DNA from: a virus
Virus record (IMG/VR): IMGVR_UViG_3300046005_001038
Coordinates: 1 to 64,000 of that record
Strand: one strand, 5' to 3'
DNA: 64,000 nucleotides
Part shown: one piece after another, positions 1 to 64,000 of the stretch
How the letters are laid out: every line of letters starts with the position of its first letter
Numbering within the stretch: position 1 is the stretch's first letter
Notes under the pieces: generated by a model
What the model saw: only the letters and a program-made list of their open reading frames with translations
Databases searched by the model: none
What the model was told of the DNA's origin: nothing
Translations under genes and position numbers: made by a program

Positions 1-84
1 AAGAGCAATATGGGAGTGTGACCAAGAATTACTCTCCGAACACATGGATGTTAAAAATAAATACCGAGAGATTTGATTATTAAG

Positions 85-113
85 TTTACTTTATGGTAAT
101 TATGTGATACGAT
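85..113 (+). promoter_or_regulatory. sigma70-type promoter of first homing endonuclease
   Basis: TTTACT-17 nt-TACGAT with TG extension. Confidence 0.55.
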
Positions 114-116
114 AGT

Positions 117-216
117 TAAATGCAGATAGGTTCGCTACCGATAAGCCCTTTAGTAAGGTTTCTGCATTTAGTATCCACTATTCACATTATCCAATTACTA
201 TAAGGATTCACAAATT
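117..216 (+). ncRNA. structured 5' leader, copy 1 of homing-endonuclease leader motif
   Basis: 10-bp stem TAAATGCAGA/TCTGCATTTA enclosing two hairpins; homologous to 8855-8951 and 63920-64000. Confidence 0.65.
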
Positions 217-924
217 ATGACAAAAGAAGTAAAATTAAAAGAAAAAGATTTTTATGTTTATACACATTCTCTCGAAGGAGAACCTCCATTTTATGTCGGT
301 AAGGGACTTTTAAAAAGAGTTAAGTTGATTTCACGAAAAAACAAATATCACACAAATATAGTAAATAAATACGGAAAAGAAAATATCATTGTTCGTTCAA
401 TGTTATGTAGGTCTGAACAACACGCTTTAGATTTAGAGGTTAAAATGATAGCTGCTTTAAGAAATGGCGGTGTGAAACTTACCAATATGACAGATGGAGG
501 AGAAGGAGCATCAGGATATATTACATCCGAAGAAACTAGAATTAAACTGTCTGTTGCAAACACGGGTAAGATTCGGTCTGATGAAACCAGAGCTAAAATC
601 TCGGTAGCTGCCACAGGTAGAGTTATTTCTGAAGAAACAAGGGAAAAGCTATCTACATCACATAAAGGCAATGCTATATCCGATGAAACAAAAGCTAAAA
701 TTAAAGCTGCTGCTATTGGAAGGGTTAAGTCTGAAGAACATCGAGCAAAGTTAGCCGCAGCTCAAACTGGAAAAGTCTATTCTGAAGAATCCAAAGCTAA
801 AATGTCAGCATCTAAAAAAGGTCGTGTTATACCAGATGAACATAAAGCTAAATTATCCGCCGCTGCTAAATCATATTGGAAGAAACGAAAACTAGATGAA
901 ATGACTATCGTAACAGTAGAATAA
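217..924 (+). CDS. GIY-YIG homing endonuclease with NUMOD3-like repeats
   Basis: YVY...YVG N-terminal motif, NMTDGGEG, about 7 tandem S.ET(R/K)AK(I/L)S repeats. Confidence 0.9.
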   Translation: MTKEVKLKEKDFYVYTHSLEGEPPFYVGKGLLKRVKLISRKNKYHTNIVNKYGKENIIVRSMLCRSEQHALDLEVKMIAALRNGGVKLTNMTDGGEGASGYITSEETRIKLSVANTGKIRSDETRAKISVAATGRVISEETREKLSTSHKGNAISDETKAKIKAAAIGRVKSEEHRAKLAAAQTGKVYSEESKAKMSASKKGRVIPDEHKAKLSAAAKSYWKKRKLDEMTIVTVE

Positions 925-988
925 TTCTTAAATATCGGTTCACGGGAGTCCGACCAAAACTCCCAAACTATCGTAAGGAGAATTTGAA

Positions 989-1294
989 ATGATAATTTAT
1001 ATTGAAAAGCCCGAAGGCACAGTATCCATGAAAGAAATCGTCAGTATCACAGGTGCGTTAACGGAAACACTCAGAGGTAGACTTCGTAAAGCAAAAGTGA
1101 TTCCAATCGGACTATTGAAGGTCGGATGTCACAAAACGAATCTGTACATTCAAGCACAGGTACAACACATTTTAGATGATGATTATTCTAATCACAAGAA
1201 ACAGGTGAGATACTGTAAACGTAAAGATGTGGATACATTAGAACATCCATTTTCCAACACATTGGCGTTACAAGTAATTAGAGGTGGGTTATGA
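989..1294 (+). CDS. hypothetical protein, possible HTH DNA-binding
   Basis: AAGGAG RBS; SMKEIVSITG..TETLRGRLRK pattern. Confidence 0.5.
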   Translation: MIIYIEKPEGTVSMKEIVSITGALTETLRGRLRKAKVIPIGLLKVGCHKTNLYIQAQVQHILDDDYSNHKKQVRYCKRKDVDTLEHPFSNTLALQVIRGGL

Positions 1295-1584
1295 GTGTTA
1301 AAACGGGAGATTGTATTTACTTTGTACACCATAGGTTGAACGAAATAAAAGAAATTGTAGTAACAGAAGAACAAGCGGATAATATCAACCGTAAATTCGT
1401 TGATTTTGAATTACAGAACCTATTGCAGATGCGAATGTTCGATAACTATAACGATGCTGAAAAGTTCTTATCGGAATTAAACGAATCGTTAATCGCGCAT
1501 TATGAACGTGATATTGAATTGATAACTGATAAAATTGAATTTTTGAAAACACAGAAACCTAGACTAATTAGAGGTGTGATATGA
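1291..1584 (+). CDS. hypothetical protein
   Basis: ATGA-coupled ORF. Confidence 0.6.
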   Translation: MSVKTGDCIYFVHHRLNEIKEIVVTEEQADNINRKFVDFELQNLLQMRMFDNYNDAEKFLSELNESLIAHYERDIELITDKIEFLKTQKPRLIRGVI

Positions 1585-2462
1585 AACCATTTAAACCAAT
1601 GTTAGCTGCAACTATCAAAGATGTAGGGAAAGATGTAAAGTTCCCATGTGAAGTGAGCTTAAAGCTCGATGGAGTGCGGATGATTGTGATTGATTCAGTT
1701 TGTATGAGTCGAAGTATGAAACCTATTCCAAACCTAGCAATTCAAGCAAAATTCGGTAGACCTGAATTCAACGGATTAGATGGAGAATTGATTGTGGGAC
1801 AACCTAACGCTGAAGATGTGTTTAACCTGACTACAAGTCAAGTGATGACAATTAAGGGTTCAACAGCAGGTGTCACCTTCCATGTGTTCGATATGATTAC
1901 TGAAGGTACTAGAAAATTAAAGTTAAATAACATAGATTCGTTAGCTTTTATTCACCCTGAAATTAAACCCGTGTACAATGAAACCTGTGACTCCCTAGCA
2001 GATGTATTAAGTTTAGAAGAACGTGCCTTATCGTGCGGTTATGAAGGGATTATGATACGTTGCAAAGACGGTTACAAACAAGGTCGCAGTACCATTAAAG
2101 AAGGTTATTTGATGAAGCTAAAACGATTCGCGCAAGATGAGTGTATTGTTGTCGGATTTGAAGAAAAAATGACAAATCAAAATCTATCCTTTACAAACGA
2201 AGTTGGTGCGACAGCAAGAAGTTCGAGCAAAGCAGGGTTAGTTCCGACAGGTACATTAGGAGCTGTTAATGTGATGGATATCGTAACAGGTGTTGAATTT
2301 AGTATTGGTTCTGGTTTTAATGATGAATTACGTCAAGAAATTTGGAATAATCAAGATGATTATGTTGGTAAAATAATTACCTATAAACATTTTCCTATCG
2401 GTGTTGTTAGCAAGCCAAGATTGCCCACTTTTATCGGATTCCGCCACGAGGATGATATGTGA
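1581..2462 (+). CDS. ATP-dependent DNA ligase
   Basis: KPMLA, KLDG adenylation motif, LDGEL, FD, EGIMIR, IGSGF, PRLPTF. Confidence 0.95.
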   Translation: MKPFKPMLAATIKDVGKDVKFPCEVSLKLDGVRMIVIDSVCMSRSMKPIPNLAIQAKFGRPEFNGLDGELIVGQPNAEDVFNLTTSQVMTIKGSTAGVTFHVFDMITEGTRKLKLNNIDSLAFIHPEIKPVYNETCDSLADVLSLEERALSCGYEGIMIRCKDGYKQGRSTIKEGYLMKLKRFAQDECIVVGFEEKMTNQNLSFTNEVGATARSSSKAGLVPTGTLGAVNVMDIVTGVEFSIGSGFNDELRQEIWNNQDDYVGKIITYKHFPIGVVSKPRLPTFIGFRHEDDM

Positions 2463-2707
2463 TGAATAAAATGAAAAAGTTACATAGAATCATTCCTAGT
2501 TGGAGTCGTTCAGATGAATATAAGCAGACTTTAACAACACTAGAATTGTTAGATGAAGGAATGAAATACTGTGAAACGAAGTCTTGGAAAATAAGATTCT
2601 TGACAGAATGTATGGGTAGAATGATTGATGAGTTAGGTGTAGATACTCGCACAGTGCTAAGAATCTTAGATTTAGAAAATACTTTTAACGAGGTTGAAGA
2701 TGAATAA
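2459..2707 (+). CDS. hypothetical protein
   Basis: coupled ORF. Confidence 0.55.
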   Translation: MMNKMKKLHRIIPSWSRSDEYKQTLTTLELLDEGMKYCETKSWKIRFLTECMGRMIDELGVDTRTVLRILDLENTFNEVEDE

Positions 2708-2954
2708 ATACGAAGAATTTAAGCTCAAATGTATTGAGCGTACTGACGATGAAGGTTATATATCCGAAGGATTTGTACTTAAAATAAATGGTTATGAGGT
2801 ACGTTATCTGTATATTGATGAAGATGAACGAGAATTTATATTCGTTGATTATGTTGGTGGAATTACGCTATCGAATAACATTTATGCGTTTGAGGTGGAT
2901 GAAAATCGCGAGTATAAAATTGAATGGTTTGTGTTGGAGAAAGAAGATGTTTAA
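2700..2954 (+). CDS. hypothetical protein
   Basis: GAGG RBS, acidic ORF. Confidence 0.55.
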   Translation: MNKYEEFKLKCIERTDDEGYISEGFVLKINGYEVRYLYIDEDEREFIFVDYVGGITLSNNIYAFEVDENREYKIEWFVLEKEDV

Positions 2955-3516
2955 ATTTAAACGTGATGACTTAGTTATTATCAAAAATACGATAGGTACG
3001 AGAAACGAAGTGTTCTCGATAAAATCAGTTGATAAGGAGTGTGGGTTCTATATTAGTGCGGATGGACGCGCTTATCGAGAAGATGAAATTGAATTATGGA
3101 GTCCGATGAAAGATTTAACTGGAGGGTATAAAATGAAAAAAGTAGAATTAGGTAAGAAGTATAAAACAAACGATGGGCGTTCAGTTGAACTAATCGCTAT
3201 TTGTGATAAGTTAGGTAAACCTGTAATCGGTATCGTTGATGGGCATAGTGAAATAACACAATGGACTATAGATGGTCGTAAATGGAAAGAAGATGCTGAT
3301 GTGTATTTAGATTTGGTTGAAGTCGCACCTTACGCTGATTTTAAAGTGGATGATAAGGTATCGGTATATCACGCTAATACTGATTCTTATACACACTATC
3401 ATTTTGCAGGTATTGATGATAATGGTAATGCTCTGGTATTTGCTAACGGAGAATCATCATGGACTACGAATGGTACAGTGTTATACTTTAACAATGTTTT
3501 AAAAGGAGATTTGTGA
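2947..3516 (+). CDS. hypothetical protein (possible in-frame second start near 3132)
   Basis: GGAG RBS before 2947 and GGAGG before MKKVELGK; YKTNDGRSV pattern. Confidence 0.6.
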   Translation: MFKFKRDDLVIIKNTIGTRNEVFSIKSVDKECGFYISADGRAYREDEIELWSPMKDLTGGYKMKKVELGKKYKTNDGRSVELIAICDKLGKPVIGIVDGHSEITQWTIDGRKWKEDADVYLDLVEVAPYADFKVDDKVSVYHANTDSYTHYHFAGIDDNGNALVFANGESSWTTNGTVLYFNNVLKGDL

Positions 3517-3668
3517 TGACTAACAAATATGGCTTAAAAGATGTGAGAACGATGATTGAACGGCTTGCACATTATTATTCAACACAGTTTCCTGACAATT
3601 CCGATGTTGAAAATTGGCTAATGGCTGAGAACGAAGTTTTAGAGATTGTAGAAAATCGTAAGATTTGA
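3516..3668 (+). CDS. small DUF2934-like protein (50 aa, not in ORF track)
   Basis: MTNKYG...IERLAHYY...NWLMAENEV; AAGGAG RBS. Confidence 0.5.
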   Translation: MTNKYGLKDVRTMIERLAHYYSTQFPDNSDVENWLMAENEVLEIVENRKI

Positions 3669-3744
3669 TTGACAACAACGCAAATTACTTTAAAATAAGT
3701 TCCGAAGTCGAGGTTTTCTTGCTTCGGAATCTAGGAGAATAAAA

Positions 3745-3918
3745 ATGGAAACATGGGTACTAATAATTATTTTACTTGGTGGTAACTCACCTGTGATTTC
3801 TTCAGTTGAGTTTAAAGGTAAAGAAAATTGTATGACAGCTAAATCAGATTTGCATAATTCAACTGTTATAGGACGGTCTAAAATTGACTGTTATTTGAAA
3901 TATGGAGAGTTAAAATGA
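3745..3918 (+). CDS. small membrane-anchored/exported protein (57 aa)
   Basis: METWVLIIILLGG hydrophobic N-terminus, F..KENC; AGGAG RBS; upstream TTGACA promoter. Confidence 0.55.
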   Translation: METWVLIIILLGGNSPVISSVEFKGKENCMTAKSDLHNSTVIGRSKIDCYLKYGELK

Positions 3919-4072
3919 AAGTGAAAGAATTGATTGAATTACTATCTGTAATGAATGAAGAATTAGAAGTTAAGACCTTTAGTAAGGTTGCTGGTTATGT
4001 TCCATTGGAGTATTCAGAAGTTAGTTATACAGTAGAATATGAAGATGAAGTTGGTTTTATTGTGATAGGAGA

Positions 4073-4882
4073 ATGAAAATGAGTTTATTAAGTACGGCAA
4101 TTAAAGCAACACAAAAGCAAGGAATGCGTGCTTGTTTGTATGGTCTGGAAGGAGTAGGCAAGTCTAGCCTTGCTGGGAGCTTGAATAATACGTTATATAT
4201 TGCTGCTGAAAAAGGGTACACTAACTTAGATTTAGAACGCAATACCGTTGTTGAAATCAATGAATTTACAGATTTGTTGAACTTGTTTTCAGAAGTCAAC
4301 AGTTTGATTTCATCAGGTGAAAATAAATTTGAAAATATCGTTATTGATTCTGTATCAGCAGTAGAACGAATGTTACACAGATATATTATTAGTACCGACC
4401 CTAAGTCTGTTAATAATCCAAATATCACAATGCTCTCAGCTCTGACAGGTTATGGGTCTGCGTTTAACGTAGCTAATCGGTATTTTACGGACGTATTAGC
4501 ATGGGGGGATTTCTTCGTATCGCAAGGAATTAACTTTATTTTTACGGCACATTGTTTTACGGACGTGCAGAAGGATAGTGAATATCAGATGGAGTTCAAT
4601 TTCATTGACGTAAATTTATATTCACCCAAGTCCAGTAAAAATATAGGAACTCGCGAACTTCTCACACAATTCGTAGATTTGTTAGGATATTTACATTTTA
4701 GTAAGCCTGATAACAATAACGATAAACCTAAGCGTGTTTTAGGTGTTCAGCTTAACGATAGATACCGTGCTAAAAACAGATTTGATGTTGACGATGTTAT
4801 CACAATCCCTCGCGACAACGCTTGGAACGCTGTAGCAGACGTTATTTTAGAATGTTCAGGCAAAGACTACCGTACAACTTAA
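4073..4882 (+). CDS. Sak4-like AAA ATPase / recombinase
   Basis: Walker A YGLEGVGKSS, Walker B IVIDS, FTAH, AKNRF; near SSB and nuclease genes. Confidence 0.85.
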   Translation: MKMSLLSTAIKATQKQGMRACLYGLEGVGKSSLAGSLNNTLYIAAEKGYTNLDLERNTVVEINEFTDLLNLFSEVNSLISSGENKFENIVIDSVSAVERMLHRYIISTDPKSVNNPNITMLSALTGYGSAFNVANRYFTDVLAWGDFFVSQGINFIFTAHCFTDVQKDSEYQMEFNFIDVNLYSPKSSKNIGTRELLTQFVDLLGYLHFSKPDNNNDKPKRVLGVQLNDRYRAKNRFDVDDVITIPRDNAWNAVADVILECSGKDYRTT

Positions 4883-4936
4883 AACCTTTCGCTTCGCGCA
4901 CACAAGGACGTGTTATTTAATTTTGGAGATAGTAAA

Positions 4937-5485
4937 ATGAACAAAGACCAAATTGAAAAACTAATTGATGATGCAAACCTATCATCAACAGCTTCGTTTC
5001 GTATTAGAGAATGGTTTGCTCAGAACACCTTAGTTTCAACAGAAACTAAGGTTGTAGGACTTAATGATTCACAGGTTAAAGCATTGGGAAAAGTAATCCA
5101 TCAAAAATCAATGAATCTAACACTATTTGAAGCAGAAACTTTAGTTGAAAGTTGGCTTAAAACTCAAACCTTTTCACAACAGATGCGTTGTATTGATTGG
5201 GACAATGCACCTGATGACGCTGTAAATGCAGTTGTTTTCGTCCAGTTTTATAATAAAGATAATGTATCAATTAGATGTTGTGACACACTAGGTAAATTTG
5301 AACGCCCCACCCCGCCCGCAACTCGCGTTGAGGTTGGGCAGGTTTGGGATTTTCACGGCAGTTCGGTAGAAATAGTTATGGTTACTGAATTTCAGATTGT
5401 AATGAAATCAATTGAAACAGGTAATTTAAGTATTGATGATGACATTGACGATTTCATTGAAAAATTTAGACGGCTGCAGCCATGA
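4937..5485 (+). CDS. hypothetical protein
   Basis: GGAG RBS; IDWDNAPDDA and VEVGQVW phage-type motifs. Confidence 0.6.
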   Translation: MNKDQIEKLIDDANLSSTASFRIREWFAQNTLVSTETKVVGLNDSQVKALGKVIHQKSMNLTLFEAETLVESWLKTQTFSQQMRCIDWDNAPDDAVNAVVFVQFYNKDNVSIRCCDTLGKFERPTPPATRVEVGQVWDFHGSSVEIVMVTEFQIVMKSIETGNLSIDDDIDDFIEKFRRLQP

Positions 5486-5682
5486 TTAAGTTAATGGGTT
5501 ATCGCAAAGGGTTTGACATACCAGCACCTCTTGAATTCGCACGATGGAATTATCTACCGAGTGTGAAGGAACTTAGAAAGTACGTTAAACCGCCTGATGA
5601 CTATGGTTTTGAGTTTATGTTGCGCGATAGGCAAGTTCTCTTTAATAAAACTTGGTTCTACTTAGAGAGGGTGCAACCATGA
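5482..5682 (+). CDS. hypothetical protein
   Basis: coupled ORF. Confidence 0.5.
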   Translation: MIKLMGYRKGFDIPAPLEFARWNYLPSVKELRKYVKPPDDYGFEFMLRDRQVLFNKTWFYLERVQP

Positions 5683-5849
5683 GCATAGAAACAAAGCTAA
5701 GAGGGGAACTAATTAGCCAGTTGATGTGTGACAAGGATGAGCTACTTCAAGCCTTGAAAGATTTGTTAGCTGTTGAATGTATTGACGACTACAGCCTAGC
5801 GCATGAAAAAGCGAAGGATGCGATTGCTAAATTTGAGAGGGTTTTATGA
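5679..5849 (+). CDS. hypothetical protein
   Basis: ELLQALKDLL...AKDAIAK phage-type motif. Confidence 0.55.
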   Translation: MSIETKLRGELISQLMCDKDELLQALKDLLAVECIDDYSLAHEKAKDAIAKFERVL

Positions 5850-5969
5850 GTATATGGGCAGTAGTTATCGGGGTATTTTTTGGAATTGTCGTAGGAAACG
5901 CGGTTGGATTATTTGCTGAATCACTGATGGATGATGAACTTGCTAAGCTCGAGCGCGTGGGAGAATAAA

Positions 5970-6164
5970 ATGAAATACGAAAGATATGAAAAGGTAAAAG
6001 ACGCATTGTTCCCAATTTTAGACAGCGGAATTGAGTACGCTAACTGCGTATTGGACGTTTGTGTGGCATTGGAAATACCAACTTCACAGACTTATTCCGA
6101 AATTGAAGAAGAATTTTGGGAGAAAAAGACAGACGGGTTAGAGCGCGAGGGAGGTTCAGAATGA
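5970..6164 (+). CDS. hypothetical protein
   Basis: GGAG RBS. Confidence 0.5.
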   Translation: MKYERYEKVKDALFPILDSGIEYANCVLDVCVALEIPTSQTYSEIEEEFWEKKTDGLEREGGSE

Positions 6165-6234
6165 CCTTTATTGAAATTTACATAATATGCAGCTTTTGTT
6201 TTATTTGTGGCTTCATGGTGAGAGGGTGGTTTGA

Positions 6235-6489
6235 ATGAACACACCTGCACCCTGGACTACAAGATGGATTATGCGTGGTGAAAACAGGCTGCAAGTTGCT
6301 ATCGAGTTTGGTCAGGAAATGACGGCAAATGAATTGGATGCAAATTTGGCTTTGATTGCTGCCGCACCTGACTTATTGGACGCTTTGATTTGCATAGTAA
6401 ACACACATGATTCTCAACAATACACAGACACACTTGTGATTAAACAAGCACGAGAAGTAATTTCTAAAATAAGAGGGGAAACAAAATGA
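6235..6489 (+). CDS. conserved phage hypothetical protein
   Basis: TPAPW...ANLALIAAAPDLLDAL motif. Confidence 0.7.
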   Translation: MNTPAPWTTRWIMRGENRLQVAIEFGQEMTANELDANLALIAAAPDLLDALICIVNTHDSQQYTDTLVIKQAREVISKIRGETK

Positions 6490-6716
6490 TTAATGTACAA
6501 GATATTATGATTAGCTTAAATGTGACAGAACAACAGGTAGCTATTGCTATTTATTCTGGGAGAATCCCAAAACCAAACGATGAGGGTGGGTGGTATCAAC
6601 AGAGCATTCAAATGTACTTAGATTTGTGGGAACAATCGCTAAATAAAAAGCGTAAAGATGTGAGTCGTAACATTGTCACAAGTAGTGGAATGGAATTTCC
6701 AAAACATTCTCGATAA
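6486..6716 (+). CDS. AlpA/Xis-like HTH protein
   Basis: INVQDIMISLNVT....IYSGRIPKP..W pattern. Confidence 0.55.
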   Translation: MINVQDIMISLNVTEQQVAIAIYSGRIPKPNDEGGWYQQSIQMYLDLWEQSLNKKRKDVSRNIVTSSGMEFPKHSR

Positions 6717-6820
6717 AAATGCTTGACTACATCGAAAATAAAAATTAAACTGTGTTTAACTTATGAAGTTGTTAGTCTTCTCTAAAACTAACAAATTATC
6801 AATCTATTGGAGATAGTAAA

Positions 6821-7510
6821 ATGAGTACATTTAATTTTTTCGCTGACACAAACTGGGATGAAGTAAACGAAGCTGGCGAATCAAAACAAGGACTTCCTGA
6901 AGGTGTTGTAAAAGTAATCATTACGGAAAGTGAAGTAAAACCAGGTAACGGTAAAACCGAAGAAGAATCACTTGTTCAACACATCACATTGCAATGTATT
7001 GAAGGTGCGTTCAAAGGTGCTGAAACCAAAGTGTATTATTCTTTGCGTAATCCTAATGAAACTGCGGTAAACATTGCGAAAAGTAACATTAAATCATTGT
7101 GTCTCGCGGTGGGTTCATTTCCAAAGATGTCATTAGCCGAGCTTCACAAGAAGCCCTTTAAAGTTAAAATTGAACATGAACTTCGTAATTTCGTCGATAA
7201 CCGTTCTGGCGCAGCCCGACAAGCAATTAACGCTGTCGTGAAAGGATATTATGCAATCACGACCGAGGTTGTCGGTGAAGATTTACCGCAAGTATCTACT
7301 AAAGAATCGTTAGTTAAGTTAGGTGGTAGTGTAGCTGTTCCTGTAGCGGCTGTAGCACCACAAGGTGCAAGACCTCCTTCTACTCCTCCAGTAGCAACAG
7401 CTCCGCAAGCTCCTAAAGCACCTGTTGCACCTAAAGCTCCTGTTGCACCAGTTGGTGTTACAACTACAGAAGCTGATGTAGACGCTAATCAGCCAGATTG
7501 GCTATCATAA
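6821..7510 (+). CDS. DUF669-like single-stranded DNA-binding protein
   Basis: LPEG.VKVIITESE N-domain, Pro/Ala-rich linker, acidic-aromatic tail QPDWLS. Confidence 0.8.
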   Translation: MSTFNFFADTNWDEVNEAGESKQGLPEGVVKVIITESEVKPGNGKTEEESLVQHITLQCIEGAFKGAETKVYYSLRNPNETAVNIAKSNIKSLCLAVGSFPKMSLAELHKKPFKVKIEHELRNFVDNRSGAARQAINAVVKGYYAITTEVVGEDLPQVSTKESLVKLGGSVAVPVAAVAPQGARPPSTPPVATAPQAPKAPVAPKAPVAPVGVTTTEADVDANQPDWLS

Positions 7511-7540
7511 GCAATTAACGCTGTAATACAACTAATTTTG

Positions 7541-7579
7541 ACCCTGTAGTTTAGCGTAGCGATTGCAGGGTTTTATTTT
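7541..7579 (+). terminator. rho-independent terminator
   Basis: ACCCTGTAGT/ATTGCAGGGT stem followed by T tract. Confidence 0.65.
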
Positions 7580-7774
7580 CTTAGGAGTGGATTAAAATGA
7601 ATCCAGAAAAAGAAATGTGTAGACACAAATCCTTTTTTAGAGTAAAAGAAGATTATAAAGATAAATTGTGGGATATTTGTTTGTATTTAGGCTTAGACGA
7701 TGATGATTATGACAAATTAAGAGATTTGTTTGTTGAAGCGATGAATGATAGTTATGTGGTTGGAGAGAATTAAG

Positions 7775-8710
7775 ATGGGTAAAATAGCACAATATACACC
7801 AGCAACAATCACATTAGAAATGATTGAAGCAACATTGTACGCAAGTCAAGGTACAGAGTATCGAGGATTATTAAAGAAATGGTACAATATAATCGATGAC
7901 GCTTATCGTCCTAGCTCACCAAAGTCACATAGAAATCATCTAGGTTGCTCTGTGATAGGTAAAGAATGCATACGCTCTATTTGGTATGGTAGCAGATGGG
8001 TGTTAGATACTAAATTTAGCGGACGTATGAATTTACTTTTTAACACAGGGAGTCTATATGAAGCAAGATTTTGTGCATTATTAGATTCAATCGGTATTGA
8101 AGTATTGCAAAATGACCCTTCAACTGGACGACAATGGGGTGTATCTTCAGTAAATGGTCACTTCATGGGTTCAGGCGATGGTGTGGCGATAGGTGTGCCT
8201 GATATTCCTAAAGGTGAAAAATGCTTATTGGAAATGAAATCACATGGAGAAAATAGCTTTAAAAAGCTAAAGAAAGTTGGTGTAGTTGAAGCGAAGCCAG
8301 AACACCATATTCAAGTCCAAATGTACCTTGAGTTAATGGGATTAAAATATGCTATGTATATGGCGGTTAATAAAAATACAGATGAGCTTCATTTTGAAAT
8401 TATCGAACATAATACTTATTTAGCAAATCATTTTTTAGAACGAGCTGAAACGATTATTTGGAGTGATTCAGCTCCTAAAAGAGAGTTTAAAGCAGATTCT
8501 ACTGTATGTAAATACTGTGATTACGCGATGTTATGTCACTTAGGCGACACATCTGAGGTCGATAAGTCGTGTCGCACTTGCCGTTGGTCATATCCATCAC
8601 AACATGAAAATGAAAAATCTTCTTGGATTTGTGGTAAATATCAATGTATCATTCCGAAAGAAAAAGCATTAGACGGTTGTTCAAAATGGGAAATGCGAGA
8701 TTTGACATAA
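7775..8710 (+). CDS. Cas4-like PD-(D/E)XK exonuclease
   Basis: HLGCS.IG.EC.R, GSGDG, LLEMKS, QVQMY, CKYCDY..LC cysteines. Confidence 0.85.
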   Translation: MGKIAQYTPATITLEMIEATLYASQGTEYRGLLKKWYNIIDDAYRPSSPKSHRNHLGCSVIGKECIRSIWYGSRWVLDTKFSGRMNLLFNTGSLYEARFCALLDSIGIEVLQNDPSTGRQWGVSSVNGHFMGSGDGVAIGVPDIPKGEKCLLEMKSHGENSFKKLKKVGVVEAKPEHHIQVQMYLELMGLKYAMYMAVNKNTDELHFEIIEHNTYLANHFLERAETIIWSDSAPKREFKADSTVCKYCDYAMLCHLGDTSEVDKSCRTCRWSYPSQHENEKSSWICGKYQCIIPKEKALDGCSKWEMRDLT

Positions 8711-8821
8711 TTTAAATTTGACAATAAGGCGGGTGTAAAGTTTTTAACGCCTTACCAAGTTTGGTTGGCGTTAGTACGGTGTACTAACGGTAGTCGTTTT
8801 GTGATTGAAAACAATAAAGAG

Positions 8822-8850
8822 TTGCTTCAATTACAAGCATGATGTAGAAT
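8822..8850 (+). promoter_or_regulatory. sigma70-type promoter
   Basis: TTGCTT-17 nt-TAGAAT. Confidence 0.6.
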
Positions 8851-8854
8851 TTGT

Positions 8855-8951
8855 ATACGGTCTAGTTCGACGGGACGAAACGGCTTTAGCAACCTTGACC
8901 GTATTTGTAAATGCTAATCACAATAACCTTAATGCTATAGAGGAATCAAAG
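8855..8951 (+). ncRNA. structured 5' leader, copy 2 of homing-endonuclease leader motif
   Basis: stem ATACGGTC/GACCGTAT, TAG, hairpin, GAAA, hairpin with loop CTTTAGCAA. Confidence 0.65.
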
Positions 8952-9821
8952 ATGTCAGATGAAAGAAATCATTTAATTTATAAAATAAAATCTCCTTCCA
9001 GTAAAGTTTATATTGGACAAACAGTGAATTTAAAACAACGACTTAATAATCATAAAAATAAAAGGTCGTCTTGCATTGCTATTTCAAATGCAATTCAAAA
9101 ATACGGTTGGGATAACATGACCGTTGAAGTATTACATGAAAATCTTACATTAGATGAAGCAAATGAATTAGAAGAATTTGAAATAGTAAATAATAATTCT
9201 TTAATTCCTAACGGATATAATATGCTTACAGGTGGAGCAAATTCTTTACACACGGAAGTAACAAAAAATAAAATAAGCATTGCTAATAAAGGAAAAAAGC
9301 GTTCTGAAGAACATTGTAAACGAATGTCTGAAATAAATACTGGTAAGAAAATCCCACCTGAAATTATTGCGAAGATAGTTGCTACTAATACAGGAAAAAA
9401 ACGAACTCAGGAGTTTAAAGACGCAATGTCCAAACTTCATACTGGAAGAATCATAAAACCTGAATCTATTGCAAAAGCTAAGGAAACTAGTATTAAAAAC
9501 GGAGGATATACTCCAACACAAGATACGATTGATAAATTTAAAACGTCTTATTTTAAGGTCAATTTCATTAAAGAATATGAACTTTATAAAAGTAAAATAG
9601 ACACACTCGATAATAATATAAGTTTTTCAGCAAGAAAATTTGCTGATTGGTTAGGTGTCAATAGTAAAACAGTTCTTAAGAAAATAGCAGATGGACTATT
9701 CGACGGTTTACAAACTGCTAGAGATAATCATAATAGAAAGTTTTATAATTTTACTAAACCTATAATTGTAAATTATTATGAGTCAATGCACACAAAATTA
9801 TTCGGAGATAAAAATGTCTAA
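8952..9821 (+). CDS. GIY-YIG homing endonuclease (NUMOD3 + C-terminal HTH)
   Basis: LIYKI..PS.KVYIGQT, NGYNMLTGG, NUMOD3-like repeats, FSARKFADWLGV. Confidence 0.9.
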   Translation: MSDERNHLIYKIKSPSSKVYIGQTVNLKQRLNNHKNKRSSCIAISNAIQKYGWDNMTVEVLHENLTLDEANELEEFEIVNNNSLIPNGYNMLTGGANSLHTEVTKNKISIANKGKKRSEEHCKRMSEINTGKKIPPEIIAKIVATNTGKKRTQEFKDAMSKLHTGRIIKPESIAKAKETSIKNGGYTPTQDTIDKFKTSYFKVNFIKEYELYKSKIDTLDNNISFSARKFADWLGVNSKTVLKKIADGLFDGLQTARDNHNRKFYNFTKPIIVNYYESMHTKLFGDKNV

Positions 9822-11658
9822 TAAAAGAATTCCAAGAGAGTATCAAAATTGGGCTATGGAAGCTATTTTTGAATCATGTAAAGAAAAAGATGTTAATCCA
9901 GTTATAGCATTGCCTGTAGGAACAGGTAAAGAGTCTGTTCAGTCATTCTTTATTCAAAAAGTGTTGTTTAAAGCTCCTAGAACTAGATTTCTATGTGTTG
10001 TTGCATCACAGGAATTGGTCGAGCAAAATGAAAAAGGATTGCTTGATGTTTGGTCAACTGCACCTACTGGTGTTTATTGTAGCGGGTTAAATAGAAAAGA
10101 AATTGCACAAGTTACGTTTGCTTCAATAGGTTCTATTGCTAAGAAATATGAATTATTAGGTAAAGTTGATATTGTTATGATTGACGAGTGCCAGAATGTG
10201 AGCGTTGTAGCCACTACGATGTACACTCATTTAATAAATTCATTGAAAGCTGTAAATCCTAAATTGCGAGTAATAGGCTTGTCTGGGACACCTTTTCGAT
10301 TAGGACACGGTTTATTATACGAAAATCACCCTGTATTTAATAAATTAGCTTTGACTATGTGTGATTTTGACGGATATAAATACTTCTTCGATAATTACTA
10401 TCTGTGTCCTTTAATATCAAAAAGAACTGTCACATTGTTAGATTATGGCAATGTGAAAAAAGCGAGTAACGGCGATTACGACCAACATCAACTACAAGAA
10501 GCACTAGATAAAGAATCCGTGACAAGGTCGGCATTAGAAGAAATTGTAATGTACGGAGCTGATAGAAAATGCTGGTTGATTTTTGCAAGCGGTGTTGAAC
10601 ACTCAGACCATATTGCGGAGATGCTAAATACAGAATTCGGAATCCCCACTGTGAGTATCCACAGTAAACTTGATGATACCACTAGAAAACAATACATTGC
10701 GGATTATAAAGCAGGTAAGTATAGATGCGCTGTAAATAATTTAGTGCTGACCGTAGGATTCAATCATCCTGCGATTGATTTATTAGCGGATATTGCACCC
10801 ACAACTAGCCCTGTTAGATTTGTGCAAAAATTGGGACGTTCGAGTCGAATGTTATTTAAAGGAAATCACGATATTTCTACATTGGAAGGTAGAAAGGCGG
10901 CTCAAATAGAAGGTGGTAAAATGAACGCTCTCGTGCTTGATTTCGCACGAAATGTTGATTTTCATGGAAGTCTGAATATGGTCGAACCTCCAAAACCAAA
11001 AGGTAAAGGCGGTGATGGAAAACAACCTGTTAAAACCTGCATTGCTTTTGAATGTGGTTGCAGTTCGTTAAACAAATCCAAATGCGATGTTCACTCGACT
11101 TCGGTAATCTGTAATACTATTCATCATCCGTCAGCTAGGTTTTGTGACTGTTGTGGAGCTGAGTTTGTATTTGAAGTCAAAATCACCCACACAGCGAGCA
11201 ACAAAGATATTATTGCCAAAGAAAAAGTTACTAAAACGGATTTAAAAACCCCTAAACCAAAACTCCCAGACCCTGAATCAGAATGGTATCCAGTCCAACA
11301 CATCGAATACAAACGTCAAAAAACTAAATCTGGTGATATGTTAAAGGTTAGCTATAATCCTTCCACACTAGATGCTGTTGAATGGATTGGATTTGAACAT
11401 CCAGATGGTTCATGGCAACGGTCAGCTTCATTTAGCTGGTGGAACAAACGTATTAGCGGTAAATGTCCACGAAGCATCGATGAAGTATTAAAATATGTTG
11501 ACCAATTACCAAAACCTGCTAGAATACTTGTGTCACAAAAAGGCAAGTATTTAAACGTAAAGAAAGTAGAATTTGCTGATGATTTTGTGATGAGTAGATT
11601 GGTTGAAGTTGAATCAGTAAGTATTGCTGATTTGGATAGTGATTCGATTCCTTTTTAG
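9814..11658 (+). CDS. superfamily 2 helicase with Cys-rich domain
   Basis: PREYQ, GTGK, DECQ, SGTP, LTVGFN.P, QKLGR..R; acidic tail DSIPF. Confidence 0.92.
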   Translation: MSNKRIPREYQNWAMEAIFESCKEKDVNPVIALPVGTGKESVQSFFIQKVLFKAPRTRFLCVVASQELVEQNEKGLLDVWSTAPTGVYCSGLNRKEIAQVTFASIGSIAKKYELLGKVDIVMIDECQNVSVVATTMYTHLINSLKAVNPKLRVIGLSGTPFRLGHGLLYENHPVFNKLALTMCDFDGYKYFFDNYYLCPLISKRTVTLLDYGNVKKASNGDYDQHQLQEALDKESVTRSALEEIVMYGADRKCWLIFASGVEHSDHIAEMLNTEFGIPTVSIHSKLDDTTRKQYIADYKAGKYRCAVNNLVLTVGFNHPAIDLLADIAPTTSPVRFVQKLGRSSRMLFKGNHDISTLEGRKAAQIEGGKMNALVLDFARNVDFHGSLNMVEPPKPKGKGGDGKQPVKTCIAFECGCSSLNKSKCDVHSTSVICNTIHHPSARFCDCCGAEFVFEVKITHTASNKDIIAKEKVTKTDLKTPKPKLPDPESEWYPVQHIEYKRQKTKSGDMLKVSYNPSTLDAVEWIGFEHPDGSWQRSASFSWWNKRISGKCPRSIDEVLKYVDQLPKPARILVSQKGKYLNVKKVEFADDFVMSRLVEVESVSIADLDSDSIPF

Positions 11659-11689
11659 GAGAAATTTATGAGTAAATTAGGTGTAGGAA

Positions 11690-11977
11690 ATGAGTAAATT
11701 ACTCGTCGATTACTGTAATCGTATTGGTTCAATATCAGGTAAGACTAAGTGTGAATCAGGTTATAGTTTCGATGCAGATGAAGAATGTGTTGATGCAGTT
11801 AAAATAACTTACCTAGAAGGCTCAAGGGACGTTAAATGGGAATCAAATGAGAAAATGTATCGTGAAAAAAGAAACGCTCGTAGACGGGAATTGTATCCGA
11901 ATACGAGTGAAGTTAAAAATTCCAAAAGACGTGAGAAGTATAAAATTAACCGTGATAAGAAACGCGAGGAAGAATGA
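11690..11977 (+). CDS. hypothetical basic protein
   Basis: ORF with Arg/Lys-rich C-terminus. Confidence 0.55.
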   Translation: MSKLLVDYCNRIGSISGKTKCESGYSFDADEECVDAVKITYLEGSRDVKWESNEKMYREKRNARRRELYPNTSEVKNSKRREKYKINRDKKREEE

Positions 11978-12192
11978 TGGATGTAATTGAAAAAGATTGG
12001 AATGATTGTTATGATTGCTTAGAAGAAAACGGATTTTCTGAAAAGGACATCCTTACCTTTGCTAGAAAGTATTATCTAAAGTATAGAACAATAGAATTAG
12101 ATAATTTAGCAGGTAAGATGACAGATGAATTAAATTCCTTGCGTGCAATATCTGACAAGTATTTAGAAGCTATTTATAAAGAGATTAACTAA
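11974..12192 (+). CDS. hypothetical protein
   Basis: coupled ORF. Confidence 0.55.
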   Translation: MMDVIEKDWNDCYDCLEENGFSEKDILTFARKYYLKYRTIELDNLAGKMTDELNSLRAISDKYLEAIYKEIN

Positions 12193-12193
12193 T

Positions 12194-12925
12194 ATGAAAC
12201 TAAATGAAAAACAAACTGTATTTAATGATGGTATTGGTTATATTCAATTGCTAGATGTGTTTGGCGATGACAAAGTAGTTGTTGATGCGGCAAGAGTGTC
12301 AATGCACAAGGAATCAGACCAATATACAGATGACCAGAATCAACGTCTGATTAACTATCTATTGAACAACAATCATTTTACCCCTGTTTGTCATCCGCAA
12401 ATTAGATTGCGTATTTTAATGCCTATTCTTGTGGCTAGACAATGGTTCAAACACAATATCGGTATTGTGCGTAATGAAGAATCTCGTCGATATGTTGATT
12501 ATTTACCACAGGTATTTACGCCAGACACATGGCGTTCACGAGCAGAGCGCGTTAAACAAGGCTCTATTGATGAACCTGTTGTGAACTCTGCGATGGTACA
12601 GCGTGCGTATGAAAACAGCATTAAAGTCGCATTAGATACCTATGAATTCATGTTAGCTAACGATGTAGCCCCTGAATTATCGAGAAGTGTGTTACCACAA
12701 TCATGCTACGTTGAATTTGTTGAAACAATTTCTTTACAGGCAATGCTCCGTGTGATACATTTACGCACAGATTCACACGCACAGAAAGAAATTCAGTTAT
12801 ACGCTAAAGTGTATGAATCTATCGTAAAAGAACATTTCCCGATGGTTTGGAATGCTTTGAATCCAATTGTTACACAAGAAGTGTCTAAATCATGGTTAAG
12901 CAAATTATTATTTTGGAGAAAGTAA
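12194..12925 (+). CDS. thyX: flavin-dependent thymidylate synthase
   Basis: AARVS, HFTP, VARQWFKH, NEESRRY, PELSRSVLP, LRTDSHAQKEI. Confidence 0.93.
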   Translation: MKLNEKQTVFNDGIGYIQLLDVFGDDKVVVDAARVSMHKESDQYTDDQNQRLINYLLNNNHFTPVCHPQIRLRILMPILVARQWFKHNIGIVRNEESRRYVDYLPQVFTPDTWRSRAERVKQGSIDEPVVNSAMVQRAYENSIKVALDTYEFMLANDVAPELSRSVLPQSCYVEFVETISLQAMLRVIHLRTDSHAQKEIQLYAKVYESIVKEHFPMVWNALNPIVTQEVSKSWLSKLLFWRK

Positions 12926-13135
12926 ATGATATTCGGATTATTTAACAGTAATTATTCAGCCGACAAAAAAGCTAAAGATAAACAAAAGCGAGAGCTGAAC
13001 TCTCGTAGAAATTCAAGCTATGATTATGATAATAGCAGTATGACAGTGTATTCTAATTTCAGTTCAGATTGTTCTAGCTCCTCATCTTCCGATTGTTCTA
13101 GTTCATGTGATAGTGGTTCTTGTGGTGGAGATTAG
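12926..13135 (+). CDS. small protein with Ser/Asp/Cys/Gly-rich tail
   Basis: C-terminus SSDCSSSSSSDCSSSCDSGSCGGD. Confidence 0.65.
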   Translation: MIFGLFNSNYSADKKAKDKQKRELNSRRNSSYDYDNSSMTVYSNFSSDCSSSSSSDCSSSCDSGSCGGD

Positions 13136-13137
13136 TA

Positions 13138-13386
13138 ATGAAAAATGTTAGTTTTCAAAAACCTTATATTTCACAAGTAGACGGTAAGGTTAAGTTCATC
13201 CCTAGATTACATCTTGTTTCAACGTCATATACTTGTGAAGAAGCATTTGACTTGATTAGAGAGATTCACGATAACATCAATGAGATTAAGATAACCAAAT
13301 CGTTTCTTGAAAAATACAAAGATGACCGTGATGTGGTTGAGAATTTTATTAACGATATGTTTGCGAGAGATAGCGATGCGCACTAA
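13138..13386 (+). CDS. hypothetical protein
   Basis: GGAG RBS. Confidence 0.5.
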   Translation: MKNVSFQKPYISQVDGKVKFIPRLHLVSTSYTCEEAFDLIREIHDNINEIKITKSFLEKYKDDRDVVENFINDMFARDSDAH

Positions 13387-13426
13387 AAATATATCCGTAC
13401 ATTCTTTAGAGAGTGGTGGTGAAAAT

Positions 13427-13615
13427 ATGAATAGAGTCATCTACGATAAAATGCGATTAGAATTTCGTTATTATGGACTTGTGGACATTGCTGATTTTAG
13501 TGTACATTACTTGCGTGAGTTCTTAGGTGACTCACCACAATTACATGATTTACAGGCTTTAGTGGATAATAAGGCTGTAGAACTAGAAAAACAACGAAAT
13601 CTAACTTGGGAGTAA
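13427..13615 (+). CDS. hypothetical protein
   Basis: ORF in operon; start uncertain. Confidence 0.45.
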   Translation: MNRVIYDKMRLEFRYYGLVDIADFSVHYLREFLGDSPQLHDLQALVDNKAVELEKQRNLTWE

Positions 13616-13908
13616 GGAATGAATTTTAACATTATGCTAAATGACATCTGTGAAGAAATGTCATTATCAGCAGTAGAAGTATATGAGTTTTCACGTTGGA
13701 TGAATGCTAAATTCAATGATGATGACTTTGATGATGAAGGTAATTTGGTAAGCGGTGAGTTGTATGATTGATGCTGCTATACGAGGTTACAAGAATGAAA
13801 AAGCGTATGTCGCTTCCGAAATCAATCGGAAAGAAAAACAAGTTAGTACGCTAAAACAGAAGTACAAAATGTTAGAAAGTAAAATAATTGAATTGGAGAA
13901 AAAGAAAG

Positions 13909-14133
13909 ATGAATGAAGAACAAGTACAAGAAGGTCGTAATGCTTTAATCGCATTAGGTTGGGAGTCAGCAAGTATTGATGCGTTTGCTCGTATCACCTG
14001 TAATAATGAGATTAAGAAAGAGATTTCGTCAGGTTTATTACCTTATCTTAACAATGTGGTTAATGATTTAGGTGATTTACAGGCTGATTTGAATGCTTTG
14101 ATTGTTCACATTCAGGAGTTTAATAATGGATAA
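13909..14133 (+). CDS. hypothetical protein
   Basis: ORF in operon. Confidence 0.5.
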   Translation: MNEEQVQEGRNALIALGWESASIDAFARITCNNEIKKEISSGLLPYLNNVVNDLGDLQADLNALIVHIQEFNNG

Positions 14134-14232
14134 GGTTATTGCTGGAATGTTAGCGAGTTATATTGTGGCTATCTACTTAGGTAGTTTAGTGGGTGTTGGA
14201 ATGGTTGTTGTTGATTTTGTGAGAGGTTTAGG

Positions 14233-16491
14233 ATGATTGTAATTAAGCGTGATGGTAGTGAAGAAAAATTAAATGTTGATAAAGTTCACAAATGCGTAGC
14301 GTGGGCGTGTGAAGGTTTAGAAAATGTATCGATTTCAGATGTAGAAACGAATGCTCGTGTTCAGTTTTTCGATGGTATTACGACAACACAAATTCATTCA
14401 AGAATGATTCAATCTGCGGCTGAATTGATTAGCTTAGAGTCACCTGATTATGAGTATGTGGCGGCTAGGTTACTGCTTCAACAAATTATGAAAGATTGTG
14501 ATAGTTCAGATGGAAACGGGTATCCTACTTATGTTAATCAAGCCGTAAAATTAGGAAAGCTATCTGAAAATATGATTTCACATTATAATTTAGAACCAGA
14601 CAATGATTTAGACACAAACTGGATTGCTTTAGAAGGTTCTATTAAAAATGAAAACAATTTGAAGTTTAAGTATTTAGGATTACAAACACTTTATGACCGT
14701 TATTTAATTCGTAATAATGAAGGTAAAGTTATTGAATCGCCACAACACTTCTTCATGCGTGTCGCTTGTGGGATTTGTTTAAATGAACCTAAAGAAATTG
14801 CAACTGAAAAAGCGATTGAGCTTTATAACTTATTTTCAAATTTTGAGTATATTCATTCGACACCGACATTATTTAATGCGGGTACATTACATCCACAGAT
14901 GTCATCATGTTATTTGAATGTGATGCACGACGGTACATTTGAAGAATCAAATACAAGCATCTTCGGTAATGGTATTATGTCCACAATGGCAGAATCAGCA
15001 ATGTTATCTAAATTTGCTGGTGGTATTGGTACAGATTTCACTTATATTAGACCTGCTGGAAGTTCTATTGCTGGAACTAATGGCGTTAGTTCAGGTGTTA
15101 TTCCAGCATTAAAGATTTATAATGACACCGCCTTATTCTTCAATCAAGGTGGAAAGCGCAAAGGCTCATTCGCACCCTATTTAGAAATGTGGCACGGTGA
15201 TATTGAATCGTATATTGATTTGAAAAAACCAACAGGTGATGAAAGATTGCGTGCTAGAGATATTTTTCCTTATTCTTGGATTCCTGATTTATTTATGGTA
15301 CGAGTTAAAGAAAAAGGTGTGTGGTCATTATTTGATTCGCATTTGTATCCTGAATTACACGAATTGTATGGTGATGAATTTGAAGCAAGATATTTAGAAT
15401 TAGAATCTGATGGTAAGTTTATTAAACAAGTCGATGCGATGGAATTGTGGAAAAAGTCTATTTCGTCATTAGTTGAAACTGGCGCACCAATGATTACATT
15501 TAAAGATGCGTTTAATCTTCGTAATCCACAACGTCATGTGGGTAGCATCAAGTCCTCGAATTTGTGCAGTGAGATTGGCGAAGTTACTAACAATGATGAA
15601 ACGGCTGTTTGTAATTTAGGTTCGTTGAATATGTCACAATTAGAATTTGACGATATTAGACGTACTGTTCCGATTACAATCAGAGCTTTAGATAATGTGA
15701 TTGATGGTAACTTTTACCCAAGCGATAAAGCTAAGAACTCCAACTTTAAACACAGGCCGATTGGTTTAGGAGTTATGGGTTGGTTCGATTATTTGGTTAA
15801 ACATGACATTGATTTTGAATCACAATCGCATTTAAATGAAGCCGATAAAATCTTTGAAGAAATCTCATATTGGGCGATTAAAACATCATGTGAACTAGCG
15901 AAAGAAAAAGGCAAGTATTCTTCATTTGAAGGTTCGGATTGGTCTAAAGGTATCTTACCGTTTATGACTGATAAAAATTATGATGTTGAATCTTTATCTC
16001 AACGATGGATTGATTTAGTGGAAGAAGTTATCGAATATGGTGTGCGTAATAGTGTGATGTTAGCAATTGCTCCAACTGCTACAATCGCAAATATCTTAGG
16101 TACAACACAAAGTATCGAGCCACCACACAAGTTATCCTATATGGAAGAAAACTTGTCAGGTAAGTTCAGAGTGATTGATTCTAGTTTGAAATATAACAAA
16201 CCTAATTTAACAAAAACTGCGTTTGAAATTGACCAAGAATGGATTATTAAATCTGCGGCTGTTAGACAAAAATGGATCGACCAAGCACAATCATTAAACT
16301 TGTTTAAAAAACAAGGAGTGCGAGGAAGTCAGATAAGCGATTGGTATTTCTTAGCGTGGGAATTAGGTTTGAAATCGACGTATTACTTACGAGGTCAAGT
16401 TACTGAAGTCAAGCACAATGAAATCGGAAAAACTGAAGAACCTGTTTTAATGTGTTCAATCGACAACCCTGATTGTGAAGCGTGCAGTTGA
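14233..16491 (+). CDS. nrdA: class I ribonucleotide reductase large subunit with ATP cone
   Basis: VIKRDG ATP cone, STPTLFNAG, SSCY, SNLCSE, VCNLGS, APTA, KSTYYLR, C-terminal CEAC. Confidence 0.97.
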   Translation: MIVIKRDGSEEKLNVDKVHKCVAWACEGLENVSISDVETNARVQFFDGITTTQIHSRMIQSAAELISLESPDYEYVAARLLLQQIMKDCDSSDGNGYPTYVNQAVKLGKLSENMISHYNLEPDNDLDTNWIALEGSIKNENNLKFKYLGLQTLYDRYLIRNNEGKVIESPQHFFMRVACGICLNEPKEIATEKAIELYNLFSNFEYIHSTPTLFNAGTLHPQMSSCYLNVMHDGTFEESNTSIFGNGIMSTMAESAMLSKFAGGIGTDFTYIRPAGSSIAGTNGVSSGVIPALKIYNDTALFFNQGGKRKGSFAPYLEMWHGDIESYIDLKKPTGDERLRARDIFPYSWIPDLFMVRVKEKGVWSLFDSHLYPELHELYGDEFEARYLELESDGKFIKQVDAMELWKKSISSLVETGAPMITFKDAFNLRNPQRHVGSIKSSNLCSEIGEVTNNDETAVCNLGSLNMSQLEFDDIRRTVPITIRALDNVIDGNFYPSDKAKNSNFKHRPIGLGVMGWFDYLVKHDIDFESQSHLNEADKIFEEISYWAIKTSCELAKEKGKYSSFEGSDWSKGILPFMTDKNYDVESLSQRWIDLVEEVIEYGVRNSVMLAIAPTATIANILGTTQSIEPPHKLSYMEENLSGKFRVIDSSLKYNKPNLTKTAFEIDQEWIIKSAAVRQKWIDQAQSLNLFKKQGVRGSQISDWYFLAWELGLKSTYYLRGQVTEVKHNEIGKTEEPVLMCSIDNPDCEACS

Positions 16492-16548
16492 CCTATAGTT
16501 TAATTTAGTTCATAATAGGTTACACTTAATAAGTGTAACCTATTTTTT
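16488..16548 (+). promoter_or_regulatory. overlapping terminator and nrdB promoter
   Basis: TTGACC-17-CATAAT overlapping 14-bp stem AATAGGTTACACTT/AAGTGTAACCTATT + T tract. Confidence 0.65.
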
Positions 16549-16564
16549 ATTTACGGAGTTTGAA

Positions 16565-17569
16565 ATGATAGACATAAACGATAGACGGTTGATTGATGGT
16601 GAAACGAACAACTTAATGCAAGTATTCCCACTGAAGCACGTTTGGGCTAGAGATATTTTAGATAAAATGGAAGCAAATACTTGGTCGCACAAACAAGATG
16701 ACTTGAGCGAAGATGTCAAACAGTACCGTAGTGGTAAATTAAATGAAGGTAATTTAACTTCTTACAAAAAAGCATTGGCATTTCTATCTAATTTAGACGG
16801 TATTCAGTTTAATAATCTTGCCAATAATATCGGTAAATACATAACTTCACCTGAAGTATCAATGTGTATTAGTCGCCAAATTTGGGAAGAAGTTGTCCAC
16901 GTTAGAGCTTATGCAGACATTGTAGAAACAATGGGTTTTTCACCAGAGGAAGTTTATTGGTTGTTTGAAACAGATGAAATTCTAGCTAGTAAAAATAGAT
17001 ACATTACCGAAGCAAGTGACTTGCTAGGTAGAGAATATTCTGCTAGAAATTTTGTGAAAGCTATTGTGGCTAACATTGCGTTAGAAGGTATTTATTTCTT
17101 TAGCGGATTCTTAACTTTCTTTAATTTAGACCGTCAAGGAATTGTGAGAGGTACTTCTAATCGCATTAAACACATCGCAAGAGATGAAATTACCCACTTA
17201 TGGTTATTTATCACCATGTGGTTTACGCTGAAAGAAGAACAACCCGATATATTCACAGATGATTTAATCAGAGAATGTGAACAAATAATTAGATTGGCTG
17301 TTAAATATGAATGTGAGTGGGGAAAATATATTATTCAAGATGGAGTTTTAGGTCTAACAGATGTGATTATTGATTCATTCATTCAAGATTTGGCAAATCA
17401 AAGATGGAACTCATTAGGATTTAGCGAAGCGTTATTTGTTGATTCTAATAATAAACCTGTTACTAATTTAGCAAAATGGTTTGACAGTTATCTTGATTTG
17501 AATGATACAAAGACTAATTTTTTCGAGGGAAAGGTATTAACGTATGAAACAGAATCTTTGGAGTGGTAA
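16565..17569 (+). CDS. nrdB: ribonucleotide reductase small subunit
   Basis: LDG, EEVVH..AY (radical Tyr), LEGIYFFSGF, RDEITH, NFFE..V..Y. Confidence 0.95.
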   Translation: MIDINDRRLIDGETNNLMQVFPLKHVWARDILDKMEANTWSHKQDDLSEDVKQYRSGKLNEGNLTSYKKALAFLSNLDGIQFNNLANNIGKYITSPEVSMCISRQIWEEVVHVRAYADIVETMGFSPEEVYWLFETDEILASKNRYITEASDLLGREYSARNFVKAIVANIALEGIYFFSGFLTFFNLDRQGIVRGTSNRIKHIARDEITHLWLFITMWFTLKEEQPDIFTDDLIRECEQIIRLAVKYECEWGKYIIQDGVLGLTDVIIDSFIQDLANQRWNSLGFSEALFVDSNNKPVTNLAKWFDSYLDLNDTKTNFFEGKVLTYETESLEW

Positions 17570-18282
17570 TTGTGGAAACTAAAGTTTGCATCAAATGTAA
17601 TCTTGATTTAGATATAAGCAATTTTACAAAATCAAGTCGTAATAAAACAGGTTATGAAAACTCTTGTAAAAAATGTAGAAATATAGGTAGGAGAAAAAAC
17701 AGAGCTGAGTTAAGAGAATCTCAAAATTTTAAATATGTAGAAGGAAAAATATGTTTAGATTGTAGGGAGTATAAAGATAGGGGTGATTATTATGTTAGCC
17801 GTAATTGTACAGATGGATTACGCCCAATGTGTAAGAAATGTGCAAATATACGACATAACGAATATGCTAAAAATAAAAGAAAGACTGACCCTATGTTTAG
17901 GTTATCGTCAAGTATAAGAACATATTTGCATAAATCATTAAAAGCTGGAAATTGTACTAAGAGTCAATTAACTGAATCGTATTTAGGTTGTTCAATTGAT
18001 AGATTCAAGAACTATATTTCAGTATGGTTTGAAGATGATTGGAGTTGGGATAATTATGGTAAAATATGGGAAATAGACCATATAATTCCTATCTGTTCTA
18101 TTAAATGCGAAGATGACGCGAAAATAGTATGGCATTTTACAAATATGCGAGCTGCCAGTATTGCTGAAAACCGTTTAAAGTCTGGAAAGATGTTTGATAA
18201 TGGTACAAATGAAATGATAATTTCAATGCAAGAAGCGATGCGAGAATATGCTGAGTATTCACAATCTGTCAGTAGTTCTTGA
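17563..18282 (+). CDS. HNH endonuclease with two CxxC repeats
   Basis: CIKC..CKKC, CLDC..CKKC, LGCS, WDNYG..WEIDHIIP, HFTN. Confidence 0.85.
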   Translation: MVIVETKVCIKCNLDLDISNFTKSSRNKTGYENSCKKCRNIGRRKNRAELRESQNFKYVEGKICLDCREYKDRGDYYVSRNCTDGLRPMCKKCANIRHNEYAKNKRKTDPMFRLSSSIRTYLHKSLKAGNCTKSQLTESYLGCSIDRFKNYISVWFEDDWSWDNYGKIWEIDHIIPICSIKCEDDAKIVWHFTNMRAASIAENRLKSGKMFDNGTNEMIISMQEAMREYAEYSQSVSSS

Positions 18283-18340
18283 CACCAACCCACTAGCTAA
18301 CCGATAATACCGTCACATTAAAGGCGGTATTGTTTTATTT
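18279..18340 (+). promoter_or_regulatory. overlapping promoter/terminator
   Basis: TTGACA-18-GATAAT; stem AATACCGTC/GGCGGTATT + T-rich tract. Confidence 0.6.
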
Positions 18341-18351
18341 AGGAGAGGTAA

Positions 18352-18606
18352 ATGAGCGACAACTTTAAAACCGATGAAATTTCATTGAAAATAACAAGAT
18401 TCTTCGATGAAGAAACAGGTGAACCAATATGTATGCGATACACAGGTTCGCATTACTGTAAATTCTTAGCATTTACTAAATTTGGACAACAACCTGTTTG
18501 TGGTTATTTACACAATGCTGAGATATATGAAGAAACAAGTAGAGGTTTTATTAAACCTACTAACAAATGCCCTTTACACAATGGAGAAACGAAATATGAG
18601 AATTAG
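18352..18606 (+). CDS. hypothetical Cys-containing protein
   Basis: AGGAG RBS, four Cys. Confidence 0.6.
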   Translation: MSDNFKTDEISLKITRFFDEETGEPICMRYTGSHYCKFLAFTKFGQQPVCGYLHNAEIYEETSRGFIKPTNKCPLHNGETKYEN

Positions 18607-18838
18607 CACAAACCCAGATGATGAAGGTTTTCATCCTCTTGTTGCCAAATCTGATTATTTTCAGATTTATTTAGACGGTGTTAATATCACAAATAAATAT
18701 CTACTTCATACCGTCGATGAAGATGAAAATTGGATTGGAATTTATGTAGCTGATAAGAATAAAATTGCAATAGATGAGTACGGTGAACCGATTACTGATG
18801 TGATACACGGTGAAGTTAAAATCAAGTTTAAAAAATAG
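18596..18838 (+). CDS. hypothetical protein
   Basis: GGAG RBS; IYLDGV..TVDE..G.V.I pattern. Confidence 0.6.
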   Translation: MRISTNPDDEGFHPLVAKSDYFQIYLDGVNITNKYLLHTVDEDENWIGIYVADKNKIAIDEYGEPITDVIHGEVKIKFKK

Positions 18839-18846
18839 GAGAGAAA

Positions 18847-19248
18847 ATGTTTAAGCGTAAAGCAGGTAGTAGTAAATTTGGTGCAAAAAAGACGATTGTG
18901 GAAGATATTAAGTTTGACTCTACTATCGAATCGAAATACTATTTACACCTTAAAGAACGCGCTATAATAGGTGAAATTTTACATCTTGAGTTACAACCGT
19001 CCTTTGTGATTATGGAAGGTTTTAAACGTAATGGTGTGAAGATTAGAGATATTGTTTATCGCGCTGATTTTAAGTATTGGGATGTACAAAAAGAACGATT
19101 GATAATTAGTGATGTGAAAGGCTCGCCAGACGCAACGTATAAACTAAAAGCTAAATTATTCTTAGCATGGTTAGAAAAGAATGATAAAAATGCTTTATTT
19201 CACGAAGTATATTGGAAAAATAAATCGTGGGAGATTATTGAAAAATGA
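18847..19248 (+). CDS. DUF1064-family PD-(D/E)XK nuclease
   Basis: SKFGAKK, FDS.IE..YY, LELQP.F, YRADF.Y, DVKG, YKLK.KLF. Confidence 0.85.
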   Translation: MFKRKAGSSKFGAKKTIVEDIKFDSTIESKYYLHLKERAIIGEILHLELQPSFVIMEGFKRNGVKIRDIVYRADFKYWDVQKERLIISDVKGSPDATYKLKAKLFLAWLEKNDKNALFHEVYWKNKSWEIIEK

Positions 19249-19411
19249 AAAATAAAATAAATTTAATTATTAGTTTTGTAGCATGGTATTGGTTTTGTTT
19301 TTTCAAACAGCATGACTTTTCAAACGGATATGAAATAGCTCTAACTTTGTTAGTTGCAGTTACTTTAGGTAGACAGTTTGCTTCCGATTTTGACGGTAAG
19401 GATACTGATTG

Positions 19412-19627
19412 ATGATGTGGTTAATCTTTACTTTAGTTAGCACAACATCTATAAAAGATATTGACCACAAATCATTTAAAAGTTATACTGAATGCGAACA
19501 ATATGTAGAGCGACTGAGTAGTAAATCGAAAACTTGTTTTACATCTTACGCAAAATTTAAACAACCTAAGAAGGTGAAATATGAATCTAGCAGGATTATC
19601 AGAGCCAGCACAATTACTCGTAAATAG
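19412..19627 (+). CDS. small hypothetical protein with hydrophobic N-terminus
   Basis: MMWLIFTLV...FKSYTECE. Confidence 0.45.
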   Translation: MMWLIFTLVSTTSIKDIDHKSFKSYTECEQYVERLSSKSKTCFTSYAKFKQPKKVKYESSRIIRASTITRK

Positions 19628-29074: not shown

Positions 29075-29485
29075 TTATAATAAACTCGCATTATAAAAGA
29101 AAGTATCCATATTTGAATCTGTCATACTTAATGCAGCTTGCAATGCTGAAACCAACGGATTACTACGTTGAACTTCTGTAGCGTATTCCCACTCAATTTG
29201 TGCAGCTTGTGACATTGTTGAAATTTGAGCATTAACAACATCAAGTAAGTTCATTGAGAGTAACTGCAATCGCGCTTGACGCATTGAAATCACAATCGGG
29301 ATATAAACAACTGGCTCAACATAAGGCGGCACAGGCGTGACAAATTCACCATTGATATAATCATCGCCAACATTCGCCGTTTCGGTTTTGACTAATTCCC
29401 AGTCGCTAGGCATTTGGTCTAAGTCCTCATCTAACAACACGATGACATTTTCTACTTTTGAATCTAAAATTTTTGCATATCTCAT
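29075..29485 (-). CDS. tail fibre-associated / assembly protein
   Basis: MRYA.I....VENVIV, IS.RQARL.L, IEWEYA..V.R; follows tail fibre gene. Confidence 0.65.
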   Translation of the reverse strand: MRYAKILDSKVENVIVLLDEDLDQMPSDWELVKTETANVGDDYINGEFVTPVPPYVEPVVYIPIVISMRQARLQLLSMNLLDVVNAQISTMSQAAQIEWEYATEVQRSNPLVSALQAALSMTDSNMDTFFYNASLL

Positions 29486-31020
29486 TATTCCACCCACTCA
29501 ATTAAACAATACCCTGCTGCTCCAGCCGTTCCTGCTGAATAAATAGTTGTATTTGACGAATAACCACCTGCGCCACCATGACCCGAGTTAGCTATTGGGG
29601 ATGTAGCATTAGTGTTTATTGTATTAAATCGTGTGCCACCAGCCGCAGAATCCCCACCACCGTCACCACCTACCCATGTGGCATTACCGCTTAAATGAAA
29701 ACCGTTTCTACCGTATTCATATCCAGCTCCACCTCTCAAAACGCATACATTGTTAGTCGCGCCAGAAGCTCCTATACCAGCAGAACCTCCATTAGCCGAC
29801 GCAGTTACTCCGCCAGATACGCTTGTTGTTCCACCAGGATTCCCATCCTGTCCAGCTCCTCCGTTAGCTGTACCTCCAGCACCGATTGTCACAGTTATAT
29901 TACCTGTTACGGTGAACACACCTTCTGTAATATAACCAGAACCGCCACCACTACCACCAGTAAGTAAATTTGTAGCATGATAATTTCCACATCCGCCAGA
30001 ACCGCCGCCGCCACGCAACGTAATTTTAACTTTCGTCACATTAGCTGGCTTTGTCCATGTTCCAGACGTAGTGAATAATTGAGAAGCGATGGTTTTATCT
30101 ATTTGAATGTTACCTGCTCCGAGAATAGATGTGTTGTTTATCGTTTTAACATCTGTTCCTGAAACAACAGTTCCTAATACAGACCCGTTACCTTTTGCCA
30201 ACCCGTTAATGTTGGTGGGATTCCCTGTATTTACAGAACCAGTAGCACCAGTATTACCTTGAACACCCTGCAATCCACTTAATGAAATCAACCAATCAGC
30301 AAAAGTACCTGTTCCACCAATAGCCGTTACATTAACAATCAATGTCGTTGCAGAATAACTTGTCACTTGCCCGTACATATAATTTGCGGGGTTAGCTGAT
30401 GAAGCGACCGTGACAAATTGCCCTGCAATGAATTGTTCTCCGCTCTGTGTTGTAAAGGTTTTTGAACCTGTACTAATTGTTGTGTTGGTTGTTGATGTTG
30501 AAGTAAGTGTGTTTGATTGTTGGGCTGCGGCATCGGCGGATGCTTGAGCATTTAAAGCATATTGTTTTGCAGAATAACTTGTTCCATCTACAGTTGTCGA
30601 TAATTTAGAAGCCCATAATTTTGCTGATTGAGCGACGTTTCCAACTGCATATTCTTTTGCAGAATACTCAGTTGTATTCCCCACAGTAGTAGTAATCTTA
30701 GTAGCCCAATCTTTAGCTGAACCACCGATTGTGTCTACACCAACGCCACCAATCGCCCATGCTTTAGAACTATAATCCGTACTAAGCACTAAACCTGTAG
30801 TTAAACTAGCCCATTGCGACGCTGTGGTTGCTGATGAATTAGAATTTGTTGCTTGTGTAACAACATAATTAGCTACACTCACATTATCCAAAATAAGCGG
30901 CAATAAGCGTTCTACATGACCGCCGCCATCTAACCCAGTTGTGGGTGAAGAATCGTCCGTGTAAATGTGTTCTATACCATCACTCGACATTGATGCGGGG
31001 ACAGTTACTGTAACCGTCAT
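29485..31020 (-). CDS. tail fibre protein with glycine-rich C-terminal domain
   Basis: SAK.(W/Y)A repeats, FTTSGTWTKP..V..V...GGGG, Gly-rich tip. Confidence 0.8.
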   Translation of the reverse strand: MTVTVTVPASMSSDGIEHIYTDDSSPTTGLDGGGHVERLLPLILDNVSVANYVVTQATNSNSSATTASQWASLTTGLVLSTDYSSKAWAIGGVGVDTIGGSAKDWATKITTTVGNTTEYSAKEYAVGNVAQSAKLWASKLSTTVDGTSYSAKQYALNAQASADAAAQQSNTLTSTSTTNTTISTGSKTFTTQSGEQFIAGQFVTVASSANPANYMYGQVTSYSATTLIVNVTAIGGTGTFADWLISLSGLQGVQGNTGATGSVNTGNPTNINGLAKGNGSVLGTVVSGTDVKTINNTSILGAGNIQIDKTIASQLFTTSGTWTKPANVTKVKITLRGGGGSGGCGNYHATNLLTGGSGGGSGYITEGVFTVTGNITVTIGAGGTANGGAGQDGNPGGTTSVSGGVTASANGGSAGIGASGATNNVCVLRGGAGYEYGRNGFHLSGNATWVGGDGGGDSAAGGTRFNTINTNATSPIANSGHGGAGGYSSNTTIYSAGTAGAAGYCLIEWVE

Positions 31021-32216
31021 AATAACTCCTTAATGTTAATTGAAGAACCGTATAAACCAACATTAGGTTGTGTTATCGGGTTTAATTGTGAAAAACGTCC
31101 AATAAATGAACGTGCGTATTGATATGAACCAGTATCTTCTACATCATAAGCATAAAGAACTTCTCTTGTGATACCTTGTGAACGACTTGCTTCATAAATA
31201 CCGCCAAAGGCTTCATCTTCTGTTAAATAGTTCCATTGAATGTCCACTGTGCGAGCTTTTTGCTTTTCGTAGAAGAATTCTGTTCCTGAATTTGACACAC
31301 TGATTTCAGAATTATCTTGAAATCCATGTGAAATAGAACCGTACTCAGGATTGATATTAGGCATCGTGTATTGACCAATGAATAACCGTCCAAATTCAAT
31401 AAATAAATCAGGATGTGTCGCTTCGGTTGAATCATCTAAATCAATGTGTAAATGTGTTCCGACAGGCTGATTACCTGTCAGAACGTCTTTTAAAAATGAA
31501 ATATGAATTTTTGTAAAAGACAGTCTTTGTTCTTCTTCAATTGTTCCTCGCCACAAGTTCGTACTACGCCACGATAAGAATGCTGAATTACTAGGTAGAA
31601 TGCGTTTCCACACATTTACCCATTCAGGCTTGTTTAACACAATGGATTCCGTTTTACCTGACTGTAATCCATAACCCACATACCAAATCGAATACGATGT
31701 TTGAGTGCCATTATTAACGTAATCACCCGTTCTACTAACCGTTAAACTTGTACCAGAATGTGACACAACAGTTGCATTAAAATACGAACCCGATGTATAA
31801 TCATTTTTGTCAGAACTAAATGCGAAGAAACGTAGTTTAGTTCCCGTAGCAATAGTAGGCACAGATGAATTTAACGTCAGCGTAACATTGTTAGTTCCCA
31901 TAATATCGACAGTAGAATTACTATATTCAATAGGAGGTTCATTGAAAACTGAAAACTTAACTTTTGCAGAAGTGCTTAAATTGTGGTTAATCAAACCAAT
32001 CGCACCGAAGATTCGATACGGTAAGTTTTTAAGCGAAGTAGCAAAAGAAACCTTTTTAGCTGAAATTGAACCGAAATTGCTTGTTCTTGCTGTTTCAGCT
32101 AAAATAGGTGTTGTAATGTTACTCAAAGGTAAGTTAGAATTGTTCGTCCAAGTCACTTGATGTAATTTATTTAGTTCAAGTAATCTATTTGGATAAGCAA
32201 TTGCAACGTTACTCAT
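31017..32216 (-). CDS. minor tail (distal-tail-like) protein
   Basis: L.NHNLS..A, IEFGRLFIG...P.IN..YG; position in tail tip module. Confidence 0.7.
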   Translation of the reverse strand: MSNVAIAYPNRLLELNKLHQVTWTNNSNLPLSNITTPILAETARTSNFGSISAKKVSFATSLKNLPYRIFGAIGLINHNLSTSAKVKFSVFNEPPIEYSNSTVDIMGTNNVTLTLNSSVPTIATGTKLRFFAFSSDKNDYTSGSYFNATVVSHSGTSLTVSRTGDYVNNGTQTSYSIWYVGYGLQSGKTESIVLNKPEWVNVWKRILPSNSAFLSWRSTNLWRGTIEEEQRLSFTKIHISFLKDVLTGNQPVGTHLHIDLDDSTEATHPDLFIEFGRLFIGQYTMPNINPEYGSISHGFQDNSEISVSNSGTEFFYEKQKARTVDIQWNYLTEDEAFGGIYEASRSQGITREVLYAYDVEDTGSYQYARSFIGRFSQLNPITQPNVGLYGSSINIKELL

Positions 32217-34627
32217 AATTTGTAACCCATTAAGTTCATTGTAATTGATTTGCGTTTAATATCCATTTCATACCCGATAAGTCTAAATTTAACTGTCTGA
32301 TTATACCACAATCTATCATACTTTACAAGAACTGTTTGACCTATTTTTATATCAGGTAATGTACTAAAATAAGCCGTTAATGACACCACATCACAGCGTT
32401 TTTTAAAATAAGCAAGCAATCTATCTGTCACAGTTTGTGTATTAGCTTGCGATACCAATAATGATTCAAATTGTAATCGTTGTGATTGAGGATGTTTTTG
32501 TTTAATAATGGTATCAACCGATTCCTGTGTGAGATATTGTTGTAACAATCTCGCTTTTCTTGCTTGTGTGGTCGCACCTAATACATCTTTTTGTACTGTT
32601 TCAATCTTACCGTATTTGCCCACAACTGAATAATACGGAACACCGTTTTCACCTACACCAGTAGCTGTTCGTTCACATGATGTGATTTGATAAGGTAGAA
32701 TTGAAATATCGGCTGTTGTAGATGGTTCTTCATAAATATCTGCATTCATAATATACGAACTGTTATCAATCGAATCACCAAACCACCAATAACCACCGAC
32801 AGACTTCACAATTGAATCTAACACAGACCTAAAACTGGCTTCTTGATTGATATACAATCCAATTCCACCAGAACTAACCGAATTCAACTTTGTAATAGCG
32901 GATGAATTTACTGTGATAGATTTGCTTGTAGCATAAGTAACGGACGAGTCTGAAAAATCAGCAGTAATTTCAGTTAATGGGATTGGAGCGTAAGGATATT
33001 CTGTACTATTCAAAGGTGTGACTTTAAATAGATTCTGATACGCAATCCAAGTACCCTGTGCAGGTGTTGTTGCATTAAATGTACTTAATGAACCTGTCAC
33101 AATGCCCGATGTAAATTTAACACCGCTATTGTACACATTCTCAATGATAGTTGACGTTGTACCGCTAACTTGATATTTATTAGTTGGTGCATCGATTAAT
33201 GTCGGTGTTTCAAATATCGTTCTCATTCCTGATGAAAAACTAATTGATTGACAGACTTTATTAAAGACTTCCCCTGCTGAAATCACACTTGGTTTCAAAA
33301 CTGAAACAGGTGTTGATATAGTTTTAATATAGTCTGTCGCAAAGCTACCTTGTTCTAATTGTGCGCCCCAGATGAATACTCCTGATGTGCCATCACCCGT
33401 GTAGCCTAGACTTGAGCCTTGAAATAATCTCGCCCACATTGTAAAAGAAACCACACTAATGCTTACAGTAAGTGTACAGCGAACCCATCCGTTACCTGCA
33501 TCTGTTATTGTGGCAGAGGGTGAGGTGTAGCCAGTTCCTACCACGCTTGGTGCAGATAAAATGGTGTTATTTGTGGTGTCAAAACCAACAAAACAATAGT
33601 TAGCAGACCCGTCGGAATTTCTAAGCCATATTGAGAAGTTGCGCTCAGAACTCTTAACGTATATGGACGCTGTGTATGTATTCGTACCTGAATTAGATAT
33701 GACGATGCTATTAGTGTAATGTAGTGTATTAACTGTATTCTCAACCAACTTATCCGCAGTCAAAGTACCGTCTGGTGAGGTTGTTGCATTTGCGGTGATA
33801 GTCGCATTAGATTTAGTCCAAGCCACATTATCAAATTGTTCTGAATAAGTTAGTAAGTTTGTCCTATAAGCAACAACTACTTCTCCATCATGCGCGTCAC
33901 AAGTGATTTCCTGATGATTATGGTCACCAACTTTGAAATACCCTTGAAAATGATGAAATTCACCTGCTGACACATTGTCTGAAATCAATTCAGCTAATGA
34001 TACACACTCATGTGATTTAGTGAGAGCAACACCTTTATCATAAACAGCATCTATCACACAGGTTGATAAATCACTCACTTGAAATAAATCAATGTTCGCA
34101 TAACACATTACAGGTGACGCATTAGTCACAGTACCATAAACACGAGGTTTAACATTACCCATCACATCTGTTGGTAACCCTTCAACTCCACCTCCACCTG
34201 TGTATCTTGCTTGCGTTAAAGGTGTGTCTAAAGATTCAGATAACGATTTTAACGTCAAATAAATTGAATTACCACGTTGATTAATTCTCGTCACAATACC
34301 TTTGAACCATGTTGTGACGACATTATTAGCATCGACTAACTGTAATGTACAATCACGACCATCTAAATAATAATCTGCCAGATAATTTAATCCACCATCT
34401 GTATTATCAAGTTCGATTTCACCAATAGATGATTGTCCTGATATGTTTGGTAATAACCCTCCATCATTAACCGCAATCGTAACCCTCGCAGGCTGTTTCA
34501 TGCGAGGTTGATAATAAATACCGTTTGAATCTTTATAGCCATCATCTGAAAAGTAGATGACGCTGGGCGAACCCAGCGAATCTAAAACATTGATGGTACA
34601 AATCCAAGAACCTTGAATTTTAGCCAT
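32213..34627 (-). CDS. tail tip/hub protein with inserted carbohydrate-binding-like module
   Basis: GEIELDN.DG.L, KPRVYG.V.N..P; insert RTNLLTYSEQFDN...IWGAQLE.G..ATDYI. Confidence 0.75.
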   Translation of the reverse strand: MAKIQGSWICTINVLDSLGSPSVIYFSDDGYKDSNGIYYQPRMKQPARVTIAVNDGGLLPNISGQSSIGEIELDNTDGGLNYLADYYLDGRDCTLQLVDANNVVTTWFKGIVTRINQRGNSIYLTLKSLSESLDTPLTQARYTGGGGVEGLPTDVMGNVKPRVYGTVTNASPVMCYANIDLFQVSDLSTCVIDAVYDKGVALTKSHECVSLAELISDNVSAGEFHHFQGYFKVGDHNHQEITCDAHDGEVVVAYRTNLLTYSEQFDNVAWTKSNATITANATTSPDGTLTADKLVENTVNTLHYTNSIVISNSGTNTYTASIYVKSSERNFSIWLRNSDGSANYCFVGFDTTNNTILSAPSVVGTGYTSPSATITDAGNGWVRCTLTVSISVVSFTMWARLFQGSSLGYTGDGTSGVFIWGAQLEQGSFATDYIKTISTPVSVLKPSVISAGEVFNKVCQSISFSSGMRTIFETPTLIDAPTNKYQVSGTTSTIIENVYNSGVKFTSGIVTGSLSTFNATTPAQGTWIAYQNLFKVTPLNSTEYPYAPIPLTEITADFSDSSVTYATSKSITVNSSAITKLNSVSSGGIGLYINQEASFRSVLDSIVKSVGGYWWFGDSIDNSSYIMNADIYEEPSTTADISILPYQITSCERTATGVGENGVPYYSVVGKYGKIETVQKDVLGATTQARKARLLQQYLTQESVDTIIKQKHPQSQRLQFESLLVSQANTQTVTDRLLAYFKKRCDVVSLTAYFSTLPDIKIGQTVLVKYDRLWYNQTVKFRLIGYEMDIKRKSITMNLMGYKL

Positions 34628-37600
34628 TTACTTGTTTCCTTGTGGTTGAATCAATTGAATCGAGTTTGTCATTTGTAACTTCGTTTTGTTTAATTAATGT
34701 TCGGAAAGCTGCTTGCATGACTTCAATTTGTGCTTGCAACAGTTTGTTTTGTGTTTTCAACTCAGCTAATTCTTCTTCATTATTACCTGAATCATTAGCG
34801 GCAATCGCTCTCACACCTAATGAACCATTTATATTGGCCAAAGGCATGATTGCTTCTGAACCTGATTCACCCATCAAGCCCATATTGAACACAGTGGGTT
34901 TAGACACAATGCCATTTGTGAATGCACCGCCTGATGCAAAATAACCATTTGTAGAGAAATACCCATTTTTAGCATCCATATATTTTTCAAAATCTTGCCA
35001 ACTACTAAGTCCTAGCTTGCGTAACATTCCTTCTACATCGGTGTAGTCACCATAATAACCTACATTTATCGCTTCACCTTCTAAGACGGAAGTTCCGTAA
35101 TTAAAATATCTAGGTGTTAGTGTAGGTGTTGACGTAGCAATATTAGAAGGAGGTATGCTTGGAATTACTGGTGATGGTACAACAGGTAATTCAGGTACAA
35201 CTGCTGTAGGAATTTGAACTCCTACTGAAGCTCCCGCGTTAGCTGCATTTTGTGCAGTTATTTGTGCGCCGATTGCTTGTAATGCTGCTAAAGCTGCGTT
35301 GGCTGCGGCAACAATATCATTGATAGATTGAATCAATGCTGAGGTATTAGCTGCTGGAAATACCATTACTGGAATTTCAATATCTGAGAAAGTTTCGATA
35401 ATTCTAGCTAGCTCATCTTTTAAAGCCGTACCGCCTCCAACACCAATACCTGCCATAAGTTCGTTAAACGCAAGTGCGAATTCGCTTTCAGGGTTTAATG
35501 TCAATTTAACATCTTCAACAAATGTTGCCAGAATGCCTGTTGCAGAATCTAAAGCAGATGTCTCAGTATCTAACAATAGTTGGCTGATATTCAAAGCAGA
35601 AATCATGTCGGTCATACCTACGGAGATTGTACCTAACACATCGGTCATTGTATCGGTTAATTCCGCAGTAGGAACTTCTATTTTGGTTTTAACAACGGCA
35701 TTGTATTTATCTAACGCTTCAGATAGGTTTGTCATAAATGAAATTTTATCTTCATCTGACATTTCAGGTGTTGCAACCACACTTAATGTAGCAGTCGTGG
35801 TTAAAACTAGATTTTCGGCAGCTTTTGCTTTGATTGAATCATTAAACGTACTTATTGCCACTAATACTGTGCTACTAATTGCTTTTTCAAACACATCTAA
35901 CGCAGGAAGTTTTAACGAATCTGAAATTTCAGAGCTTGATTTTAATGTGTTATAAGCAGCGTAAGATTTCTCAATAGCATCGCCGATAACAGTACCTTTT
36001 AAAGCATCAGGTAGAGCGAAGATTCCTGTTTTAATATCTTCTAATAAATCAACCATTCGCAACTGCGGGTCAACTTGTTGTGGTAGCACACTTACAGCAT
36101 CAATCACTTGTTGTATCAACTCATTACCTTCTTTAGACGAACCATAGAAGTTACGAATTGCAGTAATTGTTTGGTCTGCCGTACCTGTGATAGAACCTTC
36201 AATAGCTGATTTAATATCAGCAACTGTTTTTCCAGTATTAGCAATATCGGTTTGTGCCATATATTTATTAAGATTAGCAATTGTGTTTTTGTCAGTAATA
36301 CCCGACATATCAATTGAACCCACACCCGTAGATGATTTATAAGCTGATAATTGATACGCCAATTTACCTTGTGCTGTATCTAATTGTGACTTAGTAGAAC
36401 CTAATTGTGTGATTTGTAATCCGATAGCCCAATCAGCGATAGCGCGTCTAAAATCGCGTAATTGCTGTATTGATTTTGACAAATCAACTTTATTTAAATT
36501 ATCAACATACATTTTGACCATTGCATCAGACTTTTTCAAAGTACCTTCAACACCAGAAATCGTTTCGTTTCCATACTTTTTAATCATGTCGTTTTTGTAC
36601 TTTTCTAATGCAAGTACCTTTTTACCTGCTTCATCAGCTAATGCGTATTTAGCATCGTAACCAGCTTGTTCTGCATCATCTAAGAATGATTTCGCCTTAT
36701 TGATGTCACGAGTTAATTTCATGGTTTCGATGAATTCTTTCGCTGCACTAGATGCTTCTCCGAACACAGAATTGATTTCAGCGATTTGAATGTTAAATTC
36801 AACTAAGCTACGATTATATTCGTCTAAACCTGCAACAGCTAATGCGTTTGATAATTCTTTACGTTTATTAGCAATGTCTTGTGCTGTAGCTACTTTAACT
36901 TCTGTCAAACCCGATGCGTTTCTAGCATCTGTAATGGCTTTAGTTTGACGTAACATATCAATGTAGGTATTTGCCGCATCTGAACCTTCACCGAACATAT
37001 CGTTAATCGCTTTAATATCTTTTCCTAATTGATAATCTCCTTTTTGTGTATCAGACATTCCTGCTACTAATAAGTTATCCTTCAACTCATTGTATTTACC
37101 TGTAACTAAAGATTGCTCTTTTGCACGTTGTAAAATCAATATGTCGTTTATTTTAGTAGACGATTCATTATTCATTTCTCTAGCAATTCGCAATTCTTCA
37201 GCATTTTGCATCATCCGTTTGTTATATTCAGATGTTAATTGATTTTCAGACGTAATCAAACTATCAATCGATAACTTTTGTTTTGCTGCATAGTCAGCTT
37301 TGTTTTTCGTATCAATCAATGCGTCGGAATATGCTTTTAACGAGCGTTCAGTCACATTAACTGTTTCAGTAATACCGTAGAACTTCTTATCAGTTTCAGA
37401 TAACGTCGCGTTCCAACTAACGATGCTAGGTAATAAATCGCTGTCGATTTGAGAAACTAAAGAACTAATATCTGTACCGATACTCAATTCAGTCAATGAA
37501 TCTTTTGAAGCCTTAGCAGTCATGTAATCTTTAGACTTTGTAGTCGATAAAATTACATCTGTAATTTTTAACACAGATTGTTGTCTTTCTAACACAGTTT

Positions 37601-40600
37601 GTAATGTTTCTGTAGAATCAATTAAGCCTGATACGACTTTGTTGATGCCTTCTGATTGTGACGTAAGATTATTCATCCAATAATCCATCACCTCAAGTTG
37701 TGTTGACGTATCTTTAATTGATAGAATCGTACTAACTTGTTTCAATAAATCATTAAATATCGGATTAGATTTATCGATTTTAAACGTACTTGCGATAAAT
37801 GCTTCAGGATTCTCTTTAGCAGTAGTAAGCTGTTGTAAACGAGTTTCGTTTTTATCAAACATAGATAGCATACTTGTCACAAACAATCCGTTTGCACCAG
37901 TTTGATTATCCAACTTACCTTTGATTTCATCTAAATCTGACTTTTTAATATCCGATGTTTTCAAATTCATCAATGCGTCAACAGAACCTTTAGCGAATCG
38001 GTCTGCCCATTTCTGAACACGCTCTGAGTCAAAACCCGCCATGTCTTGGGGTAATAATGCTTTAAGACTAGACGTGCCTGTTAATAGATTTTGTAATGTG
38101 GTAGAATTTTCATTCACACTTTTGAAAGTTGCATCAATTGACTTTTTCAAATCTAAATTATTCAAATCTGTGTTCACAGTGGTGATATTGTAACCTGGTG
38201 AAACAGAGAACATTTTTGAATAGTTTTCAATGTTACTTACAATACGAGTTTCATTGTCTTTTAACACTTTACTGAACGTATTGAAGAACGCTGTGTCTTT
38301 AGTAACGTCTTTTTTATTTTTAGCATCTAAGTCAGAGAGTTTTAAATCAACAATCTTACTTACATCACCACCTGTGTATTTATTAGCATAGGCTTTTGCG
38401 TAAGTAGCATTTGTTTTTTCTAAATCACTACCTGTCACAGAAGATTCTGTAATTTTAAAGTCAGTTGGAGCTTTAGTTGTGAGTGAATTGAGCAATGTAA
38501 TCTGATTATTGATATTAGTAAAAATCTCACTTAGACCTTTATTCGCAATATCAAATTTTTCACCTTTAGACGTTACGACATTAAAGAATTTGTCAATAGC
38601 TGACGTAAAGTTTTTCAAACCATCATTTGCTTTACCTGTTGAATCGTACATTTGAATCAACTGCTCAGACATAATTGCAAAACCTAACGTGCCTAAATTT
38701 TTACTTTCTACACCGAGGTCTTTGAATTTTTCATTAACTTGGTTAATATCAATCGCAACTCGCGTTAAGGTTTCAAATGCGCCTTCACCCATGCGTTTAA
38801 ATCTATCTAAGAATCCATTAGTCACATCATCTGCAATTAAATCGAATGTTGTGTTTAACGAATCACTTACTTTTTTCGTAATAGCATCAGATTTCAAACC
38901 TTTCAAATCTAATTTTATTTTAGGAATAATCGCTTTAGTATCGCTTACTACTTGCAATCCTAAGATGTTCAAAGATTTAGATAGTTCTGTTGAAAAATAA
39001 CCAAACACACCTTTAAATGAATTTGTCATTTCATTATTAACACCATTGATAGTGTCATAAATCTTAACTGTGTCTGAGAACCAACCTTTAGTTGTCGCTT
39101 TTATTTTTGAATAATCATAAACTTTTAGCGCGTCAGCAGCTCCGCCAATGATGAATTGGTTAGCTTGCATTGTAATACCTGAACCAATTGCTTCAAATTT
39201 AGTTTTACCGATACCTAATAATTTACCTAAACCAAATTGTAATCCCGCTAAAATTAATCCACCAGCAAGTCCTATGATAGCTCCCCCAACCATCATCCCT
39301 GTTGAACCAACCCCCACTCCAACAGAAGTGGCAGTCCCCATACCTACCGCAGTTGCGGCAGACGCAGCTAATGCACCACCAGCAAGCCCCATACCAGCAG
39401 CTCCCATCGCAGTTGATGAAACCAAACCAGCTCCAATCATACCAGCAGAACCCGCAGGATTTTTAGAACTTGCTGTCATTCCAGTAGTAGAACCAATCCA
39501 ACCACCTTGTCTGTTTACCGCTAACGAGATTGTGTTATCAACTGCCTTTGTGATATTTTTAAATCCATCCGCAATATCGCGTAATGCACCGTATTCTTTC
39601 ACATGGATAGATTGCAATGTATTTGTGATATTATCGACTGAGCGAGAAGATTCTGACGATGCTCCGTACACAGAGCTAGTAAAAGCCGATTCAGGTGTTG
39701 AAGTGTCTACAGGTTTAGTTTTGAAAAGCGTTTGCATTAAACTAATCGCCATTCCACCAATCATTGCTGCTCCACCAGCTAACCAGTTTCCTGACATCAT
39801 CGCATTCATACCGATGTTCATTAAACTTGAGCTAATATTAGACACAAGGTTTTTAAACATATCGCGAAACGCATCAGTAAAGGATTTACCTTTAGTCAAC
39901 ACATCTGTGAACATGGTTGTAAAACCTGATGTAATTGAACCTGTCACAGTATCTTTAACAGAGGTTAATAGTTTTAGATTTTCTCTCGTATCAATCAAAT
40001 CTCTAATTTCTTGTGCCTGTGTTCCTGTCGCTCCTGCTTGTTTGATTTTAGACTGTTTTTCTAACTCTAATGTAGAAGTTGTCAAAGAGGTTAGTAAATC
40101 GTCATTACCTTTAATTAAATCAGGTATAACATTACGTTGTTGTTCTTTTAGTGATAATTGAATACGATATAAGTCAGTAATTTCTTTATTCTTAATAAGA
40201 AGTTCAGAATCTGTATCAAGCAACATAGTTTCAGTATCTACTCTCATTGCAGCGTAAGCAGAATTTCCAGTTTGTTTGAATAATTTTTCATATTCATCAG
40301 CCATATCTGTTAATTCTTTTTTGGTTGCTGATAATTCATCACGCAATTTTAATTGCTCTTTAATCGAACTATCTATTGCAGGAACAGCGAATCCACCGAG
40401 TTCTTTAGCTAAATCTTTTGCTTTTAGTGACACATCTTGACGTTCTCGCAATTCATCAAACGCATGACTATAAGCATACCCAGCTTTTTCTAGCTTTAAT
40501 AAATCTTGAAGTTCACCAGCTCTACGACTACGCTCTGTATCAGCAATTTCATTCGCTTTAATGTATGCTTGGTCTTGCCAACCAATTTGTTTTCTAATTA

Positions 40601-43600
40601 AAGTTAATTGTTTATCTAATTCTTCAGCTCTTTTAGCATCTGACTTTAAAATAGCTTCATTGCGTTGTTTCTTGACTTCATCAAACTCAGCCAATCTTGA
40701 TTGTAATGTAACGAATTCTTGTGATGCTTTTACTTGTGATTCTGAACCTCCCATTCTGCCCATTACTAGAGGAACATAATCTTTTGTTTCAGGTCGAAGA
40801 TGTGACATCCAATCTTTACCATCAACTTTTGATTTTTCTATTACTGATTTAACTCGATTTTCACCAGCGTTGTATCCCGCTAGTGCTTTAGTTAAATCAC
40901 CGTCAAACATTTTCAATAATTGATTTAGATATTTGTTAGCAGCTTTCACGGCTTGCTCAGGGTCATAAGCATCTATGCCGAAACCTTTAGCTGTAGCTGG
41001 CATAAATTGCATCAATCCCATTGCACCTGCTCTTGAAGTAGCGTTTGCTATACCTCGTGATTCTTGTGCTGCAACAGCTCTTAGCAATTCTGGAGAAACT
41101 TGACCTGAAGCATATTTTTGAAATAAAGGATTGTACTTGTCTAATCTTTTTACTGTATCCTCAGTATCAACAACAGCTTTGATTTTGATAGGATTTTTAA
41201 CAGAATGTAACTCGACCTGTTTATTGACTTTTTCTAATTCTTGCTTTAACCATTCATCATCTACTTGGATTTTAGGTGTGAGTGATTCGAGAGTTGATTT
41301 TGCTTCTCTGGCTGATTTGTCTGCTGCTTCTTTTGCTAAATCAGCTTCTACTTTCGCAGCAGCTTTATTTCTAGCATCAGCTACCATTTCAGGAGCTTTG
41401 ACTGATAAAAAGTCATAGTATTCTGTTGTACCGACAGTACCTGCTTTTTCTTTTAATTGTTTTGGTAAGAAATTGTATGTTTTATCTAATAAATCATTTG
41501 TTTCTTTTTTAATGCGGAAAAGTTTATCGTTTGCTTGTGTAAGCTCTTTTGTTTTCTCTATCTCTTGCGATAATGCTTTACCGAAAGCCGTTTTAATATC
41601 TAATTGTTCTACTTGAAGTTTATTCAACCCTTGTGTACGTTTTGCTTCGGCTATTTTTTCTTCTTCATTGATACTGTCGATTTCCTTTTGTTTTTTTAAC
41701 TGCTCATCTAATAAAGCTCTCTCGGCTAATAATTTAGATTTATCATACACTCCTATCACATCAGAAACAGCAGTTCCTAAACGCGATTGTTTTTCGTGCG
41801 CGTTAATAGAACTATCTATTTCACGCATACGTTCAATTAGTTTTTGTTGTTCAGTTTTAGAAGCCTGTTCTTCTTGACTTTTAGAATAACCGTACATCCC
41901 AAGACCTGCAACTGCACCAACAGCTAAACCTATAGGACTTCTACTCATTAAAGCCATACCCGCAGCCGCTTTTTCTGAATTTAATGCTACTGTAATTAAA
42001 GCTGCGCCTAATGCAGTTACTCCAGAAACTAATAAATCCATGTGTTCGCCAATTGCTAACATGGATTTAAAGAATAAATCGCTGGCATGACTACCTTCGT
42101 TCATTCTTCCGACGAATTTAGTAAAATAAGTTTCTACTTCAGTAAAACCTTGTGCAAATGTTTTATGCGTTTTTTCAAAAGTTTTATTTATCTCATCGTT
42201 ACCTAAAAGGATAGCTTTAAAAAACGCTTCAGATGTTATTTTTCCATCATACATAGCATTTCTTAAATCAGCTATTGTTTTAATGTGTGTTGGTGAGTTT
42301 TTAATAGCTTCTATTTCAGCAGCAGTCGCTCCTCGTAAAGCAGCTTCTTCTAATTTTATTGTTTTAGCTGCTTCATCATAATGTTTAACTACAATTCCCA
42401 TCACATTAGGCATACTATCAAGAATAGACTTAAACTCTTGACCTCTGACCGTCACACCGCCTAACGCTTGTTCTAACTGTAACAAGCCACCTCTAACTGC
42501 ATTAGGGCTTGTACCCATGATAGCCAGAGCTTTTGTTACTGTGTCAATAGCCTTTACTGTATCGGATTGAGTAGCGTTAAGTGACTCGGAAGCTCTTGAC
42601 ATTCTTAAATACAATGTAGTAATAGAGTCTAATGGAGCGCGAGCATCGACAGCAAGTTTAAACAATCTTTCTTGCATACCAGCCGCATTACCTGTCTTTT
42701 CAGTAGCGATGCCTACAGCATTGGTAAAATGTGTCCAATGGTCAGCGTATTCCATAATCTGACGACCTGACATTGCTACACCAACCATCATTAAGGTTTG
42801 TTGAAGTTTGTTTAGACTGTTTGAGAGTTCGTTGATGACTGATGTTTGGTTACCTGAACCTGTTTGACGACTTTGTGAAATTAACTGTTGTTGACGATAT
42901 GCTAAGTTATCTGCTTCTTGTCTACGAATTTCAGCTTCTATTCTAGCTGAATCTGAAAATCTAGTTTGATTTTGAACATTAACACTTCCCATTTGAGAAG
43001 TCATTGAAGATAAACGTGGTGGAACATAGGTAGATGATTGTGACATCGCAGCAGTCATCGCGTGAGTGTGTGCAATTTTATCAGCAAGAATAGCAGCATC
43101 AATTTCTTTTAATGTTTGTCTACGCGCTCTCCATGCAGCAAGTTCTCTTTCCATATCAGTTTGAATAGCTTGTTCGTATGCAGAGTTATAACTACGTTGG
43201 TCAGACAACTCTTTATCTTTTCTAGCTTTTTCATCAGCCATATATTTTAAATGAATCGCTCCTAATTCATTATAATGATTATCAATCTGTTTTTTAGCGT
43301 CTAAATATCCTTTTAAATCTCTCTCCCACTCTTTATAGTTCACACCGTCTGACGCGCGAGTAGCAGCTACATTAGGTCTATCGGTAGCCATTTTGTTATA
43401 TTCAGCAGTAACAACTACTGACGCTTTAACTGAGTTTTGTAATTGTGTATTTATTTCCCTAGAGATGTTAGCTACTTGCTGACCTATATTTTTGTTATCT
43501 ATCAGCAAACCAATGATAATTTCTTTGTGACTAATATCAGCTATTAAAGAATTTATTTTCGATACAGATTCGCTTACCTTTTTTACTGTAGCGTCCATCG

Positions 43601-43880
43601 ACTTAGAAATCTTTTCAACATTATCAATATCAACTGTTATTTTAATTGGCTTTTCTAATTCCTTTTTATTCTTATTGATTTTTTCTTCGACACCAGCTAA
43701 AGGATTCGTATCAAATGATTTAAATTTTAATTCAATATCATTGATTGCTTTTAAAGTCTTTTCTAACGCGCTAAGATTAGTATTTGCGGTAGCCGCTTTC
43801 TCGCCCACACTCTGTAACGTACTACTCGCATTATCCGTTACTTTAACTTCAATACTGACGCTATTATCGATTTCTGACAT
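34620..43880 (-). CDS. tape measure protein with lytic transglycosylase (SLT) domain
   Basis: 3086 aa helical; tape-measure motif QLEQALGG..VRGQEF.SI; SLT QES..GAMGLMQFMP.TA..AGYNAG..ETKDYV; FASGG..GE.G.EAIMPL. Confidence 0.95.
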   Translation of the reverse strand: MSEIDNSVSIEVKVTDNASSTLQSVGEKAATANTNLSALEKTLKAINDIELKFKSFDTNPLAGVEEKINKNKKELEKPIKITVDIDNVEKISKSMDATVKKVSESVSKINSLIADISHKEIIIGLLIDNKNIGQQVANISREINTQLQNSVKASVVVTAEYNKMATDRPNVAATRASDGVNYKEWERDLKGYLDAKKQIDNHYNELGAIHLKYMADEKARKDKELSDQRSYNSAYEQAIQTDMERELAAWRARRQTLKEIDAAILADKIAHTHAMTAAMSQSSTYVPPRLSSMTSQMGSVNVQNQTRFSDSARIEAEIRRQEADNLAYRQQQLISQSRQTGSGNQTSVINELSNSLNKLQQTLMMVGVAMSGRQIMEYADHWTHFTNAVGIATEKTGNAAGMQERLFKLAVDARAPLDSITTLYLRMSRASESLNATQSDTVKAIDTVTKALAIMGTSPNAVRGGLLQLEQALGGVTVRGQEFKSILDSMPNVMGIVVKHYDEAAKTIKLEEAALRGATAAEIEAIKNSPTHIKTIADLRNAMYDGKITSEAFFKAILLGNDEINKTFEKTHKTFAQGFTEVETYFTKFVGRMNEGSHASDLFFKSMLAIGEHMDLLVSGVTALGAALITVALNSEKAAAGMALMSRSPIGLAVGAVAGLGMYGYSKSQEEQASKTEQQKLIERMREIDSSINAHEKQSRLGTAVSDVIGVYDKSKLLAERALLDEQLKKQKEIDSINEEEKIAEAKRTQGLNKLQVEQLDIKTAFGKALSQEIEKTKELTQANDKLFRIKKETNDLLDKTYNFLPKQLKEKAGTVGTTEYYDFLSVKAPEMVADARNKAAAKVEADLAKEAADKSAREAKSTLESLTPKIQVDDEWLKQELEKVNKQVELHSVKNPIKIKAVVDTEDTVKRLDKYNPLFQKYASGQVSPELLRAVAAQESRGIANATSRAGAMGLMQFMPATAKGFGIDAYDPEQAVKAANKYLNQLLKMFDGDLTKALAGYNAGENRVKSVIEKSKVDGKDWMSHLRPETKDYVPLVMGRMGGSESQVKASQEFVTLQSRLAEFDEVKKQRNEAILKSDAKRAEELDKQLTLIRKQIGWQDQAYIKANEIADTERSRRAGELQDLLKLEKAGYAYSHAFDELRERQDVSLKAKDLAKELGGFAVPAIDSSIKEQLKLRDELSATKKELTDMADEYEKLFKQTGNSAYAAMRVDTETMLLDTDSELLIKNKEITDLYRIQLSLKEQQRNVIPDLIKGNDDLLTSLTTSTLELEKQSKIKQAGATGTQAQEIRDLIDTRENLKLLTSVKDTVTGSITSGFTTMFTDVLTKGKSFTDAFRDMFKNLVSNISSSLMNIGMNAMMSGNWLAGGAAMIGGMAISLMQTLFKTKPVDTSTPESAFTSSVYGASSESSRSVDNITNTLQSIHVKEYGALRDIADGFKNITKAVDNTISLAVNRQGGWIGSTTGMTASSKNPAGSAGMIGAGLVSSTAMGAAGMGLAGGALAASAATAVGMGTATSVGVGVGSTGMMVGGAIIGLAGGLILAGLQFGLGKLLGIGKTKFEAIGSGITMQANQFIIGGAADALKVYDYSKIKATTKGWFSDTVKIYDTINGVNNEMTNSFKGVFGYFSTELSKSLNILGLQVVSDTKAIIPKIKLDLKGLKSDAITKKVSDSLNTTFDLIADDVTNGFLDRFKRMGEGAFETLTRVAIDINQVNEKFKDLGVESKNLGTLGFAIMSEQLIQMYDSTGKANDGLKNFTSAIDKFFNVVTSKGEKFDIANKGLSEIFTNINNQITLLNSLTTKAPTDFKITESSVTGSDLEKTNATYAKAYANKYTGGDVSKIVDLKLSDLDAKNKKDVTKDTAFFNTFSKVLKDNETRIVSNIENYSKMFSVSPGYNITTVNTDLNNLDLKKSIDATFKSVNENSTTLQNLLTGTSSLKALLPQDMAGFDSERVQKWADRFAKGSVDALMNLKTSDIKKSDLDEIKGKLDNQTGANGLFVTSMLSMFDKNETRLQQLTTAKENPEAFIASTFKIDKSNPIFNDLLKQVSTILSIKDTSTQLEVMDYWMNNLTSQSEGINKVVSGLIDSTETLQTVLERQQSVLKITDVILSTTKSKDYMTAKASKDSLTELSIGTDISSLVSQIDSDLLPSIVSWNATLSETDKKFYGITETVNVTERSLKAYSDALIDTKNKADYAAKQKLSIDSLITSENQLTSEYNKRMMQNAEELRIAREMNNESSTKINDILILQRAKEQSLVTGKYNELKDNLLVAGMSDTQKGDYQLGKDIKAINDMFGEGSDAANTYIDMLRQTKAITDARNASGLTEVKVATAQDIANKRKELSNALAVAGLDEYNRSLVEFNIQIAEINSVFGEASSAAKEFIETMKLTRDINKAKSFLDDAEQAGYDAKYALADEAGKKVLALEKYKNDMIKKYGNETISGVEGTLKKSDAMVKMYVDNLNKVDLSKSIQQLRDFRRAIADWAIGLQITQLGSTKSQLDTAQGKLAYQLSAYKSSTGVGSIDMSGITDKNTIANLNKYMAQTDIANTGKTVADIKSAIEGSITGTADQTITAIRNFYGSSKEGNELIQQVIDAVSVLPQQVDPQLRMVDLLEDIKTGIFALPDALKGTVIGDAIEKSYAAYNTLKSSSEISDSLKLPALDVFEKAISSTVLVAISTFNDSIKAKAAENLVLTTTATLSVVATPEMSDEDKISFMTNLSEALDKYNAVVKTKIEVPTAELTDTMTDVLGTISVGMTDMISALNISQLLLDTETSALDSATGILATFVEDVKLTLNPESEFALAFNELMAGIGVGGGTALKDELARIIETFSDIEIPVMVFPAANTSALIQSINDIVAAANAALAALQAIGAQITAQNAANAGASVGVQIPTAVVPELPVVPSPVIPSIPPSNIATSTPTLTPRYFNYGTSVLEGEAINVGYYGDYTDVEGMLRKLGLSSWQDFEKYMDAKNGYFSTNGYFASGGAFTNGIVSKPTVFNMGLMGESGSEAIMPLANINGSLGVRAIAANDSGNNEEELAELKTQNKLLQAQIEVMQAAFRTLIKQNEVTNDKLDSIDSTTRKQVNG

Positions 43881-43891
43881 CTTTAAATTCC

Positions 43892-44602
43892 TTATTTATC
43901 GGTTTCTGATTGTTTATTGTAATGCTCTAAAAATACCCTATCTAACATCTTAATAACTCGTGTTTCATAAGGTGATAATTTATTCCCTGTCAATGTACAC
44001 CATGCCACAATTTCTGTGTAACTAATCGCATTTACACCCATACCTGATTGTCGTGTTGAATTCAAATCTAGGATAAATTCCCACAAATATACGACGCAAT
44101 CTGGTATAGGTTCACATTCTAATTGTGGTGGAGTAACGCCTGTTTGACGTTTGATAGATTCTAACTGTTCTTTAAGTGTAGAACCGTCTTTTTGTTTGCT
44201 AGACAATTCTAATTCATGTTTAGCGAAGTTAATCAATCCTTCGACCATTGTGTCCAATTTAGACGATAATTCGTTTGATACGCGAAGAATCTGATGCCTA
44301 ATGAATGGATTAGTCGAACACAATGTGTGAGCATTCTCTTTCGTGAAAGGTTCAGTGATTCCATCCCAACCGACAATTCGACTTGATGCGGCAAGAACTT
44401 CGAGTTCCAATTCATTCACAGTAGAATGACCGTTTTGAAACTCAGCGATACGTTGTGCTAGTATAACCTGTGATTTTAATGTGGTAGATGCTTGTTCTGC
44501 ATGAGCTGATGTCACAGTGATAAATAAACCTATCCCTTTACCTGTCAGTTCAGAGGTAACTTCAAAAACATAAGGTGTTTCGTCGATAGGGAGTATTTTC
44601 AT
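43892..44602 (-). CDS. tail assembly chaperone, fused G+T-like form
   Basis: N-half paralogous to 46376-46771; C-half LWE...L...R..GMG.NAISY.EI.AW; directly upstream of tape measure. Confidence 0.8.
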   Translation of the reverse strand: MKILPIDETPYVFEVTSELTGKGIGLFITVTSAHAEQASTTLKSQVILAQRIAEFQNGHSTVNELELEVLAASSRIVGWDGITEPFTKENAHTLCSTNPFIRHQILRVSNELSSKLDTMVEGLINFAKHELELSSKQKDGSTLKEQLESIKRQTGVTPPQLECEPIPDCVVYLWEFILDLNSTRQSGMGVNAISYTEIVAWCTLTGNKLSPYETRVIKMLDRVFLEHYNKQSETDK

Positions 44603-44670
44603 AAGTAATTAGACATGGATTTGGTCTAATTATTATTTCATAAATGATGGTAAAAGTCAAGTAGTGATGA

Positions 44671-44710
44671 TAAATAAAAACCCGATGGTTTAGGTCGGGT
44701 TTTTATTTAT
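44671..44710. terminator. terminator
   Basis: TAAATAAAAACCCGA/TCGGGTTTTTATTTA. Confidence 0.75.
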
Positions 44711-45148
44711 TTAGTATCGTAGTAATGCGTAGTTAAAATCATTTTCATCACAAATAGAATATGTTACATTCTTACGACCAGCTATCTTTAAAACATTTTC
44801 ATTAGAACAGTAAGTTATCACAAAATAACCATCAGAATTACTAACCGTCAAAGTATCCAATGTGCTATTATCAATTTTAAAACCGTTCTCACCTGACCAG
44901 CGTTTAAAAAATGTAATCCAAACAGAATCACCTAAATTTTTTCTTAAATCAGATAAATGCTTTATAAAATATCCAACAGAACATCCTTCGTAAATGTTAT
45001 TTTCAATAAAATATTTAATTCCGTTTTCAAATAATACCTCATCAATCCTACTCTCAATCACACTATCTCCGCCATCAGCCACTTCTTCATCACAAGTAAA
45101 GCAACCCATAATCTCATTGCGTAGTTTGATTAGTTCTTGGTTATTCAT
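44711..45148 (-). CDS. hypothetical moron-like protein
   Basis: own promoter element (45168-45204), AGGAG RBS and terminator. Confidence 0.6.
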   Translation of the reverse strand: MNNQELIKLRNEIMGCFTCDEEVADGGDSVIESRIDEVLFENGIKYFIENNIYEGCSVGYFIKHLSDLRKNLGDSVWITFFKRWSGENGFKIDNSTLDTLTVSNSDGYFVITYCSNENVLKIAGRKNVTYSICDENDFNYALLRY

Positions 45149-45167
45149 TTCTTTCTCCTAGATAAAT

Positions 45168-45204
45168 AAAAACCTAGCTTATCACAATGATAGGCTAGGT
45201 TCAA
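45168..45204 (-). promoter_or_regulatory. TTGAAC hairpin promoter/terminator element
   Basis: TTGAAC-17-TAAGCT inside AACCTAGC/GCTAGGTT. Confidence 0.6.
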
Positions 45205-45220
45205 ATGAATTAACAGTTAC

Positions 45221-45400
45221 TTACGAAATCGCACCAGTATAAAGAGGTGTATATTCATACAAACAATTATAGTCGCTAATATAACTTAACGGAATTGGAT
45301 TTTCCGTTGCCAAAAACGATAGAATTTCATTTTTAATTTCTAAGAATTTTAAAGATTCATCATCGTTTACATATTCAAAATCAGATTTTAATTTAATCAT
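45221..45400 (-). CDS. small hypothetical protein (59 aa, not in ORF track)
   Basis: MIKLKSDFEY...; AGGAG RBS at end of KilA-N gene. Confidence 0.5.
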   Translation of the reverse strand: MIKLKSDFEYVNDDESLKFLEIKNEILSFLATENPIPLSYISDYNCLYEYTPLYTGAIS

Positions 45401-45401
45401 T

Positions 45402-46148
45402 TTAAGCTCCTAATAAAGTTGGTTGTGATTGATTGTCTAATGACAATAGTATTTTATCTTTAAATCGTTTATCAAACAAGCCTTTTAATTTAATTGCTCG
45501 TTCAGAATAATCCATCTCAGCATTGATGAATACAGCGTTGTGAGATTCGAGAAATTCAAACGCATCTAATTGAACTTTGTTTAATCCATCTCTGATATTA
45601 GCGTTACTATCTAAATTTAAGACTTCTTTGTATTTCTTAGCTCTCATTCCAAGCACAATAAGATTTAGTAAATCCGCTTCTGTTGTGTACGCAAAGAACG
45701 GTGCGACTTTACCTTTTTCTTCGTAGCTAAGTTTGGTCGCAAAGGTCATGTTTTTGTATTCTTGTTTCACACTACCGCGAATCGCTTTCCATTCAAGCTC
45801 AGTTTTCTCTTGCACAACTAAAGTATCGTAAGCTCTAATTACATGAAGATGAAAAGTAGGGCTAAGCCACATTGCATAAGCATAAACAAGTTCTTTACAA
45901 GCATACGTCCCTTGCTTATTTCCGCCGCTAATCACGATTAAAGGCTCTATAACTTGTTGATTTATATCCGAAGCTACCATGGTAGCCGCGCTAATTTCAG
46001 CAACAAGCTCCTTAGTGCTAGGATTATCTAACCAAAATTGAGGACGTTTGTGTGATTTCCCACCAGATGCTTTATGAAGGTCGTTTAGACGGAATCTTAA
46101 ATTTTCGTCTTGTTTGATTACTACGTTTGAGATAACTAAATTAGTCAT
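45402..46148 (-). CDS. KilA-N domain DNA-binding protein
   Basis: F.LNDLHKASGG..RP..WL, QGTY..KELVYAYAMWLSP.F.L.VIRAYD. Confidence 0.9.
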   Translation of the reverse strand: MTNLVISNVVIKQDENLRFRLNDLHKASGGKSHKRPQFWLDNPSTKELVAEISAATMVASDINQQVIEPLIVISGGNKQGTYACKELVYAYAMWLSPTFHLHVIRAYDTLVVQEKTELEWKAIRGSVKQEYKNMTFATKLSYEEKGKVAPFFAYTTEADLLNLIVLGMRAKKYKEVLNLDSNANIRDGLNKVQLDAFEFLESHNAVFINAEMDYSERAIKLKGLFDKRFKDKILLSLDNQSQPTLLGA

Positions 46149-46154
46149 TTTGAG

Positions 46155-46292
46155 GTTTCCTTTATGGAGGGCAGTTCTGAAAGAGGGTAACATCGAACCC
46201 TAACCGCCCATATTCATAAAAGATATTTTGATGTGTTTTATAATGCTTTCAGACATTACGGATATGCTACCATAATTTAATTAGTCTGTCAA
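46155..46292 (-). promoter_or_regulatory. promoter plus structured leader of KilA-N gene
   Basis: TTGACA-17-TAGCAT; interleaved TCTGAAAG/CTTTCAGA and GGGCGGTT/AACTGCCC. Confidence 0.6.
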
Positions 46293-46315
46293 GCACTTTA
46301 CACATTCTACACGCA

Positions 46316-46351
46316 AAGAAAAACCCTGTCAATAATTAAATTAACAGGGTT
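46316..46351 (-). terminator. terminator after tail chaperone G
   Basis: AACCCTGTTAA/TTGACAGGGTT + T tract. Confidence 0.75.
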
Positions 46352-46375
46352 CGTCTTTTTTCTATGGAGATAGAA

Positions 46376-46771
46376 TTACTTTGTGAAGTTACTCATGTTA
46401 GAACTCGCAGTCATAACCTGTTCACGGATTGACGGATTAGTTTTAACTAATTCAATCGCTAATTCAGGTGAGAAGGCTTCTTCAATACCTGACCAACCAA
46501 CAATACGTTTTGCTGCTAATTCAATGCCGAACATAATGTCGTCTTCGACTTTCTCAACAGGAGCGTCTTTACCCTTTTTAGTTGCAATACGTTGTGCTTC
46601 ACGTTTACCGTTTACTGCTTTCGCTACTAAATCAGAAATCACTTTACTGTGTTCGCCGATAATATCAATTGTAATACCAGTAACCGCACCAGACTGTTCG
46701 TCAATGATGTCCAATTTGTAAGGTGTGTCGCATTTTTTTTCTACGTTTAATGAACTTAATGAAATTGCCAT
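46376..46771 (-). CDS. tail assembly chaperone (G-like)
   Basis: TG.TI.I.G..S, A.RIVGWSGIEE.FS.E.A..L...NP.IREQV; between tail tube and tape measure. Confidence 0.8.
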   Translation of the reverse strand: MAISLSSLNVEKKCDTPYKLDIIDEQSGAVTGITIDIIGEHSKVISDLVAKAVNGKREAQRIATKKGKDAPVEKVEDDIMFGIELAAKRIVGWSGIEEAFSPELAIELVKTNPSIREQVMTASSNMSNFTK

Positions 46772-46899
46772 ATTGTATATCTCCAATAGTTATGTTAAAA
46801 TTTTATTGCCTAATTGCAATACACGCGATAATAGCATAGTGATTGGAAGATGTCAAGTTTTTTGTTGTATTTTATTTTGTTTGGTGATAGGAGTTGAAA

Positions 46900-47742
46900 A
46901 TGGAAGAAAGATTACATTGTATCTATATGATTACGAGTCCGAATGGTAAAAGTTATGTTGGACAAACGATGAACTTTGAAAAAAGAATGCGGGAACATAA
47001 TAAAACGACTAGCGGTTGTTTAGCTATCCGAGATGCTATTTTAAAATATGGTTTTGAAAATATGAAAGTTGAAATCTTATTGAAGAACTTAACGATTGAT
47101 GAAGCTAATAAGTATGAAGAATTTTATATTAAAGAACACGGTACTTTATCTCCAAATGGATATAATCTAAGAGAAGGTGGTTTAAATCATACTTTGTCGG
47201 ATGAAATTAAGAGAAAGATTGGAGATAAGAATAGAGGGAGAATTAAAACGCCTGAACAAATAGAAGCGAATAGGCAGAAATTATTAGGTAGGAAAAGCAG
47301 TGATGAAGCTAGATTAAAAATATCAATTGCTTTAAAAGGTGTACCTAAATCAGAAGAACATAAAGAGAAAACTAGACAATCTCATATTGGAATGAAAGCG
47401 AGTGAAGAAGCTAAGAAGAATATGTCTTTAGTTCATTTAGGAAAACCATTAGCTAAAGAAATAGTAGAGAAATTATCTAAAATAAGAGATGAAAAATTAT
47501 TCAATAAAGAGTTCCCACACTATTTAGCTAACATTTCTAATTTACCCGACGATACTGAATTTAGCACTAAAGAATTAGCAGATTTGTTAAATCTAACAAA
47601 AGGTACTTTAACTAAAAGAGTTATCAGAGGTAATTTTCCTAACAGTTACCATACATTCGTTAAAGGAGGTAAAAAGTATTTAATACCGATTAAAGACGTT
47701 CATGATTTTTATACAAAAAATAACCTCTCGGTATTGAACTAG
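46900..47742 (+). CDS. GIY-YIG homing endonuclease (NUMOD3 + HTH), inverted within tail operon
   Basis: CIY.ITSPNGKSYVGQT, NGYNLREGG, FSTKELADLLNL. Confidence 0.9.
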   Translation: MEERLHCIYMITSPNGKSYVGQTMNFEKRMREHNKTTSGCLAIRDAILKYGFENMKVEILLKNLTIDEANKYEEFYIKEHGTLSPNGYNLREGGLNHTLSDEIKRKIGDKNRGRIKTPEQIEANRQKLLGRKSSDEARLKISIALKGVPKSEEHKEKTRQSHIGMKASEEAKKNMSLVHLGKPLAKEIVEKLSKIRDEKLFNKEFPHYLANISNLPDDTEFSTKELADLLNLTKGTLTKRVIRGNFPNSYHTFVKGGKKYLIPIKDVHDFYTKNNLSVLN

Positions 47743-47752
47743 AGAGGTTATT
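47719..47752. terminator. bidirectional terminator
   Basis: AATAACCTCT/AGAGGTTATT between convergent genes. Confidence 0.7.
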
Positions 47753-47773
47753 TGTGAACAATACGTTTTTAAA

Positions 47774-49522
47774 CTACGCAGTTTGTGAGTATTCTTGAAT
47801 GCTCAAAGTTGTCGCTTCATACCCTTGTGAAGAATCCGCCAACAATGCCGTAAAAGGAACTGTCATCACAATAGATTGTGCATCGTCTTTTGATGCACCG
47901 CCTGTTTTAATACGAGGAAACACAAACGACATGAATGCAGAATTAACTGTGTTTGAAGAAGATTCTGTAAACACAGCAATCAATGTAGCATCTTCTGAGT
48001 TCAAGAAAATATCACGGAATACAGTATCTTGGAAATAAATACTCGCATTACCACTTACGTTTACTTTACCTAATGTTACGTCAGGAGATGTAGTAGAACC
48101 AATAACTTTTAGAGTTTCTCCATTACCGTTAATTGTGAAATCCAAAGAGGTAATCAAACCAACTTTGTAAATTTGACCACTTGCACCTTTTTTATCTTTA
48201 ATGTACAAGTTACCTACAGCAGAAGAATATACAGCATCAATTGCAGGGTCTAAAGGAACATCACCTGACAATGTTTCCATCATCGATTTATCTTTATCCC
48301 ATGCACCAGAAGTAGATGTACTTCTATCCCATTTCACAGTTTCTGTTGATGGGGTAGTCATCGAAGTCCCCATAACCGTGAAATCTACAGTAGCCAAACC
48401 ACTTGTTGGTAACTTCACAGCCCCTTGCGTAATACGAACACCTTTGAATAATTCAGAATAAGGAGCATCTGTTTGATTTGGTTGTTCATGACTAATATCA
48501 TAATAATAATGTTCTAATTGGAACGATTTTTTCTTATGCCCTGACAACGGTACAAATGATTTTTGTCCTAAAACTTGGAATTTAGTACCGATTGCGAGTG
48601 AACCACCTACAAACGTAACAGATTCCATTGTGTTAGCAGCTACTACTGTTAGTGCTTGTGTTGTAATATCTTTAGCAATAACTAACAAAGGTATGTTCGC
48701 TACTGATGCACCATTAGCAGTCGCTGTAGAAGCTCCTACATTAGAAATAGAGAAGATTTCGCCAACTTTAATACCTGCGAATTTATTACTCGCTAAAGTT
48801 CCAGCATCTTCAGTACCTACTGTACCTTGGTCAGCCGAGTTAGGAGTAATAATAGCTACGTTAGCTGTTGCAACGCCTTGTCCTTTAACAGTGTTAGCTG
48901 GTGCAACAGCTAGTGTTCCTGCTACAGTTAAAGCAAATTCTTCAGGCGAATAGAAGTCTTTACGCAATAAAGCTGAGATGAATTCACTATAAGTATAAGA
49001 CGACAATTCTGCGGATAATGTACCATCAATTGTCTGTGCGCCAATACGATAGTCAACAATTTGTTGTGAACTGTTTACTTCGTTACTTGAATAGGATTCT
49101 TTTTTCAAATCCAAGTTTGAAGATACACGGCGCAACTTCTTAGGTTTTAATTTTTTACCAGCAGATGTCCATGCTTGAGTTGCTGTAGTTGTTCCGATAA
49201 CTGGCGCAATAACAATACCTCTATCAAGTTTGATGGTTACAGATGTGGTTGTTGTATCAACCAATGTAGTAGTGTAATAAACTTGTGTACTGTTACTAAA
49301 TACAATTTTAGTACCGATGTTTAAATACGTTGAAGCTGTACCTGAGCTTAACGTAATTTTAATTTCATCATCACCAATGTTATAAGTACCGCCAGCAGCA
49401 GGAGCTGTTACACCTGTAATAGTCGCTGTTGTTTGCGTTGTAGTCGGTTCTAATTCAACCACACCTAGTGTGGTTTCTGGTACATAAATTAATTGTTTAA
49501 AAATATTACTGGCAATAGCCAT
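47774..49522 (-). CDS. major tail tube protein with accessory insertions
   Basis: YVPETT.G, LRRVSS.L.L.K..Y.S.E, G.LS.ELS, VSG..S.YF.D, PF.AL; gene position. Confidence 0.85.
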   Translation of the reverse strand: MAIASNIFKQLIYVPETTLGVVELEPTTTQTTATITGVTAPAAGGTYNIGDDEIKITLSSGTASTYLNIGTKIVFSNSTQVYYTTTLVDTTTTSVTIKLDRGIVIAPVIGTTTATQAWTSAGKKLKPKKLRRVSSNLDLKKESYSSNEVNSSQQIVDYRIGAQTIDGTLSAELSSYTYSEFISALLRKDFYSPEEFALTVAGTLAVAPANTVKGQGVATANVAIITPNSADQGTVGTEDAGTLASNKFAGIKVGEIFSISNVGASTATANGASVANIPLLVIAKDITTQALTVVAANTMESVTFVGGSLAIGTKFQVLGQKSFVPLSGHKKKSFQLEHYYYDISHEQPNQTDAPYSELFKGVRITQGAVKLPTSGLATVDFTVMGTSMTTPSTETVKWDRSTSTSGAWDKDKSMMETLSGDVPLDPAIDAVYSSAVGNLYIKDKKGASGQIYKVGLITSLDFTINGNGETLKVIGSTTSPDVTLGKVNVSGNASIYFQDTVFRDIFLNSEDATLIAVFTESSSNTVNSAFMSFVFPRIKTGGASKDDAQSIVMTVPFTALLADSSQGYEATTLSIQEYSQTA

Positions 49523-49547
49523 GTTGAACTCCTTTTATCTTAATCGA

Positions 49548-49958
49548 TTAAGCAAAAATATCGGCTGTAAAGAATACCCTTACAACCACTACAAATCGGT
49601 CCACCTCATTAGGTAAAACGCGAATGTCTGGTGTTTTATCGCACACAATACGGCGATTATCTTTCATTAAAACAGTTCCACGTTTAAATACTGCGCGGAT
49701 TTTCTCTGCTTGTGTCATAACAGCTATTGTTCCGTTACCTAATGGATAACGAAGTGTAACTTGAAAAATTCCTCTTTCTCGATACATACCTGGTGAAAAT
49801 ATCACAGGGTCATCAGGTGTATTCATCATTAAATACGCTGATTGATACGGAATACCTGTAACAGGTGTGAACGCTACATTTTCAAATTGTGTTGAAACTT
49901 TTGGTGTGAGAGTAGCGAGTTGTGTTTCTAATGCAGAACGAATTGATATTTGACTCAT
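49548..49958 (-). CDS. tail terminator-like protein
   Basis: FENVAFTP..G.PY, GIFQV.L.YP.G.G, F.RG. Confidence 0.8.
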   Translation of the reverse strand: MSQISIRSALETQLATLTPKVSTQFENVAFTPVTGIPYQSAYLMMNTPDDPVIFSPGMYRERGIFQVTLRYPLGNGTIAVMTQAEKIRAVFKRGTVLMKDNRRIVCDKTPDIRVLPNEVDRFVVVVRVFFTADIFA

Positions 49959-50425
49959 TTCGATACCTGCTTCGCTTTAGCTAAAAATGATGACGTTTGT
50001 TGTGTAACTAATCCTGCTACAGCATGAGGTTTTGATTGTGACTGAGGATTATGAATAGCACTACCGTATTCAATTGCTTTAGCATAAGACACATCATTGG
50101 TAAAATAATGTTTCGTGAACAATAGTTTATTTGACGCAATTTGTTGCTTTAATCTTCTACCTGTTTCACAATCTTTTTGTTGAAATGAATTATCACGAGT
50201 ATCTTCTAATTCAACGTACACAGGTGAACCAATGGAATGTAACCAGTTTGATTTATATTTACCTGGTGTATAATCTTCTGGTTGAAATGACCACATATCA
50301 GGCTGTCCTACAGGTGAACGATACATCAATTCATCAACCATTAGATTAAGTGTGTTGTCCACAACAACCTTCGCTCTATCATGAACCTTCTTTGTGAAAT
50401 ATCCTTCCAACTGATTCAGATTCAT
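49955..50425 (-). CDS. HK97 gp10-like neck/tail completion protein
   Basis: RSPV, G.YKSNW..SIG.P, TNDV.YA..IEYG. Confidence 0.75.
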   Translation of the reverse strand: MNLNQLEGYFTKKVHDRAKVVVDNTLNLMVDELMYRSPVGQPDMWSFQPEDYTPGKYKSNWLHSIGSPVYVELEDTRDNSFQQKDCETGRRLKQQIASNKLLFTKHYFTNDVSYAKAIEYGSAIHNPQSQSKPHAVAGLVTQQTSSFLAKAKQVSK

Positions 50426-50784
50426 TACGCGATTCCTCGTAACGCTACTTCAAATAATAAGTTTATTCCTGCTGGATTCGTTTCCGTAACATTCACCACA
50501 GTGTAATCTTTACCGTTCACAGTAATAATGTCGCTATTTTCAATTGTAGAAATTCCTGTTGGTTGAACGAGGAGCTTCTTATCGCCTTTTAAAATCGTTG
50601 TACCGTTAATATCTTTTTCACCATAATCAAATAACACACCATTTAACACATAAGTTGATTGTGTGTTAGTAACTAAACCTGTATCAACATCATATTCACC
50701 GTACATATTTCGAGTTACTGTGATTCTCTGACCAAATTCAGTCACAATATCATCTACCGTTAAAGCTAATTCAGACCAGTTCAT
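50425..50784 (-). CDS. head closure/stopper protein
   Basis: EFG..I.V, YD..TG, INGT.I..GDKK. Confidence 0.75.
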   Translation of the reverse strand: MNWSELALTVDDIVTEFGQRITVTRNMYGEYDVDTGLVTNTQSTYVLNGVLFDYGEKDINGTTILKGDKKLLVQPTGISTIENSDIITVNGKDYTVVNVTETNPAGINLLFEVALRGIA

Positions 50785-51326
50785 CGAATCACCTGTGTTG
50801 GATTTGATTTAAGATACGGTTTGATGAGTAAATCTGCTGTAGGATACGATGCAAATAAATCAGCGCGTCTTGAGTTATAACCGAAGTTAGTTTCTTTTTC
50901 AATTGAACCGACTTTAACACGACTACTCATCATCGCATCTGACGCAACGTCTTTAATGAGCGTATTTTTACTCGCTCTAATCGCATATTCACAAGTGGCT
51001 TTTTTGATTGCGGTAGGAATATCTACACCTAAAACTAATGTCGGGTCGAGTTCATCGTAAATGAACGTATCAATTGGCAAACCTGATGTAAGTGTAGCTG
51101 GAAAGAATAACGATTGTGATAAATTAAATTTAGTACCTCGTAGTTGACTTCCGAATCGCATTTCAATATAATCTGTCGCAAGAATTAAAGATGCTTTTTT
51201 AATATCATCATCTAATACATCCCAAGTCACTGCGTTCCTATCTTCAAAATAAGACGCTGCGAATGTTAAATCACAATACGAGTTAGCATTCGATAATCCA
51301 GTTCCATCTTCTACTACAAATGCCAT
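50781..51326 (-). CDS. head-tail adaptor
   Basis: VEDGTGL..ANSY, ATDYI, Q.L.FP, IP.AIK.A.CE.A. Confidence 0.8.
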   Translation of the reverse strand: MAFVVEDGTGLSNANSYCDLTFAASYFEDRNAVTWDVLDDDIKKASLILATDYIEMRFGSQLRGTKFNLSQSLFFPATLTSGLPIDTFIYDELDPTLVLGVDIPTAIKKATCEYAIRASKNTLIKDVASDAMMSSRVKVGSIEKETNFGYNSRRADLFASYPTADLLIKPYLKSNPTQVIR

Positions 51327-51394
51327 ATTAACTCCAATTTATTTTAATCATATTGTGATTCTTCGATTTTACCATTATTTTTAATCTTTGTCAA

Positions 51395-51967
51395 CTACTT
51401 ATTGATGTTTTTAATGTAAGAAGCCATATTATGCGCGAATAGAATCTGATTACCTTTTAGTGTTATTTTTTTACCGTAATGTCTGTAAGGATACATTGGA
51501 ATATACGGTGCGTAATCAAATCTATTAACAACTCGTAAATGGTTTATTTTTGCTTCTGACAAGACGTTTATGAACTTCTCTGTACCAACTCTAGGACTAC
51601 CAAAACTTATGACTCTAGCGTTAAATAACGGCGCTAGAATCAACGCGACTGCTCCGCCTAAACTGTGACCGATAAAGATGACTTCTTTTGACATATCAAC
51701 TTCATCAATCAGTTTAGATACAATAGCGTTTGCATATTCATTAAACCCACTTTGAATTCCATCACAAGTGGGTTTAAACGATAAATCGATGAACCAATCC
51801 TTTAATTCGTCTGTTCCTCTGAACACAACATATTGATTTTTTCTATCTGTCAAAATATATGCTTGACATCCTTCAGCGTCGATGAATCGTGTCGTAAATT
51901 CGTTTAAACTCAATTCATCACAATAGGATTTATCTGCTAAATGTGCATAGAACAGAAGCTCGTTCAT
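51395..51967 (-). CDS. class 3 lipase (alpha/beta hydrolase)
   Basis: VFRGT...DW..D, GHSLGG nucleophile elbow, FGSPRVG, RVVN..D..P. Confidence 0.9.
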   Translation of the reverse strand: MNELLFYAHLADKSYCDELSLNEFTTRFIDAEGCQAYILTDRKNQYVVFRGTDELKDWFIDLSFKPTCDGIQSGFNEYANAIVSKLIDEVDMSKEVIFIGHSLGGAVALILAPLFNARVISFGSPRVGTEKFINVLSEAKINHLRVVNRFDYAPYIPMYPYRHYGKKITLKGNQILFAHNMASYIKNINK

Positions 51968-52170
51968 TATTGTTTAGTCCACAGACCTGTATTAGTCAGA
52001 TTTCCATTTAACCATGTAAATGTTTGTTTATAAGTAAAACCGTTAAAATCAACAAACGTGTCTGTAATTAAATTACCTGAACTATCGTAAGTAAAATTAT
52101 GCGCTGCTACATATTCTGGGAAAATAATGTTATTATCAGAAGCAATAACACCGTAATCTAAATCACTCAT
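51967..52170 (-). CDS. small YD-like repeat protein
   Basis: FTYDSSGNLITDT...YKQTFTWLNGNLT; paralogue of 54318-54632. Confidence 0.7.
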   Translation of the reverse strand: MSDLDYGVIASDNNIIFPEYVAAHNFTYDSSGNLITDTFVDFNGFTYKQTFTWLNGNLTNTGLWTKQ

Positions 52171-52287
52171 AATCACTCCTTGTTATTGCAGACGTTAAGC
52201 CTTTTGTTATTGGGTTTTGCCAAGCTATTCTTTTCATAAGTCTTGTCTGCCTGATTGAGTCATCTTAATTTGTTTGTCAGGACGAGG

Positions 52288-54321
52288 CTATAAAGTAACA
52301 TTCTGGCTTGTTGCATCAACAGACACTTGCCCACTTGCTAAATCAGTATTTGTAGTATTTCCAGTTACACTCAAGCTCGTTGCACGGCAACGCACGTTGG
52401 TAGATGTAGTTGCATAAATACCTTTTAAGAACCCCGTGACTGTTCCACCCTCAACCGCCACATCAGTACATCCTTGCCACCGAATACCTGTTCCAGCGGC
52501 AGTGGTATCGGATAACCGCCCAATTCTTACAATTCCGTTTGATGATGTGTTCATTCTAACAACTCCAACACCTCGATAGCCAGTGGAATAAACCTTACCT
52601 ATATCGAACTTTGATGCCGAAGGTAAATCAAGAAGGGTTATGGATGGCAAATACTGAGCATCCGCCCTAATGCACCCTATATTGACTACACCATCGTTAT
52701 TTGGACCAATAATAATAGTCGTAGGGGATGTTGAGTTGCCTGTTTGATTATGCCTCATTGCACCGATAAAACACTCACCTAACATTACTAACACAGTACC
52801 TGGGTGTCCGTATGATGTATCTATCAACTCCGATACAAGAGTTGTGTAGGCTTTGACCGTGATAACAGTGTTAATAATAGGGTTGCCTTGCGTTGATTTA
52901 CTTAATGCTTTTATTCTTGTATTGTATAAACAGCTTCTAAATGAGCCAGATGGCGGACTACCTGCTGCGATTGTTATATAACTATACCCAGTGTCCACAG
53001 TACATCCAGAAGCATTAGCTACGTCTATATAATCTATTTGAGCCAATGCGATATTTCCTGGGTTGTTAATATCCCCGATAGATATACCTCTATGTGTAAT
53101 AGACAAGCATTCTAACGAGTGAATTTTTGGTACCGTCCACGATGGTGGTGTGTAAATTGCATTTTGTGTATCTTCAATTCTAAAGTCATACAACGCATTG
53201 CTCCGTGTTCCAGCAATTTGATTAACAGTGATGTTATCAACTTTTAATCCAGAGCATCTTTTTAGCCATACACCTGTTAGCTCCTTAGATTGTGATAAAG
53301 TCTGAGCTTCTTGTAACGTCCTATCATGTGTACCGTACCCCCAGCCGTCTACGCGAATAGAGTTAACTGTTTGATTTGCGCCAATAAGATATACCCCATG
53401 ACCAGCACTATCTTTAACCCAAATATCCCCGTAGGTATTATCGTGGCAGTCTGATGAATCTACAACAAACGCCCCGTCTGTGTTGTACACTGTGCCAATA
53501 CATGGGCAATCCTCTACTATAAAGTTACCAAATTTTGTGTTTGTAATAGATGAATACATATGTACTCCTCTACCATAAATTCCTGTCAAATGTTTAGTTG
53601 CGTCTGATTTGCAAATTACGTTTAGAAGGGATAGGTCGGAGTCTTGCACCCCTATAGCTCCAAATCTATCGTAAGTGGTTATGTGTCCAGATAGTATTAA
53701 GTCAGAGAGAGCTGACGCGGTAGAAGGAAACCCTGCACTGGGGATAATATGAATCAAACCTGAGAATTCAGCCCCCTGTTGGAAGTGCATTTTAGCCTTA
53801 GAATGGCTGGAGTTTAAATTAAAGGATGTGCAGTACAGTCCAGCAACCCAATCAATAGTAATGCCAGGAACAGTGGAATTAGTTAATACATTTGCCAGGC
53901 GTGTTGCATAATCTCTTTCCCAGTATGTCCCTATTCTTGCGTTCCCCGTGCCTGAGCCAGTTGCGGCTATATTTAAAGTTGCACCCGACCCATCAGGTAG
54001 TATTGAGATTATTTTTGGAGGTGTGCCACCGTAACTACCTGTTGACAAAGGCGAACAAACTACCATGCCTATCATATTGTTGTTAAATGCCCCAGCAGAC
54101 GCAGCTAAAGTAGTTGTCGCATTAAACGTAATGTTTAATACGTCCGACCCATCTGGGTAAATACCATAACGTCTAACGTCCCCGACAGGGTAGTTAGGGT
54201 TTATAACTCCAACCTCTTTGATTGGGTACTCAGCAACAGGTGTATGAGCATACCCACCCGCAGTCCCTCTATCCTTCTTAAACTCAACGCCAGCTTTCGC
54301 CGCTTCAACTATAAAACTCAT
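52288..54321 (-). CDS. beta-helix tailspike/depolymerase-like protein
   Basis: NYPVGDVRRYG, Gly/Ser/Thr/Asn/Ile-rich beta-solenoid periodicity. Confidence 0.65.
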   Translation of the reverse strand: MSFIVEAAKAGVEFKKDRGTAGGYAHTPVAEYPIKEVGVINPNYPVGDVRRYGIYPDGSDVLNITFNATTTLAASAGAFNNNMIGMVVCSPLSTGSYGGTPPKIISILPDGSGATLNIAATGSGTGNARIGTYWERDYATRLANVLTNSTVPGITIDWVAGLYCTSFNLNSSHSKAKMHFQQGAEFSGLIHIIPSAGFPSTASALSDLILSGHITTYDRFGAIGVQDSDLSLLNVICKSDATKHLTGIYGRGVHMYSSITNTKFGNFIVEDCPCIGTVYNTDGAFVVDSSDCHDNTYGDIWVKDSAGHGVYLIGANQTVNSIRVDGWGYGTHDRTLQEAQTLSQSKELTGVWLKRCSGLKVDNITVNQIAGTRSNALYDFRIEDTQNAIYTPPSWTVPKIHSLECLSITHRGISIGDINNPGNIALAQIDYIDVANASGCTVDTGYSYITIAAGSPPSGSFRSCLYNTRIKALSKSTQGNPIINTVITVKAYTTLVSELIDTSYGHPGTVLVMLGECFIGAMRHNQTGNSTSPTTIIIGPNNDGVVNIGCIRADAQYLPSITLLDLPSASKFDIGKVYSTGYRGVGVVRMNTSSNGIVRIGRLSDTTAAGTGIRWQGCTDVAVEGGTVTGFLKGIYATTSTNVRCRATSLSVTGNTTNTDLASGQVSVDATSQNVTL

Positions 54322-54632
54322 TGTTTCACCCAATTGCTAGTTGCAGTTAAATTACCGTTTGTCCAAGTGAAAGTTTGCGTATAAGTATTGCTGTTGCTAT
54401 CTGTATAGGTATCAGAAATTAAATTACCAGAAGAATCGTAACCGAAAGAGTGATTCGTTGTTGAATTAGGATGTACAGCCAGTCCATCAGAAGCGATTAT
54501 TTGAGGAACGCCAGAATCTCCTTTTTCACCTTTATCTCCCTTTAGACCTGCGGGAAATGCTTGTACTACCGTTTGAACAACAGGGGATACTTGAATAGTT
54601 TGTTGATTTTGATTTACAATAATATCTGTCAT
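54318..54632 (-). CDS. small protein with collagen-like stretch and YD-like domain
   Basis: GLKGDKGEKGD; FGYDSSGNLISDT...YTQTFTWTNGNLT. Confidence 0.7.
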   Translation of the reverse strand: MTDIIVNQNQQTIQVSPVVQTVVQAFPAGLKGDKGEKGDSGVPQIIASDGLAVHPNSTTNHSFGYDSSGNLISDTYTDSNSNTYTQTFTWTNGNLTATSNWVKQ

Positions 54633-55006
54633 ACAATCGCTTCCGTCACTTCAGGCACAACAACAACTTTATCTTTATAATCTGCAATAGGCGGTAATAC
54701 TGTTGTGATACTTGAGCCTACTTTTTGTTGAATATCATAATAATATCGACCTACAGGAACTTGTTTGGTCACACTAGCAGGGACAGTTAAATAACAAATA
54801 CCGTTAAGTGCTTCATCATTTACATTATCACCTACAGTAGTCACAAACTGCATAGCGGCTTGAGCATCTGAATTATCATAACTCGCTTTTAATGTCAACC
54901 AAAACTTATAACCTGTAATATCAACAGCAATCCCTGCTACATCATTCACAGTTAGCTTAATGTTATAATCATCGCCTACTCTAAAGTCAGGAATCCACTT
55001 AGCCAT
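54629..55006 (-). CDS. BppU-like adaptor domain protein
   Basis: GDD..I.LT......VDITGY, G.YYYDIQ. Confidence 0.65.
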   Translation of the reverse strand: MAKWIPDFRVGDDYNIKLTVNDVAGIAVDITGYKFWLTLKASYDNSDAQAAMQFVTTVGDNVNDEALNGICYLTVPASVTKQVPVGRYYYDIQQKVGSSITTVLPPIADYKDKVVVVPEVTEAIV

Positions 55007-55016
55007 AAATTACTCC

Positions 55017-55157
55017 TTATTTCTTACGTTTAGCTTTCGCTTTCTTAGCCACAGATAGAGCGATTGCAATACTTTGCTTTTGTGATTTTCCTGATTTCAT
55101 TTCGGTTCTGATATTCGATGAAATCGTTTTCTTACTGTAACCTTTTTTAAGTGGCAT
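55017..55157 (-). CDS. small basic phage protein (46 aa, not in ORF track)
   Basis: MPLKKGYSKKTISSNIRTEMKSGKSQKQSIAIALSVAKKAKAKRKK; GAGG RBS. Confidence 0.75.
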   Translation of the reverse strand: MPLKKGYSKKTISSNIRTEMKSGKSQKQSIAIALSVAKKAKAKRKK

Positions 55158-55162
55158 GAGAG

Positions 55163-55486
55163 TTAATCCTCATTACAAATAAGAATTGCAGTTACTGTTC
55201 CAGTATTAGCAGTGACATCTAACACAATTTTGTCCGCAGATGCGATAACATGTCTACCTGTTGCAGAAAGTGTAGTTAAGGTAGCATCTTTAGCAGTTTC
55301 ACCAAAAGCATTACTTTTAACAACCACAGTAGCTGTAGCTGAAATGTGTACAACAAGCGTAGATAAAGCGGGTGCGAACAAACAGTTACTTCTAACAACA
55401 GCCGTTGTACTGTGTTTAGGTAACTTGCGTACAACACCGCTAATCGTCTGTTCAACTTCAAAGAAACTGTATGTATCGTCACTCAT
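55163..55486 (-). CDS. hypothetical structural protein
   Basis: beta-rich ORF in head module. Confidence 0.55.
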   Translation of the reverse strand: MSDDTYSFFEVEQTISGVVRKLPKHSTTAVVRSNCLFAPALSTLVVHISATATVVVKSNAFGETAKDATLTTLSATGRHVIASADKIVLDVTANTGTVTAILICNED

Positions 55487-55489
55487 ATC

Positions 55490-56038
55490 TTATACTCTGG
55501 CTAATTGTGGGAATAATTCTTTTAAATCATCAAACGACAAACCTAATTCTTCAAACTTTTTAAGTTTTTCAGAGCGTTCCATACGTTCTTTTGCTGTCGC
55601 AGCTACATAATGTGAGATTGCTTCTGCGAATTCTTCATTAGGTGTTGGTTTTACGAGCTGTGATGATAATTCATCTACTTGTTTTTGTAATTTAGCTAAT
55701 TCAGTTTCTGTAGAATCTGCTTTATTACGAAGCTCCTCGAATTCAGCACTGGCTACCGCGATTGCGGCTTTCACTTCATCTTGTGACAAAGATTGTACAG
55801 GTTCTTCAACCACAATAACTTCTTCTACAGTAGCTACGCTAGCATCAACTGGAGCAGTTGTGTACGTTGCCACAGTATCACGAGTTAACCCTAATGCGAC
55901 TTTATTGAGTGCTGAACGAGTTAATTTACTATCACCTGTTAATGCTTTAACAGCATCTAACATAGGTAAACCGTCATCTGTCCACAAGGTTGCGTCATTC
56001 GGGTCTAATGCTTTTAAAACGTCTAATAATTCTGCCAT
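55490..56038 (-). CDS. hypothetical head-associated protein
   Basis: LDP.D...WT.DG.P plus coiled coil; follows capsid gene. Confidence 0.6.
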   Translation of the reverse strand: MAELLDVLKALDPNDATLWTDDGLPMLDAVKALTGDSKLTRSALNKVALGLTRDTVATYTTAPVDASVATVEEVIVVEEPVQSLSQDEVKAAIAVASAEFEELRNKADSTETELAKLQKQVDELSSQLVKPTPNEEFAEAISHYVAATAKERMERSEKLKKFEELGLSFDDLKELFPQLARV

Positions 56039-56093
56039 TTTATATTCCTGTAAATACCCTTCCTTCACACAAAGCAAAGGAAGGGTTAAATTA

Positions 56094-57152
56094 TTAAGAT
56101 TCTTGTGTAATTAAACGAGCAATGTTGACTTGTTTGCGTTCAGGGTAACGACGCGACCAGTTAGCAGCAGTCGCTAATGCAGTATTACTTGCACCGCCTT
56201 CTGTAGCAGTACCGATGTACGAAGTACCTTCAGGTGCAACCACAAATTCTTGACGACTGTATAAGGTTTCAATACCACCACCATTACCGCCGTTAGGAGC
56301 GCGGAACACTTCACTAGGAATACGAGGAGAACCCATACCTAATTGTAATGCACCACTACCTAAGATGTAAGTGTAGTATTTACCAGCCAATCCTGTACCA
56401 GAAACACCTGCTGGCATCATATTATCAGACACAACTTCCATATCCATAAATGTTGGAATGTTACGTTTTTCTTGTGAATCAGGTACAAAAGTAATCATGT
56501 TACGTTTTAACATACGCGCATATACAACAGGGTGTACTAACAATGTACGCAAACCATCCGCACTATCACCCATTGTTGCTAAGGTATCAATCAACAATTC
56601 AGCAGAGAAACGAGTTGTATCACTTGCTGATTGTGGTGTACCTGAAGGCAAACCTGTGTTTGTTGAAGCATCATAAGTTAAATCATATTGTGTATGCGTA
56701 TCTGAACCTGATGCCGCAGCATCGTTATCAGCAAATACACCTGCTAAGGTAGCAAGGAATGTTTTTTGTAAATCCCAAGCCCAATAAGATGCTACACGGT
56801 CACCAATACCTTTTAACGGGTCTGCACCTGTTAAATCTGCTGCTAAATCAGCAGCAGTCCATGATTGGTTTCTGCTCAAGCGTTGTTGAACGATTGACGC
56901 GCCTGTAATTGCATTCGGAGTAGAAGTAGCGGTATCATCTGAACTCGATACGTTAGATACGTTACGAACTAAATCTTTGTAGAAAGGCATTGTTACAATG
57001 TTACCGCCACCAGACAAGAAATTGTCTAAGAAGCCTGAACGTGCAACAGCACCTGATTGAATGAGTTTTGATTTTTCTTGTGTGCGTAAGAACACATACG
57101 GATTAAATACTTGTGGTACTAATAACGCTGTACTTAAAGTTGCGACTGCCAT
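56094..57152 (-). CDS. major capsid protein
   Basis: VPQVFNPYV, S.LIQSG, GG..V.MPF..DL, DLA..L.G.DP...IG.RVA.YW, NW.R....K. Confidence 0.9.
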   Translation of the reverse strand: MAVATLSTALLVPQVFNPYVFLRTQEKSKLIQSGAVARSGFLDNFLSGGGNIVTMPFYKDLVRNVSNVSSSDDTATSTPNAITGASIVQQRLSRNQSWTAADLAADLTGADPLKGIGDRVASYWAWDLQKTFLATLAGVFADNDAAASGSDTHTQYDLTYDASTNTGLPSGTPQSASDTTRFSAELLIDTLATMGDSADGLRTLLVHPVVYARMLKRNMITFVPDSQEKRNIPTFMDMEVVSDNMMPAGVSGTGLAGKYYTYILGSGALQLGMGSPRIPSEVFRAPNGGNGGGIETLYSRQEFVVAPEGTSYIGTATEGGASNTALATAANWSRRYPERKQVNIARLITQES

Positions 57153-57203
57153 TTGGAAATTCCTTTATTAAATTAGTTAATTGATTTATTCATATTTCAT
57201 CCT

Positions 57204-57257
57204 TTGCCCATGCAAGTAATTGAAAGTTAATTGTGTATTGTATCTACCCATGTAGAT
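57204..57257 (-). promoter_or_regulatory. pair of AUGG-tetraloop hairpins in capsid leader
   Basis: ATCTAC-ATGG-GTAGAT and TTGC-ATGG-GCAA downstream of TTGACT-17-TAGCAT promoter. Confidence 0.6.
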
Positions 57258-57337
57258 TTATCGCTGTATGCTACACGAAAAGTATTTAAAAGTCAAGCAT
57301 TATTTAGTGTAGATGTCAAATTTATTTTCGATGAATA

Positions 57338-57495
57338 AAAAGAAACCCTTTAACAGTTTTAATTATTAAAGGGTCGAGTGTAGGAGGACTAAAAATGAGA
57401 ACAAACCAAGACTATGAAATCTTATTAAAAACTCTGTTTAGAATTCTTAATAAGATTATCTTATCTATTGCTAGAAAAAGATAATCTTAACTGGA
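57338..57495 (-). ncRNA. candidate stand-alone small RNA (~155 nt)
   Basis: TTGACA-17-AATAAT promoter (57500-57528), two long overlapping hairpins, terminator 57338-57375, no ATG on transcribed strand. Confidence 0.6.
57395..57484 (+). CDS. candidate 29-aa amphipathic peptide antisense to the sRNA
   Basis: AGGAGG-7 nt-ATG; MRTNQDYEILLKTLFRILNKIILSIARKR. Confidence 0.35.
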   Translation: MRTNQDYEILLKTLFRILNKIILSIARKR

Positions 57496-57532
57496 GGTAA
57501 TTATTTCACACTATAATCACAGTGTCAAGCAT

Positions 57533-58312
57533 TTATTTAGCTTGTTTAGATAATCTTTCCGCTAAGGTCGGGTTCTCTGTCCACATCTGTGCTTGTTCAG
57601 TTAAATTACCTGTCGCAAAAGGATTGTTGCCTTTATACGCTCCATTACCACCTTTTGCACCACCACCTACGTTATCACCCCAGTAATAAGGGTTACTTGC
57701 TTGTTGTTCACTTAACCACACTTCAAATGGCATATAACCTGTCACACCGTTGATACCGTCTTTCGTTAAGAATTTACCATCATCAGTTTCTGTGAATAAG
57801 CGTTCTGCTTTCATTAGCACGGTTTCTTCAAAACGAGGGTCAATTTTAGCAGCTTTGATTTTAGCCACAAATTCATCATTCATTCGACGTTGACGGTCTA
57901 CTTGTTCAAAGTACGCAACACGCTGTTCTAATTCAGCCGCTTTCTTAGAAATTGCATCACGTTCAGCCATCAAAGGTTGTGTTTGACTTTTTGCGCGTGC
58001 ATTTGCCATTTCTTCTAACTTAGCTACATCTACCGTAGAACCTTTCGCTAATTCTTCTAATTCAGCGATTCTCGCTAATTGTGCTTGTACAGATTCAGGG
58101 TCTAATTCGCCAAAATGTGATAACTTCGCTTTGACTTGTTTGTGGTCATTGCGTTCTTTTTCTAATGCGCCTTGCACTTTCGTGAATTCACTTAACGGTT
58201 TCACACCTGCTACATCCAACACATATTTGCTACCATCAGCCGTTGGTGTGTAGAATGAATGTAGTGTTTCATCTAATGAATCTAAACTTGTAATTTCGTA
58301 TTCTAATGCCAT
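57533..58312 (-). CDS. capsid scaffolding protein
   Basis: Y....DG.KY.LDV.G, ALEKER, coiled coil, GGGAKGG..NPF; between portal and capsid. Confidence 0.85.
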   Translation of the reverse strand: MALEYEITSLDSLDETLHSFYTPTADGSKYVLDVAGVKPLSEFTKVQGALEKERNDHKQVKAKLSHFGELDPESVQAQLARIAELEELAKGSTVDVAKLEEMANARAKSQTQPLMAERDAISKKAAELEQRVAYFEQVDRQRRMNDEFVAKIKAAKIDPRFEETVLMKAERLFTETDDGKFLTKDGINGVTGYMPFEVWLSEQQASNPYYWGDNVGGGAKGGNGAYKGNNPFATGNLTEQAQMWTENPTLAERLSKQAK

Positions 58313-58333
58313 TTTAATATCTCTCGTTTTGTC

Positions 58334-58370
58334 GGACACCATTGCCCATTTTGTGAACCACCATTGGTTC
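58334..58370 (-). promoter_or_regulatory. pair of AUGG-tetraloop hairpins in scaffold leader
   Basis: GAACCA-ATGG-TGGTTC and GGGCA-ATGG-TGTCC. Confidence 0.6.
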
Positions 58371-58446
58371 GGTAAGTTGAGTCTTTTATTATCCTGTGTC
58401 TACTCAGCACAGTTCGATGCAACTTGTTATACTGTCGTGCTTCAGT

Positions 58447-59952
58447 TCAATCTCCGTTAATCGGGTCATTATTCACAGTAACACGGTCAACATTCATCGA
58501 TGCTGTCGGTTGTTGTACTCCGTTACTTGAATTATCAGGAACTTCTATCGGAGGAGATAAGTCATCCTCTTTCATTAACTTACGTTCTTCTTCATAACTA
58601 AGTTTCGTATAACCTTGGTCTTTAAGAATTGTATGAACTGTTTTATCAGCTAACGGTAATAAGCCTGTATTTTTAGCAGCAATCAACTGTGCAAAGTCTT
58701 GACCTTTCATATCTTTGTCAGAGAACTGTAAGTTAGGAATAACTTCAACTTTTGAATCATCTAATCCCATCCATCTAGCACACTTCTTCAACAATTCTTC
58801 GAGTGCATAAGCAGATGTGACAGCAACTTGATTTAAGTTAGCCGTTTGTGCAGCCATACGAATTTTAAGTGCGTCACCTGATTCTTGTTTAGAATTTCCA
58901 TTCATCAACTGACCAGCTTTTGTCACAGCCGCTTGTTTATCGTTCTCAATTGCTTGACGCATTTCAGCCAAACCAGATGAACTCACACCGATAAACTTCG
59001 CATCACCACCCATATCAACATCAATTCTTGCACCTGCGCCAACACGAGTTGCTTCGTCTTGTCCATGACTAATACCACCTACCACAACTAAGGTATCTTG
59101 TCCTTGCATATACAAAGTGTGACGATAATCCGCTTCAGCCCGATAGATGGCAAGTGATAGATTCGCTAAACCTAATAACGGTGGTACATCAGGTGTCGCT
59201 AAAATATCTTTCGAGTTAGCGAACACAAAGGGGATTTCATTTAAGGATTGACCACGATAAATAGGTGTCACGAAGGATTCTAACGTAGGATTTTCGTTTG
59301 AATAGTTCATCACAGATTGTGAATATGTTGCATTCTGATAATCTTCTTCATTCACATTAAAATCACCTAACGCTAAGAACCGATAGCGAGGTTGTTCTGA
59401 CCATGACACCCCTTGTCGCATCCATGTGGTTTCGTCCAACACAACTAAGTTAAGGGCATTAAATCCTACGTTGTCAGAACCTTCATCCCAATTGACGATG
59501 TTTTCTGCATTGTACATTGCAATATACGGATTACCACTACCACTTGAGTCAATATCTAGCAATAAACCTACACGACCTGTAATGAACTGTTGTGAATGAA
59601 TTCTACGCAATAAATGGTCTAAATTATCACCGTTAATCGTCGCTTTAGTACGCAAGAATTCCATTTCTGGCGGTAATTTGATTTGTGTCGGTCTATAGTG
59701 TAACAATCCGATATAACTTTCGACTGCATCATGCACAAAGTTGTGATAGACAGCGCGTTTCTTATAAGATTCATAGGACTTATAACCATCTTCACTAACA
59801 CTCATTCCATCTAAAACTTGACCGCCTGTAGCAGGTAAATACGTCTGTCCTTTAGATTTAACTTGTTTCTCACCTTTGTAACAATCACGCATAATCAACC
59901 AATCTTCGATTGATTCATCATATAGCGGATGTGTTGAAACTGTGCTTGTCAT
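58447..59952 (-). CDS. portal protein (DUF4055-like)
   Basis: HP.Y....W...RD...GE..VK..G..YLP, Y..Y..RA, IPFVF, PPLL.LA.L.LA.YR..ADY. Confidence 0.9.
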   Translation of the reverse strand: MTSTVSTHPLYDESIEDWLIMRDCYKGEKQVKSKGQTYLPATGGQVLDGMSVSEDGYKSYESYKKRAVYHNFVHDAVESYIGLLHYRPTQIKLPPEMEFLRTKATINGDNLDHLLRRIHSQQFITGRVGLLLDIDSSGSGNPYIAMYNAENIVNWDEGSDNVGFNALNLVVLDETTWMRQGVSWSEQPRYRFLALGDFNVNEEDYQNATYSQSVMNYSNENPTLESFVTPIYRGQSLNEIPFVFANSKDILATPDVPPLLGLANLSLAIYRAEADYRHTLYMQGQDTLVVVGGISHGQDEATRVGAGARIDVDMGGDAKFIGVSSSGLAEMRQAIENDKQAAVTKAGQLMNGNSKQESGDALKIRMAAQTANLNQVAVTSAYALEELLKKCARWMGLDDSKVEVIPNLQFSDKDMKGQDFAQLIAAKNTGLLPLADKTVHTILKDQGYTKLSYEEERKLMKEDDLSPPIEVPDNSSNGVQQPTASMNVDRVTVNNDPINGD

Positions 59953-60131
59953 TAAATAGCTACCTCAACGGCTTCTACTACTACGTCGTCTACTTCAGGA
60001 TTAGTCAATACATCAACAATCGTTTCAGCAATCTTTTGTGTAGCAATGCCTTCTACGGCAGAGCCTACATCTTTAGCTGCGTGTTCGATTCCGTGTTCTG
60101 CTTTTTTTAACGCTTTACTGATTTTACTCAT
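59952..60131 (-). CDS. small helical hypothetical protein
   Basis: MSKISKALKKAEHG...; TAATG-coupled to portal. Confidence 0.55.
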   Translation of the reverse strand: MSKISKALKKAEHGIEHAAKDVGSAVEGIATQKIAETIVDVLTNPEVDDVVVEAVEVAI

Positions 60132-60140
60132 ATTCACCCC

Positions 60141-60701
60141 TTAATTATTAAAATTATCTATGCTATCTTCTAAATATAAAAATTCGCCAAAATACAGATG
60201 CGCTGCTTCACAATACTTACTATACGCTTCTTCTGCTGTATCAAACAAGCCTAAGTTTAAACGTACTGAATTTACAGTTATTCTCGCTCTAAACTTGTTA
60301 CTTTTAGTTGCAGTAACTCCTTTGAACCCAGTAGTGTTATTTATTTGTCTTTTTGAATGCTGATGATTTTCAGTATGTGTGCAATTTCTGATATTTTCAA
60401 TTCTGTTATCTGATGTATTGAAGTTAATATGGTCTATATGATTTGGGTCTGTACCGTATATCATTTTGTACACTATTCTGTGCGCTCTATATTTTATACC
60501 GTTTATTTTTATTGCAATATAACCTCTAGTTCCAGCAACACCTGCCTTTTTATTAGCGTTTTTAACATTCCAAGCGTTAGTATATTGCATATTTTTGAAA
60601 TGACTTAACGGTCTTTCTTTCCAATACAACTCTCCTGTTTCAGAATCGTAATTGAAACATTCATGTAGATAACTCTGTTCTGGTAATAATTTAATTTTCA
60701 T
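60141..60701 (-). CDS. HNH-AP2 homing endonuclease
   Basis: AHRIVY, IDHIN...DNRIENIR, GFKGV, LGLFDTAEEA. Confidence 0.9.
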   Translation of the reverse strand: MKIKLLPEQSYLHECFNYDSETGELYWKERPLSHFKNMQYTNAWNVKNANKKAGVAGTRGYIAIKINGIKYRAHRIVYKMIYGTDPNHIDHINFNTSDNRIENIRNCTHTENHQHSKRQINNTTGFKGVTATKSNKFRARITVNSVRLNLGLFDTAEEAYSKYCEAAHLYFGEFLYLEDSIDNFNN

Positions 60702-60957
60702 CTGTTTCACTTCTAACTACATTATGTCCAGCTACTAATGCTAGCGAACCTATCACAATCTTGGTTGCTGTTTCGGAATCAATCTCTAAAGAATAGGTCA
60801 GAATGATTGGGATTATAATTATTAAACCTTGATAAGTGCTAGGTTCTTGTAGCCTTTTTCTTATCCATCTTGAAATAAAATTAGATTTTACATCTGAACT
60901 ACTGTTGGATTTCTGTAGTGTTTCTGTAACTAATTTAATAATCTCTTCTTCTGTCAT
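60691..60957 (-). CDS. holin-like two-TM protein
   Basis: WI..RLQEPSTY.G motif, two hydrophobic segments. Confidence 0.6.
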   Translation of the reverse strand: MTEEEIIKLVTETLQKSNSSSDVKSNFISRWIRKRLQEPSTYQGLIIIIPIILTYSLEIDSETATKIVIGSLALVAGHNVVRSETDEN

Positions 60958-61021
60958 ATCCACCTTCTTTATAAGAACCCATACTATAAATATAGGTTCT
61001 TACAGTTAAGAACAATTTAAA

Positions 61022-61294
61022 TTACTTAGCTTGTTTAAACGCGAGGTAATTTTTAGCTTCCGTAGCAGGTAAGTCCATTGCTTCACCTGTAGCTGGATTA
61101 CGTCCTGCTCGTGCTGGACGAGCTGCGCGAACTTTCGTCTTAAACGAACCGAAGTTAGGAATACGAACTTCATCGTTAGCAGACACAGTAGTGAACACAC
61201 AATCAACAACTGCACGAACTTTATCATTCGTGAGTTCTACACCTGTGTTAGCTAATTGTACTTTTACTTCTTTTAAAAAATCTTGAAACGTCAT
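61022..61294 (-). CDS. HU/IHF-family DNA-binding protein
   Basis: VRIPNFGSFK...R.AR..GRNPATGE...P. Confidence 0.9.
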   Translation of the reverse strand: MTFQDFLKEVKVQLANTGVELTNDKVRAVVDCVFTTVSANDEVRIPNFGSFKTKVRAARPARAGRNPATGEAMDLPATEAKNYLAFKQAK

Positions 61295-61403
61295 TGGTAA
61301 TAAATCCTTGTGTTTAGTTAAAAAATATGTTATTTGTAAATCTGATGCGATAGTATCATAGTGTTTAAGCGATGTCAAGTGTTTTGTTTAATAAATAAGT
61401 GTA

Positions 61404-62122
61404 TTAGCCGCAGGTTTTTAGGGTTACTTGTAAATTTACCGCTGTCACTGTGGTTGTAGCTGCTGCTGAAAATCTGTGCCAAAGAGTCAGATACTCATCT
61501 ATTGTTGTGTCTAAGCTCGCTATAATCCCGCTAGGTGAAAGTGAGGAGTTTGATTGTGATCCTACATATCCAACAGGAATTGTTATAAATTGTATCTGAG
61601 TTGTGGAAATCAATTTAAACGCCGTTTTGTAATGAACTAGACCGCTTCCAGCGGGAGTTCCTGTCGGCGATTGACTTATAGTTGGGTCAGATGATGTCCC
61701 ACTTACGCCGCCAAGGAAACCCATTACTCCAGCATCACCTGCTGCCACGGCTTTTCCTAGTAACGAATCTAATGTAATGACATCCCAATCTTAGCTAATC
61801 CGCCATGCAGCTTCACGGATTCAAGAGCCGTTGTTGATGTAGATGTAGATATTCCGCCCGTCATTACTCGTGCTAAATCAACACTTCCACCAACAGCCCT
61901 ATATCGAGTTCCATCTGAGTACCACTCAGAACCACCTATACCTACGTCTGTGATAATAATTCTATCCACAAAAGGACTTAACGATTTAATATTAGGTCTG
62001 TTAGCCCAAGTAGTTACATAAGTATAGATAGGATTTGTATATTCCGACCTTGTGTCCCAATGTATTTTATATCTGCGCCCATTTTCAAAACTCCTAGTTA
62101 TAGTAAATTGCGAGTATAGCAT
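61404..62122 (-). pseudogene. tail-fibre-like gene split by a 1-nt frameshift near 61784
   Basis: TWANRP..ITDVG.GGS.WYSDG.R; one extra G gives KIGDVITLDSLLGKAVAAGD, joining both ORFs. Confidence 0.6.
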
Positions 62123-62164
62123 AATTTTACAAAATTGTAAATGATTTAGTTTATTTTAGGCAAT

Positions 62165-62200
62165 AAAAAACCCTTAATTGAAATAAATCAATTAAGGGTT
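62165..62200 (-). terminator. rho-independent terminator
   Basis: AACCCTTAATTGA/TCAATTAAGGGTT + T tract. Confidence 0.8.
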
Positions 62201-62218
62201 AAAAGGAACAAACAATTG

Positions 62219-62422
62219 TTAATCCAACATTTCCAAACACACCAAACATTTTAAATCAAACGAATCACGTTTAATATCACCGAAATCAGCCCACACAACA
62301 TCTGCGTTTAACACACCACAATCACACTCAGATAATTCTTCAATCGTCATAGGCATTGATTGGTCTAAATCAGACGTTAAAAATACGACATCACCTACTT
62401 CTGGTACAAATTCTACTTTCAT
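62219..62422 (-). CDS. YodC/DUF2158-like small protein
   Basis: VGDVV.L.S....PMTIE...V.W. Confidence 0.65.
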   Translation of the reverse strand: MKVEFVPEVGDVVFLTSDLDQSMPMTIEELSECDCGVLNADVVWADFGDIKRDSFDLKCLVCLEMLD

Positions 62423-62447
62423 TTTAATCTCCTCGTTAATAAAGCAG

Positions 62448-62648
62448 TTAGTCTACATGATTTGATATGTTCTTGTCAAGTAATTCTTCATCACAACACC
62501 ATGAAGTTTGTTTATAGTCTTCTGGGTTTGGTTTTTCTTTCTTACCGAAGATTCTATCGTAACCTTCTGCGTATTTGGATTGGTTTGTAGGTCTTGAAAT
62601 ACTTCCTTTACCGCCGTCCCATTTAGAGTGATTTCTTTCTAGTTTCAT
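62448..62648 (-). CDS. conserved small phage protein
   Basis: GGKGS..RP.N...Y..GYDRIFGKK. Confidence 0.65.
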   Translation of the reverse strand: MKLERNHSKWDGGKGSISRPTNQSKYAEGYDRIFGKKEKPNPEDYKQTSWCCDEELLDKNISNHVD

Positions 62649-62672
62649 TTTTTTTATTACCTTAGTTAATTG

Positions 62673-62710
62673 AAAAACCTATCTTATCACAATGGATGAG
62701 ATAGGTTCAA
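62673..62710 (-). promoter_or_regulatory. TTGAAC hairpin promoter/terminator element
   Basis: TTGAAC-18-TAAGAT inside AACCTATCT/AGATAGGTT. Confidence 0.6.
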
Positions 62711-62818
62711 GTGGTTGATATTGTTCCGTTACCTGAATATAGGTAACGGTTTCATTAGTTCCGCGCTCTGTCTGTTTTTAACTCCATGTATTACACGGAG
62801 TTAAAGTTTATTTAAAGT

Positions 62819-63919
62819 TTAACCGTGATTCGCAAATTCACCGTGTAGTTCGGTAGATGCTTTGCAGTAGGCGGCGTGTGCTAGTTCAGCGGTGTCGTGA
62901 TGTCCTAAATTTATAAGTTTTCCTTCATGTCTAATTCTAGCTTCCCATCTACCGCTTTTTCTAAGTCTAACTCCTTTGAAGCCAGTAGTGTTATTGATTG
63001 CTAAAACTGTATTTCTACAATTTTCCATACGCGAACATAGGCGTAAGGTCTCAATACGATTATCTAACCTATCTCCGTTGATGTGGTCAATTACCTTATC
63101 ATCAGTAGGTTCTACTCCTGTACATATCCAATATATTAGTCTGTGTACCCGATAACTAAAACCATGTAGGTTTATAACTCTATACGTTTCACGAATACTA
63201 CCCGCTATTTTTCCAGAAAACATAGTGATCCAAGCATTATATGATTTTTTATTTTTAAAATGGGTTTCAGGTCTATTTATATTCCATATTAACTCGCCGT
63301 TATCATACACTAAGCATTCCTTTAAATATGATAAATCTATATTTCTACAATTAGTCTTATTATGCTTAACAGTTGCATCGTCTAAATGTGACCAATCTTT
63401 TTCTTCAGCTTCTTTGCGAGCTTTTATTGCAGATTCTTTATCTTTGAAAAATCCTAAATGGATTATATTCCCTTTAATAGTTATTAAAGCTCTCCACATA
63501 CTACCCTTCTTATCAAATGAAACGCCTTTTGTTCCAGATGTATTATTCTTAGATTCACTGGTGTTATGACAATTTATATCCTGCGTCACATCTCTGAGAT
63601 TTTCAATTCGACTATCTAACTTGTCTTGATTTATATGGTCTATTACACCAACGGGGTCTTTACCAGTATGATATTTCCATATTACTCTATGAGAAGCAAT
63701 AGCAGAATAACCTCCAACGGAGGTGGTTTTATAGCTCATTTTACTTGTACAAGTCGATGCTAATTTCCCTGCAAGTCTAGCATTAAATGAATTAAACCCT
63801 CTGTCTGAATTAAAATGTTCTCTCGGTCTTTCTTTCCAAAACAAATCCCCAGTTTTTTCATCATAATTAAAACATTCATGTAGATATTCTTGACTAGGGA
63901 GCTTTCTTGTCTTTGACAT
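62819..63919 (-). CDS. tandem double HNH-AP2 homing endonuclease
   Basis: two copies of YL.EC..YD..G.L.W, HR.I, IDHIN..D.RIE.LR, KGV, HLG/NLG. Confidence 0.9.
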   Translation of the reverse strand: MSKTRKLPSQEYLHECFNYDEKTGDLFWKERPREHFNSDRGFNSFNARLAGKLASTCTSKMSYKTTSVGGYSAIASHRVIWKYHTGKDPVGVIDHINQDKLDSRIENLRDVTQDINCHNTSESKNNTSGTKGVSFDKKGSMWRALITIKGNIIHLGFFKDKESAIKARKEAEEKDWSHLDDATVKHNKTNCRNIDLSYLKECLVYDNGELIWNINRPETHFKNKKSYNAWITMFSGKIAGSIRETYRVINLHGFSYRVHRLIYWICTGVEPTDDKVIDHINGDRLDNRIETLRLCSRMENCRNTVLAINNTTGFKGVRLRKSGRWEARIRHEGKLINLGHHDTAELAHAAYCKASTELHGEFANHG

Positions 63920-64000
63920 AATTTTGATTCCTTACAGTTATTGGATATTGTGAACAGTGTCTAATGATTGTGGAAGGCTTACTGAAGGCTTTTCGAGTTC
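63920..64000 (-). ncRNA. structured 5' leader, copy 3 of homing-endonuclease leader motif (cut by window edge)
   Basis: GAAAAGC-CTTCAGTAA-GC...CACTGTTCACAATATCCAATAACTGTAAGGA, closely similar to 140-216. Confidence 0.6.

Follow-up and report, generated by a model that had tools for sequence, protein, structure and literature searches.

Three homing endonuclease genes of a phage, belonging to two unrelated nuclease families, are each preceded by a leader of about 100 nt with one shared RNA architecture. Why should such different genes carry the same leader, and what might that leader do? The stretch of DNA analyzed here (the window) comprises bases 1 to 64,000 of an IMG/VR phage record of 79,832 bp (35.7% G+C), which is contained in lake-water metagenomes. 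A megablast search of GenBank phages found no close relative and only distant helicase matches, and the phage terminase had no match in bacterial genomes, which leaves no clue to the host.

Nuclease genes and their leaders

The first nuclease gene (217..924, + strand) encodes a 235-aa protein with a GIY-YIG-like N terminus, in which Pfam recognizes NUMOD3 only and which bears the PHROG label "homing endonuclease" (phrog_314, 2.6e-29). From the YVGKG motif onward, this protein aligns with the 289-aa product of the second gene (8952..9821, + strand), which has Pfam GIY-YIG and NUMOD3 domains; the end of the second gene overlaps the start of a helicase gene (9778-11658) by 44 nt. The third gene (62819..63919, − strand) lies directly downstream of the large terminase gene and encodes 366 aa with two HNH_3 domains and one AP2 domain by Pfam. 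The claim of the preliminary description that one leader is common to nuclease genes of unrelated families holds for GIY-YIG and HNH_3+AP2. Two other nuclease-like genes of the phage, both on the + strand, are without the leader. One (28195-28986; GIY-YIG and NUMOD3) starts 10 nt past a lysozyme gene, and the other (17563-18282; EndoVII/HNH-like) overlaps the end of the ribonucleotide reductase (RNR) small-subunit gene. Both are probably expressed via coupling to the upstream gene.

The three leaders (118-216, + strand; 8855-8951, + strand; 64016-63920, − strand) have the same fold order: stem P1, the letters UA, stem P2, GA(A/U)A(A), stem P3 with a 9-nt loop (L3), and the closing strand P1′. 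Downstream of each junction lie two boxes, X1 and X2, both complementary to the loop, and X2 adjoins the Shine-Dalgarno sequence. In copy 1, sequence reading, the covariance model, and covariation place the three-way junction at 117 to 170 (+ strand). P1 pairs TAAATGCAGA (117-126) with TCTGCATTTA (161-170), UA (127-128) leads into P2 (GGT, 129-131; ACC, 137-139), the P2-P3 linker J2/3 is GATAA (140-144), and P3 (GCC, 145-147; GGT, 157-159) closes the loop CTTTAGTAA (148-156). X1, a candidate decoy, is ACTA (177-180), the complement of L3 positions 4 to 7, with a predicted duplex energy of −2.1 kcal/mol. X2 is TTACTA (195-200; −4.9 kcal/mol) and is followed by the Shine-Dalgarno sequence AAGGA (202-206) and the ATG at 217. 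With the T between X2 and the AAG of the Shine-Dalgarno sequence left as a 1-nt bulge, all nine loop bases can pair.

Copy 2 has the same order of parts as copy 1, whereas its P1, P2, and P3 letters are entirely different. Its junction (8855 to 8904, + strand), drawn from the covariance model, covariation, and the Rfam match described below, consists of P1 (8855-8862/8897-8904), a P2 stem of GTTC and GGAC with the loop GACG, flanked by UA before and GAAAC after, and a P3 of GG and CC closing the loop CTTTAGCAA (8884-8892). X1 (TGCTAA, 8912-8917; −6.3 kcal/mol) and X2 (TGCTA, 8933-8937; −6.8 kcal/mol) precede the Shine-Dalgarno sequence GAGGA (8940-8944) and the ATG at 8952. The window cuts copy 3 inside P2, so that the part within it (63920 to 64000, − strand) holds the P2 end, GAAAA, P3 (GC/GC), the loop CTTCAGTAA (63987-63979), identical X1 and X2 boxes (ACTG, 63958-63955 and 63938-63935), the Shine-Dalgarno sequence (63933-63929), and the ATG at 63919. 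A 5′ arm of P1 had been predicted past position 64000; it is present in the full record as TTGTGGA (64016-64010) and pairs perfectly with TCCACAA (63974-63968).

Reading the sites confirmed all of the statements on the sequences of the three leaders that had been made beforehand. An alternative P2, formed by the invariant TCG...CGA, gave way to the G-closed stem, which covaries. The X1 and X2 regions of copies 1 to 3 resemble a direct repeat, each consisting of a box and TCA(C/A)AA.

Copies 1 and 2 had been described as beginning just after a sigma70 −10 element, and promoter scoring gave the same result for all three copies. The copy 1 promoter (85 to 113, + strand) consists of TTTACT (85-90), a 17-nt spacer, and TACGAT (108-113), with 8 of 12 consensus matches, and its −10 element ends 5 nt before the model match. 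That of copy 2 (8822 to 8850, + strand) is TTGCTT and TAGAAT, again 17 nt apart, and that of copy 3 (− strand), just outside the window, is TTGACA-17-AATAAT. In these three copies the promoter ends 4 to 5 nt ahead of the model match, which itself starts at, or 1 nt before, the core of P1.

Covariation across seven leaders

When R1, a covariance model with copy 2 as its only member, was run over both strands of the phage DNA searched (80.8 kb), copy 3 scored 36.3 bits and copy 1 scored 32.7 bits, with the next match at 16.3 bits, and a broader model (R3) again found exactly three copies in the phage. No fourth copy emerged from these model searches of the phage DNA, in which the best extra matches scored 16 to 18 bits. 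The match at 16.3 bits (genome positions 66815-66910, beyond the window) is a different element, a palindromic promoter hairpin. It lies between divergent genes, where its long palindrome (AACCGTATAATGT...ACATTATACGGTT) overlaps promoter-like boxes of either strand, and is possibly an operator at a bidirectional promoter. A junction-like fold with the hairpin CCGTTACC...GGTAACGG also occurs at 62695-62756 (+ strand), in the interval that immediately follows the HNH gene; it matched the descriptor at about the chance rate (0.6 per shuffled genome) and is probably a terminator.

Related contigs were reached via the large terminase, and a model trained on the three copies of the window only (R2), together with a DNA pattern, then yielded four more distinct leaders (c4 to c7). 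Leader c4 follows the TerL gene of a relative with 86% TerL identity and heads the orthologous HNH gene, c5 stands ahead of an orthologue of ORF 217, c6 resembles copy 2 and heads an HNH_3+AP2 gene, and the divergent c7 (32.6 bits) precedes an EndoVII/HNH-like gene. All seven leaders lie directly behind sigma70-type promoters (8 to 11 of 12 matches, 17-nt spacing, 4- to 6-nt gap).

When the seven distinct copies are aligned, pairing is intact in 91% of cells, compared with 61% for shuffles and 30 to 47% for slid partners, the P1 to P3 alignment columns having been fitted by the model. Double-sided changes occur in 15 of 20 pairs, although the seven leaders all derive from a single group of related lake phages and the changes are not fully independent. 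Leaders c4 to c7 bring in compensatory changes in P1, P2, and P3 and in X1 as well as X2. The L3:X1 pairing lies outside the covariance model, yet pairing is 100% at its four core positions, three of which covary. In six cells, a G-U pair would turn into an A-C mismatch if the opposite strand were read, so the sense RNA is the strand that folds. The covarying three-way-junction leader postulated in the preliminary description is borne out by the pairing and covariation of these seven copies.

Searches farther afield added no members. The strict first pattern applied to IMG/VR gave two chance matches, both within coding sequence; a descriptor scan for the leader ahead of relatives of these nucleases in other phages gave one chance match; and the combined model R3 had no match in 149 loci (∼490 kb) of nuclease relatives in other phages. 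IMG/VR relatives sought via the helicase yielded no pattern match, and none of the 74 loci from a pattern scan of metagenomes was matched by the model.

The loop and both boxes change in concert. Between copy 3 and c4, which occupy the same locus in this phage and a relative, the loop changes from C to T and both boxes change from G to A; copy 1 and c5 differ in one loop letter (C/T) and in the matching letter (G/A) of both boxes; and the c7 loop, ACTTATCAC, is accompanied by the boxes GATAA and TGATAA. Complementarity to the leader's own tail as high as that of the seven leaders was reached by 6 of 5,000 permuted tails. X1 lies 6 to 9 nt behind P1′ (7 to 9 nt on the commoner P1 register) and X2 lies 25 to 28 nt behind it. 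The loop-box helices are short (4 to 6 bp, or 9 bp with a bulge) and weak. In every nuclease leader the predicted L3:X2 duplex is slightly more stable than L3:X1 (−4.4 to −7.0 versus −2.1 to −6.3 kcal/mol), and in five of the seven copies the L3:X2 helix extends into the Shine-Dalgarno sequence across a 1-nt bulge. Such a bulge lets L3 reach the AAG of UAAGGA in copies 1 and 3, c4, and c5, and the bulged helix pairs all nine loop bases in c4 as in copy 1; copies 2 and c6 have no clean run of X2 into the Shine-Dalgarno sequence.

Relationship to the int-alpA RNA

An Rfam scan of the whole window at gathering cut-offs returned no match, and with ARAGORN likewise empty, a group I intron, a tRNA-like gene, and a known ribozyme were rejected as candidates. 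In a permissive Rfam search, the best match of copy 2 was int-alpA (RF02996; 23.3 bits, E = 0.0036), and c6 matched the same family at 28.8 bits, both below the gathering cut-off of 35.8 bits. Copies 1 and 3, searched singly, had no int-alpA match at E ≤ 10, nor had c4, c5, and c7 in a pooled search of 12.4 kb, which carried a higher reporting floor. The earlier statement that the leader belongs to no named RNA family does not stand. Given the two sub-threshold matches and an anatomy shared with 19 int-alpA matches, the phage leaders are, as judged from sequence and predicted fold, an AT-rich, divergent variant of int-alpA.

These 19 matches (18 above the cut-off; here called canonical) were fetched from 151 Gammaproteobacteria genomes. 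Copy 2 and c6 align to int-alpA in the same order, P1 - UA - P2 - GAAAA - P3 - CU - P1′. More generally, canonical and phage RNAs have in common a P1 of 7 to 8 bp, the junction letters UA, GAAA(A), and (C)U, a P2 that starts with G, a P3 loop of about 9 nt, a U/A-rich linker, and the boxes X1 and X2, both complementary to the P3 loop, followed by the start codon. The two sets likewise share both P2 variants (GNNC-GACG-GNNC and GGG-UAGCU-CCY) and the P2 loops GACG and UAGCU/UCGCU. All seven phage copies keep the junction order, UA, and GA(A/U)A(A), with U, CU, TT, or AT before P1′, and a joint alignment with five canonical members retains the junction columns. In a reciprocal test, model R2 placed 12 of its 13 best matches exactly on Rfam-annotated int-alpA sites, corresponding to 12 of the 19 loci, with weak E-values (0.02 to 4.3). 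A consensus-derived int-alpA pattern in genome contigs gave 33 loci, with no int-alpA in 18 Rfam-scanned or in 4 genomes searched, and Escherichia coli CFT073 has no int-alpA.

The canonical loop is anti-Shine-Dalgarno-like (CCUUC or CCCUU; e.g., ACCUUCA and CACCCUUA). X1, which is the end of the Rfam model ("AgGG"), lies 5 to 10 nt behind P1′ in 17 of 19 matches. X2 lies 19 to 30 nt behind P1′ in most, usually in or beside a small hairpin of variable stem letters, and is the Shine-Dalgarno sequence of the next ORF in 16 to 17 of the 19 (tails read by eye), with the start codon 4 to 9 nt behind it in most. Loop and boxes covary here as well (CCCUC/GAGGG, CCUGA/UCAGG, and CUCUUCA/UGAAGAG), the predicted stabilities of L3:X1 and L3:X2 are about equal, and the own-tail complementarity of the 19 RNAs was reached by none of 5,000 permutations. 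The proposal that the loop is complementary to two alternative downstream boxes is supported by both the seven leaders and the 19 int-alpA matches.

Canonical matches lie in the order integrase, RNA, ORF without a Pfam family, and AlpA, and in 16 of 19 loci the RNA is sense-upstream of an ORF; no ORF follows the RNA in two or three of the 19. This integrase-alpA setting is absent for the phage leaders, whose neighbors are terminase, helicase, and other phage genes. The ORFs behind canonical int-alpA in eight loci (L273, L274, L275, L279, L287, L288, L289, and L290) encode 150 to 330 aa, are mutually different, and lie between the integrase gene and alpA; they matched no significant Pfam family and gave one weak sub-threshold match to HTH_32. 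The position between the integrase gene and alpA is an unexplored gene slot in integrative islands. The phage copies differ from the canonical RNAs in scoring below the Rfam cut-off, in their AT-rich composition, and in a P3 of 2 to 4 bp rather than 5 to 6 bp. Their loop is not anti-Shine-Dalgarno-like and pairs with a box beside the Shine-Dalgarno sequence, whereas the canonical loop pairs with the Shine-Dalgarno sequence itself. They also head homing endonuclease genes in a phage that has genes for replication and for the virion, in contrast to an ORF without a Pfam family between integrase and alpA.

The behavior of X2 bears on whether the loop needs two partners at all. The junction might be a static 5′-terminal structure, locked by an L3:X1 pseudoknot, that protects the mRNA from 5′-end-dependent decay or insulates the ribosome-binding site, with X2 resembling X1 merely through an old duplication of the tail. 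5′-terminal stem-loops do stabilize mRNA in enterobacteria, P1 starts at about the predicted transcript start in all seven copies, and the likeness of the two box regions to a direct repeat would fit such a duplication. We nevertheless consider this explanation unlikely: X2 independently tracks every loop change (between copy 3 and c4, between copy 1 and c5, in c7, and among the 19 canonical RNAs), which means that selection keeps X2 complementary to the loop beyond its likeness to X1, and in the canonical RNAs X2 is the Shine-Dalgarno sequence itself.

The int-alpA motif reportedly stems from the survey of 224 candidates by Weinberg and colleagues in 2017 (PMC5737381), whose main text does not name it, and our literature search found no functional study of it. 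Rfam types the family as "Gene; sRNA" and not as a cis-regulator. In keeping with that type, the junction and the U-rich tract behind P1′ could end the transcript, so that the RNA would be an attenuator or a trans-acting small RNA whose loop pairs with X2 of full-length or sibling mRNAs. The GC-rich P1 and subsequent U-run of the canonical members, and the two or three matches that lack an ORF, speak for such a role. The phage P1 is AT-rich, however, and is followed by an interrupted tract (UUUAGUA, UCAUUAGA), making for poor terminators; the boxes match the loop of their own copy rather than a shared loop, which fits action in cis; and the leader is always joined to an ORF in the same orientation. 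On this evidence a role in trans or in attenuation seems quite improbable. Much the same low probability attaches to the junction being primarily a platform for a protein, be it the nuclease itself or a shared factor of host or phage origin, that represses or activates translation, with loop-box pairing secondary. The constancy of the junction letters (UA, GAAA, CU) and of the P2 loops (GACG, UAGCU) from GC-rich islands to AT-rich phages exceeds what a plain fold needs and would be accounted for by a bound protein. Against this, the downstream proteins are unrelated (GIY-YIG, HNH_3+AP2, EndoVII-like, and island ORFs), so that autoregulation by each product is unlikely, and the covariation of two boxes with the loop would be left unexplained.

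Cassette modularity and a candidate translational gate

The homing-endonuclease-family nucleases vary by locus among the relatives, as judged by Pfam and PHROG. Leaders c6 and copy 2 occupy the same locus, between a Cas4-like exonuclease gene and the helicase gene, which holds an HNH_3+AP2 gene in the relative (G011) and a GIY-YIG gene in this phage; similarity stops at the start codon. The suggestion that the leader moves between endonuclease families thus agrees with one leader type heading both families at one locus. The unit of leader and GIY-YIG gene is found at different loci in genomes G000 and G012: c5 and its GIY-YIG gene stand upstream of the terminase module in G012, and copy 1 stands elsewhere in this phage. 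In G012, the HNH gene after TerL is without a leader. Leaders themselves can be mosaic, as in c4, where P1 is copy-1-like and P2 is copy-3-like. By nuclease family and variable locus, leader and nuclease gene together are classed, on sequence grounds, as a free-standing homing endonuclease gene cassette. The presence of one leader type ahead of different nuclease families at one locus suggests that the leader belongs to the mobile unit or serves as a recombination handle through which nuclease ORFs are exchanged.

Sequencing runs contain further forms of these loci. In run X3 (depth 9), which comes from another lake sample, one DNA contig connects position 30 with 987 and so lacks the promoter, leader, and nuclease gene of copy 1. 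This junction weakly hints at a cassette-less allele, its flank being only 27 nt. In freshwater metatranscriptome contigs (runs X15 and X16; window positions 225-306), the end of a c5-type leader (…CTACTGTAAGGAATCAAAAGATG) leads into a diverged ORF-217-like gene. A DNA run contains this c5-type form as well, so these RNA-library contigs cannot show transcription, transcript starts, or strand, and the parts of the 3-kb stretch that are uncovered in those runs have no evidential value. In G011, the HNH gene that c6 precedes shares 8 nt with the helicase gene. Because the nuclease genes behind both copy 2 and c6 overlap the helicase gene, these two leaders may also influence helicase expression through coupling.

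Mosaic leaders, and one leader type ahead of different nuclease genes, raise the question of whether the conserved sequence acts as DNA, whether as a recombination substrate or homing site, as an operator, or simply as a repeat left by recent duplication, with the RNA fold incidental. Such a reading is very improbable, since stems that are wholly different in sequence stay paired, G-U pairs make the fold strand-specific, all seven phage copies keep one orientation and a constant place between promoter and start codon, and the RNA lies sense-upstream of an ORF in 16 of the 19 canonical loci.

With moderate confidence, and leaning on the predicted pairings, we favor the interpretation that the leader is a translational gate acting in cis to limit nuclease output, in which L3 toggles between a decoy, X1, and the ribosome-binding region at X2. 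Each element would be the 5′ leader of a self-contained cassette made up of promoter, leader, Shine-Dalgarno sequence, and ORF. The transcript is predicted to start at, or within a base or two of, P1, so that its first ∼55 nt would fold into the three-way junction with its conserved letters UA, GAAA(A), and U/CU. L3 could then pair with the tail in either of two ways, each excluding the other. X1, 7 to 9 nt behind P1′, would be transcribed first and close to the junction and would serve as the decoy. Pairing of L3 with X2 would hide the ribosome-binding region, whereas pairing with X1 would leave it free, and the leader would thereby set or gate the translation of a potentially harmful nuclease. 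The balance might be set by the order in which the nascent RNA folds, by temperature, or by a factor or ligand binding at the conserved junction. We infer the control of translation by pairing, which of the two states is "on," and what, if anything, shifts the balance between them. The translational switch proposed in the preliminary description is thus plausible, and it would apply throughout the int-alpA family.

Several observations speak against an L3 gate. A small hairpin (UCC/GGA) could mask the Shine-Dalgarno sequence without L3, the two nuclease genes at 17563-18282 and 28195-28986 of the same phage manage without a leader, and the Rfam type of int-alpA is that of an sRNA gene. We prefer the gate over the rival explanations because none of them explains as well why both boxes track their own loop.

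Regulation of this kind has a precedent in phages. Homing endonuclease genes of the T4 family (I-TevI, I-TevII, I-TevIII, segB, and mobE of Aeh1) are repressed by RNA structures that sequester the ribosome-binding site (PMC2988022). Those hairpins are simple and gene specific, are present only in read-through transcripts, and are bypassed by a late promoter that lies within the hairpin (PMC2988022). The T4-type hairpins and the leaders described here are both leader RNA structures of phage homing endonuclease genes, placed to limit ribosome access, and the rationale in both would be to keep the nuclease scarce. They have no sequence or structural homology, and the present leader differs in belonging to the transcript of the cassette itself and in consisting of a three-way junction, conserved and portable, plus a decoy box. 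By analogy, then, the logic of the gate has a T4-type precedent, whereas the fold and the decoy box are without precedent there.

A second comparison is with riboswitches. In the translational riboswitches preQ1-II and SAM-II, a loop-tail pseudoknot hides the Shine-Dalgarno sequence. The phage leader resembles them in its 5′ position, in a loop-to-tail pseudoknot at or abutting the Shine-Dalgarno sequence, and in conserved unpaired junction letters; it differs in that the decoy X1 has no counterpart in them and that no ligand is predicted for it. The leaders matched no Rfam riboswitch family at curated cut-offs or among the sub-threshold matches listed. It is conceivable, if doubtful, that the conserved junction is a sensor and that a host metabolite or factor bound at the three-way junction sets whether the P3 loop pairs with X1 or with X2. 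If so, the host would have to be in a particular state for phages and integrative elements to translate their nucleases and island genes, and int-alpA would be an orphan riboswitch-like class, a portable expression cassette passed among mobile elements.

For the int-alpA family, the AT-rich variant that heads homing endonuclease cassettes in lake phages provides a new context, and a loop that covaries with two boxes, one of them at or abutting the Shine-Dalgarno sequence, offers this orphan RNA a testable mechanism. For phages, the leader adds to the T4-type hairpins a second, portable way in which selfish nuclease genes may stay at a tolerable level of expression.

Follow-up and report, generated by a model that had tools for sequence, protein, structure and literature searches.

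To our knowledge, the means by which tailed phages control the amounts of their scaffold and capsid proteins are known only in outline. The scaffolding protein gene of phage P22 is reportedly autoregulated post-transcriptionally, as Wyckoff and Casjens are said to have found in 1985; we know of no definition of the RNA target of this autoregulation, though the effect itself has been known since the 1980s. Phage-encoded translational repressors that bind the initiation regions of several messages include RegA and gp32 of phage T4, with the RegA sites being unstructured and the gp32 site forming a pseudoknot. In the coat-protein/replicase translational operators of the RNA phages MS2, Qbeta, and PP7, a small hairpin combines a free stem with a specifically read loop. 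Free stems and fixed loops are likewise found behind promoters in the boxB RNAs of lambda and P22 (N) and in the put RNAs of HK022, which belong to early operons and have RNA polymerase as their target. Lastly, stabilizing 5′ stem-loops, for which no particular loop is needed, are established for the ompA and T7 gene 10 leaders.

The locus described here lies in a 64-kb stretch of viral DNA (the window) from a genome of 79.8 kb and holds two head genes on the - strand, encoding a scaffolding protein (PHROG 206; 57533..58312, with a conserved start, MAL..., at 58312) and a major capsid protein (PHROG 247; 56094..57152, with its start at 57152). The first-pass annotation had described four - strand hairpins with different stems and an identical ATGG loop ahead of these genes; all four are present where it had placed them, and the distances it gave are correct when counted from the above starts. 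In the scaffold leader, hp1 (58370-58355, - strand; GAACCA.AUGG.UGGUUC) has its loop at -52 nt from the scaffold AUG and hp2 (58348-58333, - strand; (T)GGGCA.ATGG.TGTCC(G), 5-6 bp with one G.U pair) at -30 nt, while in the capsid leader hp3 (57257-57242, - strand; AUCUAC.AUGG.GUAGAU) and hp4 (57215-57204, - strand; UUGC.AUGG.GCAA), corresponding to elements P1 and P2 of the family described below, have theirs at -99 and -59 nt from the capsid AUG. Minimum-energy folds of the two leaders contain all four. No T run follows any of the window hairpins, which are thus not intrinsic terminators; the P1 hairpins of some relatives do have a T run and resemble such terminators.

ATGG-loop hairpins are not equally frequent elsewhere in this genome. 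On the - strand of the entire 79.8 kb, there are only seven with a stem of at least 4 bp, five of which fall inside this 1.2 kb, and the three with a 6-bp stem all lie within the scaffold and capsid leaders. The fifth hairpin of the cluster (58240-58229), within the scaffold gene, is absent from relatives and represents background, and outside the two leaders the genome holds just a few ATGG hairpins, which are weak and unconserved. Clustering by itself is not decisive; in a look-elsewhere test allowing all 256 loops and both strands, 7 of 60 Markov-2 random genomes gave a cluster of five such hairpins and 11 of 60 gave three 6-bp stems. What is decisive is conservation among relatives.

In close relatives, the stems change while remaining paired. 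Though identical in L075 and L109, hp1 reads GAATCA.ATGG.TGATTC in a lake-water relative (loose end at 58378), as against GAACCA/TGGTTC in the window, a double compensatory change. For hp2, L075 and L109 have GAACA.ATGG.TGTTC and L001-type relatives have GGCTA.ATGT.TAGCC, with two compensatory pairs. The stem of hp3 is ATCTAC/GTAGGT in L001 and ACCTGC/GTAGGT in L004, i.e., a change via a G.U intermediate, and hp4 becomes CAC.ATGG.GTG in L001, L004, L075, L109, and the lake-water relative, again with two compensatory pairs. Covariation scored 0.767, while shuffles scored 0.223 (0/500) and slid controls 0.10-0.18. A metagenome scan yielded two further L001-type loci; a P0006 search of viral contigs and a megablast comparison of the region with phage records gave no match. 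The two closest capsid relatives are P0002 (88%) and P0003 (86%).

The same design extends across the capsid family. In 59 non-redundant capsid leaders spanning 35-68% GC, ATGG closes 37 hairpins of at least 4 bp, compared to 10 for the runner-up loop, and, relative to the capsid ATG, these hairpins peak at approximately -90 and -58. Between -100 and -41, these leaders contain the pentamer CATGG 76 times, whereas the flanks have almost none. At least one hairpin is present in 59 of 64 capsid leaders and at least two in 37 of 64, with P1 lying at -84 to -99 and P2, the most constant element of the leader, at -52 to -64; the window loops at -99, -59, -52, and -30 agree with the family positions. 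Helix 1 is paired in 95.8% of cases, with both sides changed at five of its six pairs. When CAYGG sites were chosen by position only, 61.5% were flanked by a stem of at least 3 bp, compared to 6.6% of other sense-strand sites and 4.5% of antisense sites. At pairs 2 and 3 of these flanks, G.U combinations are enriched (0.29/0.20) and A.C combinations depleted (0.03/0.09), indicating that the structure is formed by the sense-strand RNA. A covariance model of the P1-P2 module (R1) was matched 37 times in 553 kb, never on the antisense strand and only once outside capsid and scaffold leaders; in the window, it matches 57201..57261 on the - strand (30.3 bits, E 6e-4) and nowhere else on either strand. 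The stem-ATGG-stem search that the first-pass annotation had proposed for this genome and related phages thus uncovers a conserved, strand-specific RNA feature of scaffold and capsid leaders.

Hairpins at approximately -50 and -30 are found in 28 of 56 scaffold leaders, the one near -50 often reading CA.AUGG.UG, and in 10 of the 56 the scaffold start codon itself sits inside a hairpin loop, carried by five different covarying stems. In the window, both leader sequence and fold place the conserved start at 58312 outside every hairpin; the AUG in the hp2 loop is in frame with the scaffold reading frame, but is not the conserved start. All motif-bearing relatives have scaffolds homologous to that of the window. 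Among L001-type phages, the first scaffold hairpin falls within the portal reading frame, at the 3′ end of the portal gene, with no preceding promoter.

The loop as the first-pass annotation had it, a fixed AUGG, holds for all four window hairpins; across the family it is A-Y-G-G. Homologous hairpins of Escherichia coli and Pantoea phages have ACGG loops, meaning that the loop is no start-codon mimic, and A or U occasionally replaces G at position 4. U and C vary even within one genus. At the same hairpin JenP1 has ACGG and HdSG1 has AUGG, which weakens the idea that a concerted U-to-C switch would prove a co-evolving reader. The loop persists over GC contents of 35-68% and over hosts from Vibrio and Pseudomonas to E. 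coli. In the whole genome of phage Skure, C(ACGG)G hairpins occur only at 3783, 4725, and 4749, all within the scaffold and capsid leaders. Vibrio phage VspDsh_1 has several extra AYGG hairpins within structural genes, meaning that confinement to the two leaders has exceptions. CsrA/RsmA sites are excluded, as already argued in the first-pass annotation, since GGA is conserved in no loop, with AUGG or ACGG being followed by G, U, or C.

The motif accompanies homologous scaffold (PHROG 206) and capsid (PHROG 247) genes that are separated by an untranslated spacer, and is absent from the spacer-less Jerseyvirus, Eta, and SPP1. The P22 precedent cited in the first-pass annotation does not carry over to this motif: P22 lacks both a scaffold and a capsid leader (its spacers being 13 nt and overlapping), its start region is unfolded, and no such hairpin is present, for which reason P22 was dropped as a motif member. 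An Rfam scan found nothing relevant in window positions 54000-60000 at E values up to 10, and nothing in ten related loci at E values up to 1; we found no description of an AYGG-loop motif in the literature. On the strength of this comparative evidence, the AYGG hairpins appear as a conserved cis-acting RNA element of the head-gene messages in a large group of tailed phages, one that is absent from Rfam.

A fixed loop on freely varying stems is the mark of sites that share a single trans-acting reader, and a start codon held in the loop, as in 10/56 scaffold leaders, is an arrangement classically seen in translational operators. These same traits lend partial support to the earlier suggestion of paired operator sites with a single reader, which would coordinate head-protein stoichiometry. 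As judged from sequence, we give about an even chance to the hairpins being operators for a putative trans-acting reader, probably a phage protein, that would control translation or stability of the scaffold and capsid mRNAs. Most plausibly, the reader would be one phage-encoded RNA-binding protein, dimeric or cooperative, coupling the translation and/or lifetime of the two mRNAs; both this protein and the direction of its effect are inferred. On the scaffold mRNA, occupied sites would block initiation, given that the sites abut the ribosome-binding site and that many relatives have the start codon in the loop, while on the capsid mRNA, occupancy of hp3 may act on stability or leader folding. 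Several observations speak against the operator reading, i.e., that (i) at 58-99 nt from the AUG, the capsid-leader sites are too distant for a direct ribosome block, (ii) no window hairpin holds the conserved scaffold start, (iii) hp3 suits a protein-independent role as a 5′ stabilizer, (iv) the P1 loop is partly constrained by complementarity to the -10 region, which could explain some of its conservation without a reader, (v) P1 is terminator-like in some relatives, and (vi) VspDsh_1 carries AYGG hairpins outside the two leaders.

As for the identity of the reader, the candidates named in the first-pass annotation, namely scaffold, capsid, or a small basic protein at 55017, are guesses. The small basic protein (55017-55157; PHROG 2423) has no Pfam match, and its only Atlas lead is DUF6496-like (0.93). 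A tentative and rather doubtful proposal is that unassembled scaffold would read AYGG loops on its own and the capsid message via an N-terminal domain of ~70 residues, thus matching synthesis to procapsid assembly. Every motif-bearing phage has this conserved domain, whereas the SPP1 scaffold lacks it, and the Jerseyvirus scaffold displays weak C-terminal similarity only, a weak match that leaves the presence of the domain there unsettled. The co-occurrence of domain and motif is a lead only, being confounded by phylogeny; the SPP1 gene layout, for its part, has no leader able to carry the motif. A structural model of the domain (pLDDT 83) matched no solved fold, nor did its sequence match any in the PDB.

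The capsid leader also lends itself to a reading without any protein. A promoter-like box on the - strand (57268..57296; TTGACT-17-TAGCAT) would start the capsid transcript ~4 nt before hp3, making hp3 its predicted 5′-terminal stem-loop; in the window, L092, Skure, HdSG1, and MiCath, P1 begins 2-10 nt past the -10 box. The box is kept in L001-type relatives, and the same box is found in unrelated viral contigs with no hairpin downstream. Overlapping the -10 box is an anti-P1 segment, UUCGUGUAG (57271..57279, - strand), that complements the 5′ arm and loop of hp3 over 9 bp including G.U, a match reached by 0/300 shuffles; such complementarity reaches significance in 17 of the 32 related leaders, where the sequences covary. 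The alternative helix between UUCGUGUAG and hp3 is possible only in RNA reading through from upstream. The position of hp3 just past the predicted start and its complementarity to the promoter -10 region, like the AYGG loop, go beyond the first-pass annotation. Thus, hp3/P1 could shield the capsid mRNA from 5′-end-dependent decay, in the manner established for ompA and T7 gene 10, with the other hairpins tuning folding and ribosome access and the loop being kept for folding or for complementarity to the -10 region. However, P2 and the scaffold hairpins are not 5′-terminal and have no anti-sequence, yet share the same loop; P2, at often 3-4 bp, is weak alone; AYGG is not among the known extra-stable tetraloops; and folding hardly explains one loop at four sites and over 35-68% GC. 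We regard such a protein-independent leader as unlikely on balance.

Two hairpins immediately downstream of a promoter also recall co-transcriptional signals, by which nascent hairpins would act on RNA polymerase, either with a phage factor (nut/boxB-like) or without one (put-like), to permit read-through of terminators flanking scaffold and capsid or to block Rho on the untranslated leader. Terminator-like hairpins do flank both genes in relatives, and the window has a terminator (57375-57344) upstream of the capsid promoter. This explanation is improbable, however, as alignments A1, A2, and A5 contain no conserved boxA-like linear partner, the sites are limited to two late head genes instead of lying behind every promoter, the first L001-type scaffold hairpin is promoter-less within the portal frame, and a start codon in the loop points to translation as opposed to transcription. 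Still less probable is that the hairpins are processing or decay sites, where the portal-scaffold-capsid message would be split by an endoribonuclease of host or phage into pieces differing in stability. Their location at gene borders, including the 3′ end of the portal gene in L001-type phages, would suit such a role, as would the fact that P1 ends the scaffold message in some relatives, but RNase III requires longer stems than these, and a capsid gene with its own promoter needs no cut to free its message.

The shared AUGG of the loops and of the scaffold and capsid starts, with C-AUG-G present at 41/58 family capsid starts, suggested start-codon decoys (standby sites) or kissing between loops, or between loop and start region, via the palindrome CAUG. 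We consider this highly improbable and largely refuted by the ACGG loops of homologous hairpins, as ACG is no start codon and CACG is not self-complementary; moreover, no Shine-Dalgarno sequence precedes the loops, and the small reading frames opened by loop AUGs are not conserved. Upstream open reading frames from these AUGs were likewise discarded, their peptides being unconserved and their 16-17 open codons likely by chance; the hp1 frame stops 1 nt before the scaffold AUG and the matching L001-type frame 2 nt before. Also rejected were loop pairing with the neighboring small RNA, which in the window contains neither CCAU nor CCGU, and a 29-codon + strand reading frame opposite this RNA, which neither L001 nor L004 conserves. 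Palindromes arising by chance, or operators in double-stranded DNA bound by a transcription factor, despite clustering that alone could arise in 12-18% of random genomes and sites close to a promoter, are scarcely credible and refuted as far as sequence analysis can do so, as the arms differ between sites and covary, unlike DNA half-sites, G.U enrichment and A.C depletion affect one strand only, and positions are fixed in dozens of distant phages.

Ultimately, a compact and easily mutated RNA signal marks the scaffold and capsid messages, and the motif-bearing group has cultivable members among E. coli, Pseudomonas, and Vibrio phages (Skure, JenP1, HdSG1, MiCath, and VspDsh_1), making the question of its function directly testable. 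If scaffold does prove to be the reader, the hairpins would provide the RNA component that has long been missing from an assembly-feedback circuit. Transcript starts and head-gene borders would also be better annotated in metagenomic phage contigs with the help of the motif.

Set against known systems, the phages studied here share with P22 the same problem of head-protein supply, the same gene class and, if the operator reading holds, post-transcriptional control, while the scaffold proteins are not detectably related. Neither RegA nor gp32 of T4 acts through repeated fixed-loop hairpins. The AYGG hairpins recall put, which comprises two stem-loops. Whereas boxB is a GNRA-like pentaloop accompanied by boxA, they are tetraloops of two late head genes only and may hold a start codon. 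As in the ompA and T7 gene 10 leaders, hp3/P1 is a stem-loop a few nucleotides past the predicted start of a dedicated strong promoter, that of the capsid gene; unlike in those leaders, a fixed loop is used, and it recurs both internally and on a second gene. With the RNA-phage operators, the AYGG hairpins have in common a small hairpin, a free stem, a loop that would be specifically read, and a structural protein as would-be regulator. They differ in belonging to double-stranded DNA tailed phages, in occurring as two to three sites per gene on two genes, in having no bulged adenine, and in lying, for the capsid leader, far upstream of the ribosome-binding site; the RNA-phage arrangement of a start codon within the hairpin is found not in the window but in 10/56 related scaffold leaders.

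The four hairpins of the first-pass annotation were verified in coordinates and sequence exactly as first described. All lie on the - strand with an ATGG loop. In the leader of the scaffold gene (57533-58312, - strand; PHROG 206), hp1 (58370-58355; GAACCA.ATGG.TGGTTC) and hp2 (58348-58333; GGGCA.ATGG.TGTCC) carry their loops at -52 and -30 from the start, and hp3 (57257-57242; ATCTAC.ATGG.GTAGAT) and hp4 (57215-57204; TTGC.ATGG.GCAA) occupy the leader of the major capsid gene (56094-57152, - strand; PHROG 247). Minimum-energy folds of both leaders contain all four hairpins, with unremarkable overall leader stability (z -0.6 and -1.2). On the - strand of the whole genome, seven ATGG-loop hairpins have stems of at least 4 bp, five of them within the 1.2 kb of the cluster, and all three with 6-bp stems are in the scaffold and capsid leaders; the fifth clustered hairpin (58240-58229) sits within the scaffold gene, lacks conservation and counts as background. 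In a test covering all 256 loops, both strands and 60 Markov-2 random genomes, 7 of the 60 reached a cluster of five and 11 reached three 6-bp stems. As to whether the motif is equally frequent elsewhere, strong hairpins were found only in the two leaders, but clustering alone is not decisive, and the case for the hairpins thus rests on comparison. The window (GC 36%), whose DNA is found in lake-water metagenomes, covers the first 64 kb of a virus record of 79.8 kb, rated complete by CheckV; its portal gene (58447-59952, - strand; PHROG 145) has an HNH homing-endonuclease gene directly upstream (60141-60710, - strand; PHROG 99, Pfam HNH_3).

Relatives with the same architecture form two sets, namely the L001, L004 and L005 types, with capsids ~60% identical to the window's, and L075 and L109, with nearly identical leaders and a capsid only ~48% identical. 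Among these close relatives, every stem from hp1 to hp4 undergoes compensatory change while the loop stays fixed. The hp3 stem passes from ATCTAC/GTAGAT in the window through ATCTAC/GTAGGT to ACCTGC/GTAGGT, via a G.U intermediate; that of hp4 changes from TTGC/GCAA to CAC/GTG; hp2 changes from GGGCA/TGTCC to GAACA/TGTTC, with GGCTA.ATGT.TAGCC also found; and hp1 changes from GAACCA/TGGTTC to GAATCA/TGATTC in a lake-water relative, its counterpart in L001-type phages being GACTGACA/TGTTAGTC or ACTAGCA/TGCTAGT. The L001-type phages also have a third scaffold hairpin, TTTTAAAG.ATGG.CTTTAAAA, the loop AUG of which is the scaffold start codon. L075 and L109 are mosaic, with scaffold (phmmer E 1e-85 to 1e-115), small RNA unit and capsid leader close to the window's and a capsid protein 47-49% identical despite the close leader; from this mosaicism, the capsid leader appears to be a recombination border.

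The hairpin signal is far more general than the window sequence alone could reveal. In our survey of 80 loci from IMG/VR (GC 35-68%), ATGG far outnumbers every other tetraloop in 59 distinct capsid leaders (37 hairpins of at least 4 bp vs 10 for the next loop). The family-wide first and second capsid-leader hairpins, P1 and P2 (hp3 and hp4 in the window), stand at fixed positions from the capsid AUG, i.e., -84 to -99 and -52 to -64; at least one hairpin is present in 59 of 64 capsid leaders, and at least two in 37. The pentamer CATGG occurs 76 times at -100 to -41 in 58 leaders and is nearly absent from the 300 nt on either side. When CAYGG sites were picked by position only, as an unbiased stem test, 61.5% were flanked by stems of at least 3 bp, whereas the rest of the sense strand gave 6.6% and the antisense strand 4.5%. 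In an alignment of 16 sequences, selected for possessing the inner three pairs, 83.9% of cells are paired (58.2% in shuffles), the covariation score is 0.767 (0.223 in shuffles, reached in 0/500; 0.10-0.18 in slid controls), and five of the six P1 pairs have changed on both sides. The covariance model built from it yields 37 matches in 553 kb, all on the sense strand, with one outside capsid or scaffold leaders and exactly one in the window (57201-57261). An Rfam scan returned no family matching the hairpins, and the literature searched contains no description of the element either.

Several further features of these leaders were observed. The capsid start codon reads C-AUG-G in 41 of 58 family loci and CC-AUG in 21 of 58 (L058-L125), with the C at -1 unexplained by the protein. 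In L055 (2838-2870), L135 (~95-125) and the capsid leaders of L095, L098 and L113, a U run follows the first AYGG/AUGA-loop hairpin, itself long, and this hairpin thus doubles as intrinsic terminator for the gene upstream. Between P2 and the Shine-Dalgarno sequence, a third hairpin of the type GGCUUCGAGU...ACUUGAGCC is present in many high-GC members but missing in the A/U-rich leader of the window's clade.

Scaffold leaders carry the same element, with AYGG hairpins of at least 4 bp at ~-50 and ~-30 in 28 of 56 distinct leaders. In 10 of the 56, the scaffold start codon lies inside the loop, surrounded by five different stems (TAAGAC/GTCTTA, AGGC/GCCT, TGAGAC/GTCTCA, TTGAGAG/CTCTCAA and TTTTAAAG/CTTTAAAA). 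In these leaders, the non-coding spacer 3' of the Shine-Dalgarno sequence covaries with codons 2-4, which is the strongest pointer to translation control.

The window's capsid shares 44-50% identity with its counterparts in known siphophages that infect Pseudomonas, Vibrio, Xanthomonas, Sphingomonas and E. coli, many of these phages being Queuovirinae, and ~30% with SPP1 and Jerseyvirus capsids. Homologous hairpins of both leaders have ACGG loops in E. coli phages Skure, SLUR63, HdSG1 and JenP1 and Pantoea phage Vid5; the same hairpin has ACGG in JenP1 and ATGG in HdSG1, hence loop position 2 is simply a pyrimidine. With position 4 being A or U in some cases, the consensus loop across the compared leaders is A-Y-G-G. 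The complete Skure genome has just three C(ACGG)G hairpins, one in the scaffold leader (3783) and two in the capsid leader (4725 and 4749). Vibrio phage VspDsh_1 has additional AYGG hairpins within structural genes, and one (26434-26447, - strand; GCTGC.ATGG.GCGGC) holds in its loop the start codon of the large tail gene VspDsh1_33; the motif may thus reach beyond head genes in some phages. It was not found in Jerseyvirus ZCSE9, Serratia phage Eta or SPP1, family members without a scaffold-capsid spacer, nor in P22.

Loops are fixed and stems free, at fixed distances from two start codons, and this arrangement persists over different hosts and base compositions. The simplest account would be a trans-acting factor that reads the loop, to which we give about an even chance. 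That the leaders are purely structural is possible, if unlikely; a co-transcriptional signal is less probable again, and processing sites are improbable. Start-codon decoys or kissing loops are a very poor prospect given ACGG in the homologous hairpins of the E. coli and Pantoea phages, since neither start-codon mimicry nor CAUG self-pairing can then account for loop conservation. Chance or DNA operators have the slightest claim: random genomes do at times reach comparable clustering, but at pairs 2 and 3 of CAYGG stems, the share of cells is 0.29 and 0.20 for G.U but only 0.03 and 0.09 for A.C, such that the structure belongs to sense-strand RNA and not to double-stranded DNA.

Immediately 5' of hp3 lies a promoter-like box conserved in relatives (TTGACT-17-TAGCAT; 57296-57268, - strand). 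Unrelated viral contigs have this box too, there with no hairpin downstream, and the hairpins are thus not part of the promoter. Its sequence (aatgcTTGACTTTTAA..A.TTTT.GTGTAGC.TA, 57268-57300) recurs near letter-for-letter in L018-L024, L026, L030, L031, L036 and L037, and precedes a different gene in the contigs that share it; this recurrence may reflect a common host or a common class of promoter. Were transcription to start ~7 nt past the -10 box, hp3 would be a 5'-terminal stem-loop from ~+4. A segment overlapping the -10 box (57279-57271) has 9 bp of complementarity to the 5' arm and loop of hp3, matched by 0/300 shuffles, and in 17 of 32 related leaders a similar, covarying complementarity to P1 reaches significance. 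Only transcripts that enter from upstream could form this alternative helix, and few are expected in the window, since a separate small RNA unit (57335-57528, - strand; promoter TTGACA-17-TGaAATAAT) is closed by a terminator (57375-57344). The predicted ~160-nt RNA, between the scaffold and capsid genes, has a fold z of -5.4. L001-type phages, L075 and L109 keep its promoter, its terminator and an unpaired CAU-N8-10-(C)CUCC stretch, i.e., anti-start plus anti-Shine-Dalgarno, with differing stems; small ORFs on the opposite strand of the unit have no conservation in relatives.

Returning to a trans-acting reader, the paired sites suggest binding as a dimer or cooperatively. On the scaffold message, where the sites border the initiation region or include it, a bound reader would repress translation; on the capsid message, the sites lie 58-99 nt upstream, making an effect on stability or leader folding likelier than direct occlusion. 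The scaffold protein is a candidate reader via its conserved N-terminal ~70 residues, which are common to all motif-bearing phages and missing from the SPP1 scaffold, an association that is phylogenetically confounded; a structure model of this domain matched no known fold. Further candidates are the capsid protein, a 46-residue basic protein (55017-55157; PHROG 2423) and a host factor. The initial proposal of paired operators for an RNA-binding protein is partly borne out: the hairpins are conserved sense-strand RNA structures confined to scaffold and capsid messages, and the protein itself stays at candidate level. Ultimately, the AYGG element is best filed among phage translational-operator or leader hairpins.

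What the first reader, a model, noticed from the sequence alone, without database searches (positions are those of the whole stretch)
57338..57528. Stand-alone sRNA between scaffold and capsid, antisense to a hidden amphipathic peptide ORF
Seen: a - strand promoter (TTGACA-17-AATAAT, TG-extended) and terminator delimit ~155 nt with no ATG. It holds two overlapping hairpins (AAGATTATCT/AGATAATCTT; AATCTTATTAA/TTAATAAGATT) and an apparently unpaired CATTTTTAGTCCTCCT (anti-AUG + anti-SD). The opposite strand reads AGGAGG-7-ATG MRTNQDYEILLKTLFRILNKIILSIARKR, a cationic amphipathic helix. Inference: either a type I toxin-antitoxin-like pair, or a trans-acting anti-RBS sRNA against host or phage mRNAs. 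No clear + strand promoter is visible.
Basis: partly seen in the sequence, partly recalled or inferred. Interest (0 to 1): 0.75.

Follow-up and report, generated by a model that had tools for sequence, protein, structure and literature searches.

The report
Phage small RNA mirroring ribosome sites
Between the scaffold and capsid genes of an uncultured 80-kb lake phage sits what looks like a gene for a ~157-base non-coding RNA, kept in three related phage lineages, whose exposed stretch is the mirror image of a ribosome-binding site; it probably blocks translation of other messages, while the 29-residue peptide on the opposite strand is not conserved and is probably not a gene.

Summary
On the - strand there is a near-consensus sigma-70 promoter (57528-57500, 11/12, TG-extended). 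It is followed by ~157 nt with no start codon and an intrinsic terminator (57375-57344 plus U run). The predicted RNA forms three hairpins, then a 31-nt unpaired stretch holding CAU-N7-CCUCC, then the terminator.

Relatives decide between the two readings. The promoter-body-terminator unit recurs at the same place in L052, L175 and the L003/L006 group (capsids 47-61% identical to the window's). It is absent as a whole from L159 and L162, which keep only terminator plus capsid promoter. Inside the RNA only the unpaired anti-RBS stretch keeps its sequence. The 5' hairpins differ, and four different terminator stems all pair.

The antisense ORF is 29, 11, 12, 16 or 8 codons long, with no shared sequence and no + strand promoter found. 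The toxin-antitoxin reading is therefore not supported.

The seed fits the phage's own start regions better than shuffled seeds do, above all those of + strand (DNA-metabolism arm) genes. No single target is proven, no transcript data exist, and the host is unknown.

Verdict: a credible new phage-encoded anti-RBS sRNA, a new member of a known kind. This scan has noted similar candidates in other phage genomes.

The parts
57500..57528 (-). Promoter P1: -35 TTGACA (57528-57523), 17-nt spacer, TG (57508-57507), -10 AATAAT (57505-57500)
   Evidence: 11/12, TG-extended. The same GCTTGACA...TGAAATAAT sits directly after the scaffold stop codon in L003/L004/L006/L007, L052 and L175. It is one of about 12 TTGACA-N14-TGnTAnnAT promoters in the genome, five of them with TGAAATAAT.
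57336..57493 (-). Predicted non-coding RNA, about 157 nt. The 5' end is inferred from the promoter and the 3' end from the terminator U run.
   Evidence: No ATG or GTG on this strand. Fold -39.9 kcal/mol, z = -5.5. No Rfam family at gathering score; the best sub-threshold matches (rliB E 0.057, PsrR1 E 0.095) are far below gathering.
57407..57489 (-). Three 5' hairpins (57489-57451, 57450-57425, 57424-57407), with an alternative pairing between 57457-57440 and 57435-57418
   Evidence: This part is not conserved in sequence in L052 or L175.
57378..57404 (-). Conserved single-stranded seed UUGUUCUCAUUUUUAGUCCUCCUACAC: anti-AUG CAU at 57397-57395, anti-SD CCUCC at 57387-57383
   Evidence: Predicted unpaired. 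Nearly identical in L052 and recognisable in L175 and the L003/L006 group, while flanking RNA differs. Fits the phage's own start regions better than shuffled seeds.
57334..57375 (-). Intrinsic terminator: 12-pair stem-loop 57375-57344 and U-rich tail
   Evidence: Relatives carry four different stem sequences at this position, all pairing and all followed by a U run.
57395..57484 (+). Antisense 29-codon ORF (MRTNQDYEILLKTLFRILNKIILSIARKR) behind AGGAGG-7-ATG; judged not a gene
   Evidence: Length and sequence are not conserved in relatives. No + strand promoter found. No PHROG match.
57268..57296 (-). Promoter P2 of the capsid gene (TTGACT-17-TAGCAT). Context, not part of the RNA.
   Evidence: 9/12. 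Conserved as CTTGACnnTTAAnnnnTTTTnGTGTAnCnTA in all relatives, including those without the sRNA.
57159..57357 (-). Conserved non-coding island: terminator 3' arm and tail, spacer, P2, and capsid leader with two AUGG-loop hairpins (57257-57242, 57215-57204)
   Evidence: 80-100% identical between the window and L052/L175 in most 40-nt windows, while flanking coding sequence is mostly 40-75% identical. Variants in the same lakes keep 57157-57347 but replace 57347-57700.
57544..57558 (-). Third copy of the AAGATTATCT palindrome, inside the scaffold gene's 3' end. It is complementary to 57491-57477, so the two arms bracket P1.
   Evidence: Meaning unknown. L052 has a different 12-bp inverted repeat bracketing the -10 of its P1.

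Best explanation
This is a stand-alone gene for a small non-coding RNA of about 157 nt.

How it is made (inferred from sequence, no transcript seen): host sigma-70 RNA polymerase starts at P1, a near-consensus extended -10 promoter placed directly after the scaffold stop codon. It stops at the intrinsic terminator that also ends the portal-scaffold operon. The same sequence therefore also forms the 3' UTR of the scaffold message.

How it acts (inferred): the RNA folds into three fast-evolving 5' hairpins. These are followed by a conserved, unpaired pyrimidine-rich stretch (CAU-N7-CCUCC) immediately 5' of the terminator hairpin and U tail. That stretch is the mirror image of a Shine-Dalgarno sequence, spacer and AUG. 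It most likely pairs with the ribosome-binding regions of other messages and blocks 30S binding, possibly with a host chaperone such as Hfq.

Likely targets (inferred): the best predicted partners are start regions of the phage's own + strand genes in the DNA-metabolism arm. Examples are the operon at 3745-4882 and the GIY-YIG endonuclease gene at 46894. Host targets are equally possible, because the host is unknown.

Shown here: the promoter, terminator, fold and conservation pattern. Inferred: transcription, pairing and the identity of targets.
For: 1. Signals. The promoter scores 11/12 with TG, and the terminator has a 12-pair stem and U run. Both belong to families used throughout this genome.

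2. Conservation of the unit. P1, body and terminator occur at the same position in L003/L004/L006/L007, L052 and L175. Their capsids are only 47-61% identical to the window's. L159 and L162, whose capsids are 82% and 70% identical to the L003 group's, lack P1 and body together and keep only terminator plus P2.

3. Selection pattern typical of base-pairing sRNAs. Between the window and L052, the seed TCATTTTTA(G)TCCTCCTACAC is kept while the 5' hairpins are unalignable. The terminator stem is wholly different but still pairs. Between L052 and L175 (capsids 92% identical) the sRNA body is only 45-70% identical.

4. Structure. z = -5.5 for the window, and -4.3 and -3.7 for the L006 and L003 regions (the L003 stretch folded includes the promoter and lacks the terminator). 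The CU-rich stretch is predicted unpaired in all four homologues folded with pair probabilities (window, L175, L003, L006).

5. No coding potential on the transcribed strand, and the antisense ORF is not conserved.

6. Fit to start regions. The mean duplex energy of the seed with the 113 start regions is -11.4 kcal/mol, against -9.3 +/- 0.6 for shuffled seeds. For + strand genes z = -3.9, with 11 genes at or below -16 kcal/mol against 2.4 expected, reached by 0 of 200 shuffles. For - strand genes z = -2.3. The + versus - difference has p = 0.0008.

7. Precedent. Phage-encoded, terminator-ended sRNAs are documented: lambda PreS, LPR2 and 6S (bioRxiv 10.1101/2024.10.31.621285), StxS (PMC7547250), and late intergenic sRNA candidates of phage LUZ7 (PMC9163698).
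Against: No transcript has been seen. No RNA run holds this phage, so the start, end and abundance are predictions.

No single target stands out. A genome-wide duplex scan gave nothing above shuffled seeds except the RNA's own antisense strand, and the longest exact complement elsewhere is 11 nt.

The better-than-shuffle fit to start regions partly restates the observation, since an RNA that mirrors one RBS will fit other RBSs.

The host is unknown, so host targets could not be searched.

Covariation between the seed and target start regions could not be tested, because relatives are known only as fragments of the late region.

P1 resembles promoters found in front of probable early genes, so the timing of expression is unclear.
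Confidence: 0.55

Rival explanations
1. Promoter-proximal terminated leader, like lambda PR'-6S RNA or StxS. P1 would be the true high-level promoter of the capsid and tail genes. Transcripts normally stop at the terminator and read through only when a phage antitermination factor, or the RNA itself acting in cis, modifies RNA polymerase. The short RNA would then be mainly a by-product.
For: A strong, constitutive-looking promoter is followed within ~160 nt by a terminator, directly upstream of the most highly needed late gene. In lambda and Stx phages the same layout gives 6S RNA and StxS (PMC7547250; bioRxiv 10.1101/2024.10.31.621285).
Against: A second promoter, P2, lies between the terminator and the capsid gene. 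It is conserved in all relatives, including those with no P1, so capsid transcription does not need read-through.

No match to the three Pfam Q-antiterminator families was found in the complete genome.

The RNA is G-poor and offers no alternative helix that could compete with the terminator's 5' arm.

The primary sequence of the unpaired stretch is conserved while the terminator stem is not, which fits a pairing seed better than a by-product.
Confidence: 0.17
2. Type I toxin-antitoxin-like pair. The + strand encodes a 29-residue cationic amphipathic peptide, and the - strand RNA is its antisense repressor.
For: A perfect AGGAGG-7-ATG precedes a 29-codon ORF. The - strand RNA is fully complementary to its start region. 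Every relative also has an SD-spacer-ATG on the antisense strand of its CU-rich stretch.
Against: The ORF is 29, 11, 12, 16 or 8 codons long in five homologous units, and the amphipathic helix exists only in the window. A 5-nt indel between the window and L052 shifts the frame.

No + strand promoter-like site was found upstream.

The peptide has K, R or N every few residues and no run of about 18 hydrophobic residues, which known type I toxins have (direct reading; family knowledge). It has no PHROG match.
Confidence: 0.05
3. Cis or near-cis regulator of the capsid message. The seed would pair with the short-ORF ribosome-binding region in the capsid leader (GGAUGAAAUAUGAAUAAAUC, about 57202-57183). 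This would tune capsid translation relative to scaffold, as part of one mobile regulatory cassette.
For: In all five phages the best predicted site in the capsid leader includes the region just after the second AUGG hairpin (window -19.7 kcal/mol, 4% of shuffled seeds as good). The sRNA seed, P2 and the leader are far better conserved than the flanking genes.
Against: p is only 0.04-0.13 per phage against shuffled seeds. Cognate sRNA-leader pairs are no better than non-cognate ones. The leader site does not rank among the best sites genome-wide. The GGAG-rich spot is the only purine-rich place in the leader, so any CU-rich RNA lands there.
Confidence: 0.1
4. No RNA function. Promoter-like and terminator sequences would be kept for DNA-level reasons, for example as binding sites for a regulator at the AAGATWATCTT palindromes or as an insulator between two operons.
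For: Three copies of AAGATWATCTT cluster within 106 nt around P1. L052 has a different 12-bp inverted repeat bracketing its -10. Terminator-promoter junctions are common in this genome.
Against: The palindromes are not conserved in relatives, whereas the promoter hexamers, the unpaired seed and terminator pairing are. P1 and the body are gained or lost together.
Confidence: 0.08

Closest known systems
Phage-encoded Hfq-dependent sRNAs: lambda PreS (LPR1), LPR2 and 6S RNA; VP882 VpdS (bioRxiv 10.1101/2024.10.31.621285)
   Same: Short phage transcripts that act, or are proposed to act, by imperfect pairing with host and phage messages near their ribosome-binding sites. At least PreS carries a poly-U tail.
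   Different: No sequence or Rfam similarity. Those come from temperate coliphages or vibriophages and have measured transcripts and targets. Here the phage is uncultured, the host is unknown and nothing is measured. The seed here mirrors a complete RBS rather than matching a specific site.
StxS / lambda 6S RNA from the late promoter PR' (PMC7547250)
   Same: A strong promoter followed closely by a terminator, upstream of late genes, yields a short regulatory RNA.
   Different: Those units depend on the Q antiterminator, and PR' is the only late promoter. Here no Q family was found, and a separate conserved promoter P2 follows the terminator.
Pyrimidine-rich anti-SD sRNAs of bacteria: RsaE/RoxS, LhrC, 6C (PMC6486639), cyanobacterial PsrR1 (Rfam RF02701)
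   Same: Exposed C/U-rich motifs pair with Shine-Dalgarno regions. PsrR1 is among the best sub-threshold Rfam matches (21.8 bits, E 0.095).
   Different: The score is far below gathering (42 bits), so this is not a member. Those are chromosomal and mostly show CCC/UCCC in hairpin loops. Here the motif is a linear stretch that also includes the anti-AUG.
c4 RNA of phages P1/P7 and sar RNA of P22 (own knowledge)
   Same: Small phage RNAs that mask a ribosome-binding site.
   Different: Those act on one defined antirepressor message encoded at the same locus. Here no message is encoded opposite (the ORF is not conserved), and no neighbouring target was supported.
Late intergenic sRNA candidates of Pseudomonas phage LUZ7 (PMC9163698)
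   Same: Abundant, non-coding transcripts under 250 nt from an intergenic space of a lytic phage, with their own start site and terminators; function unknown.
   Different: Unrelated phage family. Those RNAs were observed by sequencing, whereas this one is only predicted.

Membership tests
Trans-acting base-pairing sRNA (bacterial/phage, Hfq-type architecture) | Own promoter | tested here: met
   11/12 extended -10 promoter, conserved in sequence and position in three lineages. Activity not measured.
Trans-acting base-pairing sRNA (bacterial/phage, Hfq-type architecture) | Rho-independent terminator with U tail at the 3' end | tested here: met
   Four different stems in relatives all pair and are followed by U runs.
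Trans-acting base-pairing sRNA (bacterial/phage, Hfq-type architecture) | No protein-coding capacity on the transcribed strand | tested here: met
   No ATG or GTG in 57493-57336 on the - strand.
Trans-acting base-pairing sRNA (bacterial/phage, Hfq-type architecture) | Conserved, accessible seed | tested here: met
   Unpaired in all four folds with pair probabilities. Sequence is kept while the neighbouring hairpins diverge.
Trans-acting base-pairing sRNA (bacterial/phage, Hfq-type architecture) | Defined mRNA target(s) with complementary site | tested here: inconclusive
   The set of phage start regions fits better than for shuffled seeds. No single outlier was found and the host is unknown.
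Trans-acting base-pairing sRNA (bacterial/phage, Hfq-type architecture) | Discrete transcript in vivo; chaperone binding | not testable with these tools
   No RNA run holds the phage.
Type I toxin-antitoxin | Conserved small toxin ORF | tested here: not met
   29, 11, 12, 16 or 8 codons in homologous units, with no shared sequence.
Type I toxin-antitoxin | Hydrophobic membrane-spanning peptide | tested here: not met
   The sequence has charged or polar residues every 3-4 positions and no long hydrophobic run (direct reading).
Type I toxin-antitoxin | Promoter for the toxin message | tested here: not met
   No + strand promoter-like site upstream of 57395 in the scan. By eye the best candidate matches 8 of 12.
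Lambda PR'-tR' / Q antitermination unit (6S RNA, StxS) | Q-family antiterminator gene in the genome | tested here: not met
   PF06530, PF03589 and PF06323 give no match in the complete 79.8-kb record.
Lambda PR'-tR' / Q antitermination unit (6S RNA, StxS) | Downstream late genes depend on read-through (no other promoter) | tested here: not met
   The conserved promoter P2 lies between the terminator and the capsid gene.
Any Rfam family | Match at gathering score | tested here: not met
   0 matches in the whole window. The best sub-threshold matches are rliB (E 0.057) and PsrR1 (E 0.095).

The most novel reading that the evidence does not exclude
The RNA would be an RNA-based counterpart of a translational repressor such as T4 RegA. 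It would be a mirror of the phage's own early-gene ribosome-binding signature, accumulate during infection and switch off translation of the DNA-metabolism arm. It would travel, together with the capsid promoter and its AUGG-hairpin leader, as a regulatory cassette exchanged among lake phages whose capsid proteins are less than 50% identical.
Probability: 0.2. Interest if true: 0.6.

Novelty: new member of a known kind. Interest (0 to 1): 0.42.

Why it matters
Few sRNAs of lytic or uncultured phages have a known role. This is a clean, testable candidate with a strong promoter, a short RNA, a clear seed and a short list of predicted start-region partners. If confirmed, it would add evidence that phages use anti-RBS RNAs to time their own translation or to silence host messages. 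It would also show that such RNA genes, together with the neighbouring capsid promoter and leader, are more conserved or more mobile than the structural genes around them. It also corrects an appealing but unsupported reading of a hidden toxin peptide.

Tried and rejected
**Searches for relatives and known families**
- Rfam at gathering score and at E up to 10: no family.
- tRNA/tmRNA search: none.
- DNA searches of the phage collection, near and distant: no match.
- Capsid-based scan of metagenome contigs: only distant, GC-rich relatives with short intergenic regions.
- The pattern AAANCTNCATGGGTAGNT was too unspecific (106 hits).
- Relatives of the 57-residue product of 3745-3918: none.

**Expression data**
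- No RNA holder is listed among public runs.
- Contigs of four lake-water runs were laid on the stretch. They show variants but say nothing on expression.

**Target searches**
- Genome-wide duplex scan of the seed: nothing above shuffled seeds except its own antisense strand.
- Exact complement search: 11 nt at most, and not at start regions.
- A search for a gene starting ATGA(A/G)AAC behind GGAG: no convincing partner.
- sRNA against capsid leader: cognate pairs no better than non-cognate ones. With short seeds, p was 0.04-0.13.
- Scan of viral contigs for the seed: besides L052, the hits were ordinary gene starts in unrelated phages.
- Scan of genome contigs for the seed: generic strong RBSs, mostly in Firmicutes-type genomes (locus contexts not inspected), and no host clue.
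- SD signatures in relatives' fragments: only late genes are available, so covariation could not be tested.

**Host identification**
- A protein-atlas look-up of the phage porin gave only 'Pseudomonadota/Verrucomicrobiota'.

**Antitermination**
- No match to the three Q-antiterminator families.

Full report
**Setting.** The window is the first 64 kb of a 79.8-kb IMG/VR virus record (estimated complete) with about 36% G+C, recovered from lake-water metagenomes. On the - strand lie the portal gene (58447-59952), the scaffold gene (57533-58342), a 380-nt intergenic region, and the major capsid gene (56094-57152). The capsid resembles those of siphoviruses such as Pseudomonas phage MiCath, PaMx25 and Nonagvirus, at 50% identity or less. 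No DNA-level relative exists among cultured phages.

**Checking the observation.**
- TTGACA-17-AATAAT with a TG two bases upstream lies at 57528-57500 (11/12).
- A 12-pair hairpin with a U-rich tail lies at 57375-57334.
- The roughly 157 nt between the inferred start (57493) and end (57336) hold no ATG or GTG.
- The two overlapping inverted repeats exist.
- The fold is -39.9 kcal/mol, z = -5.5. It consists of three hairpins, 31 unpaired bases containing CAUUUUUAGUCCUCCU, then the terminator.
- The + strand reads AGGAGG-7-ATG followed by 29 codons.

The promoter is one of about a dozen TTGACA-N14-TGnTAnnAT promoters in the genome. Five of these share TGAAATAAT. The terminator belongs to a family of CCCT...AGGG-U-run terminators. 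Both signals are therefore of the kind this phage uses elsewhere. Terminator-then-promoter junctions recur along the late arm.

**Relatives.** Capsid-based and pattern-based searches of viral contigs found three lineages with the same layout:
- the L003/L004/L006/L007 group (capsid 60-61% identical to the window's);
- L052 (47%);
- L175 (49%; 92% identical to L052).

In all of them GCTTGACA...TGAAATAAT, or GTTGACA...TGAAATAAT, follows the scaffold stop codon within a few bases. A non-coding body of 134-209 nt comes next, then a terminator, then the capsid promoter P2, then a leader with two C-AUGG-G hairpins.

Two lineages, L159 and L162, have capsids 82% and 70% identical to those of the L003 group. 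They lack P1 and the body together and keep only terminator, P2 and leader. More distant, GC-rich relatives have short intergenic regions. P1 and the body thus behave as one unit that is gained or lost as a whole. It uses the terminator that also closes the portal-scaffold operon, so the same sequence is also the 3' UTR of the scaffold message.

**What is conserved inside the RNA.**
- Between the window and L052, the 5' hairpins cannot be aligned.
- The stretch TTGTT(C/T)TCATTTTTA(G)TCCTCCTACAC is nearly identical.
- The terminator stem is entirely different but still pairs: GACCCTTTAA... against CAACCTCTATATTG...
- The U tract and everything downstream to the capsid start codon are 80-100% identical in most 40-nt windows.
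- L175 keeps CATTTATGTACCCTCCTTACCTC and has a second CAU...CUCC motif near its 5' end.
- The L003/L006 RNAs keep GTTCATTT(T)GTGT...CTCC(C)TCTCTGCTTACC before the terminator and carry two more CU-rich motifs, one of them in a hairpin loop.
- In the four homologues folded with pair probabilities, the CU-rich stretch before the terminator is predicted unpaired.
- Between L052 and L175, whose capsids are 92% identical, the sRNA body is only 45-70% identical.

Fast-evolving scaffold hairpins, a sequence-constrained single-stranded stretch and a structure-constrained terminator together form the usual signature of a base-pairing small RNA.

**The peptide reading.** The antisense strand of each CU-rich stretch always reads SD-spacer-ATG, because the RNA mirrors a complete ribosome-binding site. 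The ORFs behind it differ greatly:

| Unit | Antisense ORF |
|---|---|
| Window | 29 codons |
| L052 | 11 codons (MKTRTNKRNES) |
| L175 | 12 codons (MKTKNKTNNNES) |
| L003 | 16 codons |
| L006 | 8 codons |

The amphipathic helix exists only in the window, and a 5-nt indel separates the window's frame from L052's. No + strand promoter-like site precedes the ORF. The peptide is not hydrophobic in the way type I toxins are, and it has no PHROG match. I therefore reject the toxin-antitoxin reading (about 5%).

**The leader / antitermination reading.** A strong promoter closely followed by a terminator in front of late genes recalls lambda PR'-6S and StxS (PMC7547250). Three points argue against it here.
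- The conserved promoter P2 sits between the terminator and the capsid gene, also in phages without P1.
- None of three Q-antiterminator families matches the complete genome.
- The G-poor RNA offers no antiterminator helix.

I keep this rival at about 17%, because unknown antiterminators cannot be excluded.

**Targets.**
- A genome-wide duplex scan and exact-complement searches gave no single outlier.
- Pairing with the capsid leader lands on or next to the same spot in all five phages, the short-ORF start after the second AUGG hairpin. It is only marginal (p 0.04-0.13) and no better for cognate than for non-cognate pairs.
- Prompted by earlier notes of this scan on other phages, I compared the seed with all 113 predicted start regions of this genome. 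The mean duplex energy is -11.4 kcal/mol, against -9.3 +/- 0.6 for composition-matched shuffles.
- For the 61 + strand genes (the DNA-metabolism arm) z = -3.9. Eleven genes lie at or below -16 kcal/mol against 2.4 expected, a count reached by 0 of 200 shuffles.
- For the 52 - strand (mostly structural) genes z = -2.3. The two arms differ at p = 0.0008, although the bare anti-SD core fits both equally.
- The best partners are the start regions of 4073-4882 (AAA_24 ATPase, -21.0), 46894-47742 (GIY-YIG endonuclease, -20.0) and 3745-3918 (first gene of the same operon as 4073, -18.3).

This test is partly circular, since a mirror of one RBS will fit other RBSs. It also could not be repeated in relatives, which are known only as late-region fragments. 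The host is unknown. The phage carries a porin-like gene whose nearest clusters are from Pseudomonadota and Verrucomicrobiota, which points to a Gram-negative host. Host targets therefore remain open. A scan of bacterial genomes for the seed complement returned generic strong RBSs and no host clue.

**Mechanism proposed.**
- Shown: the signals, the fold and the conservation pattern.
- Inferred: host RNA polymerase makes the RNA from P1, and the RNA ends at the shared terminator. Its unpaired CAU-N7-CCUCC stretch next to the terminator and U tail pairs with SD-AUG regions and blocks initiation. The targets would be a set of phage early messages, host messages, or both. A chaperone such as Hfq is plausible but untested.
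- Confidence is 0.55.

**Comparison with known systems.** In mode of action this resembles phage sRNAs such as PreS, VpdS and StxS, and the pyrimidine-rich anti-SD sRNAs of bacteria. It belongs to none of their families. Late intergenic sRNA candidates of unknown role have been seen in the lytic phage LUZ7 (PMC9163698). This scan has already noted similar anti-RBS RNA candidates in other uncultured phages, one of them also between scaffold and capsid genes. This is therefore a new member of a known kind.

**Limits.** Gene starts for the target statistics come from my own simple ORF and SD rule.

Noticed in passing
window 57159-57357; L052 and L175 equivalents: The non-coding stretch from the terminator tail through P2 and the capsid leader is 80-100% identical between phages whose capsid proteins are 47-49% identical, in most 40-nt windows. 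Either this regulatory cassette is exchanged by recombination or it is under stronger constraint than the genes around it. Lake-water contigs also keep 57157-57347 while replacing 57347-57700.
   Followed up: partly
window 57257-57242 and 57215-57204; L159, L162, L168, L197, L207, L216, L220, L221, L227 capsid leaders: Small hairpins with the loop (C)AUGG(G) precede the capsid gene in this phage and in many distantly related phages (capsids 45-60% identical). Their stems differ but still pair. This looks like a widespread operator for an unknown RNA-binding factor.
   Followed up: partly
window 57202-57176; L052 and L175 equivalents: A six-codon ORF in the capsid leader (MNKSIN in the window; MNKQLI in L052 and L175) follows an SD-like GGA(G), just after the second AUGG hairpin. 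In the L003/L006 group a longer ORF at the same place overlaps the capsid start.
   Followed up: no
window 20955-20994; L052 1395-1429: Terminator-like hairpins whose loop holds the -10 element of the next promoter: TTCGACGAAG-tgtggtatgat-TCTTCGTCGAA in the window, and ATTCTGTGGAAG-tgtgaaataat-CTTCCACAGAAT at P1 of L052. This is a compact terminator-promoter design.
   Followed up: no
L027-L051 (for example L028 6104-6134): Apparently unrelated phage contigs (their flanks share no similarity with this locus) carry a promoter nearly identical to the capsid promoter P2 (CTTGACTTTTAAGTATTTTTAGTGTAGCGTA). This hints at a shared promoter class with a conserved spacer (TTAA...TTTT.GTGTAGC).
   Followed up: no
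window 57452-57462, 57478-57488, 57547-57557: Three of the five matches to AAGATWATCTT in the 64-kb window cluster around P1. The outer arms (57558-57544 and 57491-57477) bracket the promoter. In a read-through scaffold message they would form a 15-bp helix that competes with the sRNA's first hairpin.
   Followed up: partly
window 46894-47742 (+): A GIY-YIG/NUMOD3/HTH homing-endonuclease gene sits on the opposite strand inside the late arm. Its start region is the second-best predicted partner of the sRNA seed.
   Followed up: partly
window 34620-43880 (-): A single 3086-codon ORF lies in the late arm. It was not examined.
   Followed up: no
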